Origin: Alphaproteobacteria bacterium SS10
Lineage (GTDB): Bacteria > Pseudomonadota > Alphaproteobacteria > TMED2
DNA length: 64,000 nucleotides
Direction of reading: 5' to 3'
NCBI GenBank assembly: GCA_019192455.1
Contig: JAHCML010000006.1
Coordinates: 25 to 64,024 of the forward strand
In this document: one piece after another, positions 1 to 64,000 of the stretch
Position numbering within the stretch: position 1 is the stretch's first letter
How the letters are laid out: every line of letters begins with the position of its first letter
Notes under the pieces: generated by a model
The model's input: the letters and a program-made list of their open reading frames with translations, nothing else
What the model was told of the DNA's origin: nothing
The model's database searches: none
Program-made: the position numbers and the translations under genes

Positions 1-166
1 AAGAGCACCTATGGTGAGCCAGGTGCCACCTTGCGTCTCGACATTGATCGCACCACCCACCCAGCATGGGTCGGCGGTAGCCAGCGCGCACGGGAAGGTG
101 GCCAGCTGGCCAAGTTCCGCGATCGTTTTGCTGGTTTTGGTCTGGAAACCTAATAGGTTCCAGGGC

Positions 167-598
167 TTACGCCCGCATTTCTTGATCAAGCCGTGAAATG
201 CGCAGATAGAGCGCGCGGCTGCGATCCATCAAATTGGCCAGGCGGTCTGGGGTGAAGTCCCGGTCCGCCTGTTCTCTTTCCAGGGTATCGGCATCGCCGC
301 CGGGCATCGCCCCATCGGTGGGCAGGGCATATTCCTCACTCTGCAGCGCCTCGGCCGGGATTTCACCGGCGGCCACCGCCTTACTCGCCATTAGCCAGGC
401 CATTATCTGGGTCAACCGTGCCGTTACCTGCATAGTGTAATGGCTCAACCGCAGCCGCTGCTCTGGCTTAAGGTCACTACCCAACTCCCGATAACTCTTC
501 GCGAAGTCTTTCGCATCGAGAAGCATCTCCATCGCCTCATCATAGGCGCTGTCGAGGGGCAGCATGCTTGCCGCTGCTGGTTGATCTGTATCCGCCAT
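167..598 (-). CDS. DUF1465 family protein (RcdA-like, regulator of CtrA degradation family)
   Basis: 143-aa ORF with ATG at 596-598. The conserved 'QIMAWLMASKA' core is typical of alphaproteobacterial DUF1465 proteins. Family assignment is from memory. Confidence 0.6.
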   Translation of the reverse strand: MADTDQPAAASMLPLDSAYDEAMEMLLDAKDFAKSYRELGSDLKPEQRLRLSHYTMQVTARLTQIMAWLMASKAVAAGEIPAEALQSEEYALPTDGAMPGGDADTLEREQADRDFTPDRLANLMDRSRALYLRISRLDQEMRA

Positions 599-775
599 GA
601 AGGCTCCTTCCGCACAGCTTACCCGGGGCGTTGGTTGGGCCTGTTCTGATCACAAATGATCGGGCCAAAGATTGCGCCCAGCCTACGATGGCCAAACGGT
701 GATTGATAGCGTGGCAACGGTTAAGGATCCCGAAATTCAAGGCCGCAAAAGGCCAACCGGGTTTCATGGGCCCAC

Positions 776-808
776 CCTTGAAAAGCCAAAAATCCTCACT
801 TTATCTAG
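776..808 (+). promoter_or_regulatory. Candidate sigma-32 (RpoH)-type heat-shock promoter upstream of hsp20
   Basis: CTTGAAA at 777-783 and TTTATCT (YTATNT-like) at 800-806, about 19 nt apart. This would give a ~100-nt leader before hsp20. Match to the alphaproteobacterial sigma-32 consensus (CTTG-N17-18-CYTATNT) is imperfect. Confidence 0.3.
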
Positions 809-912
809 CGTGTAGGCGATGCCGCTTAGCGGGTCGTGACTACACACCAAATGACCGGTGCCGAATGGTCGGGCCGGCCTTAAAACTTTGCTTCTTATGA
901 AGGAGGTTACCC

Positions 913-1386
913 ATGCGTACCTACGATCTATCCCCCCTATTCCGTTCCACCGTTGGATTCGACCGGCTCAACCGCATGCTGGAAAGCGCGGCTGGCCTTG
1001 ATGAGGCCCCATCCTACCCCCCCTACAACATTGAGCGGCTGGGTGAGAATGATTACCGGATCACCATGGCGGTCGCTGGCTTTGGCCGCGACGACATCGA
1101 CATCACGGTGAAAGAGCATTCCCTGACTGTCACCGGCAAAGGGAAGAACACCGGCAATTCTGACGGCGTTACCTACCTACATCGCGGCATTGCGAACCGT
1201 TCGTTTGAGCGGCGGTTTGACCTCGCCGAGCATATTGAGGTGGTCGATGCCGACCTTACCGATGGCATGCTGAACATCACGCTTCAGCGTGTGGTGCCAG
1301 AGGCGCTGAAGCCTCGCACTATTGAGATCAAAACCGACACCCCACAAAAGGTGCTCGACAATGATGGCGGCAAAAAAGCTGCCTAA
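913..1386 (+). CDS. Small heat shock protein, Hsp20/alpha-crystallin family (IbpA-like)
   Basis: 157-aa ORF. Strong SD 'gaaggagg' sits 6 nt upstream of the ATG. Alpha-crystallin domain pattern is present (…YNIERLGENDYRITMAVAGF…DGMLNITLQR). Confidence 0.9.
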   Translation: MRTYDLSPLFRSTVGFDRLNRMLESAAGLDEAPSYPPYNIERLGENDYRITMAVAGFGRDDIDITVKEHSLTVTGKGKNTGNSDGVTYLHRGIANRSFERRFDLAEHIEVVDADLTDGMLNITLQRVVPEALKPRTIEIKTDTPQKVLDNDGGKKAA

Positions 1387-1407
1387 TCATCGATAAGCTA
1401 GAGACAG

Positions 1408-1438
1408 AAACGCCCGGGTCATGCCCGGGCGTTTTTCG
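1408..1438. terminator. Bidirectional rho-independent terminator between convergent hsp20 and the hydrolase gene
   Basis: Perfect 8-bp GC stem cgcccggg / cccgggcg with loop tcatg. Flanked by AAA upstream and TTTTT downstream, so it reads as a terminator on both strands. Confidence 0.7.
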
Positions 1439-1459
1439 TTGATCTCATGCCGTCGACTA

Positions 1460-2275
1460 TCAGGCCACGAGCCCATCGATCATGGCGTCCAGGGTGTCAT
1501 CTGGTGCCTCAATCATGACCATATGGCCGATACCTTGAAGCGTGGTGACCTTGGCCCCGCCAGGCACAGCTTCCATCGCTTTCGCCAGTTTCTGCCCTGC
1601 GCGGGCCGGGGTCATCTTGTCCTCAGTGCCTAGAACCAGGAAAGCGGGCTGGCTAACCGCCGCTGCCTTATCCATGCCACCTGAAAAATCGTTGCAGGCT
1701 TTGAGGTCGTGATAGAGCACCCCGGAAGAGGCACCGATAGTGTTCTGCATCAGACGCTGACCACCGCCCAGCATCCATAGGCCGGGACCACGATGGCCAC
1801 CGAACTGCCCCGGCGGGCCAAAGCCCCAACCGGTGACCATATCGATCGCCTCTTGCTTATCCTCAGCCGCCGCATCTAAGAGCGCCTGGTTCACCGGCAT
1901 ATCCGCTGCCGTACCAACCAACCCAATTGCCGATACATGCTCTGGTTTCCGGGCTGCCAAATCCAGTGCGATGAGAGAGCCCATGGAGTGCCCAATCATG
2001 GCGCCCTGATCGATGCCAAGGGCCGCCATGGCACTAACAATCCAATCGCCCATCGCCTCAATCGAGGTTAATGCGGGCCCCTCACTCTTGCCATGCCCGG
2101 GCAGGTCCAGCGCCAGCACGTTGCGACCACGATGGGCAAAGTAGCGGGTCTGCAGCGCCCAAACGGAATGGTCCATGCCAGCACCGTGAATGAACACCAC
2201 GGTTGGCTGCCCCTTCACAAGGTCACGACCGCCAGTGGCCGCGAAGGCCTGCTTGTTATCAACCTCAAACAACAT
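1460..2275 (-). CDS. Alpha/beta-fold hydrolase
   Basis: 271-aa ORF with nucleophile elbow GHSMG (…MIGHSMGSLIALDLAARKPEHV…). ATG confirmed at 2273-2275. Confidence 0.85.
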   Translation of the reverse strand: MLFEVDNKQAFAATGGRDLVKGQPTVVFIHGAGMDHSVWALQTRYFAHRGRNVLALDLPGHGKSEGPALTSIEAMGDWIVSAMAALGIDQGAMIGHSMGSLIALDLAARKPEHVSAIGLVGTAADMPVNQALLDAAAEDKQEAIDMVTGWGFGPPGQFGGHRGPGLWMLGGGQRLMQNTIGASSGVLYHDLKACNDFSGGMDKAAAVSQPAFLVLGTEDKMTPARAGQKLAKAMEAVPGGAKVTTLQGIGHMVMIEAPDDTLDAMIDGLVA

Positions 2276-2281
2276 GGCCGC

Positions 2282-3604
2282 TTACCCTTTCAACGCGGCG
2301 CGCAGGCCGTTCTTAAGGTCGGTGATGATGTCGTCTGCATCCTCAAGGCCCACGGATAGGCGGATCATCTCTTCACCGATACCGGCCTTCTGCAGCTGCT
2401 CTGGCCCCATCTGGCTATGGGTCGTGCTGGCCGGGTGAATGACCAGGGTCTTGGCATCGCCAACATTGGCCAGGTGGGAGACAAGCCGCAGCGCCTCAAT
2501 AAACCGGCGACCGGCAGCACGGGCATCGCCATCAGCACCGGCCTGGATGCCAAAGCTGACCACCGAGCCCGCACCTTTCGGCAGCAGCTCTTGCGCCAGT
2601 TTGTGATCCGGGTGGTCAGGCATGGTTGGGTGCCAGACCCAGGCCACACCCTTCTCATCCGCCATCGCCTTGCTCAAAAACTCGATCACCTTAGCGGTAT
2701 TGGATTGGTGGCGTTCCATTCGCACCGGCAAGGTCTCAATGCCTTGCAGCAGGGTGAAGGCCGCATGGGGGTTCAGCGCTGGGCCAATATCGCGGAGGCC
2801 CTCAGCACGGGCGCGCATGCAGAATGCCTGGGGTCCAAACTCTTCCCAGAAATTGAGGCCGTGATAGCCGGCGTAGGGCTCGGTCAGGGTTGGGAACTTA
2901 CCGCTCGCCCCCCAATCAAAGGTACCACCATCAACCAGCGCACCACCCATGGAGACGCCATGGCCACCCATCCATTTAGTCAGCGAGTGAACCACTAAAT
3001 CAGCCCCCAGCGAGATTGGTCGCTGCAGGTAAGGCGTCACAAAGGTTGCATCGACCATCAGCGGAAGGCCGGCATCATGGGCAACTTCTGACAGGGTCGG
3101 GATGTTACTAACCTCGAGCCCCGGGTTACCGATAGATTCCGTGTAGACTAATCGCGTCTCTGGCTTAATCGCCGCCTTAAAGCCCTCAATATCATGGGGG
3201 TGGACGAAGGTGGTCGTGATGCCAAAGCGGGGCAGCGTGTGGGTAAAGAGGTTATGCGTCCCACCGTAGAGCGCATGGGATGACACGATGTGCCCTCCCT
3301 GGCCCATCAGGGTCATGATGCCAAGGAACAGGGCGGCGTGACCCGTCGCAGTACAGACCGCACCAACACCGTGATCTAGGGCGGCAACACGTTCTTCCAA
3401 CACTGCAACGGTCGGGTTTGAGATGCGGGAATAGATGTGGCCAGCACGCTCAAGATTGAACAAGGCCGCGGCATGATCCGCATCCCGGAACACATAAGAG
3501 GCGGTCTCATAAATCGGGACGGCGCGTGCACCATGCACCGGGTCTGGGCGCTGGCCCGCATGCAGGCTCAGTGTCTCCATTTTGAGGAATTGGTTGGCGG
3601 TCAT
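2282..3604 (-). CDS. metY: O-acetylhomoserine aminocarboxypropyltransferase / sulfhydrylase (PLP-dependent, Cys/Met metabolism family)
   Basis: 440-aa ORF. The N-terminus (…ETLSLHAGQ…ETASYVF…) and overall pattern are typical of MetY. ATG at 3602-3604. Confidence 0.88.
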   Translation of the reverse strand: MTANQFLKMETLSLHAGQRPDPVHGARAVPIYETASYVFRDADHAAALFNLERAGHIYSRISNPTVAVLEERVAALDHGVGAVCTATGHAALFLGIMTLMGQGGHIVSSHALYGGTHNLFTHTLPRFGITTTFVHPHDIEGFKAAIKPETRLVYTESIGNPGLEVSNIPTLSEVAHDAGLPLMVDATFVTPYLQRPISLGADLVVHSLTKWMGGHGVSMGGALVDGGTFDWGASGKFPTLTEPYAGYHGLNFWEEFGPQAFCMRARAEGLRDIGPALNPHAAFTLLQGIETLPVRMERHQSNTAKVIEFLSKAMADEKGVAWVWHPTMPDHPDHKLAQELLPKGAGSVVSFGIQAGADGDARAAGRRFIEALRLVSHLANVGDAKTLVIHPASTTHSQMGPEQLQKAGIGEEMIRLSVGLEDADDIITDLKNGLRAALKG

Positions 3605-3892
3605 TGGAACCCCACTCTTGGCTTGTTCGATGTTGCCCGCACGCTAGGCGGCAGGGGGCAACAGCGTCAAGCACAGACCAGCGAAACCAACCTGGGGACC
3701 ATGCAGCGAACGTCAGAGGGGGTAGGACGACGCACCATGATCCTTGGGGGTGCAGGAGGGGGGATAATGCCAACCACGGCGCGTCGTCTGATCACAGGCT
3801 AAGACGCAACCCATTGATGATTGGTAAATCACCACACGAAAAAGGCCGGAATGTAAGGCTGGGGTACTCAGCGGGCCGTTTGAGTGCCTTGT

Positions 3893-4540
3893 CTAGGCAG
3901 CGCCGATCTGCTCATGCGGCGGACCAAAGGATTGGAAGCGGAGGCGTCGCTCATCCTCATTGTCTTCCGGTGGGTTGTCCCGCAGCTCTTCATACTCAGC
4001 CAGGGTGGTCTTATGACCCGACCATTGCTGGTCATCCAAGACGGGGAGGTCATCCGTTGCCACGGCCAGCTGAGGCGCCAAGGTGTTAAAGAGGCGGAAG
4101 ACAGCCGCATAGCAAAGTTTCGCCATATCATAGCGATCGGCACCGGCCGGTACCTCAAAACGCTCAACGCCGATAATCGGCCCTGCATCAACCAGCGCCT
4201 CAACCTTATGCGAGGTCGCACCAAACCACCGGGCCTTACGATAAACACCCCAAGCCTCTGGATAGCGGCCAGGGAAATTTGGTGGGCCGGGGTGGAAGTT
4301 GTAGGCGGTCTTCTTGAACTTATTCAGCAGGTCACGCTTGATAATCACACCGGTGGTGAAAGCAATCACCCGTGCCTCATAACCCGTCTGCTTAGAGAGA
4401 TGCTCAAGCTCTTCATGAGTCTCGGCATGGTGCAGCTTAACCTTTGGGTTCAGCTTGGCCAGATGGTTTGCCAGCGCTTTGTATTCGCGGCTGCCGGTGA
4501 GGAGGATGATATCGGTCAACATGATGCCGCTAGCAACCAT
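3893..4540 (-). CDS. Formyl transferase family protein (N-terminal Fmt/PurN-like domain)
   Basis: 215-aa ORF. The 'NFHPGPPNFPGRYPEAWGVY' region resembles the formyl transferase core (…HPSLLP…G). The overlapping 235-aa plus-strand ORF is low complexity and was rejected. Confidence 0.55.
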   Translation of the reverse strand: MVASGIMLTDIILLTGSREYKALANHLAKLNPKVKLHHAETHEELEHLSKQTGYEARVIAFTTGVIIKRDLLNKFKKTAYNFHPGPPNFPGRYPEAWGVYRKARWFGATSHKVEALVDAGPIIGVERFEVPAGADRYDMAKLCYAAVFRLFNTLAPQLAVATDDLPVLDDQQWSGHKTTLAEYEELRDNPPEDNEDERRLRFQSFGPPHEQIGAA

Positions 4541-4598
4541 ATCCGTATCCCGGGTTCAACCGAGAAACCGATAATGGTGTCGACTTTCTGATAACGGT

Positions 4599-5894
4599 TT
4601 ATGGAAGCGCGCGGCGTTGGACCGGTGCTTCTTCACCTGGGGCGACAGGCTCGGCCCCGTTCTCGCCCAACCGAACTGTGGGCAAACGTTTCGGCTGATC
4701 ACCCAGTGCTTCAGCAGCAGCGCCGCGCAGGCGGCCCCAACGATCATTATCGTTGCCGTTCTGATCAGGCTCGCCGCCCTCATTCGGGCCCATAACCAGC
4801 TTGGATCGGCCAAGATGCTCAATCGGGTTAGCCCAGTTGGCTTCCCAGGTGCTCTTCTTCCCGACCTGCGGCGCATCTTCCTGCAGCCAAGCATCAGCAG
4901 CGCGGCGGCCCAACATCTTGAGATCTTTTAAGAAGCTAGGGCCCGTATTGCTCTTCGCTGTACGGCTGTACCGGCGCATTTGTTCGGCATCAATGATGCG
5001 GTGCATGCGTTGTGGGCGCACATCTTTCGTGGGCTTCAACATGCCGGCATCAAACAAGTGATTCAGCTGCTCAATGGCGCGTAGCTCGGCAACCAGCGCC
5101 GAGTTGAACATCAGCCTGTTTGCCGTATTCGCAATATCGCTTTTGCTGGTTGGTTTATCATCCAACCGGAACGAATTGATCTGAACTAAGACAATATCGT
5201 CGGTGTCATCAAAACGGAGCGCTTCCAGGGGTGGGTTAACCATGTACCCGCCATCCCAGAAATACTCGCCGTTGATCTCAACGGGATGGAAAACGTCAGG
5301 CAAGGTTGCCGACGCCATAACCGCATCAACGGAAATTTCATCCCCGTGGAAAACCTTTGGCTTGCCCTTGGTGACATTGGTGGCACCAACGAAAAGCCGG
5401 TCGCTTCCCTCTTTGCTCAAAGCATCGCGAAGCACATCGAAATCGATCGTGTCTTCCAGCAAGTCGCGAAGCGGGTTTTGGTTCAGCGGGTTGAACTGTT
5501 GGGGTGACAGCACGCCCTGCCACATCTCAATCCATTGATGGACCGGGTTGTGATCCAGATCCGGGCTGCCCGTTAGTTGGGTTGAGATCTCATGCAGCGT
5601 GCTGAGAATGTTGCGCCGGGACACGCCCGTCCAGAAATCGTCGAGAAGCTTGCGCGTCCCCTCTGGGCCTAGAGTTTCAAGCCCGTAGACCAGAACCGCG
5701 GCGTTCATGGCGCCTGCGCTGGTGCCACTAACGGATTTGATATTGATCTCGCCGTTTATCTGCGCTTCCAGCAGGCGATCAATCACCCCCCAGGTGAAGG
5801 CACCATGGGAGCCACCGCCCTGCAGTGCGAGGTTTACGTCGCGCGCTGTGCTTGGCTTATCGGCGATCGCCTTGCGGACTGTCTTGCGCTTCAT
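4599..5894 (-). CDS. Patatin-like phospholipase family protein
   Basis: 431 aa. Glycine-rich oxyanion loop 'LALQGGGSHGAF' and serine lipase motif 'GTSAG' (VSGTSAGAMNA) are present. ATG at 5892-5894. Confidence 0.85.
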   Translation of the reverse strand: MKRKTVRKAIADKPSTARDVNLALQGGGSHGAFTWGVIDRLLEAQINGEINIKSVSGTSAGAMNAAVLVYGLETLGPEGTRKLLDDFWTGVSRRNILSTLHEISTQLTGSPDLDHNPVHQWIEMWQGVLSPQQFNPLNQNPLRDLLEDTIDFDVLRDALSKEGSDRLFVGATNVTKGKPKVFHGDEISVDAVMASATLPDVFHPVEINGEYFWDGGYMVNPPLEALRFDDTDDIVLVQINSFRLDDKPTSKSDIANTANRLMFNSALVAELRAIEQLNHLFDAGMLKPTKDVRPQRMHRIIDAEQMRRYSRTAKSNTGPSFLKDLKMLGRRAADAWLQEDAPQVGKKSTWEANWANPIEHLGRSKLVMGPNEGGEPDQNGNDNDRWGRLRGAAAEALGDQPKRLPTVRLGENGAEPVAPGEEAPVQRRALP

Positions 5895-6175
5895 GCGCGC
5901 ACCCCGCCTGTCGCGGGCTGGTTGATGCCGGATGGCTCAACTGAGATTCCTGGTGCGCCAATAGCCACTGGGTGGGCTTCCTTGCGGATCCGCGTTTCCT
6001 CCAACATCCAAATCAGCGCGAGATCGAACGCGATAAGGATGGTCTGCCAGGCCGGTTATTTTTTTGTGGGGGTAGGCCCGGGCCGACAGTCCCTACAACC
6101 TATCGGGCTAAGATGAAAGAGCGCATGATCAAGCCCAGCAATCACGCAAAAATGTGAACAAAGGCGAGGGCCAAA

Positions 6176-6361
6176 TCAGCTTTTGAAAAAGGCGTCGGCC
6201 GCTGATTTTTGCGAGCGTTTCTTGGTGATCTCTGCCTCCAGCCGCTCAATCTCAGCCTTGAACTCTTCAACCATCTCTTCCAACTCACCGACTGAGACGG
6301 TGTCTAACGGCATGCCAACGGTGAGGGTTGGCTTCGGCTTTGGCGGTTCATCCCAGCTCAT
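6176..6361 (-). CDS. DUF1192 family small protein
   Basis: The track ORF is 94 aa. The conserved part starts at internal ATG 6359-6361 (MSWDEPPKPK…LSVGELEEMVEEFKAEIERLEAEI…AADAFFK) and matches the ~60-aa alphaproteobacterial DUF1192 pattern. Confidence 0.6.
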   Translation of the reverse strand: MSWDEPPKPKPTLTVGMPLDTVSVGELEEMVEEFKAEIERLEAEITKKRSQKSAADAFFKS

Positions 6362-6530
6362 GGATCGCGAGTCCTGTTGTTCATATTGGTCATCTGACGT
6401 CGAGAAACTTGATCTTATCGTCGTAGATGTCGATAACAACCGCCATCCATGACAGCTCAACCAAGCGCTGTTTTAGCGTAAGCCGGTGGCACCCCCGCCG
6501 GCGGCCCTGGAATTTGAAGGAATGACAGCA

Positions 6531-7118
6531 ATGTCCAAACCACTTATGCCGAAAGCGACGGCCGTTTGGCTGGTCGACAATACGACCCTGACCTTTGATC
6601 AGGTTGCGGCATTCTGTGAGCTACACCCGCTGGAAGTGCAGGCCATCGCCGATGGTGATGTGGCCGGTGGCATTAACGGCGCCGACCCAATTGCCAATGG
6701 CACCCTGACCGCTGAAGAGATTAAGCGCTGTGAGGAAGATCGCGCGAACCGCCTGGTGATTGCCAAGCGTGACCTGCCCAAGCCATCCAGCCGACCAAAG
6801 GGTCCGAAATACACCCCGGTTGCCAAGCGCGGTGATAAGCCCGATGGCATTGCCTGGTTGGTGAAATTCCACCCTGAGCTGAAGGACAGCCAGATCGGCC
6901 GCCTGATTGGCACCACCAAGCCAACGATCACCGCCGTTCGTGAGCGGACCCACTGGAACAGCCAGAACATCAAGCCACGCAATCCGGTTCTCCTAGGCCT
7001 TTGCACCCAGGCAGACATGGATAAAGAGGTGATCAAATCCGGTGGCAAGACGGATGCTGAGCAGCCACCAGAAGATAAGATCGATAACTATGTTGAGGAT
7101 GTGCCGATCGATTACTAA
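6531..7118 (+). CDS. DUF1013 family protein
   Basis: The track ORF starts with GTG at 6486. ATG 6531 (MSKPLMPKATAVWLVDNTTLTFDQVAAFC…) has SD 'gaagga' 9 nt upstream. This N-terminus is typical of conserved alphaproteobacterial DUF1013 proteins. Confidence 0.65.
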   Translation: MSKPLMPKATAVWLVDNTTLTFDQVAAFCELHPLEVQAIADGDVAGGINGADPIANGTLTAEEIKRCEEDRANRLVIAKRDLPKPSSRPKGPKYTPVAKRGDKPDGIAWLVKFHPELKDSQIGRLIGTTKPTITAVRERTHWNSQNIKPRNPVLLGLCTQADMDKEVIKSGGKTDAEQPPEDKIDNYVEDVPIDY

Positions 7119-7164
7119 TCGGCACTTGGCCCCTAAACGGGCCTGAAAATTCGATCCAGAAAAG

Positions 7165-7192
7165 CAAATGGCCGGTCTCCGAACCGGCCATA
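7165..7192 (-). terminator. Rho-independent terminator downstream of the minus-strand DUF465 gene
   Basis: Hairpin ggccggt-ctccga-accggcc at 7170-7189. On the minus strand it is followed by the U-rich tract 'atttgcttttctgg'. Confidence 0.45.
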
Positions 7193-7225
7193 GGCTTATC
7201 TAAACCTAGTCTTGAGCGATGCCCG

Positions 7226-7393
7226 TCAATGGGTCCCTAGCCGCTCTATCTCATCTTTAATTCGGAGCTTTTCGCGTTTTAGTCGACGGACCGTCGTGCT
7301 GTTTGGCCATGGGCGCTGTACTTCCGAGGATAGTTCCTGATCCACCACAGAGTGCCGTGACCGCAGAGTCTCGATCCGTTGAGCAATCGACAT
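7226..7393 (-). CDS. DUF465 (YdcH-like) family small protein
   Basis: Start moved to internal ATG 7391-7393 (MSIAQRIETLRSRHSVVDQELSSE…LKREKLRIKDEIERL). This is the classic DUF465 signature. Confidence 0.6.
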   Translation of the reverse strand: MSIAQRIETLRSRHSVVDQELSSEVQRPWPNSTTVRRLKREKLRIKDEIERLGTH

Positions 7394-7694
7394 TACGCGC
7401 CTCCTTCTCGTTGTTGACGACAGTTTATTCTTGCTGGCGCGGACGCGCCTGGATGGCATTTGTTTCCCGCAAAGACCATCTTGCGAAATAGTATAGCTAC
7501 AGATTGGGTATCGACGCCATATTCACAATGGCGACTCGGCTTTTCGCACCCGCGAAGGATTGGGGATAAGCTGTGGATGGAATCCAGGCGCAAGCAGCTG
7601 GACCGCTGCCTTAACAGGCGCAGATGCCCATTGCTGCACCGCCCAATACGACCGGGATTACAGCAAGATATAGCAAAAAATTAGCGGGACTGAT

Positions 7695-8810
7695 TTAGCC
7701 AGTTTCGGCCAGTGGCTTTGATGGCGCCATATCACCCAGGCAGATACCAAGGCCACGGGCGGTCTGTACTAGGCCGCTTTCTGGGTCGACAGCTTGGTAA
7801 TGGGCGATGGCATCTTCGATGGCCACATCTATCACCTGACGGTTTTGCCAAGCGACCATGCGGTCCTCTTTACCCTCGGCGATAAGGTCGACGGCGCGGG
7901 TACCAAAGGCACTGGCAATCATCCGATCCTGCCAGCTTGGCTGGCTGCCACGTTGAACGTGGCCGAGGACGGTAACCCGGGTCTCTGCGCCAGTAGCGGC
8001 GGCAATCTTCTCACCCAGATAATCACCGATGCCGCCCAGGCGACGCTCACCGCCGGTGTACTCGACTTCCAGCTTCTCGCCCTCAACGGTTTCAATCGCC
8101 TCAGACACGACAACCAGTGAGAAGTTCCGGCCACGCTGGCGGACTTGCGCGATCTTCTCGGCAATATGCTCAAGCTTGTATGGGATCTCTGGGATAAGGA
8201 TCACATCTGCACCACCGGCGATACCGGCGGATAGGGCGATGTGACCGGCGTCACGGCCCATCACCTCAAGCACCATCACACGGTCGTGGCTGGCAGCGGT
8301 TGGCTGCAGACGGTCCATTGCTTCGGTCGCAACGGAAACTGCGGTATCGAAGCCAACGGAAACTTCCGTCAGGCCAAGATCGTTATCAATGGTCTTTGGA
8401 ATACCAATCAGCTTAATGCCACCTTGCTGGGCCAGCTGACGCAGGATGGCGAGGCTACCATCGCCACCGATGCCAATCAGGCTATCGAGGCCAAGCTCTT
8501 TAAAGCCCTCAATGATCTCACCAGAACGGTCCTTCTTGCTGCCATCAGGCATTGGGAAGGCAAAAGGGTTACCCTTGTTGGTGGTGCCGAGAATGGTCCC
8601 ACCGAGGCGCATAACATGGCCATCAAAGTCACGGATGTTCAGGTTCTCATGCCGCGTTGGGCGGTCGAGGAGGCCGGCGGTGCCGTTATGAAGGCCAATC
8701 ACATCCCAACCATAATGGTAGGCGCGATACACCACGGCGCGGATCACCGCGTTCAAACCGGCGCAATCGCCACCACTGGTCAAAATTCCGATGCGTTTCG
8801 GGGCCGACAT
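7695..8810 (-). CDS. pfk: 6-phosphofructokinase (PFK-A family; may be PPi- or ATP-dependent)
   Basis: 371 aa. N-terminus 'RIGILTSGGDCAGLNAVIRAVV' and the 'GGDGS' motif are present. ATG at 8808-8810. Confidence 0.9.
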   Translation of the reverse strand: MSAPKRIGILTSGGDCAGLNAVIRAVVYRAYHYGWDVIGLHNGTAGLLDRPTRHENLNIRDFDGHVMRLGGTILGTTNKGNPFAFPMPDGSKKDRSGEIIEGFKELGLDSLIGIGGDGSLAILRQLAQQGGIKLIGIPKTIDNDLGLTEVSVGFDTAVSVATEAMDRLQPTAASHDRVMVLEVMGRDAGHIALSAGIAGGADVILIPEIPYKLEHIAEKIAQVRQRGRNFSLVVVSEAIETVEGEKLEVEYTGGERRLGGIGDYLGEKIAAATGAETRVTVLGHVQRGSQPSWQDRMIASAFGTRAVDLIAEGKEDRMVAWQNRQVIDVAIEDAIAHYQAVDPESGLVQTARGLGICLGDMAPSKPLAETG

Positions 8811-9021
8811 CTTGTTGCTTTCCTCGATTAATATTAGGCAAGCGCATTGTTAAACACTGCCGCTTTAGACTGGGCAGAGGGCGCGCCGCTTGGCTTGTAA
8901 GAGGGCGAGCCGGATGGGTCAACTGCCGAATGGCTTGATGGCCCCAAGGTTTAGCAGAACTGTTTCTGGCGTTTCGGCCGATTTTTCACTATATACCGGG
9001 CACCCTTTTTTAGAGCGCATC

Positions 9022-9249
9022 ATGACCCACCTAACGCCAATCGACACCACGGACGAGCAGGACAAAGTCCATGCCCGCCTCGAGGAACTACGGTCTGAGC
9101 ACCGCGACCTCGATGATGTGATTGAGCAGCTGAGCGCGGAAGGGCCGTTCAACCAGCTACAAATCCAGCGGCTTAAGAAGCGCAAGCTGATGCTGCGTGA
9201 TCTGATCGCCCGCCTGGAAGATAGCCTCGTCCCGGACATTATTGCGTGA
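9022..9249 (+). CDS. DUF465 (YdcH-like) family small protein, second copy
   Basis: Internal ATG 9022 ([13 protein letters not shown]…[22 protein letters not shown]). The LKKRKL…D…I motif is present. Its stop overlaps the purE start (GTGA). Confidence 0.55.
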
Positions 9250-9773
9250 CATCCGACAATCTGAATCGCGATCCGGTGCCCTCCCCCGACGGCGCGCCGC
9301 AGATCGGTATTATTATGGGCAGCCAATCCGATTGGCCGACCATGCGTGCCGCCGCCCTCTCACTCGCTGAGCTGGGTGTGCCGTTTGAAACGCGGGTCGT
9401 GTCAGCCCACCGCACCCCTGACCGTATGTTCGACTACGCCAAAAGCGCGAAGGAACGCGGCCTGCAGGTGATCATTGCCGGTGCGGGTGGCGCCGCCCAC
9501 CTGCCAGGCATGGTGGCCAGCATGACTACCCTGCCCGTCTTTGGCGTGCCGGTGGAGAGCAAGGCTCTCAGCGGCCTCGACAGCCTGTTATCAATCGTTC
9601 AGATGCCCGGTGGCATTCCGGTTGGCACCCTGGCCATTGGTACAGCAGGCGCCAAGAATGCGGGCCTTTTGGCAGCATCAGTGGTCGCACTCAATGATGA
9701 GGCGGTCGCCGCCAAGCTTGAGCAGCATCGCGCCGCCCAGACCGCCAGCGTCGGCGACGATCCAGCGGGCTAA
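9246..9773 (+). CDS. purE: N5-carboxyaminoimidazole ribonucleotide mutase
   Basis: '[11 protein letters not shown]…VVSAHRTPD…[13 protein letters not shown]' is canonical PurE. GTG start at 9246 overlaps the upstream stop. The first ATG is at 9315. Confidence 0.9.
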
Positions 9774-9777
9774 ACCC

Positions 9778-10893
9778 ATGGCCAACACAATGGGGCACAA
9801 GCATCTAGCCCCCAATTCAACCATTGGCATTCTAGGCGGTGGCCAGCTGGGCCGTATGGCTGCCCTAGCCGCGGCCAATCTTGGTTACCGCTGCCATATC
9901 TTCACGCCTGAGGCTGATAGCCCAGCCGCCCAAGTCTCAGCCGCTGCGACGGTTGCCAGCTTCGATGACCACAATGCGCTAACCGCCTTTGCCCAGGCGG
10001 TCGACGTGGTGACACTTGAGTTTGAGAACGTGCCACCGGCAGCGGTTGAATTTCTGGCCCGCACAACACCGGTTCGCCCAGGCGCCGATATCCTCCGCCT
10101 AGCCCAGCATCGGGCGCTTGAGAAAACTGCGGCTGTTGAGCATGGCCTGACCCCCGTACCATGGAAGCCAGTCACAAGCCTGGCCGAGCTTGAAGCCGCA
10201 CTGACCGATATCGGTGCACCGGCGGTCCTAAAGACCTCCCGCCTCGGCTATGACGGTAAGGGACAGCGGATGATTGAGACCGCTGAACAGGCCGCTGACG
10301 CTTGGCAGGCACTCAACACCGATGATGCTGTGTTGGAGAAACGGATCGATCTTGCCGGTGAGATCTCTGTCATCACTGTCCGTGGCCTCGATGGGACGGT
10401 GCTCGCCTACCCGCCTGGTGAGAACATTCACAAAGACCATATCCTGGACACAACCCGGGTCCCGGCACAGATCCCAGATGCGCTGGTAAGCAAGGCAACT
10501 GAAGATGCCAAGGCCCTGGCTGATGCCCTCGGCTACATCGGCGTTTTGGGTGTTGAGTTCTTCATCGCCCAGGATGGGTCGCTATACTTCAACGAAATGG
10601 CGCCACGCCCTCATAACTCGGGCCACTGGACCATGGATGCCGCCATTACCAGCCAGTTTGAACAGCAGGTTCGCGCGGTCGCCGGACTGCCCTTAGGGCC
10701 GGTTGATCAGCGCTGCCCGGTGATCATGGAAAACCTGGTCGGTGACCCCACCGAGCGGGCCGAGGCAGCAACGGCAGACCCACGCGGTAAACTGCACCTC
10801 TATGGCAAAGCCGAGGCGCGGGCCGGACGTAAGATGGGGCACATCAATTGGCTCGATTGCCAAACCGTACCGGACACGCCAGGCACGGAATAA
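9778..10893 (+). CDS. purK: N5-carboxyaminoimidazole ribonucleotide synthase (ATP-grasp)
   Basis: ATG at 9778, 5 nt after the purE stop. 'IGILGGGQLGRM' N-terminus and ATP-grasp pattern are present. The track ORF (9541) is an in-frame upstream extension inside purE. Confidence 0.9.
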   Translation: MANTMGHKHLAPNSTIGILGGGQLGRMAALAAANLGYRCHIFTPEADSPAAQVSAAATVASFDDHNALTAFAQAVDVVTLEFENVPPAAVEFLARTTPVRPGADILRLAQHRALEKTAAVEHGLTPVPWKPVTSLAELEAALTDIGAPAVLKTSRLGYDGKGQRMIETAEQAADAWQALNTDDAVLEKRIDLAGEISVITVRGLDGTVLAYPPGENIHKDHILDTTRVPAQIPDALVSKATEDAKALADALGYIGVLGVEFFIAQDGSLYFNEMAPRPHNSGHWTMDAAITSQFEQQVRAVAGLPLGPVDQRCPVIMENLVGDPTERAEAATADPRGKLHLYGKAEARAGRKMGHINWLDCQTVPDTPGTE

Positions 10894-10949
10894 GCGCCAT
10901 GCGCACCGCCCGGCTGGGCAAGGGCGCAGGATTGCAATAAGATTTCGCA

Positions 10950-11783
10950 ATGCAGCACATGAATGCAAACACGTTGAGCGGCCAAGATCCGGCCATTGCC
11001 GCCGAGATTGGCGAGACCCGCTCCGTCTGGATTTCAGACCTTCACCTTGGCACCAAAGGCGCCAAGGCTGAGGCCGTGCTGCAATTCCTTAACAACCTAG
11101 ACGGGGTTGAGCGGCTTTATCTTGTCGGCGACATCGTTGATGGCTGGCAGTTGCGCAAGCGCTGGTATTGGCCAGAAAGCCATGAGGCCGTTATGGCGCG
11201 CATCCGCGATATGGCTACCGCCGGTACTGAGATTGTGTACCTGCCTGGCAATCACGACGATTACCTGCGTCGCTTCCAGCGTGACCCTAACGGGCTGTTG
11301 GTGGCCGATGAATACGTGCATGAGGCAGCCGATGGCCGCCGCTATCTGATCCTGCATGGTGATCAGTTCGACCTGATTGTCCGCTATGCCAAATGGCTCG
11401 CCCATCTTGGCGACCGCGCCTATGTCTTCCTGCTTTGGTTCAACCGTTGGTTTGAAACTGGGCGGCGACAGATGCAGGCCAGTGCCCGCTGGTCTCTCTC
11501 CGCTTATCTCAAAGGCCAGGTGAAATCAGCCGTTGAGTATGTCAGTCGCTACCGCAAGGCGTTGAAGCTGATTGCCAAAGACCGGCAGGTCGATGGCGTG
11601 ATCTGCGGCCACATCCACCGCCCTGAAATTCGCGATTTGGGCGGTGTCCTCTATTGCAATGACGGCGACTGGGTGGAAAGTTGCACCGCCCTGGTGGAAC
11701 GCCCAGACGGCCAAATGGATCTAATCCGTTGGCATGAGGTGCTAAAACAAGCGGCAAAGCGTTCAGAGCAGCTCGCCGCGTAA
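10950..11783 (+). CDS. UDP-2,3-diacylglucosamine diphosphatase-like calcineurin-type metallophosphoesterase (LpxH family)
   Basis: 277 aa. Metallophosphoesterase motifs 'ISDLHLG', 'GDIVDGW' and 'GNHD' are present. It sits at the head of a lipid A/Kdo gene block. Confidence 0.7.
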   Translation: MQHMNANTLSGQDPAIAAEIGETRSVWISDLHLGTKGAKAEAVLQFLNNLDGVERLYLVGDIVDGWQLRKRWYWPESHEAVMARIRDMATAGTEIVYLPGNHDDYLRRFQRDPNGLLVADEYVHEAADGRRYLILHGDQFDLIVRYAKWLAHLGDRAYVFLLWFNRWFETGRRQMQASARWSLSAYLKGQVKSAVEYVSRYRKALKLIAKDRQVDGVICGHIHRPEIRDLGGVLYCNDGDWVESCTALVERPDGQMDLIRWHEVLKQAAKRSEQLAA

Positions 11784-11840
11784 ACGCCGACCGGCAACAC
11801 ACTCGTTAGCACCAAGCATCTCTTAAAGGCCCCTGATCCC

Positions 11841-12869
11841 GTGCGTATCATCATCATCTCCGATGCCTGGCGACCGCAGGTCAATGGCGTGGTGCGCACG
11901 ATTGAGCGCACCATCGATGTGATCGAAGCTGAGAGGCATGAAGTGCAGGTCATTGGCCCCAGTCTGTTTAAGACAATGCCAATGCCAACCTATCCTGAGA
12001 TTAAGTTGGCGCTGTTCCCCTACCGCAAGCTTGCCCGCATGCTGCGCGACATGCCGCGCGCCTATACCAAGATCCATATCGCGACCGAGGGGCCGCTGGG
12101 CTGGGCGGCGCGCCGGTTCTGCCTGAAACACGGCGTGCCGTTCAGCACCGCCTATCACACCAAATTTCCTGAATATGTTGCCGCCCGCATTCCGGTGCCA
12201 CTCGCCTGGACCTATGCGCTGGTCCGGCATTTTCACCGCGCCTCGGTCAGTGTCATGGTGGCGACGGACACTCTTTGGCGCACGCTGGAATCCTATCGCT
12301 TTAAGAATCTTAAGCGCTGGACCCGCGGCGTTGATACCGAGATGTTTCGCCCGCTACCGCCGGTGGATGGGTTGGACCTACCCCGTCCGATTGCGACCTA
12401 TGTTGGCCGGGTGGCGGTTGAGAAGAATATCGAAGCCTTCCTCGATGCCGAGTTTGAGGGCAGCAAGCTCGTTGTGGGCGATGGCCCCGCGCTTGAAGAT
12501 CTTAAGCGCCGCTACCCGGACATCACCTTTGTTGGCGCCAAACATGGTGAGGAACTGGCGCGCTACTACTCCATGGGCGATGTGTTCGTCTTTCCGTCCC
12601 TGACCGATACATTTGGCCTTGTCATGCTTGAAGCTCTGGCCTGCGGTGTGCCGGTGGCTGCCTTCCCCGTCACTGGCCCGTTAGACATCTTGAAAGACAG
12701 TGATGTGGCCGTCCTCAACGACGATTTAGCCCTTGCGATGCGCGAAGCACTGCCACTGGACAAACAAGCCTGCCGCGACTTTGCCATGGGATACTCCTGG
12801 GAGGCGGCGACGGCACAATTCCTGAGCAACCTTCCACCCGCCCAACCGATTGGTGAAGGCAGTCCATGA
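11841..12869 (+). CDS. Glycosyltransferase family 4 (GT1-fold) protein
   Basis: 342 aa. C-terminal 'FVFPS…E.FG.V.LEA.A.G.PV' donor-binding motif is present. GTG start, with no in-frame ATG nearby. Confidence 0.8.
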   Translation: MRIIIISDAWRPQVNGVVRTIERTIDVIEAERHEVQVIGPSLFKTMPMPTYPEIKLALFPYRKLARMLRDMPRAYTKIHIATEGPLGWAARRFCLKHGVPFSTAYHTKFPEYVAARIPVPLAWTYALVRHFHRASVSVMVATDTLWRTLESYRFKNLKRWTRGVDTEMFRPLPPVDGLDLPRPIATYVGRVAVEKNIEAFLDAEFEGSKLVVGDGPALEDLKRRYPDITFVGAKHGEELARYYSMGDVFVFPSLTDTFGLVMLEALACGVPVAAFPVTGPLDILKDSDVAVLNDDLALAMREALPLDKQACRDFAMGYSWEAATAQFLSNLPPAQPIGEGSP

Positions 12870-14158
12870 CCGCACTTCTGTCCATCTATCGCGGTGCGAC
12901 CAGTGCCAGCGCGCCAGCGCTGAACTGGCTGCTACGCCGTCGGGTGGCGAAGGGAAAGGAAGTGCCGACCCGGCTGAACGAACGCCGGGGCATTAGCGAC
13001 AAGACAAGACCAGACGGCCCGCTACTCTGGTGTCATGGGGCCAGCGTTGGTGAGGCGTTATCGGCCCTACCCCTGCTGCACCGCCTTGCTGAGGCACACC
13101 CACAACTGACGCTATTGGTGACCACCACCACCGTGACATCAGCTCAACTGATGGCTGAACGGCTACCAACCAGCGCTATTCACCAGTTTGCCCCTTGGGA
13201 CCACCCGACTTGGGTCGCCCGCTTCATGGATCACTGGCAACCCGATGCCGTGTTGTGGCTGGAGTCAGAGCTCTGGCCAAACGCACTAGCCGCGATCAAG
13301 GCGCGGCAAACGCCGGCCATGCTGCTGAACGCGCGGATATCTGACCGCTCATTCTCCCGGTGGCAGTACCTATCGGGCACGGCATCAGAGATGTTGAGCA
13401 GCTTTAAGGAATGCCTGCCCCAGTCCGATGCAGATGGGCAGCGGCTAGAGGCGCTTGGGGCCCAATCAGTATCCAGCCTGGGCAACCTCAAATTCGGCGC
13501 CCCGCCATTGCCCGTTGATATGGCCGCACTGGACGCCATGCGCGGGGCGATTGGTGGGCGAACCATCTGGCTTGCGGCCTCAACCCACCCAGGGGAGGAA
13601 GAGGCGGTCATCGCCGCGCACAAACAGCTGGCGAAGAAGCATAGCGATATCCTGACAATCCTGGCCCCCAGACACCCACAACGTGGTGGTGAGATTGCCA
13701 ACCTTGTTCAACGCTCCGGTTTGACCGTTGCCCAACGCAGCACCGGCGCCCTCCCCCAACAAGACACTGGTATCTACCTCACCGATACGCTGGGCGAGAT
13801 GGGCACGCTGTTCACCCTATGCCCTGTCGTGTTTATGGGCGGGTCCCTGGTTCCCATTGGTGGCCACAACCCGATTGAGCCAGCGCTGTTTGGCTGCGCC
13901 GTTCTACACGGCCCGCATATGGAGAACTTCCGCGCAATCCGCGATGCAATGGCGAACGCCGATGCCGTGGAGGCCGTGGCCAACGACACCGCGCTTGGTA
14001 ACAGCCTGGCTGCCCTCCTAGACAATCCCCAGGCCGTCGCCGATCTCGGCAAGCGCGCCAAGTCGATGGCACAGGATGAGGCCACCGTACTTGACCGGGT
14101 TGAGGCCCGCGTCACCTCAATGCTTGCCCCATTGCTGCTGAAGACGGCGGCAGCATGA
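12866..14158 (+). CDS. waaA: 3-deoxy-D-manno-octulosonic acid (Kdo) transferase
   Basis: 430 aa. The 'WCHGASVGE' motif near the N-terminus is characteristic of KdtA/WaaA. Start overlaps the previous stop (ATGA). Confidence 0.9.
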   Translation: MTALLSIYRGATSASAPALNWLLRRRVAKGKEVPTRLNERRGISDKTRPDGPLLWCHGASVGEALSALPLLHRLAEAHPQLTLLVTTTTVTSAQLMAERLPTSAIHQFAPWDHPTWVARFMDHWQPDAVLWLESELWPNALAAIKARQTPAMLLNARISDRSFSRWQYLSGTASEMLSSFKECLPQSDADGQRLEALGAQSVSSLGNLKFGAPPLPVDMAALDAMRGAIGGRTIWLAASTHPGEEEAVIAAHKQLAKKHSDILTILAPRHPQRGGEIANLVQRSGLTVAQRSTGALPQQDTGIYLTDTLGEMGTLFTLCPVVFMGGSLVPIGGHNPIEPALFGCAVLHGPHMENFRAIRDAMANADAVEAVANDTALGNSLAALLDNPQAVADLGKRAKSMAQDEATVLDRVEARVTSMLAPLLLKTAAA

Positions 14159-15153
14159 GCCTGACCACCCCATCCTTCTGGTACGCACCACCTGGCCTGC
14201 TAAGCACCTGCCTGGCCCCTTTGGGTTGGATGTATGCCAGCGTGACCGCACATCGACTGAAGCGCCCAGCACAGCGCCTAAGCGTCCCGGTTATCTGCGT
14301 TGGTAACCTAACCGCCGGTGGCGGTGGGAAAACGCCCCTCGCACGTTTTGTGTATGGGCGGGCTAAGGCGTTGACGCCTGATGCGACGCCCCATTTCCTA
14401 AGCCGAGGCTATGGCGGCACCCTTCCCGGTCCAGTCCAGGTCAATACCGAGCGGCATACCGCCGATCAGGTGGGCGATGAACCACTACTGCTCGCAGAGA
14501 ACGGCCCTTGTTGGGTCGCAAAGGACCGTCATGCCGGCGCGCAAGCGGCAATTGACGCAGGTGCCTCACTGATCATTCAAGATGACGGCATGCAAAGCCC
14601 AGTGCCGCCAAAGGATCGCACCCTGCTGACCGTAAAAGGCCATCGTGGTTTTGGAAATGGCCAGGCCATCCCGGCGGGCCCGCTGCGTGAGAGTATGGCG
14701 AAGGGTATAGCCCGAGCCGATGCCTTAATCTCAGTTGGTGAGCCGGAGCATTCAAGCTTACTTGGTCTGCAGCTGATGGTTGGCCAGTATCAGGCCGATC
14801 CTGACGCCATCGCTCGACTTCAAGAGGGACGCTGGGTCAGCCTTGCTGGCATCGCTGACCCGGCGAGCTTTGCCAACCTACTTACGAGCCAAGGTGTCGA
14901 TATTGTTGATCGGATCGAATTGGCAGATCACGCGCCACTCTCCGATGCCGATATGACGGCCTATGCCAAGCGCGCTAGCGAACAAAATGCCAAGCTGGTG
15001 GTGACCGAGAAGGATTGGGTACGCCTAAGCCCCGAATGGCGGGCACAGGTTAAGCATCTACCAATCTCTTTGGTTTTTGATGATGAGGCCTGCCTCGATC
15101 ACCTGCTGAAGCCCCTACTATCTCCAGCGATGGAGGCTCAGCATGGCACGTGA
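14155..15153 (+). CDS. lpxK: Tetraacyldisaccharide 4'-kinase
   Basis: 332 aa. P-loop 'VGNLTAGGGGKTP' is present. Start overlaps the waaA stop. Confidence 0.9.
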   Translation: MSLTTPSFWYAPPGLLSTCLAPLGWMYASVTAHRLKRPAQRLSVPVICVGNLTAGGGGKTPLARFVYGRAKALTPDATPHFLSRGYGGTLPGPVQVNTERHTADQVGDEPLLLAENGPCWVAKDRHAGAQAAIDAGASLIIQDDGMQSPVPPKDRTLLTVKGHRGFGNGQAIPAGPLRESMAKGIARADALISVGEPEHSSLLGLQLMVGQYQADPDAIARLQEGRWVSLAGIADPASFANLLTSQGVDIVDRIELADHAPLSDADMTAYAKRASEQNAKLVVTEKDWVRLSPEWRAQVKHLPISLVFDDEACLDHLLKPLLSPAMEAQHGT

Positions 15154-16114
15154 TGGCAGACGCCCTGTAACACCAGTTGAGCGGTGGGTGACCTACCCCC
15201 TGCAGGCAATTCCTGTTTATCTGCTGTTCGGCTTTTTCTGGTTATTGCCGACCGATTGGGCGTCTGCCCTTGGCAGTTGGCTGGGACGAAAGATTGGACC
15301 ACGCCTGGGCGTCACCAAACGCGCACGTCGCAACCTGACACGCATGATGCCAGAGATTGAGGAGGCCGAGCGCGAGGCCATCATCCTCGGAATGTGGGAT
15401 AATCTAGGCCGCACGGTTGCCGAATACCCGCATCTGAAACGCATCTGGGATCAGGCTGAAAGGCGGATCGAGCGGGTTGGTTTTGAGCATCTGAACAAGA
15501 TTACTGAGAACGCAACCCAATGCGTCATGGTCTCTGGCCACCTAGCGAATTGGGAGGTGGCCCAGGTTGGGGCACGGCGCTACGGCATCGAACTCGGCTT
15601 CATCTATCGACGCCTCAACAACATCTACGTGAACCCGCTGCTACTGTGGCTACGTCGTCATGCCAGCCGCATCTTCTTCTTCAAAGGCGCAGAGGGCGGC
15701 AGGCAGGCCCTGGCCCATTTGAAGAAGGGCGGCAATCTCGCCCTGCTGATCGATCAGAAGCTGAATGAGGGCATCCCCGTACCCTTCTTTGGCGTGCCGG
15801 CGATGACCGCACCAGCGGTTGCCAGCTTCACCTTCAAGTTTGAGACCGCCCTGCTAATGATCCGGACTGAGCGGCTAGAGGGTTGCCGGTTTCGGGTAAC
15901 CGTCATGCCACCGATTGAGCCAGAGGTCACCGGTGACCGGCAACACGACACGCTGGTCCTGATGACCGAGCTGAACGCACAGCTGGAAGAGTGGATTAAG
16001 GAGCGGCCAGAACAGTGGCTGTGGCTTCACAACCGCTGGCCCGCCGAGGCGTTTACGGAGCCGAAGGCATCAGTCCTCGACGGTGACACCGAAAAGGTCA
16101 CAGAGGAAGCGTAG
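15143..16114 (+). CDS. Lipid A biosynthesis lauroyl/myristoyl acyltransferase family (LpxL/HtrB-like)
   Basis: 323 aa. The 'MVSGHLANWE' HX4D-type acyltransferase motif region is present. Membership of the lpxK operon also supports the call. Confidence 0.8.
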   Translation: MARDGRRPVTPVERWVTYPLQAIPVYLLFGFFWLLPTDWASALGSWLGRKIGPRLGVTKRARRNLTRMMPEIEEAEREAIILGMWDNLGRTVAEYPHLKRIWDQAERRIERVGFEHLNKITENATQCVMVSGHLANWEVAQVGARRYGIELGFIYRRLNNIYVNPLLLWLRRHASRIFFFKGAEGGRQALAHLKKGGNLALLIDQKLNEGIPVPFFGVPAMTAPAVASFTFKFETALLMIRTERLEGCRFRVTVMPPIEPEVTGDRQHDTLVLMTELNAQLEEWIKERPEQWLWLHNRWPAEAFTEPKASVLDGDTEKVTEEA

Positions 16115-16654
16115 CTCACCGCTAAAGCCGCGACCGAGGGCGCGGAAGGACCACTTATTCTCGCCGCTGCGCAGGATCTCTCCAAACACAAAGGCCGTCT
16201 CGGTGGATGACTCCTCACGCAGGTCATAGCGCGCGATTTCTTTGTTGGTCTGGGTGTTAACAAGGCGCACGAATGAGGCGCTGACCATCCCAAAATTCTG
16301 TTCCCGCTCTTCAGCCTCATAGATTGAGACCGCGATGGCGAGCTTTTGCACATCTTCCGGGATCATGGAGAGGTTCACGTTCAGGAACTCATCATCCCCA
16401 TCACCCACACCTGTCCGGTTATCCTGGGACAAGGTGATAGAACCGCATTCTGATTCCATCTGATTGTAGAAGATGATGTCGGCGCTGGAACGCACGCGGT
16501 TGCCCGGCCCAAGCATGAAGATTGAGGCATCGAGATCGATCTCTTGCCCCTTCTCATCACTCGCATCCCAACCGAGACCAACCAGCAGGTCATTCAGTTC
16601 GGGATCGGCATCTGCCAAATCAATTTGATCGCCGCGGCTTACCGAAACAACCAT
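16070..16654 (-). CDS. TerD domain protein (tellurium-resistance/Ca-binding TerD family)
   Basis: 194 aa. 'GDQIDL…LGWD…DLDASIF…GD…DDE…V.L' pattern is typical of TerD. The 3' end overlaps the lpxL-like gene convergently by 45 bp. Confidence 0.8.
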   Translation of the reverse strand: MVVSVSRGDQIDLADADPELNDLLVGLGWDASDEKGQEIDLDASIFMLGPGNRVRSSADIIFYNQMESECGSITLSQDNRTGVGDGDDEFLNVNLSMIPEDVQKLAIAVSIYEAEEREQNFGMVSASFVRLVNTQTNKEIARYDLREESSTETAFVFGEILRSGENKWSFRALGRGFSGELRFLCDLFGVTVED

Positions 16655-16705
16655 AGCTCACACTCTCAATACCGGCCCAAGATCGGCATCACTGCCCAAT
16701 CTCAC

Positions 16706-17296
16706 TTAAACAATGGTGGCGTGATCCACCAACTCCAACATCGGCAAATCATGGGGTTTATTGCCATAGCCCCAAATCTCATCAAAGGGGCCCTGTTTGG
16801 CAATCCATGCCTCAACCTGCCGCTTCTTTTCTTGGCGGACACAGTTACCACCATCAAGCCGCCCCGTCAGGTTGCCTTTACCATCAACGGCTAATTCCGT
16901 TCCAATCACGGTGATATCTGATCCAAAGCGATGGGCAACGAAGTGCTCGGCCGCCAAACGGGCGGCACCCGTTGCAACGAGGACGGTTACATCATCCTGC
17001 TTGTGCTTATTGAGCGCGTTCGGCGCCAGCTGCTTCCAGCGCAGCCTCGGCGCTACCCGTTGGGCCATCGAAACTGCGTAATCAACCGGTACGCCAGACA
17101 GGCAGGGGATTTGGAGCGCTTCTTTAAACACGGTTCGGCGATCGGCGCCCTTAGGGGCAGTAAAACGTGCCCAGCTTGCCTGGCGCAAAGCTCGCGCAAA
17201 ACGAAGGCGCCCGGCAATACCAACCAACCAGGGCACCAGCGTATCGCCCTTGGTTAGCGTGTTATCGAGATCAAAAACCGCCAATTGGCGCGCCAT
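16706..17296 (-). CDS. HAD-IB family hydrolase (SerB-like phosphatase fold)
   Basis: 196 aa. Motif I 'VFDLDNTL' is present, plus downstream K…GDG…D-type motifs. Confidence 0.8.
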   Translation of the reverse strand: MARQLAVFDLDNTLTKGDTLVPWLVGIAGRLRFARALRQASWARFTAPKGADRRTVFKEALQIPCLSGVPVDYAVSMAQRVAPRLRWKQLAPNALNKHKQDDVTVLVATGAARLAAEHFVAHRFGSDITVIGTELAVDGKGNLTGRLDGGNCVRQEKKRQVEAWIAKQGPFDEIWGYGNKPHDLPMLELVDHATIV

Positions 17297-17350
17297 GATG
17301 CCAATCCCTGGATGGCTGTGCCTTGTACTGTCTCTCTAGCCCAGACCCAA

Positions 17351-18352
17351 CTAACCACCAACCGCCGGTTGGACTGCGGTTGTGTAGTACTCAGCCCCGA
17401 TAAAGCTCAGATATCCGAGGAGCATCACGATGCCTAACAGGCGCGGTAGATGTTGGGTCACCAACACCCAGACCGAGAAGGCGACAGTGGTGCCGACCAT
17501 CACATAGAGGCTCAGACCGAGCAGGTGTGGATCAACGGCAATAGGCGCGACCAGCGAGGTAATGCCGATGATGGAGAGGACGTTGAAGACGTTGGAGCCA
17601 ACGATGTTGCCGAAAACCAGGTCCAGCTCTTTCTTACGGATCGCAACGATACAGGTCGCCAATTCCGGCAGGGACGTACCGAACGCGACGACGGTCAGGG
17701 CAACCACAGATTCAGGTACGCCAATCGCGTTTGCGGAGACAATGGTACCGCGCACCAGCATCTCGGAGCCCAGGCTGACCCCAACCAAACCGAGGAACAG
17801 CGCCATCATACAGGCGCGCATATTGGGGAAATCCGCCTCATCCACCTCTTCCGGTGGCGGCAGCTTATTCTTCTGGGCCTCAACATACTGATAGATCACA
17901 TAGCCGATCAGAGCGGCCAGCATCAGCCCGCCCTGCAGTCGGGTGATTAGGCCAGTAAACATCGCAATGACCAGCACCGCCGTTGCCAGCAGCATGACCA
18001 CGATGTCCCGTGTGACCTCACTCCGCTTAACGGTCAGGGGGGCCAAAACGGCGGTTACGCCCAGGATAAGCAAGATATTGGCGATGTTTGAGCCGACCAC
18101 ATTACCGATAGCAATGCCGCCAAACCCCTTCAAATTCGCGTTTACCGAGACCAGCAGTTCAGGCAGCGACGTCCCGAAGGCAACGATGGTGAAACCCACC
18201 ACCATCGGCGGAATGCCAAACTGCTTTGCGATGTAGATTGAGCCATCGACAACGGCACCACCGCCCTTAACCAACAGGTAGATCCCTAAACCAATCGCCC
18301 CTGCCGACAAGAACAACAGATCGGCAAAGCTGAGAGAGATACTATCGGGCAT
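17351..18352 (-). CDS. Ca2+:cation antiporter (CaCA/YrbG family sodium:calcium exchanger)
   Basis: 333 aa polytopic membrane protein. Two alpha-repeat 'GTSLPEL' motifs are present (FGTSLPELLVS and FGTSLPELATC). Confidence 0.85.
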   Translation of the reverse strand: MPDSISLSFADLLFLSAGAIGLGIYLLVKGGGAVVDGSIYIAKQFGIPPMVVGFTIVAFGTSLPELLVSVNANLKGFGGIAIGNVVGSNIANILLILGVTAVLAPLTVKRSEVTRDIVVMLLATAVLVIAMFTGLITRLQGGLMLAALIGYVIYQYVEAQKNKLPPPEEVDEADFPNMRACMMALFLGLVGVSLGSEMLVRGTIVSANAIGVPESVVALTVVAFGTSLPELATCIVAIRKKELDLVFGNIVGSNVFNVLSIIGITSLVAPIAVDPHLLGLSLYVMVGTTVAFSVWVLVTQHLPRLLGIVMLLGYLSFIGAEYYTTAVQPAVGG

Positions 18353-18470
18353 CTAGGGTCCTATCTCATCGCGCCGCTGCGACGGACATCCGTGGCAGGC
18401 TATGGGCTGGCGATGTGGTGTGTGGAAGAGTTCGTCGAGGAAACGACCGGCACAACATAATGTGGTGCCG

Positions 18471-19046
18471 TTAGTCCTTGCTGCCAATCTCCCAGCGGAG
18501 ACCGAATCCATAATGCTCATCCAGATCCTTATGGGTCCGGAAATACTGGTTCAGCTTCTTCACTTCGAACGCGTTGTTCTTGTTCTCAAGCATGGCGATG
18601 GCGCACATGCCCCGATCACTCCGCGCATTCTCAAGCTCAACCATGATCGGCTCTTGGCTAGGGACCAGAACTTGGGCCAGGCAGTCGATCAACGACCAGT
18701 TCGGCACGCCGTCATAAATATAGGCAAAGATGCAAACCCGCTTGATATCGGCCCAATGGTCGCCATTGATGCGGATCGTCTCACCAGCGGAGCCGCCGGT
18801 CCGATCATCCTTATCCAACTCGATATATGGCTCAGCACCGAAGGCGCCATACATGTCGCCAAGCGCCTGAATGCAACCCAAATAGCCATCATTCAGTTCG
18901 AACAAGCAGCCCAAATCCAGGTCGATGTCAGAGCCCTTGCCCTTATCGGCCTTATCACTCCACATGAGTTTGACTTGAATTTCGCCAAAGGCACCGGCGG
19001 CACCCGATACGCTTACGCTTTGCCCTTGATCCAGGGTCGTGGTCAT
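18471..19046 (-). CDS. TerD domain protein, second copy
   Basis: 191 aa. 'GSDIDLDLGC…DDRTGGSAGE…' pattern is typical of TerD. ATG at 19044-19046. Confidence 0.8.
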   Translation of the reverse strand: MTTTLDQGQSVSVSGAAGAFGEIQVKLMWSDKADKGKGSDIDLDLGCLFELNDGYLGCIQALGDMYGAFGAEPYIELDKDDRTGGSAGETIRINGDHWADIKRVCIFAYIYDGVPNWSLIDCLAQVLVPSQEPIMVELENARSDRGMCAIAMLENKNNAFEVKKLNQYFRTHKDLDEHYGFGLRWEIGSKD

Positions 19047-19233
19047 GGCGCGTCCATCGATTGTTAGAAAGCCGCCCGGGCGGATCGCCAGCGGTGCGGG
19101 ATAGGTAAGACCCTGAAAGTTCTAGCAGTCACCGATATGCTTGTCATGCCTTCCCGTGCTGCACCGCAAGCATCGAAATAGGACAGCCAGTCGCAGGCAA
19201 CGCAGCTAAGCCGTTTTGGTCATTGCCGTTTCC

Positions 19234-20550
19234 ATGAAAGCGGCGCAGTCTCCGGCCCGATCAGCCATCGTAGATGCATTGCCGCCCAAGATGCCCCAGG
19301 GCCTGAAAGCCTACCTTCACTTTATCGCCAGCCACCCATCCTTGCTGGTTTTTGGGATGGCGATGACCTTCTGCTCCAGCTTTGGACAAACCTTCTTCAT
19401 CAGCCTGTTCAATGAGCCCCTGCGCGAGGCGTTCAGTTTAAGCCATGGTGAGTTCGGCGCCATCTATCTCGCCGCCACCTGCCTAAGCGCCGCAACGATT
19501 ATCTGGGCCGGATTGAAGGTCGATGATGTTGAGCTGCGCCGCTACACGACCATTGTCCTGCTGGGCTACACCGTGGCGGCGGTTTTGATGGCGACAGCGA
19601 TCCATCCGATCATGCTGTTTATCGCCCTGTTCGGCCTTAGGCTGACTGGTCAGGGGCTGTTTGGGCATATCGCGACCGTGACCATGGCCCGTTATCTGGG
19701 CCCCAATCGCGGTAAGGGCCTCAGCGTTAGCGCCCTTGGCATGCCATTGGGGGAGGCATTTTGGCCGCCTGCCATCACGCTGCTACTGGTTAGTGCTGGC
19801 CTACATTGGCGTGCCAGCTGGTTGATGATCGCCGGATTTCTTGTGCTGATCATCCTGCCGGCAATCTGGCTGTTACTGCGGGGCCAGGGGCAACGTGATG
19901 CCGCCCTTGCCGCTGAACGCGCCGAGCAACCGAGTGAGGGCAAACGGATCAAGCAGAGCGAACTGATCCGTGATGGTCGGTTCATTGGCATCATGCCCTA
20001 TATCCTGGCGCCACCCTTTATCCTGACCGGCATCTTCTTTCACCAACAGGCCCTGGCCACCGATCGCGGCTGGCCTCTCGCTGAGATGGCGGCCTTCTTT
20101 TCCCTCTACGCTGTGGGCTCCCTCAGCGCCTCACTCACCATTGGACCGATTGTCGATAAGCTTTCAGCCACCAAACTGGTGCCGATCACCTGCATCCCCT
20201 TGGCCCTGGGCATGACCATCTTTGCCAGTACGGATGCGAAGCTGGGCGGTGCCCTACTCTTCCTTTTGGCGGGCATCTCAACCGGGACGGCGATCCCGAT
20301 CCTGAATGCCATGTGGGCAGAGGTTTACGGCCTTGCCGATTTGGGGGCCGTGCGGGCACTGGTCTCTGCCTTGATGGTGCTATCAACGGCAATTGCGCCG
20401 CCGATCTTTGGCATAGCTCTGGATTATGGCTATGGCGGCAGCGCGATTGTCGGCGGTGCCCTTGCCTATCTGGCCGGTGCTTACCTGCTAATGCTGACCC
20501 AATACCCAAGACTGAAGGCAGGTGCGGCCACCAGGGCTGCGAGTGCTTAA
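19234..20550 (+). CDS. MFS transporter
   Basis: About 12 predicted TM segments with MFS-like loop motifs. The track start 19216 is TTG. The first ATG is 19234. Confidence 0.8.
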   Translation: MKAAQSPARSAIVDALPPKMPQGLKAYLHFIASHPSLLVFGMAMTFCSSFGQTFFISLFNEPLREAFSLSHGEFGAIYLAATCLSAATIIWAGLKVDDVELRRYTTIVLLGYTVAAVLMATAIHPIMLFIALFGLRLTGQGLFGHIATVTMARYLGPNRGKGLSVSALGMPLGEAFWPPAITLLLVSAGLHWRASWLMIAGFLVLIILPAIWLLLRGQGQRDAALAAERAEQPSEGKRIKQSELIRDGRFIGIMPYILAPPFILTGIFFHQQALATDRGWPLAEMAAFFSLYAVGSLSASLTIGPIVDKLSATKLVPITCIPLALGMTIFASTDAKLGGALLFLLAGISTGTAIPILNAMWAEVYGLADLGAVRALVSALMVLSTAIAPPIFGIALDYGYGGSAIVGGALAYLAGAYLLMLTQYPRLKAGAATRAASA

Positions 20551-20685
20551 AGTAGCCAATACAGCAATCGATAAACCAAAGGCAAAAATCTATCTAATTT
20601 AGCCGCAAATATAGCACGCTTTACAAATGTTGCGCCGCGCCAATTACTAGGTCAAATAGATGATCTAGGCGTATTGGGGAGCGTT

Positions 20686-21294
20686 ATGGATAGATTTTTA
20701 TTTAATAGCCAAATATTTTGGCGCCTTGGCTTCTTGACCTTACTTCTACTGCTTGCTGGTCCCGTGCATGCACAATCGCTGCAGGACCCGTCCACGGGCG
20801 CAGAGCCCGCAAGCCTGGTCGCACCCACCGGCTTTGGCGATGATGACCTAACCGGCACCCGGTTACTGGAAGAAGAAGTAGAGGAAGAGCAGCCCGAGGT
20901 TATTCGGCGTATCCTTCGCCTCGGCCCCGCACAGGCCCGGATTGTTGAGCTACCCCGGCCAGCAGGTGCCGTGATCGTTGCCGCCCCTGACACGGTCAGT
21001 GCGGTGCTCGATAGCCCACAGCGGTTGCTGCTGATCCCACGCCAGCTCTCTGCGACCTCCCTCACCGTGCTTGATGACCTGGATCGCCCGATGCTCGAGG
21101 CACAGGTGATCATCTCTGGTCGGAATAACCGAAGCCTACGGGTCACCCGGGGCTGCCCAACCGGTAGCCGCTGCCCGGAATCCACCGTTGAGTTCTGTGC
21201 CGGTGATTGCATCACCCTGCCATTGCTGGCGACCGCGCCAGCCAACCCCAGCATCAACGGCACTGAACCCAACGCTGCCGCGAACAGCGAGTAA
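20686..21294 (+). CDS. Secreted protein with pilus-formation (CpaC/secretin N-terminal-like, PF13629-type) domain
   Basis: Signal peptide (…LGFLTLLLLLAGPVHA|QS). The region 'ARIVELPRPAGAVIVAAPDTVSAVLDSPQRLLLIPRQLSATSLTVLD' resembles the N-terminal domain of the CpaC in this window. The track start 20674 is TTG. The ATG is at 20686. Confidence 0.5.
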   Translation: MDRFLFNSQIFWRLGFLTLLLLLAGPVHAQSLQDPSTGAEPASLVAPTGFGDDDLTGTRLLEEEVEEEQPEVIRRILRLGPAQARIVELPRPAGAVIVAAPDTVSAVLDSPQRLLLIPRQLSATSLTVLDDLDRPMLEAQVIISGRNNRSLRVTRGCPTGSRCPESTVEFCAGDCITLPLLATAPANPSINGTEPNAAANSE

Positions 21295-21302
21295 GGGGAA
21301 GA

Positions 21303-22583
21303 ATGATGACCCATATCCAGCTGACACAGCCCCAAACCACTGGCCGGACCTGGCGCCGCAATGGTGCCGTGGCTCTGCTATTGCCATTGCTTGCCGCCTG
21401 TAATGCGGCGACCGCACCGGGTGAACGCTCTGGCCTCCACACCAACGGACCGGTCGGTGATTCCGACGGGATTTTCGCTGGCCCACCTGTGCCCGTGCCA
21501 GAGAGTAAAATCCTAGGCGATGCGTTCGAGCCGAGCGCCAACAGTGATTCTCTGCCGCCCTCTGAGGTGGCACAGGCCCTGCCCGGCGTGATTGAAGAGC
21601 AGGCCCGCAGCGCGGTCGCCCGCAGCGATTTCAGCGCAGCAGCCGCTTACTACGCGCTGCTCTACTACCGCGATCAACGGGATGAGCGGCTGGCCATCAA
21701 ATATGCGGAGGCCCTGCGTCGCTCAGGCTCTGCCGATCAAGCCTTGGCGGTTCTTAAACCATTTGCCGAGCCAGAATCCGCGACGCCGCAGGCGCTGATT
21801 GCCTATGCCAAGGCAAACCTAAAGGTGAAGCGTCTGGCCGCTGCGGTTCAATCCGCCCGCTGGGCCGTTGATGCCGACCCCACCCTGGCTGAAGCCTACC
21901 ATGTCCTGGCAACCACCCTGGACGCCATGACCAATCACCGGGAGGCCCAGGCGGCGTATCAGTCAGCCCTGGCCCATGGCATTGGCGATAGCCACCGAAC
22001 CCTAAATAACCTCGCCATGTCCTACGCCCAGAGTGGGGAGCTAGCGATGGCGCAATCTAGCCTTCGCCAAGCGCTGCAACTGGCCGGTGATGACCCCACG
22101 GTTCAGGCCAACCTGCAGCTGGTCAGCACCATGGCAAGCCAGCAACGGCTGAAGCCCATGCTTGCGCTCAGCCTGCCAACCAGGACTAGCGGTGAGCCCG
22201 CCGAACCAACCCGCCATCCACGCCGTGAATGGGCGGTGGATCGGGGCGCAGATCCGCGCAGCTTCCAAACCGGAACGTTTGAGAGCTTTGATCGCCTGGT
22301 CCTGCCACGCCTGGCACCCGGCGCGATCAGTGTCGAGAATGATGATGGATTGGTAACGGTCAAGCTGCCCGCCACCATCGTCGCCAACCTGCCAAAACTG
22401 ACCAAAGAGCTGGAGCGTTCGGTTGAGACGATCACCATGCAAGGTGACGCAAAGGGCATTGCCCTGTCCTTCCAGCTGAAGCCGGATGTGGCGATCTTTG
22501 AGCGGGCGGTGGAAGATCGGATGGCCATAGACTTCCTGATCGACCCTGCGGAAGCTAGCAGCAACCAGCAAGCATCCCGGTAG
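21303..22583 (+). CDS. TPR-repeat lipoprotein (TadD-like Flp pilus assembly protein candidate)
   Basis: Lipoprotein signal (LLLPLLAAC). Multiple TPR-like helical repeats are present (…AEAYHVLATTL…AQAAYQSALAH…NNLAMSYAQSGELAMAQ…). It lies adjacent to the tad locus. Confidence 0.6.
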   Translation: MMTHIQLTQPQTTGRTWRRNGAVALLLPLLAACNAATAPGERSGLHTNGPVGDSDGIFAGPPVPVPESKILGDAFEPSANSDSLPPSEVAQALPGVIEEQARSAVARSDFSAAAAYYALLYYRDQRDERLAIKYAEALRRSGSADQALAVLKPFAEPESATPQALIAYAKANLKVKRLAAAVQSARWAVDADPTLAEAYHVLATTLDAMTNHREAQAAYQSALAHGIGDSHRTLNNLAMSYAQSGELAMAQSSLRQALQLAGDDPTVQANLQLVSTMASQQRLKPMLALSLPTRTSGEPAEPTRHPRREWAVDRGADPRSFQTGTFESFDRLVLPRLAPGAISVENDDGLVTVKLPATIVANLPKLTKELERSVETITMQGDAKGIALSFQLKPDVAIFERAVEDRMAIDFLIDPAEASSNQQASR

Positions 22584-22670
22584 GCGCCGCTATCTGTCCG
22601 TGTTGGGCAATACCTAACTAGACGCTATGGTGCGGGGACCTCAATGACCGCCGCACCATGAGCTTGTTCA

Positions 22671-23270
22671 ATGGATCGCTTCACGATCTTTGGCGACCGC
22701 CGATCCGGCAACTGCCTTAAAGTTCTCTATACCGCCCGACATTTGGATCTCAGCTATGACTGGGAAGAGATCGATATCATGGCCGGTGAGAGCCGGGATG
22801 AGGCCTTCCTTGCCATAAACCCATGGGGTCAGATACCGGCGGTGCGGTTCAGCGATGGCCGCGTATTAACCCAATCTAACGCCATCACCCTGCATCTGGC
22901 TGAGGGTTCTGCGCTGATCCCAAGCGAGGCTTTCGCCCGCGCCCAGATACATGAGTGGATGTTTTGGGAACAATACAGCCACGAACCTGCCATCGCGGTC
23001 CGACGGTTCATGAAGATCTATGCCAACAAGGCTGATGATGAGATTGAGCCAAAACTTCTGGATCGGGGCTATGCCGCCCTCGACCATATGGAAGCGAGCT
23101 TGAGCAAACGTGATTGGCTGGTTGGCGGTTCAATCTCACTCGCTGATATCGCGCTGGTGGCCTACACCCAATATGCAGGCGATGGCGGGTTCGACCTTGG
23201 CCGTTATCCGGGCATCAGTCGTTGGATTGCGCGCACTGGCAGCGTGATTGATCTCAGCGCCACGCCTTAA
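22671..23270 (+). CDS. Glutathione S-transferase family protein
   Basis: 199 aa. The N-terminal thioredoxin-like GST domain (…SGNCLKV…INPWGQIPAV…) is present. Confidence 0.85.
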   Translation: MDRFTIFGDRRSGNCLKVLYTARHLDLSYDWEEIDIMAGESRDEAFLAINPWGQIPAVRFSDGRVLTQSNAITLHLAEGSALIPSEAFARAQIHEWMFWEQYSHEPAIAVRRFMKIYANKADDEIEPKLLDRGYAALDHMEASLSKRDWLVGGSISLADIALVAYTQYAGDGGFDLGRYPGISRWIARTGSVIDLSATP

Positions 23271-23273
23271 CCC

Positions 23274-24227
23274 CTAGAAGGTCTGCATCACCTTGATGAT
23301 GGCGGGGCCCAGGATGGTGACGAACAGGCCGGGCAGGAAGAACAGGATCATTGGTACGGTGAGCTTGGCGGGCAAGGCGGCAGCGATCCGCTCAGCCTTC
23401 GACATGCGCTGATCACGTAGGTCACCGGCGAGTGTCCGTAGCGCGCGGCCAAGCGATGTACCGTATTTCTCAGCCTGGATCAGGGTATTGGCGAAGGTGC
23501 GGGCCGAGGGTTCGCTGATCCTAGTGGCGAAGTTCTTAAACGCGCCAGAGCGATCCCCCAGCAGGGCAAGCTCAGCACTTAACAAGCCCAGCTCCTCCCC
23601 CAACACGGTGGATTGCTCCTCAATCTCATGGGCAACACGGTCGATGGCGGCCTCAACACTGAGCCCACCTTCAACACAGACCAGCATCAGATCGAGGGCG
23701 TCGGGGAAGTTGTTGGCGACCTCATCCTTCCGTTTCTGCGCGGCGTTAATCACGAACAGCAATGGCAGGAAGAAGCCGAATACAGCGGTAGCGACAATGA
23801 TCCCCATCCGCTCGGTGTTCGAGATGTCAAAGCCAGTGGTGTAGATGAAGGCCAGGACCGCCATGATTGCCGGGGCCGCCAACCGGGCCGTCATGTAAAT
23901 CAGCGCTGCACGCGGACTGCGATAACCAGCGGCGGCGAGCTTCTCTCGCGCGCTTGCAAGACCGGCATAGCGTTCGATCTGAAACAGCTCAGCCAGGCTC
24001 TGCGAGGCGTTGCGGCGGATCAGGGCGGCATTTGCCTCCATCTCCTGCCGCTGGGTGGCAGCAAGGTTGCGTCGCCGCTCAACCACCACGGCCTTTACCC
24101 GCTCGCGCTGATCAGCACGGTCCAGCAAGGGGAGGCCAGCATAGATAACCGAGATCATGGCCCCGGCAGCGGCGGCCCAGGTCCAGATCTCGCCGCTCTC
24201 AATGAACTCTGAAAAGAACTCAATCAT
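23274..24227 (-). CDS. tadC: Flp pilus assembly protein TadC (type II secretion system F-domain)
   Basis: 317-aa membrane protein with T2SS-F domain pattern. It is the last gene of the cpa/tad operon. Confidence 0.85.
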   Translation of the reverse strand: MIEFFSEFIESGEIWTWAAAAGAMISVIYAGLPLLDRADQRERVKAVVVERRRNLAATQRQEMEANAALIRRNASQSLAELFQIERYAGLASAREKLAAAGYRSPRAALIYMTARLAAPAIMAVLAFIYTTGFDISNTERMGIIVATAVFGFFLPLLFVINAAQKRKDEVANNFPDALDLMLVCVEGGLSVEAAIDRVAHEIEEQSTVLGEELGLLSAELALLGDRSGAFKNFATRISEPSARTFANTLIQAEKYGTSLGRALRTLAGDLRDQRMSKAERIAAALPAKLTVPMILFFLPGLFVTILGPAIIKVMQTF

Positions 24228-24233
24228 GGGCGC

Positions 24234-25244
24234 CTAAACCTTGAAATGGATCATCTTAGCCATGACCCCGATGCCAATGATCATCCAGAAGATGGCACCG
24301 GCGACCAGCAGGTTGCCGATTTTGGTGTCCCACATCGGGTTCATGTATTCCGGTGCCACGGTGATGATGGCACCGGATAGGAAGAATGGCAGCGAGCCGA
24401 TGATACCGGCCGAGGCCTTAGCCTCACTGGTCATTGCCTGGACCTTACGTTTCAACTTAAAACGCGCACGTATCACATCCGCCAAATTCTGTAGTGTTTC
24501 GGACAAGGAACCACCCGTTTGGGACTGGATCGCAAGCGCGATGGCCAGCATATGCATCTCTTGCAGCGGCATACGCTTGGCACACCGCTCCAACGCATCA
24601 GCAAGGGAGAAACCGGCCGCCTGTTCATCCGTCACGATTGCAAACTCGGTCGCAATGGGCCCCTTAAACTCGCGGCCAATCATGGCGAGCGCCTCGTTAA
24701 CTGGCAGACCCGCCTTCAAACCCCGAACCATCACATCAAGGGCATCAGGGAGAGAGGATAGGAACTGCCGCATCCGGCGCCGCCCCAGGATGGTCAACAC
24801 CATGAACGGCACGCCAAGACCCGCGGTAATAGACAGGGTTAGGGCAAGTTGAAGGTTCTGTTGCGCGGCATAGCCAACGGCCGCCGCTCCCAGTGCAAGG
24901 CCAGCCGCAATCTGCCAAAACTGTTTGACGTCAATCGGCAGACCAGCCTCGGCGATCCGGTCTTCAACCGACCGTGCCGCCTGTTCTTTCTCATCCTTCT
25001 TCTTCTCAGCGGAGCGCAGGCGCTTTTCGATGCTGGACAGGTCATTGGTGCGCGCCGCACCGACCTGGCGGCTTTGCCCGGCTGCCTTAACCACATTATT
25101 GATGCGATTGCGCAGATGCCAATAGCGGGCGAACCAGATGCCAGCACCGGTGCCACCGATGGCGATCAAGGCGGCGGATAAGGCAATGATTTCACGGTAC
25201 CGTTCAAAGAAGGCGGTGATCAGTTGCCATTGCTGTTCTGTCAT
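24234..25244 (-). CDS. tadB: Flp pilus assembly protein TadB (type II secretion system F-domain)
   Basis: T2SS-F-type membrane protein. The track start 25256 is GTG. The first ATG (MTEQQWQL…) is at 25244. Confidence 0.85.
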   Translation of the reverse strand: MTEQQWQLITAFFERYREIIALSAALIAIGGTGAGIWFARYWHLRNRINNVVKAAGQSRQVGAARTNDLSSIEKRLRSAEKKKDEKEQAARSVEDRIAEAGLPIDVKQFWQIAAGLALGAAAVGYAAQQNLQLALTLSITAGLGVPFMVLTILGRRRMRQFLSSLPDALDVMVRGLKAGLPVNEALAMIGREFKGPIATEFAIVTDEQAAGFSLADALERCAKRMPLQEMHMLAIALAIQSQTGGSLSETLQNLADVIRARFKLKRKVQAMTSEAKASAGIIGSLPFFLSGAIITVAPEYMNPMWDTKIGNLLVAGAIFWMIIGIGVMAKMIHFKV

Positions 25245-25293
25245 TGGCGCTAACACTTACTCTTGGCCGATTGGTGGTGCCAGGGCACCCGCA

Positions 25294-27099
25294 TTAATGG
25301 GCCGCTTCCAGTGCCTCCAGCAGTTCACCATGCAGGCCGTAATACCGGGCTTTCTCCCAGAACTTTGGCCGCAGGCCGGTTGCAACATGACGGCCGACGA
25401 GGTTGCCGTCCCGGTCCTCGCCGGTCACCTCAAACCGCACTAAATCCTGCAGGGTGACCACATCACCCTCCATGCCCGCGACCTCGGTGATGTGGGTGAC
25501 CCGGCGCGACCCGTCGCGCAGTCGCTGACACTGCACCACCACATTGATGGCGGCGGCAATCTGCTCACGAATGGCCGCAGGTGGGATAGAGATATTGCCC
25601 ATGGCAATCATGTTCTCGACCCGGCTCAACCCCTCCCGCGGGTTGTTGGCGTGAATTGTGCCCATTGAACCGTCATGGCCCGTATTCATCGCCTGAAGCA
25701 GGTCAAACGCCTCGGGTCCACGGACCTCACCCACGATGATCCGATCAGGCCGCATCCGTAGGCAGTTTTTAACGAGATCCCGCATCAAGACCTCGCCCTC
25801 GCCCTCAAGGTTCGGGGGCCGGGTCTCCAGGCGCACCACATGCGGCTGCTGTAGCTGAAGCTCGCAGGCATCCTCGCAGGTGATAACGCGCTCGCCATGG
25901 CTGATGTAGCCGGTCAGGCAGTTGAGCATCGTCGTCTTGCCCGAACCGGTACCGCCAGAGATTAGAATGTTGCACCGGCTGGCGGCGGCGACACGCAGTA
26001 CGGTGGCCGCTGCCTGGTCGACAGAGCCGTACTCCATCAACTTCTCAAGCGTCAGCTTCTCTTGCTTAAACTTACGAATGGTGAGGGTGGCGCCATCAAC
26101 GGCGAGCGGTGGGATGATCGCGTTAACCCGGCTGCCATCGGGTAAGCGGGCGTCACAGATCGGGCTGCTCTCATCAATCCGTCGACCAACGGCCGAGACG
26201 ATCTTCTGACAGATATTGATGAGGTGCTGGTTATCGCGAAACCGGATCGGCGCCTGGCTGATCTTACCCTCGGTCTCGATGTAGACCGTCTCAGGGCCGT
26301 TCACCATGATGTCCGCGATATCGTCACGGGCCAGCAACGGCTCAAGCGGGCCATAGCCGAGGATATCGTCACAGACTTCTCGGCTCAGGCTGAACTGCTC
26401 TGACGCTGTTAGGTCGAGGCGGCGGAAGTTGATGATGGTCTCAACCGCCGTCTCGATATCCTGGCGCGCCCGCTCACGATCCAAACGCACAAGGCTGGTG
26501 ACATCAACACCCTGCCGAATGTCCTCAAAGACGATGTCCCGGGCAGCAATGTAACGCTCAGACAGGTCCGGTGCCCGGCTTGGTTGGAAGTCGCCCGTCC
26601 CTTTTGAGGCTGGCGGGCGATCATTGGCCGGCTTCGGCGCCGTGGCGGTCGGGCGGGGTTGTGGTGCTTGGGTCGGCTGTGGCGCTGGTTGGCGCGCGAA
26701 CCCTGTTGGCTCTTCCCGTGCCTGCACGGCTGGCATTGCATCACCTGGTATCGGTGCATCAGCTGACTGTCCGGGCACACCGACCGCACCGGCTTGAAGG
26801 GCGGTGTTTAGATCCGGTGGCTCCTCACCGATGGGTGGGGTGCCAACCGTATCTTCGTTAGGCTCATCGACTGGATCGTCAAAAGGATTGGCGCTCGGGT
26901 AACTATCCGTTGCCGATGGCGTTTGCTGCGGTGACTGCGGTGGCGGGGCAATTGGCTCGGCGACCACGGGTGCAGAGCGCTCAACCGATGGTTCAAGCGG
27001 CGCAGGCTCGCTAAAGGAACGCCCAGCAGGTGGCGCGTCTGCCGGACGCATATCCTGCTTAAACGGATCCCTGACTGGGTCGGCGCGGCGGCCAAACAT
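25294..27099 (-). CDS. cpaF: CpaF/TadA secretion ATPase with long Pro-rich N-terminal extension
   Basis: The C-terminal 430 aa have Walker A 'GGTGSGKTT' and VirB11/CpaF-type motifs. The N-terminal ~170 aa are Pro/Ala/Gln-rich and low complexity. Confidence 0.9.
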
Positions 27100-27116
27100 A
27101 CGCTAACGCCCCCTAC

Positions 27117-28397
27117 CTACGCCCGGCCGGGCATTAGCCCGCCCAATAGCGCGCCCAGCTTGCCCGAGGCGGGCATCAGCGCGGCAGCACTGCGCGACAC
27201 CTGGTCATTGGCGATACGGCCAGCACTGGCGCTTTCTTTCTGGTAGATAGCGTCGATCAACGGGGCTAGATCGCGCAGCACCTTCTGGGTTGTTTTATCG
27301 TTGTCGAAATATTTCCCATTGGTCTCAGCGAGGGCGAACAGGTTTGGTGCGAAGGGCACGCTATGGACTGACTTCTGCTCCAGCGCGTCCTTGATCGCAT
27401 CGACGGGCAAATCAGCCCGGTCATGGGCGCCCTGTTTGTTGACTAGCACACTTGTTGGCGCGTCGCTGCCCCGCTTCTGCTTTAACTCATCAAGCAATAG
27501 CCGCGCATTGCGAAGCGAGGTCAGAAGTGGCGTGGTGACCAGCACAACGTGATCGGCCATCGCCGCCACATGACGGGTCAGCGGATGCAAACCAGCAGGC
27601 AAGTCGACGATGGTCACATCAGCCAGGGTGCGGGCCTCGGCAATCAGCATCTCAACCGCCTCAAATCCATATTGGTCTGGCGAGGCAACACCGCGGCCGC
27701 CCGGTAATAGTTGGATATGGTCACCAACCTGGCTGACCACGCGGCTCAACATTTCCGCATCAAACTTGCCGTCGGCGATACTCTCTAGAAGCTCATCGAG
27801 CGAGCGCTTGGCTTCACATCCGAAGGCAATGCCGCTGGTACCGCCAAGGCCCTGCATATCGGCAAGGAAACTTGTCGCCTGTCGCTTCTCCCCCGCCAGC
27901 CAGGCAATGGCCTGGGCCATGCTGGTGGTGCCGACACCACCCTTGGCGCCGACGACGGCGACTAGTTTGCCGCTGGCACCGCTAACGTTGGCCAGGCCCT
28001 TAGCGAAGGAACCGATCAACTCCTCAGGGCCATATGGACCAACCAGATAGTCACTAACGCCCATCTCGGTCAGGCGCCGATACAGGCGGACATCATTGGT
28101 ATGGCCGAGGACAATCGCACCGGTACCGGGACGACAATGGCCAGCCAGCTTATCAATCGCGCCCTCAACATCATTGGCGGCATTATCAAGCTCAACTGCG
28201 ACCAACTCCGGTGACGGGGCCTGGCGATAGTGTTCCATCGCCTTGGTTAGGCCGCCATCCATGGTGTTGATTGTGATCCGCGCCATCCGCCAATCTTCAA
28301 CGGTCGAGCGCAGCGCCTCCGCCGTTGCCGGATCGGTGAAGAATGCATCGATCGTCGCCCGTGGAAGTAGGGTCTGTTGGATCGCTGGATTACCCAT
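27117..28397 (-). CDS. cpaE: CpaE/TadZ pilus-assembly ATPase-like protein (receiver-like N-domain + MinD/ParA-type domain)
   Basis: 426 aa. Deviant Walker A 'VGAKGGVGTT' is present. Operon position between cpaD and cpaF also supports the call. Confidence 0.85.
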   Translation of the reverse strand: MGNPAIQQTLLPRATIDAFFTDPATAEALRSTVEDWRMARITINTMDGGLTKAMEHYRQAPSPELVAVELDNAANDVEGAIDKLAGHCRPGTGAIVLGHTNDVRLYRRLTEMGVSDYLVGPYGPEELIGSFAKGLANVSGASGKLVAVVGAKGGVGTTSMAQAIAWLAGEKRQATSFLADMQGLGGTSGIAFGCEAKRSLDELLESIADGKFDAEMLSRVVSQVGDHIQLLPGGRGVASPDQYGFEAVEMLIAEARTLADVTIVDLPAGLHPLTRHVAAMADHVVLVTTPLLTSLRNARLLLDELKQKRGSDAPTSVLVNKQGAHDRADLPVDAIKDALEQKSVHSVPFAPNLFALAETNGKYFDNDKTTQKVLRDLAPLIDAIYQKESASAGRIANDQVSRSAAALMPASGKLGALLGGLMPGRA

Positions 28398-28442
28398 AAA
28401 GTGCCTCCTATTCGGTCCTAAGCTGCGCCCGGTCTTGCGCGA

Positions 28443-29063
28443 TCAACGCGCCGCGTCAGTGGTTTGAAGAATGATGGATTGTGGCGGCGGCGGTGGATCA
28501 CCGGTACGCACGCGTTCAACGGCCAGCACACTCGGCTGGCTGCCAGATGTCGCCAGGCGGTCATTACCGGCCAGATCAGCAGGGCGGGCGGCCATCCGGC
28601 CAATCTGCTTATCCAGCGAACAACCAAGCGGTGAGCTCGCCTGCATTACATCTGGACAGTTGGGCAGCACCACATCCAAACGACGGAAGGTAGCGACAGC
28701 CCCATAGGGCTGGGCCGCGACGCCGGTGATGACAATGCGGTCACCGCTGATACCGGCATCCATGAATGCCATACGCAGCATGCGGGCATAGCGCTCTCGC
28801 TGATCACTGCTCTCGGTCGCCACAATCACATGGAGGCGGTTGCCGCCATGGCGATCATACTCATTGGCGATGGTCTTAACCGCCTGGAATAGGTCATCAC
28901 CGCCAGCCTCAAGCACCGGCTCAGGGATGGCCATCCGCTGGGCGCTTGGGGCCAGGTCCAGATACTGGTTTGGCGTGACGGTTTGATACTTCTCCTCAAC
29001 CCCAGCGCAGGCAACAATTACACCGCAGAAGAGTAAGGCGAGGCAGGCACGCAGATATTCCAT
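28443..29063 (-). CDS. cpaD: CpaD-type pilus assembly lipoprotein
   Basis: 206 aa. Lipobox 'IVACAG' is present. Operon position immediately downstream of the cpaC secretin supports the call. Confidence 0.7.
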   Translation of the reverse strand: MEYLRACLALLFCGVIVACAGVEEKYQTVTPNQYLDLAPSAQRMAIPEPVLEAGGDDLFQAVKTIANEYDRHGGNRLHVIVATESSDQRERYARMLRMAFMDAGISGDRIVITGVAAQPYGAVATFRRLDVVLPNCPDVMQASSPLGCSLDKQIGRMAARPADLAGNDRLATSGSQPSVLAVERVRTGDPPPPPQSIILQTTDAAR

Positions 29064-29077
29064 GGTCTGATCCTCCT

Positions 29078-30562
29078 TTAATCCAGCAGATAGCCAGGGG
29101 CATCGGTGGCGGCAGGGCCATCGAGACCGGTTAGTGCCTCATCGCCATAGACGGTCTTCAACCGGTCCATCATTCCAAGCTCAACGGAAGTGCTCCGTGG
29201 CGCGCTGGCGACCGGCTGCGCAATGCCATTGCGGTACGGCTTCACCAAGATCGGGGTGACCATGATCACCACCTCGGACTCATTGCGAGAGAACGCATCA
29301 GAGCGGGCAAGCTGGCCCAGCACCGGCACGTCTTTAATGCCCGGCAGACCACTCGCGTTCTTCACCCCCTCTGATTGGATCAGGCCAGCAATCATCAGGC
29401 TGCCACCGCTACCCATCTCAACCACCGTCTCAGCACGGTTTACGGTGAGTGAAGGAACTGTGGTGCCTGCCAGAACAATGGCGGCCTCATTACTAAGCGC
29501 TGATACCTCGGTGCCGAGGCGCAGTGAGATGCGGTCCTCGCTCAACACCGTCGGGGTGAAGGCAAGGGAGACACCAAAGGGCCGGAATTGAATGGTGACC
29601 CCGTCATCATCGGAATCAATCGGGATCGGGAACTCACCACCAACCAGGAACTGCGCCGTCTCGCCGGTGATCGCCGTCAGGTTTGGTTCTGCCAGCACCT
29701 GGATCAGGCCATCCTGCTCCAGGGCATTGATGATGAGGGATAGCGGGCCAAAGCCACCGGGTGAGAACAGCAACTGGCCAATACCAAACGGCGTGGCGGA
29801 CAGGCCGACCGCGGGCAGTGCGTTAAACAGGAAATCGACTGAGTTGTTTGGATCTAGGCCGTCACCAAAGTTCAGCTCAGTGCCCAACTCATAGATCGCC
29901 TCACGGCTCAACTCGACAATCCGGACCCGCAGCAGGACCTGCAGCTCACCAGCAACATCCATCATGTCGACGACATTCTCATCCGCCGTCACGAACCGGC
30001 GGGCAACCCGACGAACACGATCTGCAGCGGCGGGGGAGCTAACACTGCCCGCCAGGATCACATCGCCATTTACCGTACTAATCTCAAGCTCACGCTCTTG
30101 CGGCACGAGGCGTTGCATCGTGTTGTTGAGGGTAAGCTCATCAATCCGCACATGGATCTCAAGCCGGGTGATGATCTCCCCATCCGGGTCAAAGACGAAG
30201 ACGGTGGTGTTGCCCAGCTGACGACCCAACAGATAGATGCGACGAGGGGACGGCACACGGGCATCGGCGATGGCGCTGTCACCGACCAATATCTCGCCAG
30301 CATCGCGAGACAGCTGAATGACTTCGGCCTTGCCAAAGGTCAGCTCAATCGTTCGGAAATCGCGCGAGCCCTTGGCGAAATTGGCTGCGTGGCTATCACC
30401 AACCAGGGCGAAGAGTAGGAAGGCCAGCGCCAGAAACCCGACGGCATAGCCAAGGCCACGATGAACCCGGCGCCAGATTGTTGTGAGCGCATGATCATGC
30501 ATCAATGAAGGATCGATATGCAGGATCTCTAACCTGTTTCCCATCGCCTGTTGGTTCTGCAT
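29078..30562 (-). CDS. cpaC: CpaC secretin (type II/III secretion system secretin family)
   Basis: 494 aa with signal/TM N-terminus. A secretin C-domain pattern is present (…GGFGPLSLIINALEQDGLIQVLAEPNLTAI…VPVLGQL…). Confidence 0.9.
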   Translation of the reverse strand: MQNQQAMGNRLEILHIDPSLMHDHALTTIWRRVHRGLGYAVGFLALAFLLFALVGDSHAANFAKGSRDFRTIELTFGKAEVIQLSRDAGEILVGDSAIADARVPSPRRIYLLGRQLGNTTVFVFDPDGEIITRLEIHVRIDELTLNNTMQRLVPQERELEISTVNGDVILAGSVSSPAAADRVRRVARRFVTADENVVDMMDVAGELQVLLRVRIVELSREAIYELGTELNFGDGLDPNNSVDFLFNALPAVGLSATPFGIGQLLFSPGGFGPLSLIINALEQDGLIQVLAEPNLTAITGETAQFLVGGEFPIPIDSDDDGVTIQFRPFGVSLAFTPTVLSEDRISLRLGTEVSALSNEAAIVLAGTTVPSLTVNRAETVVEMGSGGSLMIAGLIQSEGVKNASGLPGIKDVPVLGQLARSDAFSRNESEVVIMVTPILVKPYRNGIAQPVASAPRSTSVELGMMDRLKTVYGDEALTGLDGPAATDAPGYLLD

Positions 30563-30610
30563 TAGCCGCCTTCCCTTCTTCCCCTAAAACTTACTACCGA
30601 TCAGTACCGC

Positions 30611-31504
30611 TCAATTGGTCAGCCGGACCCGCTGAACTGAGGATCCGTGATAGACCCGCACCGATGGCCCCGTGCCCGCAGACACGTAATCCTCACCGCC
30701 TGCCTCGGCTAAAGCGTTCAACCGCGCAGCCTGGGTTGCAGCTTGCAACGCTTTGGCAATACCGATGTCAGACGTGAACTTTTGACTATCTGGCCGACCG
30801 GCATCGAGGACCTGATCCGCGCTCAACGCCCGCAAGGACAGGCTTAGATCGCCCATCTGCTGTGCCAGGGTTAGCTTCTCCGCCTGCTCCTGGGTGACTG
30901 CAACGGTGACAGAGCGCGCTGGCGCTGCATCCCGGCTATCCGTCACCACCTGATCAACGGCGAGGATGCGAATGCGCTCCAGGACAGTTTCAGAGGCATG
31001 GCGGGCAACAACGGTCTGTGCGGCTTGACGATCTTCACGGTCACCTTCAATGCGCACACTGTAGGTCATCAGGACATCAACGAAGTCACCCGGGCGGACA
31101 AAACCACCGGCTGAGGTTGTAACGGAGACAGGGATGCTGATGGCACGCTGATTGGGCTCCAACGTAGCGGCCAGGAAACCAGCATCCTTATCCTTGGAGA
31201 CCAGCATGCTGGGGAAGATTGGCTCCCCCTCCAATACGGAACGGCGGAGGCGCATATTCTCAAGATTATCGACAATCTCATCACCCTTCCGGATTGCATG
31301 GCGTGGCACCAGCTCAGCCGGCCAATCCTCCCAGGTGAAATCTCCCGTGCCGAGGCCGGCGCCTGTACCCAGATTCTCATCGGCGATCATCACCGGGACC
31401 TTGGGCAGTTCAGCGGGGGCTTCCTCGCCGCTATTGCCGAGGGCCAGAACAATCATGCCAACACCGGTGCCAATTCCGATCAGTAGTGCCATGCCACGAC
31501 GCAT
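30611..31504 (-). CDS. cpaB: Flp pilus assembly protein CpaB
   Basis: 297 aa with an N-terminal TM segment. The SAF/RcpC-like pattern is present. Operon position supports the call. Confidence 0.85.
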   Translation of the reverse strand: MRRGMALLIGIGTGVGMIVLALGNSGEEAPAELPKVPVMIADENLGTGAGLGTGDFTWEDWPAELVPRHAIRKGDEIVDNLENMRLRRSVLEGEPIFPSMLVSKDKDAGFLAATLEPNQRAISIPVSVTTSAGGFVRPGDFVDVLMTYSVRIEGDREDRQAAQTVVARHASETVLERIRILAVDQVVTDSRDAAPARSVTVAVTQEQAEKLTLAQQMGDLSLSLRALSADQVLDAGRPDSQKFTSDIGIAKALQAATQAARLNALAEAGGEDYVSAGTGPSVRVYHGSSVQRVRLTN

Positions 31505-31517
31505 CGTTGCTCCTCCG

Positions 31518-32024
31518 TCAGCTCAATAGGGTCAAAATGTTTGGGATGGTCATGGCCAGCGCGCCAGCGGCGATCGCCACACCATAGGGAACGCGCCGCA
31601 TGCCAAAGCGGAAGCCGCCATCAATACCCACACCTTCCAGCCAAACCGGCAGCGGGCGGGTAGCGGATAGCAGAACAACAACTGAGAGAACGCCGCCGGC
31701 AATTGCCATCGCGATAACAAATGGCAGCGCCAAGGTTGGACCAAATAGCAGCATCAAGGCACTGATCAGCTTGCCGTCACCAGCACCCAGCCAGGTGCGT
31801 GTGAACATGAAAAAGCACACTAAGAAGGCTGCCGCCGCAACGCCGAGATGGCCGATCACCGCTCCCATTGGAATAACCCCGGTGATAACAGCCAGCGGAA
31901 ACAGGCCAGCGGTTAGCATCACCAAGCGGTTGGGAATTCGGAAGCCGCTAATGTCGTACCAGGCAGCCGCTACTACGGCAGCGCTGATCAGCAGGCTAAT
32001 GGCAATCGGAAACAATTCCGGCAT
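31518..32024 (-). CDS. cpaA: Prepilin peptidase CpaA/TadV (A24 family, short form)
   Basis: 169-aa polytopic membrane protein. The track start 32027 is TTG. The ATG is at 32022-32024. It lies immediately downstream of flp. Confidence 0.85.
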   Translation of the reverse strand: MPELFPIAISLLISAAVVAAAWYDISGFRIPNRLVMLTAGLFPLAVITGVIPMGAVIGHLGVAAAAFLVCFFMFTRTWLGAGDGKLISALMLLFGPTLALPFVIAMAIAGGVLSVVVLLSATRPLPVWLEGVGIDGGFRFGMRRVPYGVAIAAGALAMTIPNILTLLS

Positions 32025-32078
32025 CAATCAAGAACTCGCAAAGGTTGTTCGGTGGCTATTCGCAAATCTGGAAACTAG

Positions 32079-32110
32079 AAGCCCGGGCCCCTGAAGCAGG
32101 CGACCCGGGC
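32079..32110 (-). terminator. Hairpin (candidate attenuator/partial terminator) between flp pilin gene and cpaA
   Basis: gcccggg(c)cctg-aag-cagg(cga)cccgggc imperfect GC-rich hairpin. On the minus strand it is followed by the U-rich 'ttctagtttccagatttg'. Confidence 0.4.
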
Positions 32111-32146
32111 CAATAGTGTGGTCGTTAAACCGTTTGGGTGATGGGC

Positions 32147-32353
32147 TTAGGTGCCATCACCACCGCCGCCGCCACCGCCGCCAGCTTGGGCGCCTTGGAC
32201 TTCTTCAGCGATACCGGTGAATGTCTCTTCGAGGGCCGGGCCAAGTAGCTGCAAGCCGCCGAGAACGGCCAATGACACCAGCGCCACAATTAGTCCGTAT
32301 TCAATTGCTGTGGCACCATCTTCTTGTGCCAAAAACTGTCTTAATGACGTCAT
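32147..32353 (-). CDS. flp: Flp/Fap family type IVb pilin with C-terminal poly-Gly tail
   Basis: 68 aa. Flp motif 'G|ATAIEYGLIVALVSLAVL' is present. The C-terminus is '…AQAGGGGGGGGDGT', encoded by a (GGC/GGT)8 repeat at 32157-32183. Confidence 0.85.
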   Translation of the reverse strand: MTSLRQFLAQEDGATAIEYGLIVALVSLAVLGGLQLLGPALEETFTGIAEEVQGAQAGGGGGGGGDGT

Positions 32354-32560
32354 TTACTTTCTCCACACATGTCATGCAGGGGGCTCTGCTTCGAGGCTCT
32401 TATGCATTTGCTGCCGACCTCATGAACACAGGTAACCATTGTTTAATGGGATCGCCAAATATTTTTATTTTTTGAGTATTTACCGGTTTTTTTATATTTT
32501 TTATTTTGTGAATAATTTGAAATAAATCGATCTATAACCGTCATTATTTATCTAGCGCGC
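32354..32560 (-). promoter_or_regulatory. AT-rich promoter island upstream of flp containing a CtrA-like box
   Basis: This is the only strongly AT-rich stretch in the window (32455-32550, multiple T/A runs). On the gene strand, TTAA-acaatgg-TTACC (32446..32431) differs by one base from the CtrA consensus TTAA-N7-TTAAC. It lies ~80-95 nt upstream of the flp ATG. Confidence 0.4.
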
Positions 32561-32647
32561 ACAGAAAAGTGGCGGCGAAACCAAGGGCTTAGCCGGTGGA
32601 ACAAACAAGTTTATTGAAATTGGATGGAGTGCGGTGACGCCGCTGGC

Positions 32648-33361
32648 TCAGCGTTCGGTGTTACCGCTGGCATCACCAAGGCCACCAGCGCTCGGGTTCA
32701 TCCCGGCTTGTGGGGCTGGTGCCACTTGTGGCTGGGCACGCGACATGGCGGCCGCACTAACCCGTTGGAACGCGGCAACCCGCTTATCAATCGCGACCGA
32801 GGGACCGGCATCAAGTGCGGCCTCATATGGGACCTGCCGGATACCAGCTGACATCGCCTGCTTCATATCGCGGACAGCGGCGATGGTTTTGTTAAGCGCC
32901 TGCTCAAGGTGTTTACCTTGCTTCTCGCGCTTTTTAACTTCCTTACCAGCTTCACCGATCGCCTTCTTGACCTGTTTGGCGGCATTCTTGAAGCCATTGT
33001 CTTTTCGAAGGCTGTTCCAAATACCGAATAGCTGCTCTCGGCTGTTCCAAAGCGCCTCATCCTCGGCAGAGGCAGCGCCCTTCTTCTTCCGGCGTTTCTT
33101 CGGCTGGCCGGTTTCCAAATCCTCTGGCTTTGCCTCCCCATCCCGCACGCGGTCAAAGCGGTCTTCTGCTTCCTGGAGCTGACCCTCAGACCAAATCTTT
33201 GCCAAACGATGGGGATTGGACAGGCGGCGATCGGCACGGCGACCGACATAGCTTAACTGGTCTTGGTTCCTATCAGCCTCACGCTGAATCTCGCCAACCA
33301 GACGGGTGGCTTCCTCAACCACCTTATAAAGCTCGATATTCTTGCCTTGAGGTTTCGCCAT
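32648..33361 (-). CDS. Hypothetical highly charged protein (Lys/Arg/Glu-rich, KKRRKKKG patch)
   Basis: 237 aa with ATG at 33359-33361. No recognisable domain. It lies immediately upstream of the flp promoter and downstream of a radical SAM gene. Confidence 0.5.
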   Translation of the reverse strand: MAKPQGKNIELYKVVEEATRLVGEIQREADRNQDQLSYVGRRADRRLSNPHRLAKIWSEGQLQEAEDRFDRVRDGEAKPEDLETGQPKKRRKKKGAASAEDEALWNSREQLFGIWNSLRKDNGFKNAAKQVKKAIGEAGKEVKKREKQGKHLEQALNKTIAAVRDMKQAMSAGIRQVPYEAALDAGPSVAIDKRVAAFQRVSAAAMSRAQPQVAPAPQAGMNPSAGGLGDASGNTER

Positions 33362-33386
33362 AACCGGGCACCACGCCTAACTACCG

Positions 33387-34637
33387 TTAATAGAGAACGG
33401 GCGCCGCATCACCGGTAATGGCGCGAATGCGGGGCTGATTCTCTAGCACCCAGTTAACGTAACGGCTGGCGCCGAAACAATCATCATCGGCGCGATTATC
33501 CTTCCAAAACTCCATGATGCATTTGTCGCTGTGGTCGCACTCCATGCATTCAGGGTTCTGGTTACGCAGCACTTGCCGGCGCAGGTAACGACGGCGCGCT
33601 GGTGAGGTCAGGATCTCTTCAAAGTCCTGCTCAAAAATATTGCCAAACTCGCGCATGAACTCTTTCCAGCCATCGCGGTAGTCCGGCAGGACAAAGTCGC
33701 CATTGGGCAGCAGGAACAGCGTCTGGCCAGCGATATTGGCCAAATGCGGTGTCTCGGCCTGGTGGGCGATGAAGCGCATCTGCCCGATCTCTGGCGCCGG
33801 CACGCCATCCTTGCGCAGCTTCAGCCAGTACTCGGACAGCCCGATCATGAAGTCGCTGTATTCATTCATGCGCGGAGCAAAATCACCGTAAGCGCCCGTG
33901 GAGTTCTGATCATTCCACATGAAGGGAAGCCAACTGGTTTCCGCCACACCGATATCGGTGAGGTAATCCAGGGTTTCTTCCGGCCCCTGATCAATTAGCT
34001 CACGGTTAACAACGCTGATCGTTGAGAGGCGTAGACCGGAATTCACAACCGCGCGGGATCGTTCATCCCATTTGCGCATATAGCCCTTACCGCGCATAAG
34101 GCCGTCGTAAGAGCTTTGAACCTCGCCCTCACCATAACGGTCAAAGAGGGCAAACCAATCATCCTTCACCCCAACCAGGGCAGTCAGAACGGTATGCTTG
34201 GTCCGATATCCTTCAGCTTCTGAGAAGACGCCATTGATCGCGTCAGCCGCACTGGTGAAATAATCCTGGCCCATAGAGGTCGGCTCACCGCCATACCAAT
34301 AGCCCACCACGGTTTTCTGGGCGATCTGCTGGTCACGGTAGTATTTATCGACCTTCTCACAGGTCATCCGCAGGTTCTCGACCGTCATCACGGTCTTATC
34401 CTTGCGTTGCTCAAGGCTGAGGTAGCAATGCGGACAGCGGAGCTTACAAAACAAGCTCGGCATCAGCGTGAAGATGAAGTAACCCTGCTCAATACTCACC
34501 AATTGGCGTTGATCGCCGGTCCCGCTTAAGGGGGATGGCGCGACGCCAGGCATGGGCTGGGGCGTGTTTAAGCCAGTTTCAGCAAGGAAAGGGCTATTGC
34601 TTAGCTGTGGGGTTGGTCCACCAAACGACACTGTCAT
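33387..34637 (-). CDS. Radical SAM/SPASM domain protein (anSME/peptide-maturase-like), paralog 4
   Basis: 416 aa. 'CKLRCPHCY' = CX3CX2C at residue ~64. C-terminal Cys cluster 'NPECMECDHSDKC…DDDC' is consistent with SPASM/twitch auxiliary Fe-S clusters. Confidence 0.85.
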   Translation of the reverse strand: MTVSFGGPTPQLSNSPFLAETGLNTPQPMPGVAPSPLSGTGDQRQLVSIEQGYFIFTLMPSLFCKLRCPHCYLSLEQRKDKTVMTVENLRMTCEKVDKYYRDQQIAQKTVVGYWYGGEPTSMGQDYFTSAADAINGVFSEAEGYRTKHTVLTALVGVKDDWFALFDRYGEGEVQSSYDGLMRGKGYMRKWDERSRAVVNSGLRLSTISVVNRELIDQGPEETLDYLTDIGVAETSWLPFMWNDQNSTGAYGDFAPRMNEYSDFMIGLSEYWLKLRKDGVPAPEIGQMRFIAHQAETPHLANIAGQTLFLLPNGDFVLPDYRDGWKEFMREFGNIFEQDFEEILTSPARRRYLRRQVLRNQNPECMECDHSDKCIMEFWKDNRADDDCFGASRYVNWVLENQPRIRAITGDAAPVLY

Positions 34638-34654
34638 GTCAGACCGGTCACCCG

Positions 34655-35368
34655 TTAAGCAGGTTGCTGATCGGTTTCGCCACCGTCAGCGGGTCCACCA
34701 TTACCCGAGTACTGATCGACCAGATCTTTCGCACAGGTTTTGGTGAATTCGTGGATTTGAGCGGTCATACGGCGCGCAAACGCCTTGAACTCTGCCTCAC
34801 CACCGAAGATGGCATAGATGTCCGCACGCAAACGATCCTTAAACGCGATCGTAAAGTCGGCATCTGACAGCGCCGACAGCCGTTGCAGGATATACGGGTC
34901 ACTCACCTCAAACTCATGATCGTCGCCGAGCAAGGTTTCGACGAAGAGATACTCGATGAAGTTCGTAACCGGCGCGAGGAACTGGCCAAAGTTGCTTTGA
35001 CCAAAATAAACCTCAGCGAATGCTTTCAATCGTTCGAAATAGGCCTGGTCTGCCTCGTCGCTGCGTTCTACCGGCGGCAGTAGAGAGAGGGAAAAGCCGG
35101 CATTAGCGGCGACGGAGACCATGTATTTCGGATCGATATCTGACTGCTCTGCTGGGATTTCCAGCACAACCTCAACGCCTGCGAGACCATAAGAGATGAT
35201 GACATCCATCAAGGTTTCGTCGATATCCCCATCCTCACCTTTGAAGATCAGGGAGATATGCTTGAGGTCAGCCGGTGGCGAGAAACTATCAACGTCAACC
35301 TCAACACCGTAGTGGAAAGGCTGGGCCGACAACTCCGCGTTATCGACAATCTCACTGAGAGCAGTCAT
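34655..35368 (-). CDS. Hypothetical acidic protein (possible partner/chaperone of the radical SAM system)
   Basis: 237 aa, rich in Asp/Glu (pI clearly acidic). No recognisable motif. ATG at 35366-35368. It is sandwiched between the precursor candidate and radical SAM paralog 4. Confidence 0.55.
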   Translation of the reverse strand: MTALSEIVDNAELSAQPFHYGVEVDVDSFSPPADLKHISLIFKGEDGDIDETLMDVIISYGLAGVEVVLEIPAEQSDIDPKYMVSVAANAGFSLSLLPPVERSDEADQAYFERLKAFAEVYFGQSNFGQFLAPVTNFIEYLFVETLLGDDHEFEVSDPYILQRLSALSDADFTIAFKDRLRADIYAIFGGEAEFKAFARRMTAQIHEFTKTCAKDLVDQYSGNGGPADGGETDQQPA

Positions 35369-35405
35369 TCAGCAATCACCAAACAAATAGAATGATGGTT
35401 ACGCG

Positions 35406-35933
35406 TTAGCGCCAACCGCGAGAGCCGTGGCAAGCACCGTGGCACGCACTGTGGCAGTTGCTGTAGCAGCTAAAGCTGTTGATCGTGCCCGACTGGCTCA
35501 ATAGACCACCCGTCGCACCGCCGCCGCCGCCGAGGACCGCATCACCACCGCCAGTCACCTGGCCGCCGACACCACTCTCATTCTGCGCGACCTGCCACTC
35601 ACCAATCGACTTGCCGTCGAAATACTCGTCGGCGATGGACTTGCCGTCGAAGGTTAGGTTGCTGGTGAAGATGTCCAAGCTTTCGCTGACCGCTTCACGA
35701 ACGCTGCGCTTGCTGACAGCGCTAGCAATGGCACGGTCAAGCTCATCGGACACGCCCGTGTCCGTGCTGACTTCAACAGCCTCATAGCTGGCCGCATGCG
35801 CAATAGCGCTGGTGGCGATTAGGGCCAAAGAGGTCGAAACGGCGACCGGGCCAACCTTAATGGCTGACTTCTTGGCTGTGCTGCTATCACCCGAACCATT
35901 GGATGGGTTTGGCATCTGGATATCGTCTGGCAT
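35406..35933 (-). CDS. Candidate modified-peptide/protein precursor: signal-peptide-like N-region, duplicated FDGKSI(A/G)(D/E) motif, Gly-rich linker and C-terminal Cys/His-rich tail
   Basis: 175 aa. Strong SD 'agagggggg' sits 6 nt before the ATG at 35931-35933. Hydrophobic segment 'VGPVAVSTSLALIATSAIAHA|AS' is signal-peptide-like. 'LTFDGKSIADEYFDGKSIGEW' is a duplicated motif. The C-terminus is 'GGGGGATGGLLSQSGTINSFSCYSNCHSACHGACHGSRGWR'. An AT-rich intergenic region with promoter-like elements lies upstream. Confidence 0.6.
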   Translation of the reverse strand: MPDDIQMPNPSNGSGDSSTAKKSAIKVGPVAVSTSLALIATSAIAHAASYEAVEVSTDTGVSDELDRAIASAVSKRSVREAVSESLDIFTSNLTFDGKSIADEYFDGKSIGEWQVAQNESGVGGQVTGGGDAVLGGGGGATGGLLSQSGTINSFSCYSNCHSACHGACHGSRGWR

Positions 35934-36095
35934 TGTGCCCCCCCTCTAGAACTGCCTTACATCATCCGAACAGCAAAAAACGACCAAAATCCGGATGGAT
36001 TAAAACTAACTACCACCAACAATACACGATTTATAAATATCTCGCACGAAATTACCTGATCACAAATACGCGCTTTGAGGCATTTTGCGGCGGTT

Positions 36096-37211
36096 TTAGG
36101 CTACATCTTCGTGTGATGGCGCTGCGACCAAATCCCAGGTCTGCTGGAACAAACGCTGCCCACCTGAGCACTCACCGGACCCATCATCGTAAAGGCTCGC
36201 CAAACAGCCAGAGGAGCAAACCTTACGGAACTGGCAGGTTTGGCAGTCCCATTGGCGCTCTGCCCGCGCTTGCTCATAGTCACCAAAGGCAAGTATTTCG
36301 GTCGCGCGCTTATTATCGATCTCAGACGTAACGGCAGTACAACCGGCCTTGTAGCCATTAGCATCGATCGTGTGGAACTTAGTGTCGCAACTACCAGACC
36401 AACAGCCATAGCCCCCGGCTTCACCGGCCTGAAGACGATTAATGCTCTGAATCAGACCATCTAGCGGCGAGACATGTAGACGATCGCTCGCCTCCACTTG
36501 TTCGCGCGTCTCACAATAGCGCCAATAGGCCCGCATAAAGCGGTTCATCGCGGCGCTGTATTCAGCATTATTCAGGCCAACGCGGTCCCAGTTCTCTCGC
36601 GCGTAGCCGGTTTTGGTGACACGCTCGAGATGTACACGGCGTACACCTCGCTCTTCCATCATCTGGAAGAACCGATAAGGGTCGCGGAAATGCTCAACAA
36701 AGGTACGGGTAAAAGTCACGACCATATAGGGGTCGAGGCCATCAGCTAGCAGCCGCTCAAAATTATTCCAGAACCGAGATTCATAAACCTCGTTGGATTG
36801 CCGATCATTGGCGCGTAACAGCCGAATTTTGGGGTCCCAAGACACCCCAACCTCGCCGCCAAAGTACTTCTTGTAAACCGGGATCCAAGGATCGCCATAG
36901 GTCATCAGGTTGGTCTGGATACCGTGCTGCCATTGATAGTCGCCACCAGCGGCCTCAACCGTATCAATCGCTTCCGCAAGCCATTCAGCACCGAAGATTG
37001 TCGGCTCACCACCATGCCATTGCAGCAGGATATTCGAGCCCTTCGGTGCGAACTTGGTCAGCTGCTCTGGGATCGCGGCCAGATCATCCTTACCCATCTT
37101 CTTGGGGTTGGAAGGAATAAAGCAGTGCTCGCAATGAAGATTGCAGCCCTCAAAAACCCGAACGTAAACCAGGTGGTCAAAGGCTGGGGCGAAAGGCAAA
37201 CGTCCACTCAT
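36096..37211 (-). CDS. Radical SAM/SPASM domain protein, paralog 1
   Basis: 371 aa. 'CNLHCEHCF' = CX3CX2C at residue ~23. C-terminal 'GCWSGSCD…GYKAGC…CQTCQFRKVCSSGC' is SPASM-type. Confidence 0.85.
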   Translation of the reverse strand: MSGRLPFAPAFDHLVYVRVFEGCNLHCEHCFIPSNPKKMGKDDLAAIPEQLTKFAPKGSNILLQWHGGEPTIFGAEWLAEAIDTVEAAGGDYQWQHGIQTNLMTYGDPWIPVYKKYFGGEVGVSWDPKIRLLRANDRQSNEVYESRFWNNFERLLADGLDPYMVVTFTRTFVEHFRDPYRFFQMMEERGVRRVHLERVTKTGYARENWDRVGLNNAEYSAAMNRFMRAYWRYCETREQVEASDRLHVSPLDGLIQSINRLQAGEAGGYGCWSGSCDTKFHTIDANGYKAGCTAVTSEIDNKRATEILAFGDYEQARAERQWDCQTCQFRKVCSSGCLASLYDDGSGECSGGQRLFQQTWDLVAAPSHEDVA

Positions 37212-38419
37212 GCCGCTGCCCCTTCCTTGGTCTTATCGCCTGCCTTATCCGCGGCCGCTGCACCGTCGGTATCAAGCCCAGCCTGAGCGGCAGCATAGAT
37301 ATTGCTCGCGGCACTGAATTTCTCGCGAAGCGCTAAATCCAGATCCAAATAGGCAAGCAACGGTGCCTGCCCGCGATCCGTAATGAACTGCCGGATATGG
37401 GTCAGGAATGTTTTGTAGCCGGAGCACTCCACCTCACCATCTGGAACACCATTCGGTGTGATGGGGCAGCCAGAGTGGCACCAATTGCTGTTCTCACAAC
37501 CATGGCAATGGTCCCGCTTATGGCCATAGCTCTGCATGCGAAGCCATTTGCGCCGGAACGAATTCTTGGCAAAGCCTTGGAAGCCACCTTCCACATTGCC
37601 GTAATTCTCTTCCACCGTTGATTTATCCGGGCAATTATTGAGGGAGCCATCTGGCTCAACAACCACGAAGTCAGACTGGCAGGTGGTGCCCCAACGATCA
37701 CCAGGCGCCTGGAACAGCACGCCCATAATGCCGGCTTTCACAGCGCCGATGATTGGCGCCTTACCATCCCGCTCCATCCGCTCCATCACGGCATCAAAGA
37801 GGCCCATGAGGAAGTAGGAGTGCTCAAGGTTATTGGGACGATCATCAAAATACGTCTGATAGGAGTTGTAGCGGTCCAAATTGACCACCTCGAACTCGCG
37901 CTCAACAAACCAATCTACTAGCTCTTGCTCGCGGCCCAGCTCCTGCCGTGTCGGCACAACGCCAGGCACCACATTGATCCCATCACCGCGCACGCGCTCA
38001 ACCTTTTGCATCCAAAGCTTGTGGTAGTTCTCCACCGAGCCCTTGATCTGCCGTTGGCTGAAATCAATTGAGGAGCCAATCTCACGGCCACAACGCTCAA
38101 TCACCCAATCGCGATACTCATCACGCCATGGGATAAGGGATGTTTGGATCGCCTGGAAGTTATCGGGCAGGACCTTGTCCAACACCTCACCCGCTTCCCA
38201 GTACCATTCAACTGGAACCGTTAGCGGCTCACCACCATGCCAGAGGACGAGCGACGCATCCTTGCGCTGGGCCTTCTGCATATCGGCGATCAGGGTGCCT
38301 GCCTTGGCCAGCACGTCATGGCTCATCCGGAATTTATTGGCGCGCACGATCTCCGGCAGGTAGCAATGGGTGCATCCCACATTGCAGTAATTTGTCGGCT
38401 TCACATAAGCGACAATCAT
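37208..38419 (-). CDS. Radical SAM/SPASM domain protein, paralog 2
   Basis: 403 aa. 'CNVGCTHCY' is present, plus C-terminal 'CPDKS…CHGCENSNWCHSGC'. It overlaps paralog 1 (ATGA) and paralog 3 (ATGA), suggesting translational coupling. Confidence 0.85.
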   Translation of the reverse strand: MIVAYVKPTNYCNVGCTHCYLPEIVRANKFRMSHDVLAKAGTLIADMQKAQRKDASLVLWHGGEPLTVPVEWYWEAGEVLDKVLPDNFQAIQTSLIPWRDEYRDWVIERCGREIGSSIDFSQRQIKGSVENYHKLWMQKVERVRGDGINVVPGVVPTRQELGREQELVDWFVEREFEVVNLDRYNSYQTYFDDRPNNLEHSYFLMGLFDAVMERMERDGKAPIIGAVKAGIMGVLFQAPGDRWGTTCQSDFVVVEPDGSLNNCPDKSTVEENYGNVEGGFQGFAKNSFRRKWLRMQSYGHKRDHCHGCENSNWCHSGCPITPNGVPDGEVECSGYKTFLTHIRQFITDRGQAPLLAYLDLDLALREKFSAASNIYAAAQAGLDTDGAAAADKAGDKTKEGAAA

Positions 38420-39573
38420 GCGGCGATCTCGCGGTTCAGGTTGCGCTTGCGGCGCACCTCCTCGGGGTCCAGGCCGTATTTGCGGATGGCGCCATCCGCC
38501 TCACCATTGCGCACGGTCTCTTTGATGCGGTCAAAGACCATCATCCAAGCATGGCAGTAGTGGAACTTGCCGCCCAGCCCATGATTGTACAGCACAGCAT
38601 CGCGCATGCAGCCGCCCTCACACTCACCGAAGTGGCGGCAGCTTTGACAATCGAGCGGAAGGTCGACGCGACGACGGCGGATCATGGCGGCCGCCCGTGA
38701 TTTCATCAGCTCCGGAATGGTCATCTCATTGAGATTGCCAAACATGAACTCTGGATCGCCCAAATCCGCAAACTCTGAGCAGTTATAGGTATCGCCATTC
38801 GGCTCCAGGCCCAGGAAATGACCGCCGCAGGATCTGGTCCAGGGGCAGCGATTAACCTCAAGGGCAATCACCTTCTTCAGCATCTCATCGAGCGGGGTAA
38901 TGACGAAAACCGGCAGGTCTACGATCCAGCGCTCATAAAGCTCAAGCAGCATCGTGCCGTAATCATGGGGGCTAATCATTTCCCCATTACCCTCATCCCG
39001 CCCCGCCGGATACCGGTAGTTGAAGCGGAGATGCGGCGCCTTATCGCCATAGGCTAGGCTACGGTCATACATCTCATGCGCCATGGGCGCGGTTTCGGTG
39101 GTGTAGGTGCCAATGATCTTCGGATAGAAGCCATCGTCGAGCACCTCCTCTAGCCGCTTATAAAACAGGCGGGTGTAGAGGGCTGCCGAGCCCTTATAGA
39201 TGCGGTTGGTTTCATCCGGATCGAAGGATGTTGAGACCGAACCGTTGAAGATGTCTTTAAAGACGTCATACCAACGGTTGTGGTTATAGCTCAGCAGGTT
39301 CGTCTGGATTGAGAAGTTGATGTTGGGGTTCTGCGCCTTGGCATACTCCCAAGCCTGCTCATAGAAGTCAGGGCCAAGCAGCATGGGCTCACCGCCATGC
39401 CAGATAATGTAAGCCTGGTCGGTTAGATGCGGGCCAATCTTATCGAAATACCGCTTAAAATCGTCAATCGACCATTTCGGCACCCCGTCAGGGGGCGCAC
39501 TGCAATAGGTACAGGCCGCATTACAAACCTTCGTTGGTTTGGCGATTACGGTAGAGATCATGCCTAACCCCAT
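38416..39573 (-). CDS. Radical SAM/SPASM domain protein, paralog 3
   Basis: 385 aa. 'CNAACTYCS' is present, plus C-terminal 'CPWTRSCGG…CSEF…CQSCRHFGECEGGC'. Confidence 0.85.
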   Translation of the reverse strand: MGLGMISTVIAKPTKVCNAACTYCSAPPDGVPKWSIDDFKRYFDKIGPHLTDQAYIIWHGGEPMLLGPDFYEQAWEYAKAQNPNINFSIQTNLLSYNHNRWYDVFKDIFNGSVSTSFDPDETNRIYKGSAALYTRLFYKRLEEVLDDGFYPKIIGTYTTETAPMAHEMYDRSLAYGDKAPHLRFNYRYPAGRDEGNGEMISPHDYGTMLLELYERWIVDLPVFVITPLDEMLKKVIALEVNRCPWTRSCGGHFLGLEPNGDTYNCSEFADLGDPEFMFGNLNEMTIPELMKSRAAAMIRRRRVDLPLDCQSCRHFGECEGGCMRDAVLYNHGLGGKFHYCHAWMMVFDRIKETVRNGEADGAIRKYGLDPEEVRRKRNLNREIAA

Positions 39574-39671
39574 CCCTTCCCCAATATGACGCCCTCCATT
39601 TGAGCGTTGGTCCGACTGACCTCGGCAACCACCAAAACACTAGCGGTTGCTTAAAAATTTCCCCAATTTCA

Positions 39672-39723
39672 ACAGGATAAAAGAAATGAAAACGGGCGAC
39701 CAGCATTTTCGGCCTGGTCGCCC
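39672..39723 (-). terminator. Rho-independent terminator after the giant pilin-like gene
   Basis: Perfect 10-bp inverted repeat gggcgaccag / ctggtcgccc (39694-39703 and 39714-39723) with a 10-nt loop. On the minus strand it is followed by 'gttttcatttcttttatcc'. Confidence 0.6.
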
Positions 39724-39765
39724 GTCACATAAATGTTTGCTCGCCCTAACCCACGGGCAATCGCA

Positions 39766-42700
39766 TTACAGCTGGCAGTAAACCGTCACAACCGCAACGC
39801 CGTTTGTCATCTGACGCCATGGTGCCAGATCATTCTTCTGACGCGCTTCCATGACAAGGGTGCCACCGCCGGTCATATACACACGACCCTGGGTGTTGTT
39901 GTCATAGTCACCACCGGCAAGCTCAGTACCATCAGCTGGATTGATGTCGTCGATATCGGTAACGCGAATGACGTCATCCTGGGCCGTACCGGCACCATCA
40001 CCATCCTGAAGCTGCGTGATACGGGTCTGCGCAATCATGACCGGCGTCACCCACCATGCTGGGGTTGCAGCGTAGAAGATGGTGCCTGCGCCACCACCCG
40101 TTGGGGTCAGGCAGCGATTTCGAAGCGTTGCACTAACGGTTTGACCATCACTTAGGACCTCAACGCCAGAAACAATCAACTGCTCTGAGACGTTGGTGTC
40201 GCTCAACCAAACATCACGGCCGCGAAGATAGATATCATCAACGTCCAGGTAAGACTGATCAGCACCAAGTGGTGATGCACCGACCAGCGCACCAGCACCA
40301 AGCTTCAAGGCACCATCGGCCGCAGCTGATTCAGTAAAGAACCGCATCCGGTTTCCACCGGCAGCATTGTTCACAATGAGCGATGGCTGGGCGGCATCGC
40401 TCTCACCGCGCAAGACCACACGGTTGGTACCTGCCTGATCAAGGATCCGAACGACATTCCGGGTCGCATTTGAGACGATCTGCATCGTGTCGGTCGCTTG
40501 ACCATTATTGCGAATACCGAAGGTGTTGTTGCCATCGGAGTAAGCAATCCGACCGTCATAGTCCGCGCCGAGTGAACCGGTCCCCTTAAAATCAATGAAG
40601 GAGGTTTGGTTGTTACCGCTACCGATCTCAACACCGCCATCATTTGGATCAACGAGGAAATAGCCACCTGCGGTTGGCGTATTCGCATCAGCAGCGGACA
40701 GGCGGAACTGACCATTGTTGCTGTTCACGATTGCACGCTCGACACCATCAGCAGCACGCCAGTCCTGGACCCCGCTTGCGGTGTCAAATTGGCGCCGAAG
40801 GTTACCGGCAGCATCGTTCAACCGCTCTACACCTGCAGCGGCGTCGGTCTCGAATTCATAACGAACCGTTCCGGCAGTATCACGAACCCGAACAAACGCG
40901 CTGTTACCAGAACTCACAAACTGATTGCGGTTCCGGCCAGCTGAGTCAGACATAACCACATTGGTATCAGTGGCATTATAAATGGCAGCGAGACGATTAT
41001 TGGTACCGTCCGAGAACACCAGATTACCATCGGCACCAAAGTAGTCGGTACGGAACCGGTCATTAGCACCGTCATTCAACTCCAAGCGCCCCGAGCCCGC
41101 CCCATAGTTAGCGGCAAAGCGTGAGTTCGCGGCTGTATCGTTCCCAATGGCAATCTGACCCGTTGTTGCATCGTAATCAGCAAGAAGCCGGCGGGAACCG
41201 CCATCATTCATCGACAAGCGACCCGTGAGGGCAGTGTAGTTGGACACGAACCTAGGATCGACACCGGTTGTGTCATTACCAATAGCAATCTGACCTGTAC
41301 CCCCAGTGTAGTCGGCAAGCACGCGCTGGTTGCCACCGACATCGGCCAACTCGACACTACCGGTTGCAGCGTCATACTGGTTCATCACCCGTTGGGTCGC
41401 CCCATCATCACGCATGATGTTCTGACCAACATTCCCATCATACCGAGAGACAAAACGCTCTGCATCCGCAGCCTGGTTGACTTGATCGCGAACTCCAAAT
41501 CGACCAGCGGTTGGGCTGTCATATTGCTGAACAAAGCGCTCAACGCCGGTTTCGTCACCAACACGAACCAAACCACGAGCGTTGCTAGCGGCTGTACCAG
41601 CAGCATCGAGGCCAAACTCTGACCGCAGACGCTCGTTATTCGCATTGTCGCGCATAACGAAGGTGCCGGCCTCTGGAATGACGCCGTTACCGGCACGGTT
41701 CTGGCCATAATCGAACTGCACACGATCCCGGACACCACTGGCATCGGTCATGGTGAAGTTACCAGCATCAGGGAGAACGTTACCGGCACGGTCAAAGCCG
41801 TAATCCAGACGCATCCGCTCTTGCAGGCCGTCGTTGAAGAACGTCACGCCCCGGGCGTTACCACCTTCAGAGGTGTAAGACGTCTGGGCACGTGGGGCCG
41901 CAGCAACACCATCGCGAAGGGTAATGTTACCGGCAGTTGGCTCACGAGCGTTCAGCTCATCAAGCCCGTAATTCAGCTCAATCCGGCGGGTTGCCAGGGC
42001 GCCGGTATCGGTACCCGCGCTGATTTGGCCAGCTTGGCTGCCCGTATCGTCAAAGGTGAAGTTCCCACGCTCTATGTTGGCCGCATCATAAAGCTTAAAG
42101 CCTGGGTCGGTAGATCGAACACCAGCGGCTGGTGCCACCAGTGCGACTTCAACACCATCCACATCGAGGCCGGAATCCAGAATCGCACGCTGACCATTCG
42201 GTAGGGCACGATTTGCAGCCTCAACCCGCTGCTGGGCGCGGACACGCTCTTCAGCATCGACGAAGCCAAAGATTGCATCACCACCAACGATATTCACATT
42301 GCCGCGGGCGTAAGCAGCGTTGGCACCAGTCTGGTTGTCGTTACCAAATCGAATGACGTTCTCATTCGTTCCGGCCCCAACAGCTGGATCGAAGTTACTA
42401 TCCAGTTCACCATCAGCGTTCAAATCAACACGCGGCGCTGCAGCCGGGGCAAACACGGCAGGTGCCGGCAGTGGCACTGTATTTGTCTGGAGGCCGTTTT
42501 GCCCAACTTCCGGGTTGCCATCCTGGGCGAGCGCAGCACCATTCAGCGGCGCACCAATTTGGGCCACGTTGGCCAGGCCAAACTCACCCATATTGATGTT
42601 GGCATTCATCTGCTGGGCTTCTGGCTGCCCTGGAATGCTGTTCCGGTATAGGAAGTCGGCAACGACGCCACCTTCACCAAAGAACGCCATGGCGGCTAGG

Positions 42701-43338
42701 CCACCACGTTCTGGTGGAACACCGAGATCTGCGTTATCCAACTCCCAACCACCGAACGCACCATAGGTGGTGTTATCGGCATACACCCCAGAGACATCAG
42801 AGCCGAAACCAAGTTCGGTCGGGTCAGCAGCACGCCAACCGGCGTCGGCGCCAACGGCAGCCGCGATCTGGGCCGCAGTTGTCGGCTCAATATGTTCATA
42901 ACTGCCGGTGCCGTCATCCTCGGACACCACCTGCACCCGCAGACGCTCACCGCCAATGTTCAAAACATATATATTGAGGTCGTGGCCAAAGGCGTTCTTG
43001 CGGATATCCGCGCCATCAAAGAAACGGGGATCCAGATAACCATCAAGAGCATCATCATCCAACTGCTGGGCCGCACCGCCGGCAACCGGGTCACCGATAT
43101 CGGCATTACCGCCATCGATGATGTCGCCATAATTATCGATAACGTACGCGGCGGCGGCATCACGAACAGCGGCCAATTGCTGTGCCGTTTGTTCAGCCTT
43201 AACGCGCCGGAGGTTATCAACCTGCAGATTAGCAATCGCGCCAAGCCCAATACCAAGGGTTGCAACGCCCAGTATCGCTTCAGTCAAGCTGATACCGCGC
43301 TGCCCAAGAGGCTTTTGAGAGTTAATTTTTTTACTCAT
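39766..43338 (-). CDS. Giant type IV pilin-like protein with tandem degenerate ~22-aa repeats (putative pilus-associated adhesin/fibre)
   Basis: The track start 43353 is TTG. ATG at 43336-43338 with SD 'gaggga'. N-terminus is MSKKINSQKPLGQRG|ISLTEAILGVATLGIGLGAI: a 15-aa basic leader ending in Gly, Glu at +5 and a ~20-aa hydrophobic helix, i.e. a class III (prepilin) signal. There are ~1190 aa in total. The central ~450 aa are repeats of the form …R..(A/V).Y(D/G)..TG…..D(G/T)..N(R)… . Confidence 0.8.
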   Translation of the reverse strand: MSKKINSQKPLGQRGISLTEAILGVATLGIGLGAIANLQVDNLRRVKAEQTAQQLAAVRDAAAAYVIDNYGDIIDGGNADIGDPVAGGAAQQLDDDALDGYLDPRFFDGADIRKNAFGHDLNIYVLNIGGERLRVQVVSEDDGTGSYEHIEPTTAAQIAAAVGADAGWRAADPTELGFGSDVSGVYADNTTYGAFGGWELDNADLGVPPERGGLAAMAFFGEGGVVADFLYRNSIPGQPEAQQMNANINMGEFGLANVAQIGAPLNGAALAQDGNPEVGQNGLQTNTVPLPAPAVFAPAAAPRVDLNADGELDSNFDPAVGAGTNENVIRFGNDNQTGANAAYARGNVNIVGGDAIFGFVDAEERVRAQQRVEAANRALPNGQRAILDSGLDVDGVEVALVAPAAGVRSTDPGFKLYDAANIERGNFTFDDTGSQAGQISAGTDTGALATRRIELNYGLDELNAREPTAGNITLRDGVAAAPRAQTSYTSEGGNARGVTFFNDGLQERMRLDYGFDRAGNVLPDAGNFTMTDASGVRDRVQFDYGQNRAGNGVIPEAGTFVMRDNANNERLRSEFGLDAAGTAASNARGLVRVGDETGVERFVQQYDSPTAGRFGVRDQVNQAADAERFVSRYDGNVGQNIMRDDGATQRVMNQYDAATGSVELADVGGNQRVLADYTGGTGQIAIGNDTTGVDPRFVSNYTALTGRLSMNDGGSRRLLADYDATTGQIAIGNDTAANSRFAANYGAGSGRLELNDGANDRFRTDYFGADGNLVFSDGTNNRLAAIYNATDTNVVMSDSAGRNRNQFVSSGNSAFVRVRDTAGTVRYEFETDAAAGVERLNDAAGNLRRQFDTASGVQDWRAADGVERAIVNSNNGQFRLSAADANTPTAGGYFLVDPNDGGVEIGSGNNQTSFIDFKGTGSLGADYDGRIAYSDGNNTFGIRNNGQATDTMQIVSNATRNVVRILDQAGTNRVVLRGESDAAQPSLIVNNAAGGNRMRFFTESAAADGALKLGAGALVGASPLGADQSYLDVDDIYLRGRDVWLSDTNVSEQLIVSGVEVLSDGQTVSATLRNRCLTPTGGGAGTIFYAATPAWWVTPVMIAQTRITQLQDGDGAGTAQDDVIRVTDIDDINPADGTELAGGDYDNNTQGRVYMTGGGTLVMEARQKNDLAPWRQMTNGVAVVTVYCQL
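40600..42050 (-). repeat. Intragenic tandem degenerate repeats (~66-69 nt unit) in the giant pilin-like gene. Coordinates are approximate.
   Basis: Protein-level periodicity is present (…ADYTGGTGQIAIGNDTTGVDPRFVSNYTALTGRLSMNDGGSRRLLADYDATTGQIAIGNDTAANSRFAANYGAGSGRLELNDGANDRFRTDY…). Boundaries were estimated from residue positions, not computed. Confidence 0.5.
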
Positions 43339-43362
43339 TTCCAAATCCCTCAAACGAGAAGG

Positions 43363-44262
43363 TTAATCGCAGAAACCATCGTCAAATTCATCGCCGGTCC
43401 CCGGCAGCCCATCGGCACCAAGAACATCATCGGCTTTCTTACACACCACGTAAACCGGCACCCCATCAGGGATTAGGTTGTTCCCACCACGATCGACGAG
43501 CGGAATGTTCACGATCGCTGAAATCTCATTCGCATCCAGCGTACCGTGATCCATCGCATCATCTGGCGGATTTTGCAGATCAAAGGAACGGGCCAGCTGA
43601 ATGTGCTCAACCCCACGACGGGTTAATGTACCACCATCATTGATGCCGAAGTTAACCGTACCATTGAATGCCCGGCGAAACCCCTTAGCGAAATCATCAA
43701 CGCTGACCGTCTCCAGAAAGTTCTGCCCGCCAGGTGTGCGCGGCACGTTTTCGACAAAACCGATAATTGCCGCCACTTCACCAGTACCGGCGCCTAGGGC
43801 ATCAACCTGCTCAATAACAGCGACACGCCATGGGCCGTCCGCCGTATAGTTGGTTGGCAAAAACCGACGAACAGGATCCGCAGGCCCGAGAAAAGCCGGA
43901 TCAGTTACCGCAGCGTCTGCGTAGTCGGAATTGGTCAGGAACGTCTCGAAATCGGCGACATCCATTACCCAATAACCAGCACTTGGGTTACCGGGATCGG
44001 CAAGCTCAGCCGCAATCTCAGTCTGTGCAAGGGCAATTGGCGGACCGGGAATAGGCCAGGTGCGTTGATCAATCGCATAAGTTGAGAGGGCCGACTCAAC
44101 CGAAGCCACAAACCGGGCCATGTCACGGCCTAGACCGTGAGAGTAGGCATCATGCGGCTTCTCATAAACCAGGGGAGCATCACCTGGTGATTTCGCTTGG
44201 AATGGGTTGCTCAACGATAGGTAAAACGCGGCAACCACTAAGGCGATCAACAACGCATACAT
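43363..44262 (-). CDS. Hypothetical N-terminally membrane-anchored protein
   Basis: 299 aa. ATG at 44260-44262. N-terminus 'MYALLIALVVAAFYLSLS' is a TM segment. It ends 10 bp before the giant pilin-like gene. No known domain recognised. Confidence 0.55.
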   Translation of the reverse strand: MYALLIALVVAAFYLSLSNPFQAKSPGDAPLVYEKPHDAYSHGLGRDMARFVASVESALSTYAIDQRTWPIPGPPIALAQTEIAAELADPGNPSAGYWVMDVADFETFLTNSDYADAAVTDPAFLGPADPVRRFLPTNYTADGPWRVAVIEQVDALGAGTGEVAAIIGFVENVPRTPGGQNFLETVSVDDFAKGFRRAFNGTVNFGINDGGTLTRRGVEHIQLARSFDLQNPPDDAMDHGTLDANEISAIVNIPLVDRGGNNLIPDGVPVYVVCKKADDVLGADGLPGTGDEFDDGFCD

Positions 44263-44551
44263 ATCAGCACCTCCCGATCACAAATCGGTGGCTGAAATCG
44301 CTGGAAAAACCTGTGTTCACCCTGATCACTAACGGGACCCCCATCCCACAACTCGGACACACAACACTGCCACAAACCCCATGGGCAGCACTAAATCATC
44401 CGCTAAAGCACGGGGCACTGCAACTTAAAAGTTTGTTAAAATTGTATCGTTAACGCAATTTGCGGCAGGTTTGGCGCAGTCACCGGGAGCAAAGCAAAGG
44501 CTTTAATTTCTGCGGATTTTGGCAATCGCCGCCCCAAAAACGGGCATGGCG

Positions 44552-45181
44552 CTATCCCGCGCCGCAATATTCCTGCGACAGACAGATGACGATGGCGGGG
44601 GCGTTTTGGGTCGTTTGATCGAATGGCAGCCCGCGCAAACGCCCAAAACCACGCTCAACCCCAGGATGGGTAAAACTGTCGGTTAACAGGGAGCCTTGGC
44701 TAAGCAAACCAACCGTTACTTGGCCACCAGCGGTCAGTCGAAGGCCCCTCGCAATATCAACGGGCCGCATGGTTCGCGGCAGATTTGCCTGGTTCACATA
44801 GGCAACCACGGCGCCAATGCCTGGATCCGTTTCGGTGGCGGCAACCCCACTTCCCGCCTCCTTCACCGGCAGAAGATAGGCACGCCATGGCATTGTTGGG
44901 TTGTAAGAGGCTGGCAAAACCGGGGCATAGCGTGGGTTTTGATCCAGGGTCGCGACCGTAACGGCGTTCGGATAACGCGGCAAACTCTCCGGAAACTGGT
45001 TCAGCCGCGCCATTACAGCCTCGGCAAATACCGACAGGCTATGGGCGTGCACCTCCGCCTCCGCGGTTGATGCGGCCGCCGGTGGGTTCATAAAGGCAAG
45101 CTCGTCAAACGCCTCCCGGTCGGCTGGCAACATAAGCAGCACGAACAGCGAAAACATAAGAGAGATCATGACCGGATACAT
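44552..45181 (-). CDS. Hypothetical N-terminally membrane-anchored protein
   Basis: 209 aa. ATG at 45179-45181. N-terminus 'MYPVMISLMFSLFVLLML' is a TM segment. It is the first gene of the minus-strand block. Confidence 0.55.
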   Translation of the reverse strand: MYPVMISLMFSLFVLLMLPADREAFDELAFMNPPAAASTAEAEVHAHSLSVFAEAVMARLNQFPESLPRYPNAVTVATLDQNPRYAPVLPASYNPTMPWRAYLLPVKEAGSGVAATETDPGIGAVVAYVNQANLPRTMRPVDIARGLRLTAGGQVTVGLLSQGSLLTDSFTHPGVERGFGRLRGLPFDQTTQNAPAIVICLSQEYCGAG

Positions 45182-45378
45182 GGGGTGAGCTTATCCCAGT
45201 TTACGCCCCGACAAAATGGCGATTAGGCACGCTGTGAGGCGTCGGACTGACAGAAGTTTCATAGAACAGTCACAGAAACTTTCCGGCCTAGCGCGTAGTA
45301 CAAACGCGAAAGGTCGCGTATCTTAAAGACAGATAACGCAGCCTCAAGTGACTGACGAAACGACAAAACATCGATCAC

Positions 45379-46494
45379 ATGGCGATCCTAGGCCGCACAC
45401 AGCTTATCCCAATTTCGACCGGCAATCCCGGCGCGCACCAGCCGCTTGCGAGCGATTTTCCTGAGATGGTGGTGCTCTGCAAAAAGGATGAGGATGGGCA
45501 GTCCGTCTTTCCCAACCGGAAAGAGTTCTATGATGCCGGTAAAGAGGGGCGGATGGAGATGGCGACCGAGCCTGCCATGACCCTCGATGATCACCTAACC
45601 GCCTTCCTCGCCGATCAAACCCATGCGGATCAGAAGCTTAAACTGATGGCCGCAACGGTTATCTCACGGCTGACCGACCGTGGGGCCTTCGATGTCCCTG
45701 GCAAACCGGCGGTTGAGATTGTGGTGCCGCGTAAGGCCGCCACCGATGGCAATATCGCGGCCGTTGTTCTGGGTGAGCATGTCGCCGACCGCCTAACCAG
45801 GCTGGCCCCTCAGATTGAGTGGAGCGTGGCCTATGATGTGGTCCATCAGGCACCAGAGAACGTCACCAAACGCGAAGGCGCGCGGCGCGATCCAAGCTAC
45901 CGTAAGGGCAAGCTGTACATGGCGCCGGACAGCTTCTTTGCCGATGACCGGGCGAAGTATGTAGTCGCGGTTGATGATGCGACCCGGTATGGCGGGTCAT
46001 TCCGCGATCTAGACCTATTCGCCAAGCAAGGCGGTAAAGAGCTGTTGGCGGCCGCCGTCTTTGAGGCTTATGAGACCACCGATCTGCGCCCAACCGCGCA
46101 AAACATTGCAAAGCTGCGCAAAGCTTTTGGTCCGGAAGGTCTTGCCCAGCTAGACCAGAGCCTGCATGCGGTGAACCTAAATGTCAGCGTGCTGACCAAC
46201 GCAGAGGTTGAATTCTTTGCCGAGGGCCCAATCCCAGGGCTCGAGCAGGCCGGATCACGGGCAGAGGCGGCTATCACCTATCTTGCAGAGGAAGCGGCCA
46301 ACCGGCAGGAGCCCATGGTTCTCCGCACCTCCGACCCATTTGTGCAGTCTGTCGCGAATGGTGAAACCGCGCGCGTCTCGCGGCGCCCCGCGCTGGCTGG
46401 TGCCAAACCAGAAATCGCTGACAAATCAGCGCCTAAGGCAAGCCAAAGAGCTGAGGGCGGCCCTGCCTTCGGTGGCGGCCCGGTCCCCGCCTAA
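45379..46494 (+). CDS. Hypothetical protein
   Basis: 371-aa ORF with ATG at 45379. No recognisable motif. The C-terminus is Ala/Gly/Pro-rich. Confidence 0.5.
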   Translation: MAILGRTQLIPISTGNPGAHQPLASDFPEMVVLCKKDEDGQSVFPNRKEFYDAGKEGRMEMATEPAMTLDDHLTAFLADQTHADQKLKLMAATVISRLTDRGAFDVPGKPAVEIVVPRKAATDGNIAAVVLGEHVADRLTRLAPQIEWSVAYDVVHQAPENVTKREGARRDPSYRKGKLYMAPDSFFADDRAKYVVAVDDATRYGGSFRDLDLFAKQGGKELLAAAVFEAYETTDLRPTAQNIAKLRKAFGPEGLAQLDQSLHAVNLNVSVLTNAEVEFFAEGPIPGLEQAGSRAEAAITYLAEEAANRQEPMVLRTSDPFVQSVANGETARVSRRPALAGAKPEIADKSAPKASQRAEGGPAFGGGPVPA

Positions 46495-46497
46495 CCC

Positions 46498-46842
46498 TTA
46501 TTCAGCAGCGCCGATACGCAGGGTTTCTTGGCGGTCGTCCAGATCGATGACCAGGATTTCATCGCGCCCATCAGCACCGGTAAACCAAACAGCCAGATTA
46601 TCGCCGTCGAGTTCAATCTGACGGATGTCTGCGCCCGCTGGTAGTGCCACCTGACTCTTAGATTCGGACAGGTCAGAAGTTTCACCGGTCGGTTTTGCGG
46701 TTGCACCGATGGCATCGGCCGTCACATCGGCGGCGAAGTTTCCGGCCCGTTTGGCAACCTCAACGCCCAAGATGATCAAGCAAACCACGATGGCGATCCC
46801 CATCCCGACGATGGAACCAATGAGCAAACGTTGTTGGGCCAT
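46498..46842 (-). CDS. Small hypothetical membrane-anchored protein
   Basis: Start moved to ATG 46840-46842 (MAQQRLLIGSIVGMGIAIVVCLIILGV…). The longer track ORF begins with a non-ATG codon. Confidence 0.45.
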   Translation of the reverse strand: MAQQRLLIGSIVGMGIAIVVCLIILGVEVAKRAGNFAADVTADAIGATAKPTGETSDLSESKSQVALPAGADIRQIELDGDNLAVWFTGADGRDEILVIDLDDRQETLRIGAAE

Positions 46843-46983
46843 GTTGGACCTGTAATGAATGGGTGGCGGGCGTTCAAATCTGGCGGTGATCCATAACCAC
46901 AGTTTGGGTTGAGGCCAAGCCTCTAGCATCAGAAACCCAGTTCGACATTGACGTAGGCCAGCGGATTGGCCACCAAGCCAGGC

Positions 46984-48012
46984 ATGACTGACGAGCACCA
47001 AACAGATGAAGCGCTTACCGATGACCTCGCCGATGAGGATGCGTCAGCCATTTCGGTTGAAATCGGCGAGGATCAGATTGGCAATCGCCTCGATAAGGCG
47101 CTGGCCGGGACACTTGCAGATATCTCCAGGTCCCGCCTTCAGGCCATCATCAATGATGGCGGATTGGTGGATACCGATAGCGGCACAACAATCACCAACC
47201 CGGCGCAGAAGCTTACCCGGGCTCTTAAACTGCGTTTAACCCTACCTGAGGCCGTAGAGGCAACGCCTGAGCCCGAGGATATCCCCCTCAACATCGTCTT
47301 TGAGGATGAGCATCTTTTGGTGCTGGATAAGCCAGCCGGCATGGTAGTTCACCCAGCGGCGGGCCATGGCCGCGGGACCCTGGTGAATGCCCTTCTCCAC
47401 CATTGCGGCGATAGTCTTTCCGGCATTGGTGGGGTTCGTCGCCCCGGCATCGTGCATCGCCTCGATAAGGATACGAGCGGCCTGATGGTGGTCGCCAAGA
47501 GCGATCAAGCCCATCAAGGCCTGGCGGCCCAGTTTGCTGACCGATCCCTCTCCCGCCGTTATACCGCGCTGGCCTGGGGCACACCATCGCCGCGTGAGGG
47601 GCAGATTGACGCCGCAATTGGTCGTCATAACCAAGACCGCAAACGCATGACGGTGCTTGAGCATGGCGGCAAACCAGCCATTACCCATTACAAGGTGACG
47701 AAGGTTTTTGGCCTGCTTGCCGCCGCCGTGGAATGCCAATTAGAGACCGGTCGAACGCACCAGATCAGGGTGCATATGACATCAATCGGTCACCCAATTT
47801 TAGGAGACCCGCTTTACGGTGAAACAAGAGCCGCCCGAAAAGCCCTGAAACGGGCACCAGAAGCGGTTCGCAAGGCCATTCCAGAGGGGCGCCAAGCCCT
47901 TCACGCCCACGCGATTACTTTTCACCATCCGATCACGCAAACCCGCCATGATTACACATCGCCGTTACCCGACGATTTGCTCTTGCTAATGGACCAGCTG
48001 CTCACCATGTAG
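46984..48012 (+). CDS. rluD: RluA-family 23S rRNA pseudouridine synthase (RluD-like)
   Basis: S4-like N-domain is followed by the catalytic 'HRLDKDTSGLMVVAK' motif. The track start 46966 is TTG. The ATG is at 46984. Confidence 0.85.
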   Translation: MTDEHQTDEALTDDLADEDASAISVEIGEDQIGNRLDKALAGTLADISRSRLQAIINDGGLVDTDSGTTITNPAQKLTRALKLRLTLPEAVEATPEPEDIPLNIVFEDEHLLVLDKPAGMVVHPAAGHGRGTLVNALLHHCGDSLSGIGGVRRPGIVHRLDKDTSGLMVVAKSDQAHQGLAAQFADRSLSRRYTALAWGTPSPREGQIDAAIGRHNQDRKRMTVLEHGGKPAITHYKVTKVFGLLAAAVECQLETGRTHQIRVHMTSIGHPILGDPLYGETRAARKALKRAPEAVRKAIPEGRQALHAHAITFHHPITQTRHDYTSPLPDDLLLLMDQLLTM

Positions 48013-48113
48013 GAGGTAAGCGTTTGCCGAGGTGAGCCGCACGTTGTTGCGTCAGAGCGTCAGCGGTGATGATCCCGGCTAAACTGAACTGACCATTTGG
48101 GGGCACACCTGCC

Positions 48114-48998
48114 ATGAGCAATATCTCGGTTCCTGTTCTTACCGCTGAGAGCAATCTCTCTCGCTACCTCGCCGATATCCGTAAGTTTCCAATGCTCACT
48201 CCTGATGAGGAGTTCATGCTCGCTAAGCGCTGGCAGGAGCATGAGGATGTCAACGCAGCCCACAAGCTCGTCACCAGCCATTTGCGCCTCGTCGCCAAGA
48301 TCGCCATGGGCTATCGCGGCTATGGCCTACCGGTCGCTGAGCTGATCTCTGAGGGCAATGTCGGCATGATGCAGGCGGTTAAGCGGTTTGACCCGGATCG
48401 TGGCTTCCGCCTCGCCACCTATGCGATGTGGTGGATCCGCGCCTCTATTCAGGAATATATCCTGCACTCTTGGTCGCTCGTGAAGATGGGCACCACCGCT
48501 GCACAGAAGAAGCTGTTCTTCAATCTGCGTCGGCTTAAGGGACAGATGAAAGCCATTGAAGATGGCGACATGACGCCTGAGCAGGTCGAGGAAATCGCCA
48601 CCAAGCTCAACGTCTCAGAAGATGATGTGATCATGATGAACCGGCGCCTGTCTGGCCCGGACAACTCACTGAACGCACCGCTTCGCGCGGATAGCGAGGG
48701 TGAATGGCAGGATTGGCTGGTCGATGACCGCCAGGTTAGCCAAGAGACCGCCGTGGCTGAGGAGCAAGAGCTGACCCAGCGTCGGCAGATGCTGCAGCTG
48801 GCGATGCAGACACTCAACGACCGTGAGCGGCACATTCTCACCGAGCGTCGCCTGCGTGATGATCCGCTGACCTTGGAAGAGCTGAGCCAGCAGTACGACA
48901 TCAGCCGTGAGCGGGTTCGTCAGATCGAAGTGCGCGCGTTTGAGAAGCTGCAGAAATCCATGCGGAATGCCGCGGTTGATCAACGGATCAGCGCGTAA
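48114..48998 (+). CDS. rpoH: RNA polymerase sigma-32 factor
   Basis: 294 aa. The RpoH box 'QKKLFFNLRRLKG' and sigma-70 regions 2-4 are present. Confidence 0.9.
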   Translation: MSNISVPVLTAESNLSRYLADIRKFPMLTPDEEFMLAKRWQEHEDVNAAHKLVTSHLRLVAKIAMGYRGYGLPVAELISEGNVGMMQAVKRFDPDRGFRLATYAMWWIRASIQEYILHSWSLVKMGTTAAQKKLFFNLRRLKGQMKAIEDGDMTPEQVEEIATKLNVSEDDVIMMNRRLSGPDNSLNAPLRADSEGEWQDWLVDDRQVSQETAVAEEQELTQRRQMLQLAMQTLNDRERHILTERRLRDDPLTLEELSQQYDISRERVRQIEVRAFEKLQKSMRNAAVDQRISA

Positions 48999-49021
48999 GC
49001 AGCGAACATAATATTAAAAAA

Positions 49022-49052
49022 CAAAAGCCCCGGTCATCGCCGGGGCTTTTTG
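49022..49052. terminator. Bidirectional rho-independent terminator after rpoH
   Basis: agccccgg-tcatcg-ccggggct stem-loop (49026-49047). Flanked by an A-run upstream and TTTTT downstream. Confidence 0.7.
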
Positions 49053-49073
49053 CTTTGCGTTCCGTGGTTGGCT

Positions 49074-49655
49074 CTAAGCTGCCGCTGCCTCATTGGCCTG
49101 CTCACGGACCCGTTGCGCTTCTTTCAACGCCTCTCGAGTTTCTCGCCGCTCAACCTCAATACGGTTAAGGTCGGCCCCCCATTCTTTGAGAAGGTCAGCC
49201 CGATTACGGCGCAGCTGCTCTAGGCGCCGCTGAGCGGATGACACCGAGAGATACGAGTAAAGCGCAGGAATGCCATAGAAGATCAACCAGCCAACAGCTG
49301 CGGTTGAGTACATGATCAGCCAGTTAACTGGGTCGGTGATCAGGAATAGGGCCAAATCATAGCCATGGCCACGGATCCACAGATCCATAAGTACCGCAGA
49401 CACGCCGACCATGTTCATGCAGCCAACCGTGACGGCACCCAGTTTTTTGGATTCCGTATCACTGTAGAAGGCAACGATGGTTGGCAACATACCGGGGACC
49501 AGGATCATGGTGGTCGGGTAGAACGCCATGGCAGCGGCTATCGTGCTCAAGCCCAACATGATTTGGGTCGGCGTAAGTTTACGCTTCTTCCGGCCCTTCT
49601 TCTTGGGCTTCATGGCACCCATCTTGCCCTGATCGTTGGCGGCTAGATTGGTCAT
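49074..49655 (-). CDS. Hypothetical membrane protein, translationally coupled to the upstream kinase-like gene
   Basis: 193 aa. A basic N-terminus (KPKKKGRKKRK) is followed by ~4 TM segments and a charged coiled-coil-like tail. ATG at 49653-49655 overlaps the upstream stop (ATGA). Confidence 0.6.
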   Translation of the reverse strand: MTNLAANDQGKMGAMKPKKKGRKKRKLTPTQIMLGLSTIAAAMAFYPTTMILVPGMLPTIVAFYSDTESKKLGAVTVGCMNMVGVSAVLMDLWIRGHGYDLALFLITDPVNWLIMYSTAAVGWLIFYGIPALYSYLSVSSAQRRLEQLRRNRADLLKEWGADLNRIEVERRETREALKEAQRVREQANEAAAA

Positions 49656-51733
49656 CAGATGCCCCCAAACATATAGTAACCAATGACACCAAAGGTGCCG
49701 AGTGCGCCGAGCATGCCTGAAACAACCGCCGCTAGCTCACGTCCAAAGCCACGGGCCAGAAGGTCAGGATCGCTGATCTCTTCCTCAAGCTTGGCAATCT
49801 CATCAACGATTTTGGCGAACTTTGCCTGGGCCTTACCGTATTGAACCGCATCCTGGTTCATGGTCGTCGGGTCATCCAAGGCCTGGGCGATCGGCGTGAT
49901 CATCCCTTCCTCGGCAAGCTCTTCGACCTTTGCCTTAAGCTTCTTGCGAGCATCGTGGTTGTGGAGGCGGTCAATCGCCGGATCAGCCAAACCGACAATC
50001 CATTTCGACAGGCCAGGCAGCTTCTTATTGCCCAAACGCTCTTGCATCGAGCCTAGGATCTGGGCCATCGCAACGACCGAACGCCCGGGATCCAGCTGAT
50101 CATTCAGCGACTTAAGCAGCCAATCTTCCAGCTTTCGGAAGCGAACCATCAAGAAGGCCGCGATATGGGCATCGATCGGCATGCCATGGCGGCTTTTGAC
50201 CGGCGCCAGGCGCTCAAGCGCCCGTAAAAGATCATTAGGCGTCAGCACATAATGCTTATCCAGCATCGGGCTTTGGCATGGGATGCTGTCATCAAGCTCA
50301 TATAGCGCCCGCTCCAGCCCAAACCCGAACCCAGACCGCTCAAGCAAGTTACGCAGCTGCTCCAAATCCATCGGCTTGGAGGATGGCTCAATCTTGTGCT
50401 TCTTCTGAAGCATGCCCCAGTGGCCAGACATGCCAGCCAGGATCATCTGCACCGGCGCTGAGGGATCGCGCTTATTCACCACGGCCTCGGTTAGCAAGCC
50501 ACCAATGCCACTTGGGAAAGCAGCGCGGCCTCGCAGCCGGATTGGTCCATCCGGCGCCATCGCAATACCGCAACGGGAAACAACAACCTCAGGCTCACGC
50601 TGGTTGCGCGGCGCGTTGCCAGCGGCCTCTAACTCGGCCACAACAATCTCGGTGATATTCTTCTCACCCAGCGCCCGGCGCATCCAGGCCTCAACCTCGC
50701 CCTGCTCATAAAGCCGGTGGGCGGTCGCCGGATCGCGGCTCAGCACACGGGCTAAGCCACGGGCTTCCCAAGCCACATGGGCGCCAAACTCAAACGGGCG
50801 AACAGCCTTACGCGGCGGCTCAGGTGGGCGTGGACTGAGGCGTCGTCCACCTAGCCAACTCTCGATATCCTCAAGCGTCCAACGCTCAAATGGATCATCG
50901 TTCAGCAAACCACGCAGTGGCTCCAACATATTGGTTGGTACCCGGCTCTTCTGAACCAGCGCGTAGAAGCTGCCATAGACTAGCTTACGGTCGAGGATGT
51001 CTTCATCACTCATACCCGCCAGCGGCGGCTCACCCTGCAGCAGGGTGAGAATGGTCATACCGAGCGCATAGAGATCATCACTGGTTGCCCCAACGCCGCG
51101 ACCGGCAGGATCTGCCATGCCGCGCTGCAGGGTTTCATAGAGAACAGGTTGGTGATAACCGACCGGTTGGGTCACGCATTCGCCGAGTACGACGCCTTCC
51201 GCTAACCCCTTGGGCGCAAACATGTTCGATGGTCGAATGGCACCGTGGCAAATCTTCCGGGACTCAAGGTCACGCAGAACGGACACCATCGGGGCAATAA
51301 GCTTTTGGGTGACCTGATCGTGGGTCCAAATCTCCCCACGGCCATCCTCACCGGTCAGGCGGCTGCCAACCGGGCGTTGGAACAGCATCACGACCCGCTG
51401 CACCTGATCCGGTGGCCAAACCACGATGCCAGAATGGGCAAGCTTGATCAGATGGGCGTTGTCCAGGCCCACCATCGACTGCAGGATTGGTAGCCGAACC
51501 GGCATTGGCCCCTGACAAACCAGCGCGAAAAGCTGCTTCTTAGGGTCGGTTTTACTACGTGCCTCAAAGGCCTTTGTGCCCGGGCTTGAAAGTGCTGGAA
51601 GCGGCTTTTTCGGATCGACCTCGTAAGCGCCGCCGATGGCGACCACAGCGTTTGAGCCAGGCGCAGAGCCGCCCGGCGCCTTACCGGCACCGGCATTCTG
51701 ATCTGGCTTGGTTTCCGCCTTTGCCTCGCTCAT
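49655..51733 (-). CDS. Protein kinase-like domain protein (probable pseudokinase) with long C-terminal region
   Basis: 692 aa. The kinase-like core has 'ICHGAIRPSNMF' where HRDLKPxN is expected (catalytic Asp replaced by Ala) and 'VVLGECV' where DFG is expected. The APE-like 'SDDLYALGMTILTLL' is retained. Confidence 0.65.
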   Translation of the reverse strand: MSEAKAETKPDQNAGAGKAPGGSAPGSNAVVAIGGAYEVDPKKPLPALSSPGTKAFEARSKTDPKKQLFALVCQGPMPVRLPILQSMVGLDNAHLIKLAHSGIVVWPPDQVQRVVMLFQRPVGSRLTGEDGRGEIWTHDQVTQKLIAPMVSVLRDLESRKICHGAIRPSNMFAPKGLAEGVVLGECVTQPVGYHQPVLYETLQRGMADPAGRGVGATSDDLYALGMTILTLLQGEPPLAGMSDEDILDRKLVYGSFYALVQKSRVPTNMLEPLRGLLNDDPFERWTLEDIESWLGGRRLSPRPPEPPRKAVRPFEFGAHVAWEARGLARVLSRDPATAHRLYEQGEVEAWMRRALGEKNITEIVVAELEAAGNAPRNQREPEVVVSRCGIAMAPDGPIRLRGRAAFPSGIGGLLTEAVVNKRDPSAPVQMILAGMSGHWGMLQKKHKIEPSSKPMDLEQLRNLLERSGFGFGLERALYELDDSIPCQSPMLDKHYVLTPNDLLRALERLAPVKSRHGMPIDAHIAAFLMVRFRKLEDWLLKSLNDQLDPGRSVVAMAQILGSMQERLGNKKLPGLSKWIVGLADPAIDRLHNHDARKKLKAKVEELAEEGMITPIAQALDDPTTMNQDAVQYGKAQAKFAKIVDEIAKLEEEISDPDLLARGFGRELAAVVSGMLGALGTFGVIGYYMFGGI

Positions 51734-51941
51734 ACGCGCAGCTTGGTCCCGCTATGCGGCGCCCAGGAAAACAGGCCGCAAACAAGCGGCATAATTCACC
51801 GGCTCCGCGAATTACTTAAAATTCGATCCTTTAATCTAGCAAAAACCCTGCCGTCCCGCAGCACCGCGCAACGCTTTCACGCAAAAAGCCAAAGCGGTGG
51901 CAGAACTCCCTCAGAATTGGGCAATTTAAGGCTGATGGCCG

Positions 51942-53234
51942 TCAGACCGCGAAAGGATCGGTCATCAGGATGGTGTCATCCCGCTCTGGGCTAGTGGACA
52001 GCAACGACACTGGCGCCTCGATCAACTCTTCGATTCGCCGGATATATTTGATTGCTGTCGCCGGCAATTCAGCCCAGCTTCGCGCACCTTGCGTACTCTC
52101 AGACCAGCCCTCAAACGTCTCATAAATCGGCTCAACCGCCATTTGGAGCTTATGGGCCGCGGGCAGGTAATCGATCACCTCACCATTCAGCTTATAGCCC
52201 GTACAGACTTTGATCTCGTCCATGCCATCGAGCACATCAAGCTTGGTAAGCGCGATCCCGGTGATGCCGTTAATCTTCACAGCCTGGCGAACCATGACCG
52301 CATCAAACCAACCGCAACGACGCTTACGCCCGGTGACCGTACCGAACTCATGCCCTCGCTCACCGAGCAGCTGACCAACGTCATTGTCTTGTTCAGTTGG
52401 GAATGGTCCGGCGCCAACACGGGTCGTGTAGGCCTTGGTGATACCCAGCATGTAGTTGAGTGAGTTCGGCCCCATGCTGCCACCCGTTGCCGCCTGGGCC
52501 GCAACGGTGTTGGAGGAGGTGACAAACGGATAGGTGCCGTGATCAACGTCAAGCATGGCGCCCTGGGCACCCTCGAACAAGATCCGTTTACCCTCAGCGC
52601 GCAGTTGATCCAGGCGACGCCAGACCACATCGGCATAAGGCAGGATTTGATCGGCCAGCTCTGTCAGCTCACTGACCACCTGATCAACTTCGAAGGTGTC
52701 GGCGTCATGGGCCGACAGCACGGCGTTGTGGTGGGCCAGCAGCAGCTTCACCTTCTCTTCTAAAACCTCTCGATCAGACAGGTCACAAACCCGGATCGCC
52801 CGGCGGGCAATCTTATCCTCATAGGCCGGACCAATACCGCGACCGGTGGTGCCCAGCTTGTGTTCGCCGCGCAGACGCTCTTTGAGCGCGTCAATTGCGC
52901 TGTGGATCGGCAGGATAAGGCAAGCATTCTCAGCCACCTTTAGGCTGGTGGCATCGATCTTCAGCCCCTGCTCACGCAGCCGGTCAATCTCAGCCAGTAG
53001 CGCCCAAGGGTCGACCACCACACCATTGCCGATGATGGAGAGCTTGCCTGGGCGTACAATGCCTGAGGGCAGGAGGCTCAGCTTATAGACGGTGCCGTCA
53101 ATGACCAGGGTATGGCCGGCATTGTGCCCCCCTTGGAAGCGCACCACCACATCGGCCCGGCTGGACAGCCAGTCAACGATCTTGCCTTTACCTTCGTCGC
53201 CCCATTGGGAGCCGACAACCACCACATTTGCCAT
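51942..53234 (-). CDS. purA: Adenylosuccinate synthase
   Basis: 430 aa. '[14 protein letters not shown]' P-loop is present, with PurA motifs throughout. Confidence 0.95.
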
Positions 53235-53261
53235 CGCCGTATTCCTATCGCCTTGGCTTGA

Positions 53262-54476
53262 TTAATCTGTCTTCGTCACTGGCTTGGCCTCATTGCCTTG
53301 CCAAAAATGGGTGCAGCGTTGGGCCACTGCAAATGCCGCAAGTTCATCCGGTTGATCGCCCAGATCGCGGATCACAACCCAACCCTCAGCGGACAGCTTT
53401 TGCCGCTCTGCTAAGGTCAGGCTAGCCGGAACGGCAAGGCGCTTTTCTTGGTCAGCAGCAGGCAGCGCCCGCATAATTGAATCCATAAACAGGGTGAAGC
53501 CAACGGCAGGTTCACCGAGGGTTGCGAGACGATTGGCCGCCTCCCCCTCAACCCGTTTAACCGGTTCTGCCCCCATCACACCGGCGGAGCGGTAACGCCC
53601 GCCGCGCCCCAGCTCACCCCGGACATCGCGGGCAAACAGGGTGAAACTCAACCCCGTCTGATACTCAAAACCGCGCCGCTCCAGCGGGTCGACGGTAATG
53701 GTGAGATCGGGCAGATCGCGCTGAACCAACTCAACAACTGAGATCAGACGCTGTACATCGCCCTTAAGGCCCGATGGCATCTCAACGGCCTGCAGTGCCG
53801 GAAGAGCTGTTGATACGGGGCCTGACGCATTCAGCAAGTCGGCAAGCACTCGGCTAACTGGGCTCTCAACCGTCAAAACCGCCTCACGGTCACGGCGTCG
53901 GACGGCCTCTGCCAGATCCGCCAAATCGTCACCCGTCAGCCCGCTGCCACGTAGGAAATGTGGCTGCAGCGTGGGCAGGCATAGATCGATGGAGAGGCCC
54001 TCAATATCGAGCTGGCGGAGGGCGGCAACCGCCATGGTAATGATCTCAGCATCCGCACTGGCCTCAATGGCACCGATTAGCTCTGCGCCCACCTGACAAA
54101 ACTGCCGCTCTGGTCGCAAGTCAGTGCCATTGACCCGCACCACCTCACCGGCATAGGCGAGACGTAAGGGGCGGGCATGGGCCTGTAGGCGTGAGCCAGC
54201 GATGCGGGCAATCTGCGCGGTGATGTCAGCGCGCAGGCCCAGCATCTTGGACGACACCGGGTCCATCAATCGGAAGGTCTGGGGTGCTAAAGCGACACCG
54301 GGGCCAGACATAAGCCCGGCCTCAAACTCCATCAGAGGCGGCTTAACCAGCGCAAAGCCGAAGCCCATATAGGTGTCGATAAGCCGATTAACCGTTGACC
54401 ACTCAGCAGCGGCCATCGGCGGCACAAGATCGCTCAGCCCGTTGGGCAGCAGGGCGGGATGGGTGGTTGGTTCCAC
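53262..54476 (-). CDS. hisZ: ATP phosphoribosyltransferase regulatory subunit (HisRS-like)
   Basis: 404 aa. Class II aaRS-like core without an anticodon-binding domain. 'LPNGLSDLVPP' is the HisZ N-terminal motif. GTG start. Confidence 0.75.
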   Translation of the reverse strand: MEPTTHPALLPNGLSDLVPPMAAAEWSTVNRLIDTYMGFGFALVKPPLMEFEAGLMSGPGVALAPQTFRLMDPVSSKMLGLRADITAQIARIAGSRLQAHARPLRLAYAGEVVRVNGTDLRPERQFCQVGAELIGAIEASADAEIITMAVAALRQLDIEGLSIDLCLPTLQPHFLRGSGLTGDDLADLAEAVRRRDREAVLTVESPVSRVLADLLNASGPVSTALPALQAVEMPSGLKGDVQRLISVVELVQRDLPDLTITVDPLERRGFEYQTGLSFTLFARDVRGELGRGGRYRSAGVMGAEPVKRVEGEAANRLATLGEPAVGFTLFMDSIMRALPAADQEKRLAVPASLTLAERQKLSAEGWVVIRDLGDQPDELAAFAVAQRCTHFWQGNEAKPVTKTD

Positions 54477-54569
54477 GGGATTTGATGCAGGTAAGAGGTT
54501 GATCAGTAGGCCAGAACTATCGCAAGTCGGCGCACATCAGACGATGCAGTCCCCTCTTGCGGGAGTGTT

Positions 54570-55676
54570 CTACTGAATAAACACTGAAAGCGATAGTACC
54601 GAGTTGTCCTCGAGGCCCAAGGTCAACGCATCTTCAATCCACAGGATGTCAGTCTTGACCGGTGACGGTAGCTGTAACTGGCCGATTTCAACCAAATCCC
54701 GGCCATTCATGGTCATCACACGAAGGGCCCGGCGATCCAGGGCTGGAACGATCAAATCGGGTCGATTGTCACCGGTAATGTCGCGAATAATGTTCATCGC
54801 CGTTTGCGGTGAACCATGGGCGTGGTTTGAGAAGCCAGTCATCCGCGCCAACTCTTGAAACCGGCCATTGCGGAACTGGTGGACCGATAGGACCCCCTCA
54901 ATATGCGGCAGGTGAACGACCGCAATCTCGGGATACCCATCCTGGTTGAAGTCACCGACACCCACCGGGTTCAACCAACGGTTCTTGCGACCGGTACCCA
55001 GCCCCTCACCGATCATCTGGAGGCGGGTCACGCCATTACCAAGATCAACTGGCTTATAGATCTGCAGCACGCTGCCACGCTGGGCGTTTGAGTTGACCAC
55101 CAGCACCTCATCGGTGCCATCACCGTCAACATCACCGATTGTTGGCTGCAAACCTTCGAAGACGGATCCATCGCTCAACCGAAAGGCTGACACCGCACCA
55201 TTCTTCAAGATTACCCGCAGGGCGCCAGCTTCAATATTGTCGCCAAGGGCGCCATGGGGATAACGGCTAGTTGGCTGGATTAACCAAGCCTCCTCGATTG
55301 TGTTCTGCCCCTTACCGGCGCGGCCATCGGGGATCACATCACGGGCTGGCAGAATGATCTCAGACTGTTGGGTTAGTGGGCGGATCGCCATGCTGTTGAA
55401 CGTGCGCTCAAGCACGAACTCACGCCGGGTGTCAGCGACCACGCGCGGCTCACCGGCATCGGTGACATAGATTGACCGCAGGCCCGGGCGAATGATCACC
55501 GACCGACCGCGGGCGACCACCTTTGGCTCCATGTTCCGACCCGCGCGGTTTAATGGCTGCGGGTCGTTCATCTGTTCATTCTGGGTCGCCGGTATCTGCT
55601 CTGTTTGCGCCACGGCAGATGGGGCCAAGAACAGGGTGAAAGCGAACAGGCTGGGGATCAGAAGACGTGAGAGCAT
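54570..55676 (-). CDS. Secreted FG-GAP/VCBS repeat protein
   Basis: Start moved to ATG 55674-55676, giving signal peptide MLSRLLIPSLFAFTLFLAPSAVA|Q. Repeats of 'GD.DGDG..E' and 'GDFNQDGYPE' are present. Confidence 0.7.
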   Translation of the reverse strand: MLSRLLIPSLFAFTLFLAPSAVAQTEQIPATQNEQMNDPQPLNRAGRNMEPKVVARGRSVIIRPGLRSIYVTDAGEPRVVADTRREFVLERTFNSMAIRPLTQQSEIILPARDVIPDGRAGKGQNTIEEAWLIQPTSRYPHGALGDNIEAGALRVILKNGAVSAFRLSDGSVFEGLQPTIGDVDGDGTDEVLVVNSNAQRGSVLQIYKPVDLGNGVTRLQMIGEGLGTGRKNRWLNPVGVGDFNQDGYPEIAVVHLPHIEGVLSVHQFRNGRFQELARMTGFSNHAHGSPQTAMNIIRDITGDNRPDLIVPALDRRALRVMTMNGRDLVEIGQLQLPSPVKTDILWIEDALTLGLEDNSVLSLSVFIQ

Positions 55677-55774
55677 GATGGCAATCAGGCTTGAGAAATG
55701 GAAAACGGCCCAAGCGATACGCCCAGGCCGTTTCAAGTCTAGTGACGGTAGAAGGTGAGTCCAGATACCCCGGC

Positions 55775-57355
55775 TTAGAAGCTGAGGGTACGTGCCTGGA
55801 TCACATTCGGCAGTTTGGAGATGCGACCCAACAGACCTTCATCAATCCGTTGGTCCACGGCGACGATACAGATGGCCTCATCACCCTCTGCACGACGGCC
55901 GAGGTCGAAGCTGGCGATGTTGATATTGGCGTCACCCAGGGTACGGCCGAGATTGCCGATGAAGCCTGGCTTGTCGTCGTTGCGCACGAACAGCATGTTG
56001 GAAGTCACTGAGGTTTCGACGGAAACGCCTTCGATCTCGACAATGCGTGGGCGATCACCGGCCATGAGGGTGCCGGAAACACGGCGCTTACGACGGTCGG
56101 TTACCACCTCGATTGAGATCAGGGTTTGGTAATCCTCAACCTTCTCAGTCCGGCTTTCGGTGACCTTGATATCCCGCTCTTTTGCCAGCACGGGTGCGTT
56201 GACCATGTTCACACTCTCAAGCAATGGGCCGAGGAGTGACTTCAGAATAATTTGGGTCAGCGGTTTGATATTCACCTCAGCAGCAGCACCGGCATAGGTG
56301 ATTTCAACAGATTTGAGGCCGGATTCGGTGATCTGACCGGCGAAGCCACCCAGCTGCTCAGCGAGCGACATATAGGGCGCCAAGCGCTTTGCATCCTCGG
56401 CCGAGACCGATGGCATGTTGAGCGCGTTAACGATCGCACCGTCGAGCAGATAGTCAGACATCTGTTCGGCAACCTGCAGGGCCACATTCTCCTGCGCCTC
56501 ATTGGTTGAGGCACCGAGATGCGGTGTGCAGATCAGATTGTCATGGCCGAATAGCGCGTTTTCCTTGGCCGGTTCTTCAAGGAACACATCCAGTGCAGCG
56601 CCAGCAACATGACCGGCATCGAGGGCAGCCTTAAGCGCCACCTCATCGATCAAGCCACCACGGGCACAGTTCACGATGCGAACACCCGGCTTCATGATGT
56701 CGAGTGCCTTGGCATCGATGATGTTGCGGGTCTGATCGGTCAGCGGCACATGCAGGGTGATGAACTCTGAACGCTTGAACAGGTCTTCCAGTTCAACCTT
56801 CTCAACACCGAGGTCGAGGGCGCGCTCTTCCGACAGGAAGGGATCAAAGGCGATGACCTTCATCTTCAGGCCTTGGGCGCGGTCGGCGACAATTGCACCG
56901 ATATTGCCGCAACCAATGACGCCAAGGGTTTTGCCGGTTAGCTCAACACCCATGAACCGCTTCTTCTCCCACTTACCGGCATGGGTGGATTCATTTGCCT
57001 GGGGGATTTGACGGGCCAGGGCCATCATCATGGAGATGGCGTGCTCAGCCGTGGTGATTGAGTTACCGAACGGCGTGTTCATGACCACGATACCGCGTGC
57101 GGTCGCGGCAGGGATCTCGATGTTATCGACGCCGATACCAGCGCGCCCGATAACTTTGAGGTTATGGGCCGCTTCAAAGATGTCGGCATTTGGTTTGGTG
57201 GAAGAGCGGACTGCGAGGCCGTCATAGCTGCCGATGATTTCCTTCAGCTCTTCTGGCTTCAGGCCAGTTTTAACGTCGGCCTCAATGCCGCGCTGTTTAA
57301 AGATATCGACGGCCGCTGGGCTAAGCTCGTCAGCGATAAGGACTTTAGGTGCCAT
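55775..57355 (-). CDS. serA: D-3-phosphoglycerate dehydrogenase
   Basis: Start moved to ATG 57353-57355 ([13 protein letters not shown]…). '[13 protein letters not shown]' NAD-binding motif and a C-terminal ACT domain are present. Confidence 0.9.
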
Positions 57356-57447
57356 TGATTTGGTTTCCTTCAGGAATTTGGTCAGCCGCCCAGCCGCCAT
57401 GCCCACGCGTGAAGGGGCATGACGATCTGGTGGCGAAATGAGTTGGG

Positions 57448-58620
57448 TTACGCGGCGGCGCGGGTTTCGCGGATGGAGGCTAGCGCCCAATCCAGCCATG
57501 GCAGCAGGGCGGCCATGTCGGCTGGATCAACCGTTGCACCACCCCAAAGGCGTAGGCCTGGAGGCGCTGCGCGATAGCCAGCGATGTCGTGGGCGACACC
57601 CTCGGCATCCAGCGTGGTCGCAACCTGCTTCGCGACAGCGGCCTGATCATCCTCAGACAGCGAGGTGAACCAAGCATCCGTAATCTTCAGGCAGATTGAC
57701 GTGCACGACCGCGTCGCAGGATCAGCGGCGAGGAAATCAAAGCTATCGGATGCTTCAACCCACTCGGTCACAGCCTTCAAGCTGCTCTCAGCGCGCTCAA
57801 TCAGGGCTGATAGGCCACCGATTGATTTCGCCCAAGTTAGGGCGTCGATTTGATCTTCCACCGCCAGCATTGATGGGGTGTTGATCGTCTCGCCTTTGAA
57901 GATGCCTTCATTGATCTTACCGGCTTTGGTCATCCGGAAGATTTTCGGCATTGGCCATGGCGGGGTATAGGTCTCGAGCCGTTCAACAGCGCGCGGGCTT
58001 AACACCAGCATGCCATGCTGGGCCTCACCGCCCATCACCTTCTGCCAAGAGTAGGTGGTGACGTCGAGCTTGTCCCAGGACAGGTCCATCGCAAACGCCG
58101 CTGAAGTAGCATCACAGATGGTCAGGCCTTCGCGGTCATCGGCAATCCAATCGGCATTTGGCACGCGAACGCCAGAGGTGGTGCCATTCCAGACAAAGAC
58201 ACAGTCGTTTTTAGGATCAACCTGGGACAGGTCGGGTAAGTCGCCGTAATCGGCCTGAATGGTCCGGCAATTCTCCAGTTTCAGCTGTTTCACCACATCG
58301 GTGATCCAGTCATTGGAGAAGCTTTCCCAACCGAGCATATCGACACCACGGGCACCGAGCATGGACCACATGGCCATCTCGACAGCGCCGGTATCAGAGG
58401 CCGGCACGATGCCGATCCGATAGTCGTCAGGCACGCCAAGGATCTCGCGGGTCATGTCGATGACCTGCTTCAATTTTGCTTTGCCTGGTTTTGAACGGTG
58501 GGAGCGGGCGAGGCACGCGTCTTTCAAGACGTCAGTCGACCAACCTGGTCGCTTCGCACATGGACCCGAAGAAAAGAATGGAACGGCGGGTTTTACCGCC
58601 GGCGGGGTAGCCTGCTGCAT
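57448..58620 (-). CDS. serC: Phosphoserine aminotransferase
   Basis: Start at ATG 58618-58620. '[12 protein letters not shown]' N-terminus and an aminotransferase class V pattern are present. It lies upstream of serA in the same orientation. Confidence 0.9.
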
Positions 58621-58790
58621 TATGGCTATTCCTTCCAGAATAGTTGCATCCCGTTGGGGGGATGTGACCCGCCGCAAACGCTATTGATGCCGCAATGCAG
58701 CGTCAAGGCTTAATGCCAAGCGGCACCGCCCAGCAGCCGTGCGGGTTTTGCATCGCAAGTTCGGAGATAGGAAGACAGAGCGGGTTAGAG

Positions 58791-60599
58791 CTATTCGGCC
58801 CTAGCGGTCTGCCACTCCGTTTTAAGCTGGTAATCGGCCAGAAGACGCTCAAGCGCGTGGCTCGCCTGCTCACGCACCCGCTCACTTTTAAAGCTCGCCC
58901 AGAAGCTATTGAAGAATTCTGGGTTCTGGATCGCCTCGGCAAGTTGCGCGCGCACCAACTCTTGTGCGCCACCGGCGCTGATTGGTGCTGGCAACCAAAG
59001 CTTCAACAGCTCAATCAACGGTCGATGGTCGTCCGGCTCTCGTTGCTTGTCCATCTGACGCTCAACGATTTCAGAGATGACCTCATCAATCCCGCCAAGG
59101 ATCGCATCTTTAGATTCAGCGGCGAACTGGTAGCCACGCAGCCGCTGATGGAACTTAAGCAATGGCGGAACGGGCGCCATGAAGCGCTCTGGATCGGTGG
59201 TAAGCTCACGGGATATGTCGCGCATCGATACCAGCTGCGCCAGAATGCGGCCCAGTTGATCCCTATTCTCCAAGCTCCGCATCATCGGGAACAGTGAGCT
59301 GATTAAGCTCAAGCGTTCCGTCGGTTGGCGGTAACGGACCAGGACCCGCTGCATGTTCTCTGAGGTTAGAACGCGGCCAATGCGCTCCTGCCAAACGGCG
59401 GCGAGCTCGGTATCACCGATCAGCGATGGCGCGATCTGTTCGATCTGCGCACCAATGCGGTCAATCTCACTCAACTCGCTGATTAGGTCACCGCTGGTCG
59501 CGGAACCGCCATCGGCCTTTGCCTCTGCCACAATCCGGCGGCGGATCGCGGCCCGGCTACGCGGTAGATAGCCCGCATTCATCAACTCATTGATCGGGTC
59601 GAAATTGACGCCAATGCCCTTACCGCCATCGAACACGCCAACCATCATATTGGCGAGCAGCATCAGCTTCTGCACACCGGTACGACCGGCAGCCAGATCA
59701 TTCAGCATGCCGCGCACCTGGATCATGCTGGCAAACATCCGGTCGAGCGGTGCTGCCTGATCACGGGTAACCACGGCATTACAGAGGCCAGATAAGCGGC
59801 GCAACTTAACGGTGAAATTCGGGCCATCAGCCAGATGGGCGGCAATCGCGCGGCCGATTTCAAATGGGAAGCGCGCACCGGTTGTGCGCTGTAGCTGGGC
59901 AAAAACCTCGACATAGTTGTCGGAAGTCAGCTCAACCGGCGGCTCGGCCTTATCCCGGAGCGCCATGTCATCGAAGAGCTTTTGCATCAGCTCTGTCATC
60001 TCACGCACCCGGTCGGGGCCCGCGAGGTCCATCACCTGCGCCTGTTGCAAGGCAATTGGCTGTAAGCCTGCCTGCATAATCTGCCAGGACTGGGCCAACG
60101 CCGCTCCCGCCCGGGGATGATGCAGCATCTCTTCAACGCAGAGCGACTTGCTGGTTAGGAACGAGGCGAAGCCCTTGTTCAGCTGATAGGATGCCAGCTC
60201 GGTATACATGTCATCGGCGTCATGCCAGAGAATGTCGGCGGGCTTGGCAACCGCCGGCATGGTTAGATCCATCGCCTCTGGTTGGTCTGACCAATAATGG
60301 ACCACCACACCGTCGTGGAACTGGCTGCGGCCATCGACGGTGACACGAACGACCCTTAGGCACTCGCCATCATCATCGCCCTCAGCATTAAGTGGGGCGC
60401 CGTCGATCTGATCACCTTGACCATCGAGAACGTGGCCCAATTGGCGGCGGTCGAGACGCGCCTCCTCAATCAGCCAGATATCATTAATCAGCCGATGGGT
60501 TTGGTAATACACCTCATCAGACGGGCTAATGTGAGCAGCCGGACTTAACATGTTCGGTCCTAATCTTGTCCCATGCGCAAGGCAGCCGGATGACACCAT
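58791..60599 (-). CDS. Hypothetical protein
   Basis: About 600 aa with alternative ATGs at 60597 and 60551. Largely alpha-helical-looking. No recognisable motif. Confidence 0.5.
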   Translation of the reverse strand: MVSSGCLAHGTRLGPNMLSPAAHISPSDEVYYQTHRLINDIWLIEEARLDRRQLGHVLDGQGDQIDGAPLNAEGDDDGECLRVVRVTVDGRSQFHDGVVVHYWSDQPEAMDLTMPAVAKPADILWHDADDMYTELASYQLNKGFASFLTSKSLCVEEMLHHPRAGAALAQSWQIMQAGLQPIALQQAQVMDLAGPDRVREMTELMQKLFDDMALRDKAEPPVELTSDNYVEVFAQLQRTTGARFPFEIGRAIAAHLADGPNFTVKLRRLSGLCNAVVTRDQAAPLDRMFASMIQVRGMLNDLAAGRTGVQKLMLLANMMVGVFDGGKGIGVNFDPINELMNAGYLPRSRAAIRRRIVAEAKADGGSATSGDLISELSEIDRIGAQIEQIAPSLIGDTELAAVWQERIGRVLTSENMQRVLVRYRQPTERLSLISSLFPMMRSLENRDQLGRILAQLVSMRDISRELTTDPERFMAPVPPLLKFHQRLRGYQFAAESKDAILGGIDEVISEIVERQMDKQREPDDHRPLIELLKLWLPAPISAGGAQELVRAQLAEAIQNPEFFNSFWASFKSERVREQASHALERLLADYQLKTEWQTARAE

Positions 60600-60712
60600 T
60601 CACTGGCATTTTCCTTCGGCCCTTCTCGCCTCACACACTTAGCCAATGATACCACGCGTCGGTTTATGGTTCGACAGTTGGATACAGTAGATTTTCCAAA
60701 GCGAAAAAACGC

Positions 60713-61216
60713 TTAAACGACCAGGGTTTCCGGGGCTCTTCGCTTAATCAGATGATTGAAACCAACCGTCATGACCTCAATCCCCGTCTGGTTATGGGTC
60801 GAATAATTGAGCACCACGGTACCGCGTTCAGAGGATGATTTTGACGCCCGGACGGCAGCAACCTCTAGGATGACATGCAGCGTATCGCCTGGGCGAACTG
60901 GGTGCAGCCAACGCACCCCTTCCCCGCCGCCACTGCCAAGGCCCGTCCCCCGAAACAAGCCGGTGTCCCAGACCAAGCGAAATGAAAGTGATAGTGTCTG
61001 AAAGCCGCTGGCAATCAGCCCGCCAAACGGGGTTTCTTTGGCGGCTTCAACATCAATGTGGAATGGCTGCGGATCGTATTGCTGGGCGAAGTCGAGGATC
61101 ATGCTCTCGGTCAGCGTCGCACCCGCTGTTTTAAACCGCTGTCCGGGTTTGAACTCTTCAAAATAGCGGCCAGTGATGCCGGGGCCGGACAGATCGGTGA
61201 TCGGGGTCTCGGCCAT
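60713..61216 (-). CDS. MaoC-like (R-specific enoyl-CoA hydratase) hotdog-fold dehydratase
   Basis: 167 aa. '…FAQQYDPQPFHID…' hotdog motif is present. Confidence 0.8.
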   Translation of the reverse strand: MAETPITDLSGPGITGRYFEEFKPGQRFKTAGATLTESMILDFAQQYDPQPFHIDVEAAKETPFGGLIASGFQTLSLSFRLVWDTGLFRGTGLGSGGGEGVRWLHPVRPGDTLHVILEVAAVRASKSSSERGTVVLNYSTHNQTGIEVMTVGFNHLIKRRAPETLVV

Positions 61217-61228
61217 GGTGCCCTCTGG

Positions 61229-62605
61229 TTACTCTGCTGCCTGGGTGCTGCCGCCGGTAGCTTTCGCCGCCTCGATCGCATCCAAGATTCCGTCGACAGC
61301 TTGGTTCACCTGGTCGCTGTGATCACCTTCAGCCATTACGCGGATTTTTGGTTCTGTGCCCGACTTACGGACCAGCACGCGACCGCTATCGCCCAGCTGT
61401 GCTTCTGCGGCCCGGATGCTGTCCTGAACCTCAGCAGTTTCAAGCGGGTTGGCGCCCTCAAACCGGGTGTTCTTCAGCACCTGGGGCACAGGCTCAAACA
61501 CCTCAAGCAAAGTGGCGGCATCCTGATCCTTACCAACCATGAGGTCGAGCACTTGAAGGGCTGCCAACAGACCGTCACCGGTGGTGCTGTAGTCACTCAT
61601 CACCAAATGGCCCGACTGTTCACCGCCGAGATTGAAGCCCTGGGCCCGCATCATTTCAACGACGTAGCGGTCGCCGACCTGGCTGCGCGCCAGCGTTAAG
61701 CCAGCCGCCGCAAGACGACGCTCAAGGCCAAGATTGGACATCACCGTCGCAACCAGCCCGCCGCCCTTTAATCGATCCTGGGTAGCCCATTCGAGCGCCA
61801 GCAGGCCCATGACCTGATCGCCATCAATCACGCGGCCATGTTGATCAACCAGGATAATGCGGTCGGCATCGCCATCGAGGGCAATCCCAATATCCGCCCC
61901 CTCTTCAACCACCCGTTTTGATAGGGCATCAGGGGCCGTGGCACCCACATCTAGATTAATGTTGAAGCCGTCAGGCTCGGTGCCCAACTCAATCACCTCA
62001 GCGCCCAATTCCCACAGGATCTTAGGGGCCACGCGGTAGGCCGCACCGTTGGCACAATCTAAAACAACCTTCAGCCCATCCAGGCGGCGGCCATCGCTTA
62101 GGGTCTGTTTGACGTATTCCACATAACGACCCGCAGCATCTTCCAACCGGCTAGCCTTACCGAGGCTTGAGGCATCAGCGCGGTCATTGTCGAACCCCTC
62201 AGACAGCTTCCGCTCAATCTCCAACTCAACAGCGTCGGACAGCTTGTACCCATCGGCCCCAAACAGCTTAATCCCATTATCTTGGTAGGGGTTGTGGCTG
62301 GCAGAGATAACCACGCCCAGATCAGCGCGGAGCGAGCGGGTCAGCATGGCAACCGCCGGGGTAGGCATCGGCCCCACAAGGATGACATCCAAACCCATCG
62401 CGATGAACCCAGCGGTAAGGGCCGGTTCAATCAGATAACCAGAGAGCCGAGTATCCTTGCCAATAACCGCCCGGTGCCGGTGCTCACCGCGGTTGAGGAC
62501 AGCCCCGGTCGCCATGGCGACGCGCAGGGTGGTCTCGGGCGTCATGGGCTCGAGATTGGCAGTGCCGCGAATACCGTCGGTGCCGAAATACTGGCGGGTG
62601 GTCAT
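61229..62605 (-). CDS. glmM: Phosphoglucosamine mutase
   Basis: 458 aa. 'YFGTDGIRG' N-terminus and active-site 'SASHNP' are present. Confidence 0.92.
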
Positions 62606-62693
62606 GGGGTTGGTCGCTTACTCTTCGAATGCTCTTCAAGGGATCACGTTTTAGATTAGTGATCCGGCAACTTCATGGCACGGTTTAGGCAGA

Positions 62694-63575
62694 TCAAGCC
62701 ACCGCTTCTTTATCGGCCGTCGGATCATCCGCCGCCTCAATCGCTTGCCAGATCGTAACCGCTTGACGGGTCACCGCCACATCATGGACCCGCAGGATAT
62801 CCGCACCAGCTTGCACCCCAGCAAGTGCAGCCGCGATTGAGCCGCCTAGACGGTTATCGGCTGGGACATCATGATCCAGCTTGGCAATAAAACTCTTCCG
62901 TGAGACGCCCAACAGAATTGGCACATCAAGCCCGCGAAACCGGGCCAAATGCTTCAGCAATGAGAGGTTGTGTTCCAGGGTTTTGCCAAAGCCGATACCG
63001 GGGTCGACCACAATATGATCACGGCCAATACCAGCATCGAGGCAAGCCTGAATGCGTGCCGCCAGGTAATCGTAAACCTCGGATACAACGTCGGTATAGC
63101 TGGGGTTGTGCTGCATGCTTTGCGGCTCACCCTGCATATGCATCAGCATAACGGGGCGATTGAGACTAGCAGCGGTCGTTAGGCTGGCTGGGTCACCGGT
63201 CAAGGCTGTGACGTCATTGATGATATCCGCGCCGGCCTCAACCGCTGCCGCCATGGTGGCAGGGTGGCGCGTATCGATCGAGATTAGCGCGCCTGCCTCA
63301 TCGGCAAATGGCTTAAGCCCCTCAATGACCGGGACGACTCTCGCCTGCTCGTTATCCGGCGCAACAGGGGCCGCACCGGGCCGGGTAGATTCCCCACCAA
63401 TGTCCAAAATATGCGCACCCTGAGCCAACAACTCACAGCCATGGTCAACTGCCTGTTGTGGGTCGAGGAACTGCCCACCATCGGAGAAACTGTCCGGGGT
63501 CACATTAACCACCCCCATGATCCGGGGACGCGCCTGTCCTGTTTCAGAAACCATAAGCCCTGCTCGCCCTGCCAT
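62694..63575 (-). CDS. folP: Dihydropteroate synthase
   Basis: 'IMGVVNVTPDSFSDGG' signature is present. The true start may be an internal ATG downstream of 63575. Confidence 0.85.
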   Translation of the reverse strand: MAGRAGLMVSETGQARPRIMGVVNVTPDSFSDGGQFLDPQQAVDHGCELLAQGAHILDIGGESTRPGAAPVAPDNEQARVVPVIEGLKPFADEAGALISIDTRHPATMAAAVEAGADIINDVTALTGDPASLTTAASLNRPVMLMHMQGEPQSMQHNPSYTDVVSEVYDYLAARIQACLDAGIGRDHIVVDPGIGFGKTLEHNLSLLKHLARFRGLDVPILLGVSRKSFIAKLDHDVPADNRLGGSIAAALAGVQAGADILRVHDVAVTRQAVTIWQAIEAADDPTADKEAVA

Positions 63576-63579
63576 CTGG

Positions 63580-64000
63580 CTAAGCTGCGATATCGGCTAA
63601 AGACTCCGTCGTCCGGTCGAACAGGTCAACATCATTGAGGGAAACCGCCAGTAACATGGCGCCCTCTAGTAGCGCAAAAGCACGTGCAGCGTTTGTGGCG
63701 GCCGTTGCATCACCCCCCAAGTCAGCGCTCAAGCTCTCAATACCGGATGAAAAGAACTTCTGCGCCTGCTGGCCAACCCCTTGCGGCAGGCTTGCAAGTT
63801 CAAACCCCAACACCGCGCAAAGGCACATACCATCGCCAGAAGCCAGGGCATCGCGGAAGGCTTTACGCCAAGCGTCTAGGGGTGAGAGGCCATCGCTCTT
63901 ACTCACAGACACCGCAGCACTGAAACGTTCCAGATAACGGCCGGCCACGGCCTCACCCAACGCTGCTTTGGTCGGGAAGTGGTAGTGCACGCTCGCGCTC
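63580..64000 (-). CDS. TetR/AcrR family transcriptional regulator (5' end outside window)
   Basis: The 'HYHFPTKAAL' end of the HTH and the TetR C-terminal ligand domain are visible. The N-terminus lies beyond coordinate 64000. Confidence 0.7.
   Translation of the reverse strand, partial: SASVHYHFPTKAALGEAVAGRYLERFSAAVSVSKSDGLSPLDAWRKAFRDALASGDGMCLCAVLGFELASLPQGVGQQAQKFFSSGIESLSADLGGDATAATNAARAFALLEGAMLLAVSLNDVDLFDRTTESLADIAA

Follow-up and report, generated by a model that had tools for sequence, protein, structure and literature searches.

Gene organization of the locus

We analyzed a 64-kb stretch of DNA from Alphaproteobacteria bacterium SS10 (the window). Open reading frame listing, translations, and Pfam and NCBIfam searches revealed 19 genes that run on the minus strand from 45181 down to 23274, a distance of 21.9 kb without interruption. 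The gene list and coordinates of the original prediction were all recovered in the sequence (a Tad operon, four radical SAM/SPASM genes, a Cys/His-rich precursor, a giant prepilin, and two membrane proteins), and so was its same-strand run of about 22 kb. The lower-numbered part of the run contains:

23274-24227, minus strand: tadC, T2SSF (tadC/tadB E = 3e-18 and 6.5e-23)
24234-25256, minus strand: tadB, T2SSF (tadC/tadB E values as above)
25294-27099, minus strand: cpaF, T2SSE (2e-66)
27117-28397, minus strand: cpaE, weak ParA/BcsQ-type matches
28443-29063, minus strand: cpaD, Pilus_CpaD
29078-30562, minus strand: cpaC, Secretin, T2SS-T3SS_pil_N, and BON
30611-31504, minus strand: cpaB, RcpC
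31518-32027, minus strand: cpaA, Peptidase_A24
32147-32353, minus strand: flp, Flp_Fap (1.4e-15), with a poly-Gly tail at its end

Flp scored 57.2 bits against PF04964 (cut-off 32.2) and carries a processing site of the G|xxxxEY type (EDG|ATAIEYGLIV). The CpaA/TadV peptidase, RcpC/CpaB, the secretin, the CpaF/TadA ATPase, and the two T2SS-F platform proteins all exceeded their Pfam gathering scores. Positions 23274-32353 are confirmed as a complete Tad/Flp operon, flp-cpaA-F-tadBC. The rest of the run, together with one divergent gene, is organized as follows:

32354-32647, minus strand: AT-rich spacer, the boundary between module and flp
32648-33361, minus strand: unkA, 237 aa, Lys/Glu-rich, last gene of the module
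33387-34637, minus strand: rSAM4, radical SAM/SPASM, N-terminal extension of ~60 aa
34655-35368, minus strand: unkB, 237 aa, acidic
35406-35933, minus strand: precursor, 175 aa, tail ending ...CYSNCHSACHGACHGSRGWR
36096-37211, minus strand: rSAM3, radical SAM, Cys-rich SPASM-like C-terminal region
37208-38419, minus strand: rSAM2, radical SAM/SPASM
38416-39573, minus strand: rSAM1, Radical_SAM and SPASM
39766-43353, minus strand: giant PilV-like prepilin, 1195 aa, type IV prepilin signal
43363-44262, minus strand: mem299, 299 aa, hydrophobic helix at the N-terminus
44552-45181, minus strand: mem209, 209 aa, hydrophobic helix at the N-terminus
45379-46494, plus strand: div371, 371 aa, divergently transcribed, no family match

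The 11 genes between 32648 and 46494, including the divergent one, form one conserved module. mem299 stops 9 nt away from where the giant pilin gene starts, and rSAM2 overlaps both rSAM1 and rSAM3 by 4 nt each. The spacer of 294 nt is strongly AT-rich (GC of the stretch, 0.49-0.50) and is the probable promoter region of flp; because it parts the module from flp, flp-tadC looks like a transcription unit of its own. The radical SAM block had been described as an insertion separating an accessory pilin-like gene from flp. Instead, the giant pilin and the radical SAM genes belong to one module, which adjoins the Tad genes here. The arrangement does run to 45181, as proposed, but the conserved unit reaches further and takes in 45379-46494. 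By sequence comparison, the Tad operon is a neighbor of the module and lies outside its conserved part.

The outer genes of the module are restricted to close relatives. mem209 and mem299 are paralogues of each other; mem209 gave no match in Pfam, NCBIfam, or PADLOC, and its homologues found by jackhmmer were from the marine clade only. div371 had no match in Pfam and NCBIfam searches. In the marine sister clade the module conserves it as its first gene, and phmmer aligned it there at the same relative position in two loci (4e-96 for L003 and 8e-95 for L015). unkA occurs only in this clade (7 clusters among 5.8 billion proteins).

The radical SAM enzymes and their candidate substrate

A CX3CX2C motif could be read in all four radical SAM proteins (CNAACTYC, CNVGCTHC, CNLHCEHC, and CKLRCPHC; residues 17-24 in rSAM1). 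Three of the four passed a SPASM threshold (Pfam or TIGR04085): rSAM1 (Pfam Radical_SAM 6e-10, SPASM 7e-6), rSAM2 (TIGR04085 at 34.5 bits, cut-off 27), and rSAM4 (Pfam SPASM 1.7e-6; anSME-like at 2e-19), while rSAM3 was borderline (22.8 bits, cut-off 27). Orthologues of rSAM1 were found at 47 loci and those of rSAM4 at many (1e-130 to 1e-215). The hallmarks of radical SAM/SPASM peptide maturases are thus present: the CX3CX2C motif, the SPASM domain, and, next to the enzymes, a small precursor whose conserved motif could be modified. The significant sub-threshold matches of the four enzymes were to peptide-modifying radical SAM families only, and none of the named equivalogs (DynA, DarE, anSME, AmcB, GrrM/OscB, YhhB, XyeB, FxsB, PapB, HxsB/C, TIGR04115) was matched above its NCBIfam cut-off. 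The top score was 134 bits for DynA, whose cut-off is 450; it belongs to rSAM1, followed by TIGR04083 (132) and anSME (120), all far under their cut-offs.

The precursor starts with a Sec-type hydrophobic segment ending AHA|AS. After it come a small helical domain in the middle of the protein, a linker rich in Gly, four C-[H/Y]-x-x units, and an invariant CHGSRGWR-COOH. Its family (252 clusters among 1.84 billion representatives) is characterized by a Sec-like signal, 3-7 C-[H/Y]-x-[A/N/S] units, and the CHGSRGWR end. The tail is the sole invariant part across ~250 clusters, and 13 of the 14 invariant columns of alignment A1 fall within it. Among 806 units from 200 family members, His stood at position 2 in 558 units and Tyr in 241, and position 4 was Ala, Asn, or Ser. 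The N-terminal hydrophobic segment was seen in 189 of the 200 precursors, with a small-x-small site after it in 183. The AF2 model of the precursor was poor (pLDDT 55) and so gives no backing to a pilin-binding surface. We found no description of this family in the literature searched, and it appears to be new and undescribed.

unkB always comes after the precursor. Its predicted fold is a radical-SAM-like partial barrel that lacks the Fe-S cysteine triad; the protein is therefore probably a pseudo-enzyme or a scaffold. No protease or transporter is conserved within the cassette. Both the invariant tail and the kept gene order support the earlier view that the radical SAM block and the Cys/His-rich protein constitute an enzyme/substrate cassette.

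The cassette accompanies a PilV-like pilin

The window has no canonical prepilin besides the giant pilin, which has a leader of 20 aa with a predicted cleavage site at GQRG|ISLTE (GQRG|ISLTEAILG...; Gly at -1, Glu at +5). Homology to PilV/Shufflon_N pilins covers its N-terminal ~270 aa: BLASTP matched it to a 472-aa Thalassospira pilin (1e-16), and its residues 20-268 to A. rubi PilV (3e-11), a protein that carries Pfam Shufflon_N (6e-21). The ~800-aa middle is repeat-rich and specific to this clade, and the C-terminal ...VYCQL end is common to PilV-like proteins.

We compared 88 (about 90) related loci and scored the pilin over those with sufficient upstream sequence, 29 after removal of redundancy. 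The core cassette consists of rSAM1-2-3, the precursor, and the pseudo-radical SAM protein unkB; it recurs in Alpha- and Gammaproteobacteria, with its order kept in more than 40 loci. A PilV-like prepilin was encoded directly upstream of rSAM1 in 26-27 of the 29 loci, and 19 had the PilQ/PilR genes of R64-type thin pili as well. The link to the pilin was seen in both classes, and on chromosomes as well as megaplasmids. In many loci, the gap between pilin and rSAM1 was between -1 and about 150 nt (9-150 nt being common), and in p12969-DIM (IncP-2) the pilin stop overlaps the rSAM1 start. The link is not obligatory, since the cassette stands without an adjacent pilin in L006 and L010, which have adequate upstream sequence, and, by gene map, in L087.

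Tad-specific genes were found in none of the 88 related loci, and this genome is the only one in which the cassette adjoins a Tad operon. The closest relatives are marine and carry the same module beside type IVB secretion (T4BSS) genes: in all other members of the unkA-bearing clade, TraX/IcmV-like, IcmW, and DotA/TraY genes take the place of flp. In the window and in this sister clade, the pilin accompanies the cassette while the pilus machinery does not. Related loci lacking tad, which the original prediction had named as grounds for its refutation, are thus what we see. Its broader idea of a pilus-associated product keeps its tie to a pilus component, the PilV-like pilin, and loses the tie to Tad/Flp; we saw no sign that Flp or its Gly tail serves the radical SAM enzymes as a substrate.

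The cassette on Pseudomonas megaplasmids

Carriers of the cassette include Rhizobium, Agrobacterium, Thalassospira, Vibrio, Cysteiniphilum, marine Alphaproteobacteria, and Pseudomonas, where it lies on IncP-2, pQBR-like, and pMPPla107 megaplasmids. Of 137 plasmid records that matched rSAM1 at ≤1e-30, 130 were from Pseudomonas. A conserved region that combines genes for a type IV pilus with radical SAM genes was noted, unexplained, in these megaplasmids in 2015, 2020, and 2026 (PMC4989453, PMC7070040, PMC13391042). The claim that such an arrangement has no precedent holds for Tad; for a type IV pilus cluster beside radical SAM genes, these papers are a precedent. These papers give synteny only, with neither a precursor nor a function (PMC4989453, PMC7070040, PMC13391042); the authors called its function unknown in the pQBR and in the IncP-2 plasmids (PMC7070040, PMC13391042), and the pQBR region has been labeled "arylsulfatase" (PMC4989453).

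In pQBR103, pQBR57, the IncP-2/pBT2436 family, and pMPPla107, we found the same families, arranged alike: ATPase, T2SS-F, pilins, PilV-like pilin, rSAM1-2-3, precursor (ending ...CHGACHGSRGWR), and unkB homologue. Unlike the window, the megaplasmids also encode full type IVb machinery, 3-5 further radical SAM proteins, a PEP-utilising enzyme, and a 2OG oxygenase. The window, on the contrary, has the 1195-aa pilin, none of that type IVb machinery, and a Tad neighbor, and mem209/mem299, div371, and unkA are additions relative to the Pseudomonas cassettes.

Discussion

We propose, with a probability of roughly 0.55, that 32648-46494 makes up a module that is self-contained and vertically conserved, that its core is a RiPP-like maturation cassette accompanying PilV-type tip pilins in type IVb pili (thin, R64-like), and that its product is cross-linked by the radical SAM enzymes, exported by Sec, and works with the pilin. 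The 175-aa precursor would be made in the cytoplasm, where rSAM1-4 would act on it, probably on an unkB scaffold, and place several intramolecular cross-links in its C-terminal C-[H/Y]-x-[A/N/S] repeats. We infer that these may be triceptide-like His/Tyr-to-C-beta cyclophanes, Cys thioethers, or both. The whole modified precursor would be exported via Sec by its N-terminal signal peptide, although cross-linked proteins may be poor Sec substrates. In the periplasm or at the surface, a rigid Cys/His-rich knot with the invariant GSRGWR end might cooperate with the PilV-like pilin and, by analogy with CofJ/TcpF and their use of CofB/TcpB, either ride at the pilus tip or rely on the tip for its secretion. 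In this genome, where PilQ/PilR/PilT are not nearby and the module abuts the Tad operon, the PilV-like pilin would have grown to 1195 aa, and the Tad CpaA peptidase, ATPase, and secretin may have taken over its assembly. That Tad may supply the assembly machinery is suggested by this genome only.

Several known systems resemble parts of this scheme. Related loci share the PilQ-PilR-PilS-PilT-PilV gene order of the R64/IncI thin pilus, and the Shufflon_N domain of A. rubi PilV, the MOB-suite typing of p12969-DIM as MPF_I, and the Dot/Icm-like neighbors are likenesses to R64/IncI-type systems. R64 has a shufflon, a set of invertible segments with the Rci recombinase, after pilV; Pfam scans of the window found no recombinase. 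R64 is not known to carry the radical SAM cassette, and the giant pilin alone does not reach the Shufflon_N model (no Pfam match at E ≤ 0.01). Triceptides, RiPPs whose three-residue cyclophanes are installed by radical SAM/SPASM 3-CyFEs (such as HaaB, HtkB, YhhB, ChlB), are built on tandem aromatic-X-X units such as HAA, HTK, and YDR, which the [H/Y]-x-[A/N/S] units of the precursor (H-G-A, H-S-A, Y-S-N, H-G-S) match (PMC11499958). The radical SAM proteins also match AmcB, GrrM/OscB, YhhB, XyeB, and FxsB below threshold, and the unkB model resembles ChlB. However, every precursor unit is preceded by an invariant Cys, each locus has 3-8 radical SAM genes rather than a single one, the precursor spans 120-175 aa and carries a Sec signal, and the chemistry here is only predicted, with no named family cut-off reached. 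CofJ/TcpF are likewise small Sec-exported proteins encoded in a type IVb pilus operon beside a large minor pilin, and their secretion via the tip minor pilins CofB/TcpB is the precedent for tip-assisted export (PMC6048534, PMC9565799, PMC10120004). They resemble the precursor in neither sequence nor fold and are not modified by radical SAM enzymes, so the analogy is one of logic only. In the CXXX-repeat peptide system (TIGR04115 maturase), the target also has a Cys at every fourth residue; rSAM2 was rejected as a member of that family (17 bits, cut-off 350).

Could the radical SAM block be a Tad-specific accessory, so that either its product or one of two pilins (the giant one or the Gly-tailed Flp) is a decorated component of the Tad/Flp pilus? 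The two gene groups are adjacent on the same strand, the 64 kb hold no PilQ/PilR/PilT-type genes and no second prepilin peptidase, and the giant pilin (G|ISLTE) is like Flp (G|ATAIEY) in having Glu at +5, so that CpaA could process both. Yet Tad genes are absent from all 88 loci, T4BSS genes occupy the flp position in every other unkA-bearing clade member, flp has its own AT-rich upstream region, and Flp is not conserved with the cassette. As a general rule this explanation is largely refuted, and we consider it unlikely overall. A stand-alone secreted or periplasmic RiPP-protein (a bufferin-like Cys/His metal chelator or a bacteriocin), hitch-hiking on conjugative elements beside pil genes with no mechanistic link to the pilus, would fit the Cys/His-rich tail and Sec signal, the three loci without an adjacent pilin, and the finding that many carriers are conjugative elements or megaplasmids, on which cargo genes tend to gather. 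Bufferins, which bind copper, set a precedent for Sec-signal RiPPs with modified Cys and metal-binding potential, but they use MNIO instead of radical SAM enzymes, have another motif, and show no pilus link (PMC11626156). This possibility also seems improbable to us: the slot just 3' of pilV is kept in two proteobacterial classes despite extensive rearrangement otherwise, start and stop codons overlap in some loci, and in the window and sister clade the pilin stays with the cassette when the pilus machinery does not.

The tight pilV coupling, and the presence of 4-8 radical SAM genes, more than one short tail seems to need, could also mean that the enzymes modify pilins (PilV-like or major) and that the small protein is a cofactor or chaperone. 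We regard this as very unlikely, because the invariant, repeat-built Cys/His/Tyr tail of the small protein is a classic substrate signature, whereas PilV-like proteins share only the prepilin signal and a C-terminal YC as conserved motifs. We give even less credence to the reading implied by the "arylsulfatase" label (PMC4989453), in which the region encodes an anaerobic sulfatase maturase that turns a sulfatase Cys into formylglycine. The anSME model is matched by rSAM1 (1e-34) and rSAM4 (2e-19), and the last precursor Cys lies in C-H-G-S-R, which resembles C-x-[P/A]-x-R. However, the scores (120 and 70 bits) fall well short of the cut-off of 349, no sulfatase gene is present in the window or the conserved cassette, and the motif, found in a non-sulfatase protein, carries Gly in place of the required Pro or Ala. 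Sulfatase maturation was rejected on these grounds; formylglycine formation on the precursor itself is possible.

A tip-pilin-associated maturation cassette would have a further consequence, which we advance tentatively and with some doubt: it could be the first known RiPP-type, radical SAM-cross-linked type IV pilus accessory, a Sec-exported Cys/His knot docked on or ejected by a PilV-type tip pilin. As such it might tune mating-pair formation or adhesion of conjugative megaplasmids, including the IncP-2 multidrug-resistance family, and would here be re-wired to Tad with a giant PilV derivative.

Our analysis points to a substrate for the megaplasmid radical SAM region, the precursor family with the CHGSRGWR end and C-[H/Y]-x-x repeats, and defines a minimal conserved cassette of three radical SAM proteins, precursor, and pseudo-radical SAM protein, whose range extends far beyond Pseudomonas. 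It suggests that the real partner of the cassette is the PilV-type tip pilin, not the remaining machinery. Experiments in tractable hosts can thus address the megaplasmid question directly. Should the product indeed work at the pilus tip, this would represent a new way to build pilus accessories and could have a bearing on how IncP-2 resistance plasmids are transferred. In terms of RiPP chemistry, a precursor that needs three to eight radical SAM enzymes would be unusual in itself.

Gene content of the window

ORF listing and domain scans confirmed the gene content of the original prediction, in which a radical SAM (rSAM) block was proposed to be part of a Tad/Flp pilus locus.

Features of the window
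23274-32353, minus: complete Caulobacter-type Tad/Flp operon (flp, cpaA, cpaB, cpaC, cpaD, cpaE, cpaF, tadB, tadC), from Pfam
between flp and unkA: spacer of 294 nt upstream of flp, its core extremely AT-rich
32648-33361, minus: unkA, the first gene past the spacer, followed by rSAM4 and unkB
35406-35933, minus: precursor, 175 aa (ORF listing)
after the precursor, minus: rSAM3, rSAM2 and rSAM1, in this order, with mutual overlaps of 4 nt
39766-43353, minus: giant pilin, 1195 aa (ORF listing)
beyond the giant pilin, minus: two paralogous proteins, each with an N-terminal hydrophobic helix

Every diagnostic Pfam family of the Tad operon scored above threshold except CpaE, which gave weak ParA-type matches. 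All four rSAMs contain CX3CX2C and three of the four passed a SPASM threshold. None reached the curated cut-off of a named NCBIfam maturase: the top model was DynA (134 bits vs 450), and anSME, TIGR04083 and the triceptide synthases scored below DynA's 134 bits. unkB is a probable pseudo-rSAM partner in the cassette; an alignment with 21 homologues yielded a confident AF2 model (pLDDT 87.8), and its sequence profile had no meaningful matches among PDB sequences. An anti-phage defence function was rejected, PADLOC having returned generic viperin-like rSAM similarity only. A 61-aa ORF at 39521-39706, which runs into the 5' end of rSAM1 and matches no known family, was treated as non-coding.

The 22-kb run is flanked by housekeeping genes (pseudouridine synthase, a sigma-70 factor, purA, a His-tRNA-synthetase-like gene, serA, GST and an MFS transporter). 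Among these lies a 692-aa protein with only a weak, sub-threshold protein-kinase match (6.5e-4), overlapped by one base by a 193-aa protein without a family match (49074-51733). A pair of neighbouring ORFs on the minus strand (57448-60599; 409 and 602 aa) had no Pfam match.

The cassette is conserved next to PilV-type pilins

We gathered 90 loci by exact homologue look-up and from species-representative genomes, metagenomes and plasmid records, and mapped them by phmmer; the queries were the window's 20 proteins plus annotated proteins of pili and T4BSS. Nearest to the window is a clade of marine metagenome contigs and MAGs, whose precursors are 44–51% identical to the one in the window. These loci keep the entire 11-gene module in the same order, from the divergent gene div371 (45379-46494) to unkA. 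Thus, the conserved unit is 32648-46494 rather than the 32147-45181 first proposed, because the marine clade keeps the block from div371 to unkA. div371 matched no model in Pfam or NCBIfam; a stretch of it, YVVAVDDATRYGGSF, resembles the PRPP-binding loop of phosphoribosyltransferases.

Past unkA, every marine locus carries convergent TraX/IcmV-like, IcmW and DotA/TraY genes (IcmW: NCBIfam 3.9e-15, Pfam 4.9e-16; DotA/TraY: 133.5 bits vs a cut-off of 100), which mark a type IVB secretion/conjugation system. unkA itself forms seven clusters only in the whole database, and all inspectable members besides the window's show the T4BSS arrangement.

More distant relatives retain the core of rSAM1-2-3, precursor and unkB, after which come additional rSAM genes including rSAM4 orthologues. 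They occur in Agrobacterium rubi, Rhizobium leguminosarum pRlX5, Thalassospira, MAGs of Hyphomicrobiales and Rhodospirillaceae, Cysteiniphilum, Vibrio megaplasmids of ~900 kb and Pseudomonas megaplasmids, among others. Directly upstream of the core lies a type IVb pilus operon encoding a PilQ-like ATPase, T2SS-F, a PilS-like major pilin, a PilT-like ATPase and a PilV-like prepilin of 340–700 aa. The A. rubi pilin is a bona fide Shufflon_N/N_methyl PilV, PilO2, TcpQ, DotD/TraH and DotA/TraY are also annotated nearby in a V. vulnificus record, and on p12969-DIM (IncP-2, typed MPF_I) the PilV-like gene shares a single base with rSAM1.

To count these arrangements we took the non-redundant loci in which the sequence upstream of rSAM1 is 2.5 kb or longer, 29 in all. 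A PilV-like gene precedes rSAM1 in 26 of them, or 27 if L086, added by a jackhmmer match, is included; PilQ/PilR are present in 19/29 and T4BSS markers in 4/29. Tad genes were found at none of the 29. Taken together, these results show that enzymes and substrate are conserved as a block and that the position after a PilV-type pilin is consistent across two proteobacterial classes.

Several loci depart from this layout. In a Rhodospirillaceae MAG (L008, 7428-9740), the precursor comes immediately after a 770-aa PilV-like ORF, and rSAM1-3 were not detected in between; farther downstream are unkB, an rSAM1-like gene and rSAM4. Most non-marine loci carry, after unkB, a fifth protein of ~376–382 aa (for example L002, 11427-12557) that is a distant rSAM1 relative (about 1e-22) and has no counterpart in the window. 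Since the A. rubi protein has no precomputed Radical_SAM Pfam match, this protein may represent a second pseudo-enzyme. At L086 (16320-18358), which looks chromosomal, the stretch after the rSAM genes encodes a MoxR-type AAA ATPase and a VWA (CoxE-like) protein.

The giant pilin and the Tad operon

The giant pilin is the sole canonical prepilin in the 64-kb window and has a type IVb leader (cleavage at G|ISLTE). Its residues 8-268 align with PilV-like proteins (Thalassospira, 1e-16; A. rubi, 3e-11), and its C-terminus ...VTVYCQL corresponds to their ...TYCYY. The middle part had no match in Pfam or among PDB sequences. The leader and the homology at both ends identify it, as judged from sequence, as a PilV-type pilin with a clade-specific, repeat-rich insert of ~800 aa.

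We wondered whether the Tad machine is nevertheless the cassette's partner in the SS10 genome. The Tad operon and the module are adjacent on one strand, but this adjacency was found at no other of the 88 loci analysed, where a Tad-specific best match was obtained in 0/88; a constant linkage of the rSAM block to tad is thus contradicted. Flp shares a Glu at +5 with the giant pilin, yet flp has an AT-rich upstream region of its own. CpaA is the sole prepilin peptidase in the 64-kb window, which lacks the PilQ/R/T genes seen with the cassette at other loci; against this, the GC of the module is slightly below that of Tad (0.564 vs 0.592), with GC3 not significantly different. We regard a Tad partnership in this genome as rather unlikely. 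Of the interpretation first put forward, the link to a pilus stands, with a PilV-like gene upstream at 26–27 of 29 loci, and the link to Tad does not.

The precursor family and a proposed mechanism

A search of 5.8 billion proteins yielded 82 precursor relatives, and a profile run against 1.84 billion cluster representatives yielded 252 clusters at E ≤ 1e-3. The window's precursor is identical to a protein with the locus tag KI792_10265 in an alphaproteobacterial MAG; the nearest relative, MAG AAF556, encodes a 74% identical precursor on a 3-kb contig. Overall identity in the alignment is only 35%, with an invariant tail, C..C...CH.ACHGSRGWR-COOH. Among 200 precursors, the tail is built of 3–7 four-residue units in tandem, most often 4 and in a single case 13. 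Each unit opens with Cys; His (69%) or Tyr (30%) comes second, Gly, Ser, Thr or Ala third, and Ala, Asn or Ser fourth. CHGSRGWR forms the C-terminus in 140/200, and the IncP-2 plasmid precursor ends in ...CHNACHGACHGACHGSRGWR. A hydrophobic N-terminal segment is present in 189/200, followed in 183/200 by a small-x-small site; this predicted Sec-like N-terminus is compatible with a Sec signal peptide. Three related loci (L039, L043, L049) have a tandem pair of precursor genes.

The AF2 model of the precursor (pLDDT 55) contains a low-confidence helical middle domain only and was too poor for a structure search, and the sequence profile had no meaningful matches among PDB sequences. Matches of the helical middle to proteins of 3100–4551 aa were spider silk spidroins and were discarded as a compositional artefact. 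Heme-c attachment to the CX3CH-like units was rejected by reasoning, because sites that overlap at four-residue spacing would be hard to accommodate sterically and the presence of dedicated rSAMs points to a different chemistry.

The cassette is a radical-SAM RiPP-like system. We propose that, while still in the cytoplasm, the C-[H/Y]-x-[A/N/S] repeats would be cross-linked by the rSAMs. Their [H/Y]-x-[A/N/S] units correspond to the aromatic-X-X motifs known from triceptides, where the enzyme HaaB, for instance, forms a His-C2 to Ala-C-beta link on HAA (PMC11499958). For the invariant Cys residues, thioether formation or metal binding is conceivable. The precursor would be exported whole via Sec, as bufferins are (PMC11626156), and no protease or exporter is conserved in the cassette across the related loci. 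After export it might work with the tip pilin, for which CofJ/CofB and TcpF/TcpB provide an analogy (PMC6048534, PMC9565799, PMC10120004). We put the probability that the rSAMs mature the precursor at roughly 0.8; a functional tie of the mature product to PilV-type pili is also probable, with somewhat less confidence.

Relation to Pseudomonas megaplasmids

A tblastn search with rSAM1 found 137 plasmid records, 130 of them from Pseudomonas. On IncP-2-type plasmids (L013, which is p12969-DIM, 21155-32739; L055; L057; L060) the cassette extends by five further rSAM/SPASM genes, along with a PEP-utilising enzyme of 1155 aa and a 2OG-Fe(II) oxygenase, a modification pathway much larger than that of the window.

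The literature searched contained no report joining radical SAM with type IV pili or pilin, PilV/thin pili or Tad loci, and no relevant paper on a RiPP signal peptide with a pilus or on the tail motif SRGWR. The claim that the arrangement lacks precedent thus survives for Tad, but the neighbourhood had been noted earlier in Pseudomonas megaplasmids: passages in Hall et al. and Cazares et al. note the synteny, and a 2026 paper states, in its passage on the region, that the role of the pilus and radical SAM region is still to be determined (PMC13391042). The passages on the cassette region in these three papers do not mention a precursor. What is distinctive is that the precursor family appears undescribed in the literature searched and that the cassette's coupling to a pilus tip protein is unusual and conserved. 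As the neighbourhood had been noticed, unexplained, absolute novelty is lower; practical interest is higher, given the clinical relevance of the plasmids and the availability of tractable hosts.

Origin of the module and regulatory signals

A plasmid origin of the window was rejected: megablast of 32000-45400 against PLSDB was empty and the flanks are housekeeping genes. As regards mobile-element boundaries, the 64-kb window contains no tRNA gene, and Pfam scans and phmmer against sister-clade neighbours detected no integrase or T4SS homologue in it. GC is 0.564 for the module, 0.592 for Tad and 0.589 for housekeeping genes, and GC3 differences are not significant. These results therefore speak neither for nor against a recent insertion of the module.

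Scans for promoters and terminators returned no more candidates than expected from shuffled sequence. CtrA-type TTAA-N7-TTAA boxes occurred at chance level (5 found vs 5.4 expected window-wide); a perfect copy lies at 44425-44439, between the module genes mem209 and mem299, and a one-mismatch copy at 32432-32446, upstream of flp. The Flp pilin (32147-32353) has an unusual C-terminal tail, AQAGGGGGGGGDGT, which no evidence ties to the rSAM genes. Directly past the flp stop (32075-32108, minus), there is a GC-rich inverted repeat, GCCCGGG...CCCGGGC, with TTCTAGTTT after it; this element is absent from the consensus-scan list and resembles a terminator or attenuator that would separate flp from cpaA. 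Such elements are common after a major pilin gene.

Follow-up and report, generated by a model that had tools for sequence, protein, structure and literature searches.

Radical SAM/SPASM maturases that lack an RRE are known from several peptide-modifying systems. In triceptide systems (HaaB, YhhB, HtkB, XyeB, GrrM/OscB, FxsB and AmcB) they act on repeated aromatic-x-x motifs. HaaB links His-C2 to Ala3-C-beta, and H-x-A is an experimentally proven cyclophane motif, with H-A-A as the demonstrated case (PMC11499958). DynA and DarE are proteobacterial SPASM enzymes of this RRE-less kind, and DynA makes one to three cross-links on Trp-x-Asn and His-x-Tyr. Bufferins (MNIO enzymes) and QhpC (QhpD) are Cys-containing substrates whose modification takes place in the cytoplasm, before they go to the periplasm. 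A further gene cluster is already in the Pseudomonas megaplasmid literature, where it is labelled 'arylsulfatase/radical SAM' or, in papers of 2015-2026, a radical SAM cluster of unknown function; its precursor is not, and goes unmentioned in those papers.

We analysed a stretch of 64,000 nucleotides from Alphaproteobacteria bacterium SS10 (GCA_019192455.1, JAHCML010000006.1:25-64024), called the window below. A sequence-only reading of this DNA had described seven co-directional genes with four radical SAM paralogs, and all seven ORFs are present where it had placed them, forming a cassette at window positions 32648-39573 on the minus strand (Table 1). Its ATGA overlaps among three of the enzyme genes come to two junctions: the start of rSAM2 overlaps the stop of rSAM3, and the start of rSAM1 overlaps the stop of rSAM2. 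Between the prepilin gene and rSAM3 lies an intrinsic-terminator-like hairpin whose stem pairs perfectly over 12-13 bp around a 10-nt loop and is followed by a T-rich tail; it folds at -27.1 kcal/mol (z = -5.5; equalled by 0 of 200 shuffles). Judged from sequence comparison, we consider it somewhat probable that the locus encodes a radical SAM/SPASM system for protein maturation, conserved and uncharacterised, with the adjacent 175-aa protein as its substrate, a tail that becomes cross-linked, export by Sec and a role linked to pili.

Table 1. Features of the cassette and of its pilus-type neighbours, in window coordinates. Genes of the Tad locus were assigned by Pfam on an identical Logan contig.
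Feature	Position	Strand	Description
u209	44552-45181	minus	209 aa; N-terminal hydrophobic helix, C-terminal Cys pair
u299	43363-44262	minus	299 aa; N-terminal hydrophobic helix, C-terminal Cys pair
PilV-like type IV prepilin-type protein	39766-43353	minus	1195 aa; prepilin N-terminus and BLAST
Intrinsic-terminator-like hairpin	39679-39725	minus	sequence and RNA fold
rSAM3	38416-39573	minus	radical SAM/SPASM enzyme, 385 aa
rSAM2	37208-38419	minus	radical SAM/SPASM enzyme, 403 aa
rSAM1	36096-37211	minus	radical SAM/SPASM enzyme, 371 aa
Cys-rich precursor/substrate candidate	35406-35933	minus	175 aa; core at nt 35409-35468
Acidic partner protein	34655-35368	minus	237 aa, pI 4.1, one Cys
rSAM4	33387-34637	minus	radical SAM enzyme, 416 aa, degenerate SPASM domain
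Basic Lys/Glu/Arg-rich protein	32648-33361	minus	237 aa, pI 9.85, zero Cys
Tad (type IVc) pilus locus	23274-32353	minus	co-directional, directly downstream of cassette
flp	32147-32353	minus	Tad locus
Prepilin peptidase	31518-32027	minus	Tad locus
RcpC/CpaB	30611-31504	minus	Tad locus
Secretin	29078-30562	minus	Tad locus
CpaD	28443-29063	minus	Tad locus
CpaE-like	27117-28397	minus	Tad locus
CpaF ATPase	25294-27099	minus	Tad locus
TadB	24234-25256	minus	Tad locus
TadC	23274-24227	minus	Tad locus

All four enzymes carry the CX3CX2C motif near the N-terminus that the first reading had pointed out, together with a GGEP SAM-binding motif, and each is matched by PF04055 (Radical_SAM) and/or SPASM models of Pfam and NCBIfam; rSAM3 is matched by both in Pfam. 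SPASM/twitch Cys clusters had likewise been ascribed to all four. The SPASM motif CX9-15GX4C...CX2CX5CX3C...C (TIGR04085/PF13186) is complete in rSAM3, rSAM2 and rSAM1 and partial in rSAM4, where neither the Aux-I cysteines nor the fourth Cys of CX2CX5CX3C is present; rSAM4 retains CX2CX5C...C and is still matched by PF13186. By these residues we class the C-terminal domain of rSAM4 as degenerate/partial SPASM or twitch-like. The protein also bears a Pro/Gly-rich N-terminal extension of ~55 aa, and its orthologs (labelled R4; 52-79% identity) close the cassette in many loci. Like anSME, rSAM3 and rSAM1 have eight cysteines in the SPASM region; rSAM2 has the 7-Cys motif without the extra upstream Cys. 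Orthologs of rSAM3 in Agrobacterium rubi and in two related loci (L006 and L019) are 50-91% identical, those of rSAM2 44-79%. rSAM1 lies directly upstream of the precursor gene in nearly all loci, and tblastn found its relatives in 147 plasmids; with its megaplasmid counterparts it shares 47-56% identity. The four enzymes are distant paralogs, with only 22-28% mutual identity. Since each nevertheless has orthologs of 43-91% identity in other genomes, they appear to be old paralogs kept for separate jobs.

By HMM comparison, rSAM1-4 belong in the SPASM peptide-maturase clade, in line with the type proposed for them earlier, and all scores are far under every equivalog cut-off. Their best family matches are RRE-less peptide cross-linkers (DynA, anSME, AmcB, GrrM/OscB, YhhB and CbpB), so that on sequence scores DynA, anSME and the cyclophane synthases are the nearest characterised families; no NCBIfam cut-off of a characterised family is reached by any of the four. 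DynA (NF041298), the best NCBIfam match for three of the four, scores 58-134 bits where 450 are required, and DarE (NF038005) 26-66 where 650 are. On anSME (TIGR03942, cut-off 349) the enzymes score 120, 56, 60 and 70 bits. The triceptide synthase models XyeB (TIGR04496), GrrM (TIGR04261), FxsB (TIGR04269), YhhB (NF041707) and AmcB (NF041718) are weakly matched, at best with 52-60 bits against cut-offs of 310-450, the scores being 4-10 fold too low. QhpD scores 22-38 bits (cut-off 453), and the values for HxsB, HxsC, SCIFF and MftC are 37/370, 36/268, 26/425 and 41/265, respectively. The CXXX-repeat peptide maturase model TIGR04115 (cut-off 350) matches rSAM2 only, at 17 bits. The highest scores are those of rSAM3 (DynA 134 bits, TIGR04083 132, anSME 120), whose SPASM domain is above its own cut-off and whose closest PDB sequence is anSMEcpe (4k36, E = 5e-13). 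The NCBIfam models for the cognate precursors of the SCIFF, His-Xaa-Ser, QhpD and mycofactocin systems had no matches.

The 175-aa protein ends in CYSNCHSACHGACHGSRGWR, exactly as quoted in the sequence-only reading. Its core, CYSN-CHSA-CHGA-CHGSRGWR, follows a regular period of four residues, C-[H/Y]-x-[A/N], and all four cysteines of the protein are in this tail. It is preceded by a Sec-like signal/hydrophobic helix (residues ~27-50), a helical hairpin (63-92) and a Gly-rich disordered linker. In the AF2 model (pLDDT 53.6) the protein is mostly disordered apart from the hairpin, a predicted pattern that fits what is expected of a leader plus core. Profile search gave a family of 262 cluster representatives, without a Pfam or NCBIfam match and thus unmodelled, with an N-terminal Sec-like signal, a disordered linker, C-[H/Y]-x-[A/N] repeated 3-13 times and the C-terminus CH[GSA][SA]R[GS]WR. 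The repeat is carried by 202 representatives, and the exact C-terminal end is found in >95%. Among aligned homologs the body is 25-74% identical and the tail is invariant (columns C156, C160, C164, H165, C168 and HGSRGWR). Y-x-N and H-x-A/S units co-vary: His-Ala and Tyr-Asn pairs at i/i+2 occur 219 and 153 times and the mixed pairs 27 and 14 times, counted over 146 distinct tails with kinship ignored.

By a signal heuristic, an N-terminal hydrophobic segment is present in 177 of the 187 family members of full length, and an AxA-type site commonly follows it. We rejected the precursor as a type IV prepilin: the +5 equivalent is Ser, not Glu, and the segment [IV][AV]VS[AT]S... ends in an AxA-type site. 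To judge from its sequence, the N-terminus fits a Sec signal better than a prepilin leader; its conservation is higher than is usual in signal peptides, and it could alternatively be an anchor. The gene had been credited with a promoter-like AT-rich tract of its own and a very strong SD. The SD-like GAGGGGGGG stands 5 nt upstream of the ATG, and a search upstream of the gene found no sigma-70 consensus promoter. In relatives the gene overlaps rSAM1; a promoter of its own is therefore not conserved.

The acidic protein, of a predicted alpha/beta partial-barrel fold, is always immediately downstream of the precursor and is a conserved partner of the cassette. The basic protein is confined to the sub-clade nearest the window (orthologs only in L012, L019 and L020, 55-61% identity) and has no family match in NCBIfam or Pfam.

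The order rSAM3-rSAM2-rSAM1-precursor-acidic protein is kept in ~80 loci. Co-conservation of the Cys-rich gene with the enzyme genes is tight and preserves their order; it extends over genomes of alpha- and gammaproteobacteria, plasmids and ~66 metagenomic loci. Neither this co-conservation nor the HMM placement counts against the RiPP/protein-modification reading offered earlier, which is supported. In relatives a type IVb pilus operon usually ends, with its PilV-like prepilin gene, directly before the cassette; BLAST with a limited reference set found no pilus gene in ~6 of the 31 long loci. From its gene neighbourhoods the cassette is best described as a mobile backbone module placed almost always after a PilV-like type IV prepilin gene. 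The first reading had overlooked this, as it had the Sec-type signal of the precursor, the conserved acidic partner and the earlier mention of the gene cluster in megaplasmid papers. Two variants tell against the maturation reading. At locus L011 the precursor and the acidic protein are accompanied by two other radical SAM genes, and R1-R3 are missing from the usual place. Plasmid pQBR103 has R1-R3, yet its repeats are only of the His type, so there is no simple enzyme-to-repeat mapping.

The window cassette sits between a PilV-like prepilin gene and the Tad locus. The PilV-like protein has the N-terminus ...QRG/ISLTEAILGVATLGIGLGAIANL, with Glu at +5, and is 26% identical over 263 aa to the Shufflon_N/PilV-like protein of A. 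rubi (BLAST). Most related loci have a prepilin gene at this position. L019 is the closest relative, with enzymes 78-91% identical to those of the window; its PilV-like ortholog has the same G/ISLTE motif and only 35% identity, and no conserved Cys/aromatic motif shared by the PilV-like proteins was seen. u209 is the first gene of a conserved 10-gene module and has an L019 ortholog at the same position (62% identity). u299, its paralog at 28% identity, is possibly pilin-like; neither has a Pfam match. Synteny suggests a link between the cassette and pili, and a functional link with the Tad locus may be proposed from its position. The L019 module adjoins an IcmW gene instead of a Tad locus, so the Tad adjacency in the window may be accidental.

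That L019 retains the module without a Tad locus also suits another explanation, in which the cassette makes a stand-alone secreted RiPP-like natural product (an antimicrobial or metallophore) and travels beside pilus genes as shared mobile backbone, uncoupled from them. In MPF_I megaplasmids the cassette forms part of the backbone, the nearest HMMs belong to the antibiotics dynobactin and darobactin, and a GC dip across window positions 32-50 kb suggests an acquired island. We regard this explanation as unlikely, though worth keeping in view: NCBIfam and Pfam show no peptidase, ABC exporter or immunity gene in the window cassette, maturation would yield a protein of ~100-125 aa and no short peptide, and in elements of 0.4-1 Mb the cassette is placed directly after the PilV-like gene and not elsewhere, a gene that is kept even in the chromosomal context of the window.

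The closeness of rSAM3 to anSMEcpe, and the eighth Cys of rSAM3 and rSAM1, which in anSME serves to ligate Aux I fully, raise the question of anSME-like chemistry. One or more Cys, especially the last one, in C-H-G-S-R, would then be converted to formylglycine, giving a reactive aldehyde tail without cyclophane or thioether rings. The almost invariant terminal C-H-G-[S/A]-R is indeed near C-x-P/A-x-R and, as C-H-G-S-R in the window protein, holds one His-Xaa-Ser, so the earlier statements that the tail has no CxPxR motif and no His-Xaa-Ser repeats were too strong. Gly, however, replaces the Pro/Ala of the sulfatase motif. A sulfatase fold or signature is absent from the window (the signature in every frame), with the near-motif in the precursor alone. 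Every score is far under the anSME cut-off, a single oxidation needs no 4-8 distinct paralogs, and the coupling of His with Ala and of Tyr with Asn would be left unexplained. We therefore find such chemistry improbable. Least credible of all is that the Cys/His tail is an unmodified metal-/Fe-S-binding motif of a periplasmic protein and that the enzymes modify the PilV-like pilin, the major pilin or a small molecule: the Cys/His alternation has a spacing suited to metal chelation and the PilV-like gene is equally syntenic, but the enzymes group with SPASM peptide maturases, the precursor gene is enclosed by theirs and often overlaps rSAM1, the tail is disordered, extreme C-terminal, invariant and RiPP-core-like, and the PilV-like proteins diverge fast.

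In the maturation scheme that we prefer, the non-redundant rSAM1, rSAM2, rSAM3 and rSAM4 would apply 5'-deoxyadenosyl radical chemistry to the precursor tail in the cytoplasm, installing intramolecular cross-links in (C-Y-x-N)n(C-H-x-A)m-C-H-G-S-R-G-W-R. The acidic protein would probably assist as a non-catalytic partner or chaperone. Our guess at the chemistry, drawn from motif logic and weak HMM similarity, is that the cross-links are most likely three-residue rings from a His/Tyr side chain to the C-beta two positions on, as known from triceptides and dynobactin; the cysteines interspersed in the tail would remain as a metal- or disulfide-forming array or else become thioethers. The modified precursor would then leave via Sec, using its N-terminal signal. 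We infer that the product works in the envelope or extracellularly, together with the adjacent type IV filament and its PilV-like minor pilin/adhesin, for example as a pilus-associated or pilus-secreted factor.

A likeness to triceptide systems lies in the His/Tyr residues of the precursor family's tails, which co-vary with the residue two positions on. In contrast to those systems, each repeat of the tail holds an invariant Cys, the proposed substrate is >100 aa long, is predicted to be exported by Sec and has a fixed C-terminus, and cassettes of this type pair one substrate with four to eight paralogous enzymes and are syntenic with type IV pilus genes. The window differs from DynA/DarE systems in having no heptapeptide/decapeptide core or ABC exporter, an unrelated core and several enzymes rather than one, and from anSME in that its proposed substrate is a repeat tail, not a sulfatase active site. 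The CXXX-repeat maturase system has the CXXX period in common with the window precursor; its NCBIfam precursor models are unmatched. With bufferins and QhpC the window has in common a Cys-containing substrate that would be modified before export, and QhpD is a SPASM enzyme weakly matched by those of the window, whereas the cassette has no MNIO/DUF692 gene or quinohemoprotein subunits.

The Pseudomonas megaplasmid cluster (pQBR103, pQBR57, IncP-2 plasmids such as pBT2436, and pMPPla107) is the same cassette, with orthologous R3-R2-R1, precursor and downstream partner, and is backbone in pQBR103, pMPPla107 and the IncP-2 megaplasmids. There it comes directly after a type IVb pilus operon, and the precursors end in ...CHGACHG[SA]RGWR. 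The window has this layout: R3-R2-R1 and then a small protein ending in CHG[SA]RGWR, after a PilV-like prepilin gene. Megaplasmid versions add 3-6 radical SAM/SPASM genes, a PEP-utilising enzyme and a 2OG oxygenase, whereas the window version is chromosomal and shorter, has rSAM4 and the basic protein, and abuts a Tad locus. The uncharacterised cassette has type IV pilus genes as its neighbours in many bacteria, multidrug-resistance megaplasmids of Pseudomonas included.

The seven co-directional genes that the sequence-only reading had put forward as a candidate RiPP or protein-modification system were all found as open reading frames at the coordinates it gave (see the table), and both ATGA start/stop overlaps between rSAM genes are present in the sequence. 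The Cys-rich protein, here called the precursor, has the tail quoted there (...SFSCYSNCHSACHGACHGSRGWR), and its gene has the quoted G-rich Shine-Dalgarno sequence. The proposal that this gene has its own promoter was not borne out, since a consensus scan detected no sigma-70 consensus upstream. A strong hairpin resembling an intrinsic terminator lies between rSAM3 and the gene for a PilV-like prepilin, with a perfect stem of 12-13 bp, a loop of 10 nt and a T-rich tail (dG -27.1 kcal/mol, z -5.5). It was missed by the consensus scan because of the loop-length limit of the scan.

Locations of the cassette, its neighbours and selected features of comparison loci (window coordinates unless a locus is named)
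Feature	Location	Strand	Remarks
Flp pilin	32147-32353	minus	
AT-rich intergenic tract	32354-32647		
Basic protein	32648-33361	minus	237 aa, pI 9.9
rSAM4	33387-34637	minus	416 aa
Acidic protein	34655-35368	minus	237 aa, pI 4.1
Precursor (Cys-rich protein)	35406-35933	minus	175 aa
rSAM1	36096-37211	minus	371 aa
rSAM2	37208-38419	minus	403 aa
rSAM3	38416-39573	minus	385 aa
Terminator-like hairpin	39679-39725	minus	
PilV-like prepilin gene	39766-43353		
u299	43363-44262	minus	
u209	44552-45181	minus	
Gene for 692-aa protein	49655-51733	minus	
Dot/Icm-type gene, L019	17619-18158		
Dot/Icm-type gene, L006 (319-kb contig)	5524-6195		
Extended cassette, L016 (pQBR103)	15731-28935		
Extended cassette, L018 (pPABL048)	16531-31071		
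Variant locus, L011 (Rhodospirillaceae MAG)	6500-13659		

All four enzymes contain GGEP and the CX3CX2C motif. C-terminal Cys clusters typical of SPASM/twitch domains were attributed to all four at first reading; the full SPASM motif is found in rSAM3, rSAM2 and rSAM1, whereas rSAM4 is without the Aux-I cysteines and its CX2CX5CX3C block is short of one Cys. The enzymes share only 22-28% identity with one another, which identifies them as old paralogs and not as products of recent tandem duplication. NCBIfam places the four within the SPASM peptide-maturase clade without an RRE domain, the top matches being DynA (dynobactin), TIGR04083, anSME and three cyclophane synthases, AmcB, GrrM/OscB and YhhB. 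All scores fell far below the curated cut-offs (for rSAM3, DynA 134 vs 450 and anSME 120 vs 349), and matches to QhpD, HxsB/C, SCIFF, MftC and the CXXX-repeat maturase were much weaker still. By sequence, the nearest solved structure to rSAM3 in the PDB is anSMEcpe (E = 5e-13), and rSAM1 gave no match in that search. No sulfatase signature occurs in any frame of the window, and no sulfatase or quinohemoprotein substrate was found encoded nearby. With scores below cut-off and no such signature, the enzymes do not fall into a well-characterised maturase family whose known substrate lies close by.

A word-seeded search returned 82 homologs of the precursor, and a profile search of 1.84 billion cluster representatives returned 262 at E <= 1e-3, nearly all 115-190 aa long. 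No Pfam or NCBIfam model matches them. The family is thus new and sizeable, and neither a family model nor a paper describing it was found. Aligned homologs are 25-74% identical to the window precursor, most of them under 45%, and share an invariant C-terminus (C156, C160, C164, H165, A167, C168 and HGSRGWR). Among 202 representatives carrying the repeat, the tail is built of a four-residue unit, C-[H/Y]-x-[A/N], in 3-13 copies (most commonly 4), and more than 95% have the exact ending CH[GSA][SA]R[GS]WR. Tyr-type units (C-Y-x-N) come first, followed by His-type units (C-H-x-A). Counted over 146 distinct tails irrespective of kinship, positions 2 and 4 are tightly coupled, with 219 His-Ala and 153 Tyr-Asn pairs and 27 His-Asn and 14 Tyr-Ala mixed pairs. 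In 130 of the 202 representatives, a D-[S/F]-[T/S] motif precedes the repeat by no more than 25 residues. One member, P0071, has 13-14 repeats in 229 aa, and several metagenomic loci (L038, L042, L048) apparently have two tandem precursor ORFs, going by the ORF labels.

At the other end of the protein, a hydrophobic segment usually ending in AMA, AQA or AHA was found in 177 of 187 full-length members. It resembles a Sec signal, and its conservation is unusually high for a signal peptide. The AlphaFold model of the precursor is of low confidence (pLDDT 53.6) and shows a helix at the N-terminus and a helical hairpin spanning residues 63-92 (pLDDT about 70-75), the rest being disordered; the predicted anatomy is that of a leader plus core rather than a globular protein. 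The precursor is not a type IV prepilin or Flp-like protein, as it lacks the Gly/Glu+5 motif.

We compared loci from Agrobacterium rubi, the 319-kb contig, Thalassospira xianhensis, Cysteiniphilum litorale, Methylococcales, and Roseovarius and Hyphomicrobiales MAGs, together with 66 metagenomic loci. The order rSAM3-rSAM2-rSAM1-precursor-acidic protein is kept in nearly all loci of sufficient length, with enzymes 43-91% identical to their window counterparts and a divergent precursor body. The Cys-rich gene is therefore co-conserved with the radical SAM genes in relatives, and the cassette is real and conserved. Its content 3' of the acidic protein gene is variable. Alphaproteobacterial cassettes have two further SPASM enzymes and then an rSAM4 ortholog, and a sub-clade with both rSAM4 and the basic protein comprises the window, L012, L019 and L020. 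Megaplasmid cassettes have an extra 3-6 radical SAM/SPASM genes, a PEP-utilising enzyme of ~1150 aa and a 2OG-Fe(II) oxygenase; this extension hints at further tailoring, such as phosphorylation or hydroxylation. Those extra radical SAM genes of pQBR103 that were scanned belong to the same anSME/DynA/cyclophane-like clade. At L011, a PilV-like gene has the precursor gene immediately 3' of it, then the gene for the acidic protein and two radical SAM genes other than rSAM1-3; rSAM3, rSAM2 and rSAM1 are absent at their usual place, and the tail has both Tyr- and His-type repeats. A scheme of one enzyme type per repeat type is ruled out, as pQBR103 carries orthologs of rSAM1-3 with His-type repeats only and L011 has both repeat types without these orthologs.

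An 'arylsulfatase/radical SAM' cluster conserved beside a type IV pilus on megaplasmids, its function left undetermined, was reported by Hall et al. 2015 (PMC4989453), Cazares et al. 2020 (PMC7070040) and a 2026 pQBR paper (PMC13391042). In these papers it is an ancient backbone feature of Pseudomonas megaplasmids including IncP-2, and none of the three mentions the small precursor. Literature searches on the tail motif, on radical SAM/SPASM with pili and on SPASM with a Sec signal returned nothing describing the cassette. A tblastn search with rSAM1 located the cassette on 147 plasmids, of which Pseudomonas accounts for 130; the 147 include pQBR103, pMPPla107 and many IncP-2 multidrug-resistance megaplasmids. 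Outside Pseudomonas, the module also occurs in Alphaproteobacteria, Methylococcales, Cysteiniphilum and marine metagenomes. In all three annotated plasmid examples, a PilV-like prepilin gene ends a type IVb pilus operon (secretin, GspE-type ATPase, PilR/T2SSF and pilin genes, with PilO2 annotated in pMPPla107) and is followed at once by three radical SAM genes. 3' of these lies a small protein ending in ...CHGACHG[SA]RGWR (...CYSNCHGSRSWR in pMPPla107). The plasmids type as MPF_I. The precursor is likely to be the substrate of the megaplasmid radical SAM cluster, which names a likely substrate for the cluster of IncP-2 plasmids, a family spreading multidrug resistance.

Of 31 loci with 9 kb or more of upstream sequence, roughly 25 showed pilus genes against a limited BLAST reference set, and a strict prepilin motif (G/xxxxE and then a hydrophobic helix) immediately precedes rSAM3 in 17 of 33. 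In the window this position is held by the 1195-aa PilV-like protein, which has the prepilin N-terminus QRG/ISLTEAILGV... and is similar to a Shufflon_N/PilV-like protein of A. rubi. A complete Tad locus, flp to tadC, lies downstream of the basic protein gene in the same orientation. The window's run of 10 genes, u209 through the basic protein, is found again as a module in the closest relative, L019, where it adjoins an IcmW gene and has no Tad locus; the PilV-like gene is thus the constant partner, and the Tad adjacency in the window may be secondary. The module is tied specifically to the PilV-like minor pilin gene and not to conjugation machinery. Two chromosomal or metagenomic loci have Dot/Icm-type T4BSS genes (IcmW, DotI/IcmL) no more than 10 kb from the cassette, which fits carriage on MPF_I-type integrative or conjugative elements.

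GC content is 0.54-0.565 at 32-50 kb against 0.58-0.61 in the flanks, and this dip suggests that the cassette and its neighbours were horizontally acquired as an island. Genes beyond 46.9 kb are housekeeping; no tRNA gene was found in the window and no obvious integrase at 32000-50000. The ~290 bp between the basic protein gene and flp are extremely AT-rich, with AAAAATA/TTTATTT runs, and probably serve in Tad/flp regulation. An unusual poly-Gly tail forms the C-terminus of the Flp pilin (...GAQAGGGGGGGGDGT), and a Gly-rich linker is also present in the precursor. Further along, a 692-aa protein with a sub-threshold protein-kinase match (19.6 bits) is encoded next to a 193-aa protein without a family match.

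Pfam and NCBIfam scans gave no match for the acidic protein, the basic protein, u209, u299 or the 1195-aa protein. The acidic protein, whose gene has a conserved position directly 3' of the precursor gene, has one Cys and is modelled by AF2 (pLDDT 87.5, pTM 0.80) as an alpha/beta partial barrel followed by helices; a lead is that it could serve as a non-catalytic partner built on a degenerate radical SAM core. The paralogous u299 and u209 are encoded ahead of the 1195-aa gene and accompany the module in L019 as well. Each has a hydrophobic helix near its N-terminus and, at the C-terminus, a Cys pair like that of a pilin D-region, and they may be minor pilins without a recognisable leader.

The reading best supported by these data is that the radical SAM enzymes would cross-link the precursor tail in the cytoplasm and the cross-linked product would then leave through Sec. 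A cross-link between side chains at positions 1 and 3 predicts that His should go with Ala, and Tyr with Asn, two residues further on, as observed. DynA makes links of this spacing, Trp1-Asn3 and His6-Tyr8. The lack of a peptidase or exporter and a mature size of ~100-125 aa argue for a modified protein and not a small secreted peptide. The invariant Cys between the units would either stay free, as metal ligands or in disulfides, or form thioethers. Thioether synthases such as CteB lack the extra Aux-I Cys, which leaves an open iron site for the substrate Cys; rSAM2 lacks it too and may have a CteB-like open site. The other two enzymes with full SPASM, rSAM3 and rSAM1, have an additional, eighth Cys of the anSME type. 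A real alternative is that the final Cys, that of C-H-G-S-R, is oxidised in the manner of anSME.

From synteny alone we infer a pilus-linked function for the cross-linked, exported product. As with TcpF and CofJ of type IVb pili, it could possibly be a tip-associated or pilus-secreted factor. A more specific proposal, which we regard as rather unlikely, is a new pilus accessory. Up to eight radical SAM enzymes would turn the C-terminal tail of a Sec-exported protein into a rigid polycyclic module in which His/Tyr cyclophanes alternate with Cys, and a type IVb or Tad pilus would display it, or secrete it, by way of the PilV-like minor pilin. Its role would lie in contact between cells, where MPF_I megaplasmids could, for example, use it to recognise recipients or to stabilise mating pairs. 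Such a module might serve as a metal-bridged adhesive; alternatively, by mimicking a beta-strand, it might engage outer-membrane proteins, as darobactin and dynobactin engage BamA. If the product does work with the pilus, this would be the first link of radical SAM peptide cross-linking to type IV filaments.

The motif grammar of the precursor family is simple and testable, and a set of four to eight divergent SPASM paralogs acting on one short repeat is what the cassette brings to RiPP enzymology. Among known enzymes, HaaB forms a ring from His-C2 to Ala3-C-beta on H-A-A, which the H-x-A units of the precursor tail resemble, while YhhB acts on H-N-R and HtkB on H-T-K (PMC11499958). The cassette belongs to the same theme of radical SAM/SPASM maturation, and is set apart by its new precursor family, unusually many paralogous enzymes per substrate, a Sec-exported protein as its likely substrate and the specific association with the gene for a type IV minor pilin.

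Follow-up and report, generated by a model that had tools for sequence, protein, structure and literature searches.

A cysteine-repeat protein as candidate substrate of a conserved radical SAM cassette at type IV pilus loci

Introduction

Several groups of radical SAM enzymes provide the background to the locus described here. The anSME enzymes act on the motif C/S-x-P/A-x-R, and in CteB-type enzymes a seven-cysteine SPASM pattern leaves the Aux-I site open for a cysteine of the substrate. The radical SAM chemistry documented on short motifs includes the joining of His-C2 to the C-beta of Ala on H-A-A (HaaB, ScaB) and the linking of aromatic residues to the C-beta of Asn or Asp (OscB, YxdB) (PMC11499958, PMC11002830). 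That a RiPP precursor can bear a Sec signal peptide has a precedent in the bufferins, which have conserved cysteines and are modified before export (PMC11626156). Finally, a radical SAM cluster of Pseudomonas megaplasmids has been described as encoding enzymes of unknown role, with no substrate named (PMC7070040, PMC4989453, PMC13391042).

What might the enzymes of such a cluster act upon? In the 64,000-nucleotide stretch of DNA from Alphaproteobacteria bacterium SS10 that was analysed here (the window), four radical SAM genes flank a gene for a small protein, PRE. We lean towards the reading that PRE is the substrate on which the several radical SAM/SPASM enzymes of a conserved maturation cassette act, and that this cassette serves type IV pilus loci as an accessory module, of the Tad type here and of type IVb elsewhere.

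The PRE gene and protein

PRE, the putative precursor, has 175 residues and is encoded on the minus strand at 35406..35933, with an ATG start and an SD-like purine-rich sequence (GAGGGGGGG) 5-12 nt 5' of it. All the segments that follow lie on this strand. Residues 1-47 (35793..35933) are a probable Sec/SPase I signal peptide, recognised by a family-wide heuristic and composed of a long n-region (MPDDIQMPNPSNGSGDSSTAKKSAIK), a hydrophobic stretch (VGPVAVSTSLALIATSAIAHA) followed by |AS, and an AxA motif, with A40, A43 and A45 at least 90% conserved. Residues 48-118 (35580..35792) make up a conserved small helical domain, either a leader-like handle or a retained folded domain, which is predicted by AF2 at a pLDDT of about 90 and which holds the FDGKSI duplication (FDGKSIADEYFDGKSIGEW). 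A Gly-rich linker (residues 119-155, 35469..35579; pLDDT below 50), conserved in neither length nor sequence, leads into the tail (residues 156-175, 35409..35468), which is built as CYSN-CHSA-CHGA-CHGS-RGWR (SCYSNCHSACHGACHGSRGWR) and drawn as a helix by AF2 at low confidence. Invariant columns, unit statistics and a 12-bp tandem repeat in the underlying DNA (35425-35456, 2.7 copies) single out the tail as the presumed site of modification.

The first-pass annotation had described the long n-region, the hydrophobic stretch running to AHA|AS, the FDGKSI duplication and the Gly-rich linker, all of which are present. Its regular C-x3-C tail with His after three of the cysteines also stands, but the count of five cysteines does not, since there are four (C156, C160, C164 and C168), giving C-x3-C three times.

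A family defined by its tail

Family architecture, conservation, synteny and enzyme differentiation are established directly by the comparisons reported here. PRE has 82 database homologues, and a profile search gave 293 matches at E<=1e-3 and 171 at E<=1e-10, a family of about 170-290 clusters at 50% identity. Scans of Pfam and NCBIfam matched no family to PRE, and full-text literature searches (for the SRGWR tail, and for rSAM/SPASM together with conjugative, pilin, type IV pilus or megaplasmid) found no account of it. A candidate match to PF27846 was rejected, as it sits on P0071 alone, a protein with an insertion, and is not family-wide. As judged from these searches, PRE is the founder of an unannotated protein family.

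Members share a Sec-type signal peptide, a helical domain of about 65 residues (a predicted fold), a variable linker and the C-terminal tail, and it is the tail that is most conserved. The (Cxxx)n+R.WR ending is found in all 82 database homologues and in 193 of 204 family sequences, so that the comparison of homologues proposed earlier identifies the tail as the family-defining element and the suspicion that relatives might lack its Cys/His residues falls away. In an alignment of 51-52 sequences with a mean column identity of 26%, C160, C164, H165, A167, C168, H169, S171, R172, G173, W174 and R175 are invariant, and D131, within a D(S/A)T motif ahead of the linker, is nearly so. The idea that the FDGKSI duplication is the recognition element for the maturases is unsupported, because the repeat is confined to the two closest homologues (P0001 and P0002), no more than a faint echo, [DG][GN]xx[LI], being seen in the rest of the family.

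Compared across the family, the tail is a two-unit grammar that the earlier annotation overlooked. Units of C-H-x-A and C-Y-x-N, in 2-13 copies (three in 46 of 193 sequences), run up to a CHGSRGWR terminus. Within a unit positions 2 and 4 are coupled (H..A 293, Y..N 209, H..N 26, Y..A 16) and position 3 varies, which is the grammar that triceptides follow (omega1-X2-X3). Anaerobes have a protein family, unrelated to PRE, with a (CHSA)n ending of its own; in 28 of 29 loci with such a tail an rSAM/SPASM gene follows, which lends independent support to CHxA repeats as rSAM substrates.

The radical SAM enzymes and protein X

The PRE gene is packed on the same strand as the four rSAM genes, with 4-bp overlaps and gaps of 17-37 bp. 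On this minus strand rSAM_A (38416..39573) is a radical SAM/SPASM protein with a CxxxCxxC motif and eight auxiliary cysteines in an anSME-like full ligation pattern, and all 11 cysteines are 100% conserved in its 16 orthologues. Next to it rSAM_B (37208..38419; 16 orthologues), joined by 4-bp overlaps to both rSAM_A and rSAM_C, combines CxxxCxxC with seven auxiliary cysteines, the extra upstream ligand being absent, and thereby shows the 7-Cys SPASM pattern. The SPASM enzyme rSAM_C (36096..37211) again has CxxxCxxC and eight auxiliary cysteines, and rSAM_D (33387..34637) is a radical SAM protein with a 60-residue N-terminal extension and only four C-terminal cysteines, indicating a single, Twitch-like auxiliary cluster. 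The auxiliary sets are 100% conserved within each orthogroup (eight in A, C and E, seven in B, four in D), and because each keeps its distinct set the orthogroups are specialised and not redundant. None of the four enzymes reaches a curated-family cut-off in NCBIfam, the best score being 134 bits against 450; their closest NCBIfam/PDB neighbours are DynA, anSME, AmcB, GrrM/OscB, YhhB and ChlB. Pseudomonas precursors are without C-Y-x-N units although their loci retain rSAM_A, B and C, and on this ground we rejected an allocation of one enzyme to each motif, which would have shared out YxN, HxA and the terminal HGSR among A, B and C.

Two further proteins of 237 residues are encoded on the minus strand. 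The acidic protein X (34655..35368) has no conserved cysteine and a predicted (beta/alpha) fold like the rSAM core, and is presumed to be a non-catalytic partner or chaperone. Because hhalign detected no sequence relationship between the X family and rSAM_A, C or D, it is from the fold only that X could be taken for a decayed rSAM paralogue. The highly charged protein Y (32648..33361) is restricted to the closest relatives, with a 56% identical copy in locus L003. Pfam and NCBIfam scans gave no match for X, for Y or for the 1195-residue protein described below.

The pilus neighbourhood

A common gene order is found in 16 related loci, running from type IV pilus genes and a large prepilin-like gene through rSAM_A-B-C, PRE and X to further rSAM/SPASM genes. 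PRE, a small co-oriented ORF across taxa, has radical SAM/SPASM neighbours in all 16, which disposes of the suggestion that its homologues might occur without them. The order pilin-like gene, rSAM_A-B-C, PRE, X is seen in Agrobacterium, Rhizobium, Thalassospira, Methylococcales, Pseudomonas, Oceanospirillaceae, Cysteiniphilum and Vibrio, taxa of the alpha- and gammaproteobacteria.

In the window the large gene (39766..43353, minus strand) encodes a protein of 1195 residues whose N-terminus is that of a type IV prepilin (QRG|ISLTEAILGV). An equivalent precedes rSAM_A in most loci, and in 12 of the 16 the immediate upstream neighbour of rSAM_A has a prepilin motif. Upstream of the large gene, two ORFs of 299 and 209 residues with hydrophobic N-termini (43363..45181, minus strand) are conserved in L003 and have no Pfam match. 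Directly downstream of the cassette, also on the minus strand, is a Tad/Flp pilus locus (23274..32353) comprising Flp, CpaA, CpaB, CpaC, CpaD, CpaE-like, CpaF, TadB and TadC (Pfam Flp_Fap, Pilus_CpaD, T2SSE and two T2SSF). The cassette is here chromosomal and within the Tad locus. Pilus genes are absent within 10 kb at locus L007, and L003 has the pilin-like gene only. As read from gene order, the coupling of the cassette to type IV pilus loci is tight and conserved, a feature overlooked in the earlier annotation, as was the Cys-less partner X.

A scan of 32-45.5 kb for promoters and terminators gave fewer promoter-like sites than shuffled sequence and no convincing attenuator after PRE. The window was at first suspected to be an MPF_I conjugative element because relatives adjoin IcmW, DotI and TraX-like genes, an assignment that was dropped as the flanks hold housekeeping genes (purA, hisS-like, serA, an rpoH-like sigma factor, glmM, folP, kdtA and purK).

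Maturation, export and alternative readings

We infer from these patterns that the tail is the substrate, that PRE is exported and that it partners the pilus, and the same holds for the chemistry of the tail. Full-length PRE would be synthesised in the cytoplasm, where rSAM_A, B and C, with D or other paralogues, would modify the CHGSRGWR terminus, which is invariant, together with the C-[H/Y]-x-[A/N] units before it, the tail probably being remodelled by three to five neighbouring enzymes. X would probably assist, and the conserved domain of about 65 residues is probably the docking handle. The modified protein would then be exported by Sec and its signal peptide cut at the conserved A-x-A, to give a mature PRE of about 125 residues that would work in the envelope alongside the pilus, most plausibly bound to it or secreted through it by way of the large, minor-pilin-like product of the gene ahead of rSAM_A. 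In type IVb pili the operon-encoded secreted partners TcpF and CofJ are handled in a comparable way.

By analogy, the most likely chemistry is the formation of three-residue cyclophanes on H-x-A and Y-x-N, in which an aromatic carbon is joined to the third residue at its C-beta. Between these motifs the cysteines would either stay free as a thiol or metal-binding stripe or serve the 7-Cys paralogue rSAM_B in thioether formation, such that the tail might carry His/Tyr cyclophanes, thioethers or both. The invariance of the cysteines is left unexplained by triceptide chemistry and counts against the main reading, as do the enzyme scores below every curated cut-off, the Pseudomonas precursors without C-Y-x-N units, the sparse pilus genes at L007 and L003, and a search of the cassette that turned up neither an RRE domain nor a protease nor a dedicated transporter. 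More tentatively, the cassette could be a new pilus accessory, in which specialised rSAM enzymes turn the Sec-exported tail into a rigid poly-crosslinked rod, possibly metal-binding or redox-active, that the pilus would carry or secrete via its large minor pilin; the IncP-2/pQBR module would then aid pilus-dependent mating-pair formation or surface colonisation.

Could the domain of about 65 residues be only a leader, with the tail of some 20-55 residues modified and then cut free to act as a small metallophore or antimicrobial peptide, the pilus linkage being incidental or regulatory? Such a classical RiPP has the usual layout of conserved N-terminal region, variable linker and hyper-conserved core, D131 of the D(S/A)T motif could mark its cleavage site, tailoring by multiple rSAM enzymes is typical of RiPP clusters, and the Pseudomonas version has an additional PEP-utilising enzyme, a 2OG oxygenase and more rSAM enzymes. 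We nevertheless consider it unlikely, given that the conserved core of the cassette encodes no protease or ABC/MFS exporter, that the Sec signal peptide runs throughout the family by our heuristic, that the middle domain is predicted to be folded, and that the prepilin-like gene is syntenic in 12 of 16 loci.

Also unlikely, and ranked next, is an unmodified periplasmic or pilus-associated metal-binder, in which a Cys/His stripe (i, i+4) holds Cu(I), Zn or another metal and the rSAM enzymes act elsewhere, for instance on pilins. It would account for the invariant cysteines, for the Cys-His dyads at helical spacing in a tail that AF2 draws, at low confidence, as a helix, and for the 2-13 repeats, a variation expected of a capacity trait. 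Ligation does not explain Tyr in place of His in the N-terminal units or the strict H..A / Y..N coupling, however, and the metal-binder also leaves the invariant SRGWR end without explanation; PRE lies inside an rSAM block at every locus, and the independent (CHSA)n family is likewise tied to rSAM.

The export step was assessed with a home-made heuristic, distinct from SignalP, over 204 family sequences. It found an h-region with a small-x-small site in 198 of them, AxA in 167, and no sequence with a Tat RR or prepilin motif, with a lipobox or with a TM-like segment beyond the first; the prepilin peptidase motif G|xxxxE is borne instead by the upstream 1195-residue gene. The probable cleavage point in PRE is after A45 (the family-conserved A-x-A) or A47 (AHA|AS). 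These Sec/SPase I features therefore make an exported modified protein, as the first-pass annotation had favoured, a better reading than a bacteriocin-type peptide, and speak against its alternative of a TM anchor on an ordinary membrane protein. The signal-peptide helix is, though, predicted by AF2 at high pLDDT and packed against the domain, which could mean an uncleaved anchor that tethers the modified tail on the periplasmic face of the inner membrane within the pilus assembly machinery. The h-region is also unusually conserved in alphaproteobacteria (VSASMALVATxAMA), yet AxA follows it in those 167 sequences, it is Ser/Thr-rich and only some 16-19 residues long, and gammaproteobacterial members diverge there as signal peptides do, so that we rate such an anchor improbable. 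A haem-binding tail, in which overlapping C-x3-C-H (CHSACH read as CX3CH) in a Sec-exported protein would be variant c-type attachment sites matured in the periplasm, is most improbable of all, with canonical CXXCH absent, cysteine counts often odd (as with three units in 46 of 193), Tyr rather than His in the N-terminal units, and neither the rSAM cassette nor the SRGWR end explained.

Comparison with known systems

The triceptides resemble PRE in their repeated aromatic-X-X motifs with co-varying first and third positions, Y-x-N or H-x-A/S being present in every PRE unit, and their maturases belong to the same anSME-like SPASM neighbourhood as the cassette (best AmcB, GrrM/OscB, YhhB and ChlB). 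The 3-CyFE models (AmcB, GrrM/OscB, YhhB, FxsB, XyeB), however, reached only 23-60 bits against cut-offs of 310-450. Here an invariant cysteine spaces every motif, each cluster has three to five paralogous enzymes and not one, the precursor has a Sec signal peptide and a folded domain, and the cluster is coupled to a pilus.

Thioether RiPPs (sactipeptides, and ranthipeptides such as SCIFF and freyrasin, with CteB and PapB) and TIGR04115 share with PRE the occurrence of Cys-rich repeats beside SPASM enzymes. The rSAM enzymes fall below the NCBIfam cut-offs for the SCIFF maturase (26 bits against 425), PapB (35-44 against 340) and StsB (25 against 625), and PRE gave no NCBIfam match to the SCIFF precursor. 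For TIGR04115, the 'CXXX-repeat target', rSAM_B scores 17.3 bits against 350, although the CXXX periodicity itself is present in PRE. Unlike these systems, PRE has no acidic or other obvious acceptor at a fixed distance, and its cysteines are at the extreme C-terminus. The His-Xaa-Ser system (HxsA-D) scores 36.6 bits against 370 and 36.4 against 267.9, and only the terminal PRE unit reads H-G-S.

With anSME the likeness lies in rSAM_A, whose closest solved structure is 4K36 (E 5e-13) with all eight auxiliary cysteines aligned, and in the invariant terminal C-H-G-S-R of PRE, which resembles C-x-P-S-R. For TIGR03942 the score of 120 bits nevertheless falls short of the 349 required, PRE lacks a sulfatase domain, and its motif has Gly and not Pro/Ala at +2, with Cys and not Arg at +4 of internal units. 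PRE as read here resembles bufferins in being made on the ribosome with conserved cysteines behind a Sec signal peptide, but the enzymes are rSAM/SPASM rather than MNIO/DUF692 and the partner is a pilus rather than metal-stress genes; Pfam/NCBIfam scans found no match to DUF692, DUF2282 or EGKCG in PRE or its neighbours. A literature description was not found for the combination that PRE offers to RiPP and rSAM enzymology, namely precursors whose repeats follow a two-letter grammar, five or more differentiated SPASM/Twitch paralogues serving a single pathway, a Cys-less rSAM-fold partner and a Sec signal peptide. To pilus biology it offers the suggestion that Tad and type IVb systems share an accessory protein crosslinked after translation.

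In Pseudomonas megaplasmids of the IncP-2, pBT2436-like and pQBR groups, the backbone region known as 'radical SAM cluster + type IV pilus' is the same cassette as the PRE locus; the copy in the window differs in being chromosomal, beside a Tad locus and with fewer tailoring genes. On p12969-DIM three orthologous rSAM genes and the pil genes precede the PRE homologue WP_010792555.1, whose sequence ends CHNACHGACHGACHGSRGWR. The megaplasmids concerned include IncP-2, which spread multidrug resistance, and if the pilus-accessory reading is true, their long-unexplained backbone gains a function. The question of what the rSAM cassette does is now directly testable with one protein of 124-175 residues and three to five enzymes, the PRE homologue being a concrete candidate substrate for the rSAM block reported as conserved megaplasmid backbone in papers of 2015, 2020 and 2026.

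The PRE gene and its protein family

PRE, the presumed substrate of the cassette, is a genuine ORF of 175 aa on the minus strand of the window (35406..35933), with an SD-like GAGGGGGGG located 5-12 nt upstream of its ATG. The elements that the first-pass annotation had read in the protein, namely a signal peptide, an FDGKSI duplication, a Gly-rich linker and a Cys/His tail, are all present, although the tail (residues 156-175, SCYSNCHSACHGACHGSRGWR) contains four cysteines and not five, arranged with i, i+4 spacing and with His after three of the four. At 35425-35456 the tail-coding DNA forms a tandem repeat with a 12-bp unit. The suggested role of the FDGKSI duplication as a recognition element is not supported, as the duplication is confined to PRE and one relative with 74% identity to it.

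PRE has no match in Pfam or NCBIfam. A search of a 5.8-billion-protein collection returned 82 homologues, and a profile built from 51 of these detected 293 representatives at E<=1e-3, and 171 at E<=1e-10, within 1.84 billion clusters (50% identity), nearly all of them full-length proteins of 110-190 aa. The alignment reveals a fixed architecture in which a hydrophobic N-terminus with A-x-A at its end is followed by a ~65-residue domain with the conserved pattern K(R/K)xV(R/K)xAV...F..L...G..L..YF, a nearly invariant Asp (D131 of PRE, usually within D-S-T), a linker that varies in both length and composition, and the tail. One 229-aa member (P0071), with 13 Cxxx units, is enlarged by some 80 aa inserted into the middle domain, and the inserted segment has a precomputed match to the very recent Pfam family PF27846.

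The most conserved part of the family is the tail, where C160, C164, H165, A167, C168, H169, S171, R172, G173, W174 and R175 are invariant against a mean column identity of 26%. Of 204 family sequences, 193 close with (Cxxx)n and then R.WR, which lies at the C-terminus or a few residues short of it, with between 2 and 13 units per sequence. These units are of two kinds, C-H-x-A (293) and C-Y-x-N (209), with mixed forms rare (H..N 26, Y..A 16), counts to which whole-unit duplication adds and which come from sequences that are not phylogenetically independent. Position 3 is unconstrained, accepting S, G, T, A, N, Q, D and other residues, and the final unit is almost always CHGS. Despite kinship and unit duplication, the H..A / Y..N coupling holds while position 3 drifts.

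Export signal and predicted structure

The Sec-like signal peptide of the first-pass annotation was assessed on the 204 family sequences with a simple rule set. In 198 a small-x-small site (A-x-A in 167) comes after a hydrophobic stretch free of charged residues, and Lys or Arg precedes this stretch in 181. Not one sequence has the motif of a Tat substrate (twin-arginine), of a lipoprotein (lipobox Cys) or of a prepilin (G|xxxxE), and none has a further TM-like segment. The N-terminus of the Pseudomonas homologue, MKQFTGNRVMVAIAVSALTASAYA|ETH, reads as a textbook Sec signal peptide. The AF2 model of PRE (51 sequences) has a pLDDT of 86-94 across residues 31-110, which form the signal helix and a small helical domain that also contains two short strands, and a pLDDT <50 in the linker and the tail, the latter modelled as a helix; no matching fold was found in the PDB. 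The high pLDDT of the h-region helix would be in keeping with the segment being an uncleaved anchor, which it may be. Given the rule-set results and the Pseudomonas N-terminus, a cleaved Sec signal is the best reading of the sequence.

Genomic context

Transcription order in the window begins, on the same strand as PRE, with two ORFs with hydrophobic N-termini (45181-43363), after which a 1195-aa protein with a type IV prepilin signature (...QRG|ISLTEAILGV) precedes the radical SAM genes rSAM_A, rSAM_B and rSAM_C, which overlap by 4 bp. PRE follows rSAM_C after a 162-bp gap and is itself followed, with gaps of 17-37 bp, by X (34655..35368), rSAM_D (33387-34637) and Y, a charged 237-aa protein (32648..33361). 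A complete Tad locus (Flp, CpaA, CpaB, CpaC, CpaD, a CpaE-like protein, CpaF, TadB, TadC) lies on the same strand 294 bp beyond Y. GC content is slightly lower in the 32-45 kb block (0.52-0.58) than in the Tad genes (0.59-0.61), and the pilin-rSAM-PRE block may have been inserted beside a pre-existing Tad locus. The wider flanks are housekeeping genes and the window copy is therefore chromosomal. Elsewhere in the window, and unrelated to PRE, a 692-aa ORF (49655-51733) has a weak, sub-threshold protein-kinase match (19.6 bits vs 31.7), and an adjoining 193-aa ORF has no family match.

Comparison loci were drawn from the surroundings of homologues, PLSDB and GTDB genomes, with gene order mapped by tblastn, the Rhizobium locus being left out of this mapping. 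The core order rSAM_A, rSAM_B, rSAM_C, PRE, X-homologue recurs in Agrobacterium rubi, Thalassospira, Hyphomicrobiales and marine alphaproteobacterial MAGs, and also in several Pseudomonas species, Oceanospirillaceae, Cysteiniphilum and a P. fluorescens megaplasmid. The Vibrio locus departs from it (rSAM_A, PRE, rSAM_B, rSAM_C), a short Methylococcales contig (L012) shows only rSAM_A, rSAM_B, PRE and X, and L014 has no A-C trio upstream, its contig stopping ~0.7 kb after rSAM_D. Pilus ATPase and platform genes are found within 10 kb upstream in 13 loci, and in 12 of 16 the gene immediately before rSAM_A starts with a canonical prepilin sequence (G|F/L/I-T/S-L-I/T-E); in rhizobia this gene encodes a PilV-type Shufflon_N protein. 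The exceptions are short contigs and L007, which has no pilus genes in its flank and DotI/IcmL nearby. Dot/Icm-type (MPF_I) genes (TraX-like, IcmW, DotI/IcmL) adjoin the cassette at L003 13250-18158 and L007 5524-6195, which fits carriage on I-type conjugative elements in some relatives.

Within PLSDB the family occurs on 118 Pseudomonas plasmids, one Stutzerimonas plasmid and one Rhizobium plasmid. For instance, on p12969-DIM (MPF_I) the 124-aa 'hypothetical protein' WP_010792555.1 comes after the pil genes and a trio of rSAM genes. Downstream the homologue is followed by six more rSAM/SPASM genes here (L009 16469-30058) and by about six in L016, L018 and L019, two of them encoding 570-610 aa. 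These cassettes also encode a PEP-utilising enzyme of 1155 aa and a 2OG-Fe(II) oxygenase, and the extra genes imply much heavier tailoring than in the window. The p12969-DIM cassette is the published 'radical SAM cluster + type IV pilus' backbone region, which is conserved in pQBR and IncP-2 megaplasmids and for which no substrate is named (PMC7070040, PMC4989453, PMC13391042). Full-text literature searches with the tail motif and with rSAM, pilus and plasmid combinations found nothing further. With PRE as presumed substrate, a repeatedly noted, unexplained feature of the megaplasmid backbone becomes a directly testable hypothesis.

The radical SAM enzymes and protein X

CxxxCxxC occurs in each of the four window enzymes, together with Radical_SAM and/or SPASM matches, and none of them approaches a curated family threshold. 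The best score is that of rSAM_A against DynA (134 bits, cut-off 450), followed by TIGR04083 (132 bits, cut-off 300) and anSME (120 bits, cut-off 349), and scores against the cyclophane-forming families AmcB, GrrM/OscB, YhhB, FxsB and XyeB are 20-60 bits. The solved structures nearest rSAM_A are anSME (4K36, E 5e-13), CteB and the triceptide synthase ChlB, and in alignment with anSME all eight auxiliary-cluster cysteines are matched.

Across loci each orthogroup has its own fully conserved set of Cys ligands: 3+8 in A (16 orthologues), in C and in E (11 orthologues, absent from the window), 3+7 in B (16 orthologues), which is without an extra upstream Cys, and 3+4 in D, with a single, Twitch-like C-terminal cluster. 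rSAM_D has a Pro/Ser/Gly-rich N-terminal extension of ~60 residues ahead of CxxxCxxC, and has lost the Aux-I ligands while keeping the CX2CX5C...C set, a pattern common to six orthologues. These orthogroup-specific, fully conserved ligand sets mark the paralogues as old and differentiated, an argument for several different reactions on a single substrate. In anSME the protein ligands are complete on both auxiliary clusters, whereas in CteB the Aux-I site is left open and binds a Cys of the substrate; by this analogy rSAM_B is the best candidate for a thioether-type reaction, with rSAM_A, C and E as candidates for C-C crosslinking or oxidation.

The acidic 237-aa protein X is also conserved (22 database homologues). 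It resembles the N-terminal ~230 residues of same-position proteins of 330 aa in Agrobacterium and 414 aa in Pseudomonas (hhalign probability 100% and 96.9%), has no conserved Cys, and is presumed to be a Cys-less partner with an rSAM fold.

Proposed mechanism and chemistry

PRE is probably the substrate of the cassette and would be modified in the cytoplasm by the cassette enzymes, then exported by Sec, to work together with the pilus. The last step is proposed from synteny, on the model of type IVb pili, which secrete or display operon-encoded Sec-dependent proteins via a large minor pilin (TcpF/TcpB, CofJ/CofB).

What chemistry might the tail undergo? The coupling of H..A and Y..N around a free middle residue is exactly the omega1-X2-X3 rule of triceptides. 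Established reactions join His-C2 to Ala-C-beta on H-A-A (HaaB, ScaB), Trp/Phe to Asn C-beta (OscB) and Tyr-C3 to Asp C-beta (YxdB), as documented in PMC11499958 and PMC11002830. Cyclophane formation is tentatively put forward for PRE; three-residue rings would also be small enough to be plausible passengers of SecYEG. Thioether formation is only slightly less likely, and the two may coexist, while oxidation of the terminal Cys within the sulfatase-like C-H-G-S-R is a minor option. Pseudomonas tails are without Y-x-N units, so that no one-enzyme-one-motif map can be drawn, and the proposed chemistry leaves both the invariant Cys and the SRGWR end unexplained.

Comparison with known systems

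The pattern scan also picked up a second, unrelated family that is widespread in anaerobes, among them Clostridia, Anaerolineae, Spirochaetes, Elusimicrobia and Acidobacteriota (L040 7541-11522; also L023-L053 except L029, L045 and L046). These are membrane proteins of 450-570 aa that end in 6-13 ACHSACHS.../ACHSACHD repeats and then VSGGAR/H or VSSF. A single rSAM/SPASM gene follows immediately in 28 of 29 loci with such a tail, usually with a gene for a 331-aa membrane protein after it. The enzyme belongs to a different clade from those of the window (AhbD/NirJ-like, 141 bits vs cut-off 500), and neither it nor the tailed protein matches a curated family. As CHxA repeats go together with SPASM enzymes in two unrelated contexts, an accidental pairing in the window is unlikely.

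The window locus works like the rSAM/SPASM maturation systems of RiPP type, but its enzymes fall outside the triceptide, SCIFF/ranthipeptide, CXXX-repeat, Hxs, anSME and bufferin families in each membership test, and no description of the whole combination was found in the literature. That combination joins a Sec signal peptide, a folded domain and a two-unit Cys/His/Tyr repeat tail in PRE to a set of differentiated rSAM paralogues, three to five in number and up to nine, and to a Cys-less partner of predicted rSAM fold, in a cassette whose coupling to pilus loci of Tad or type IVb kind is conserved.
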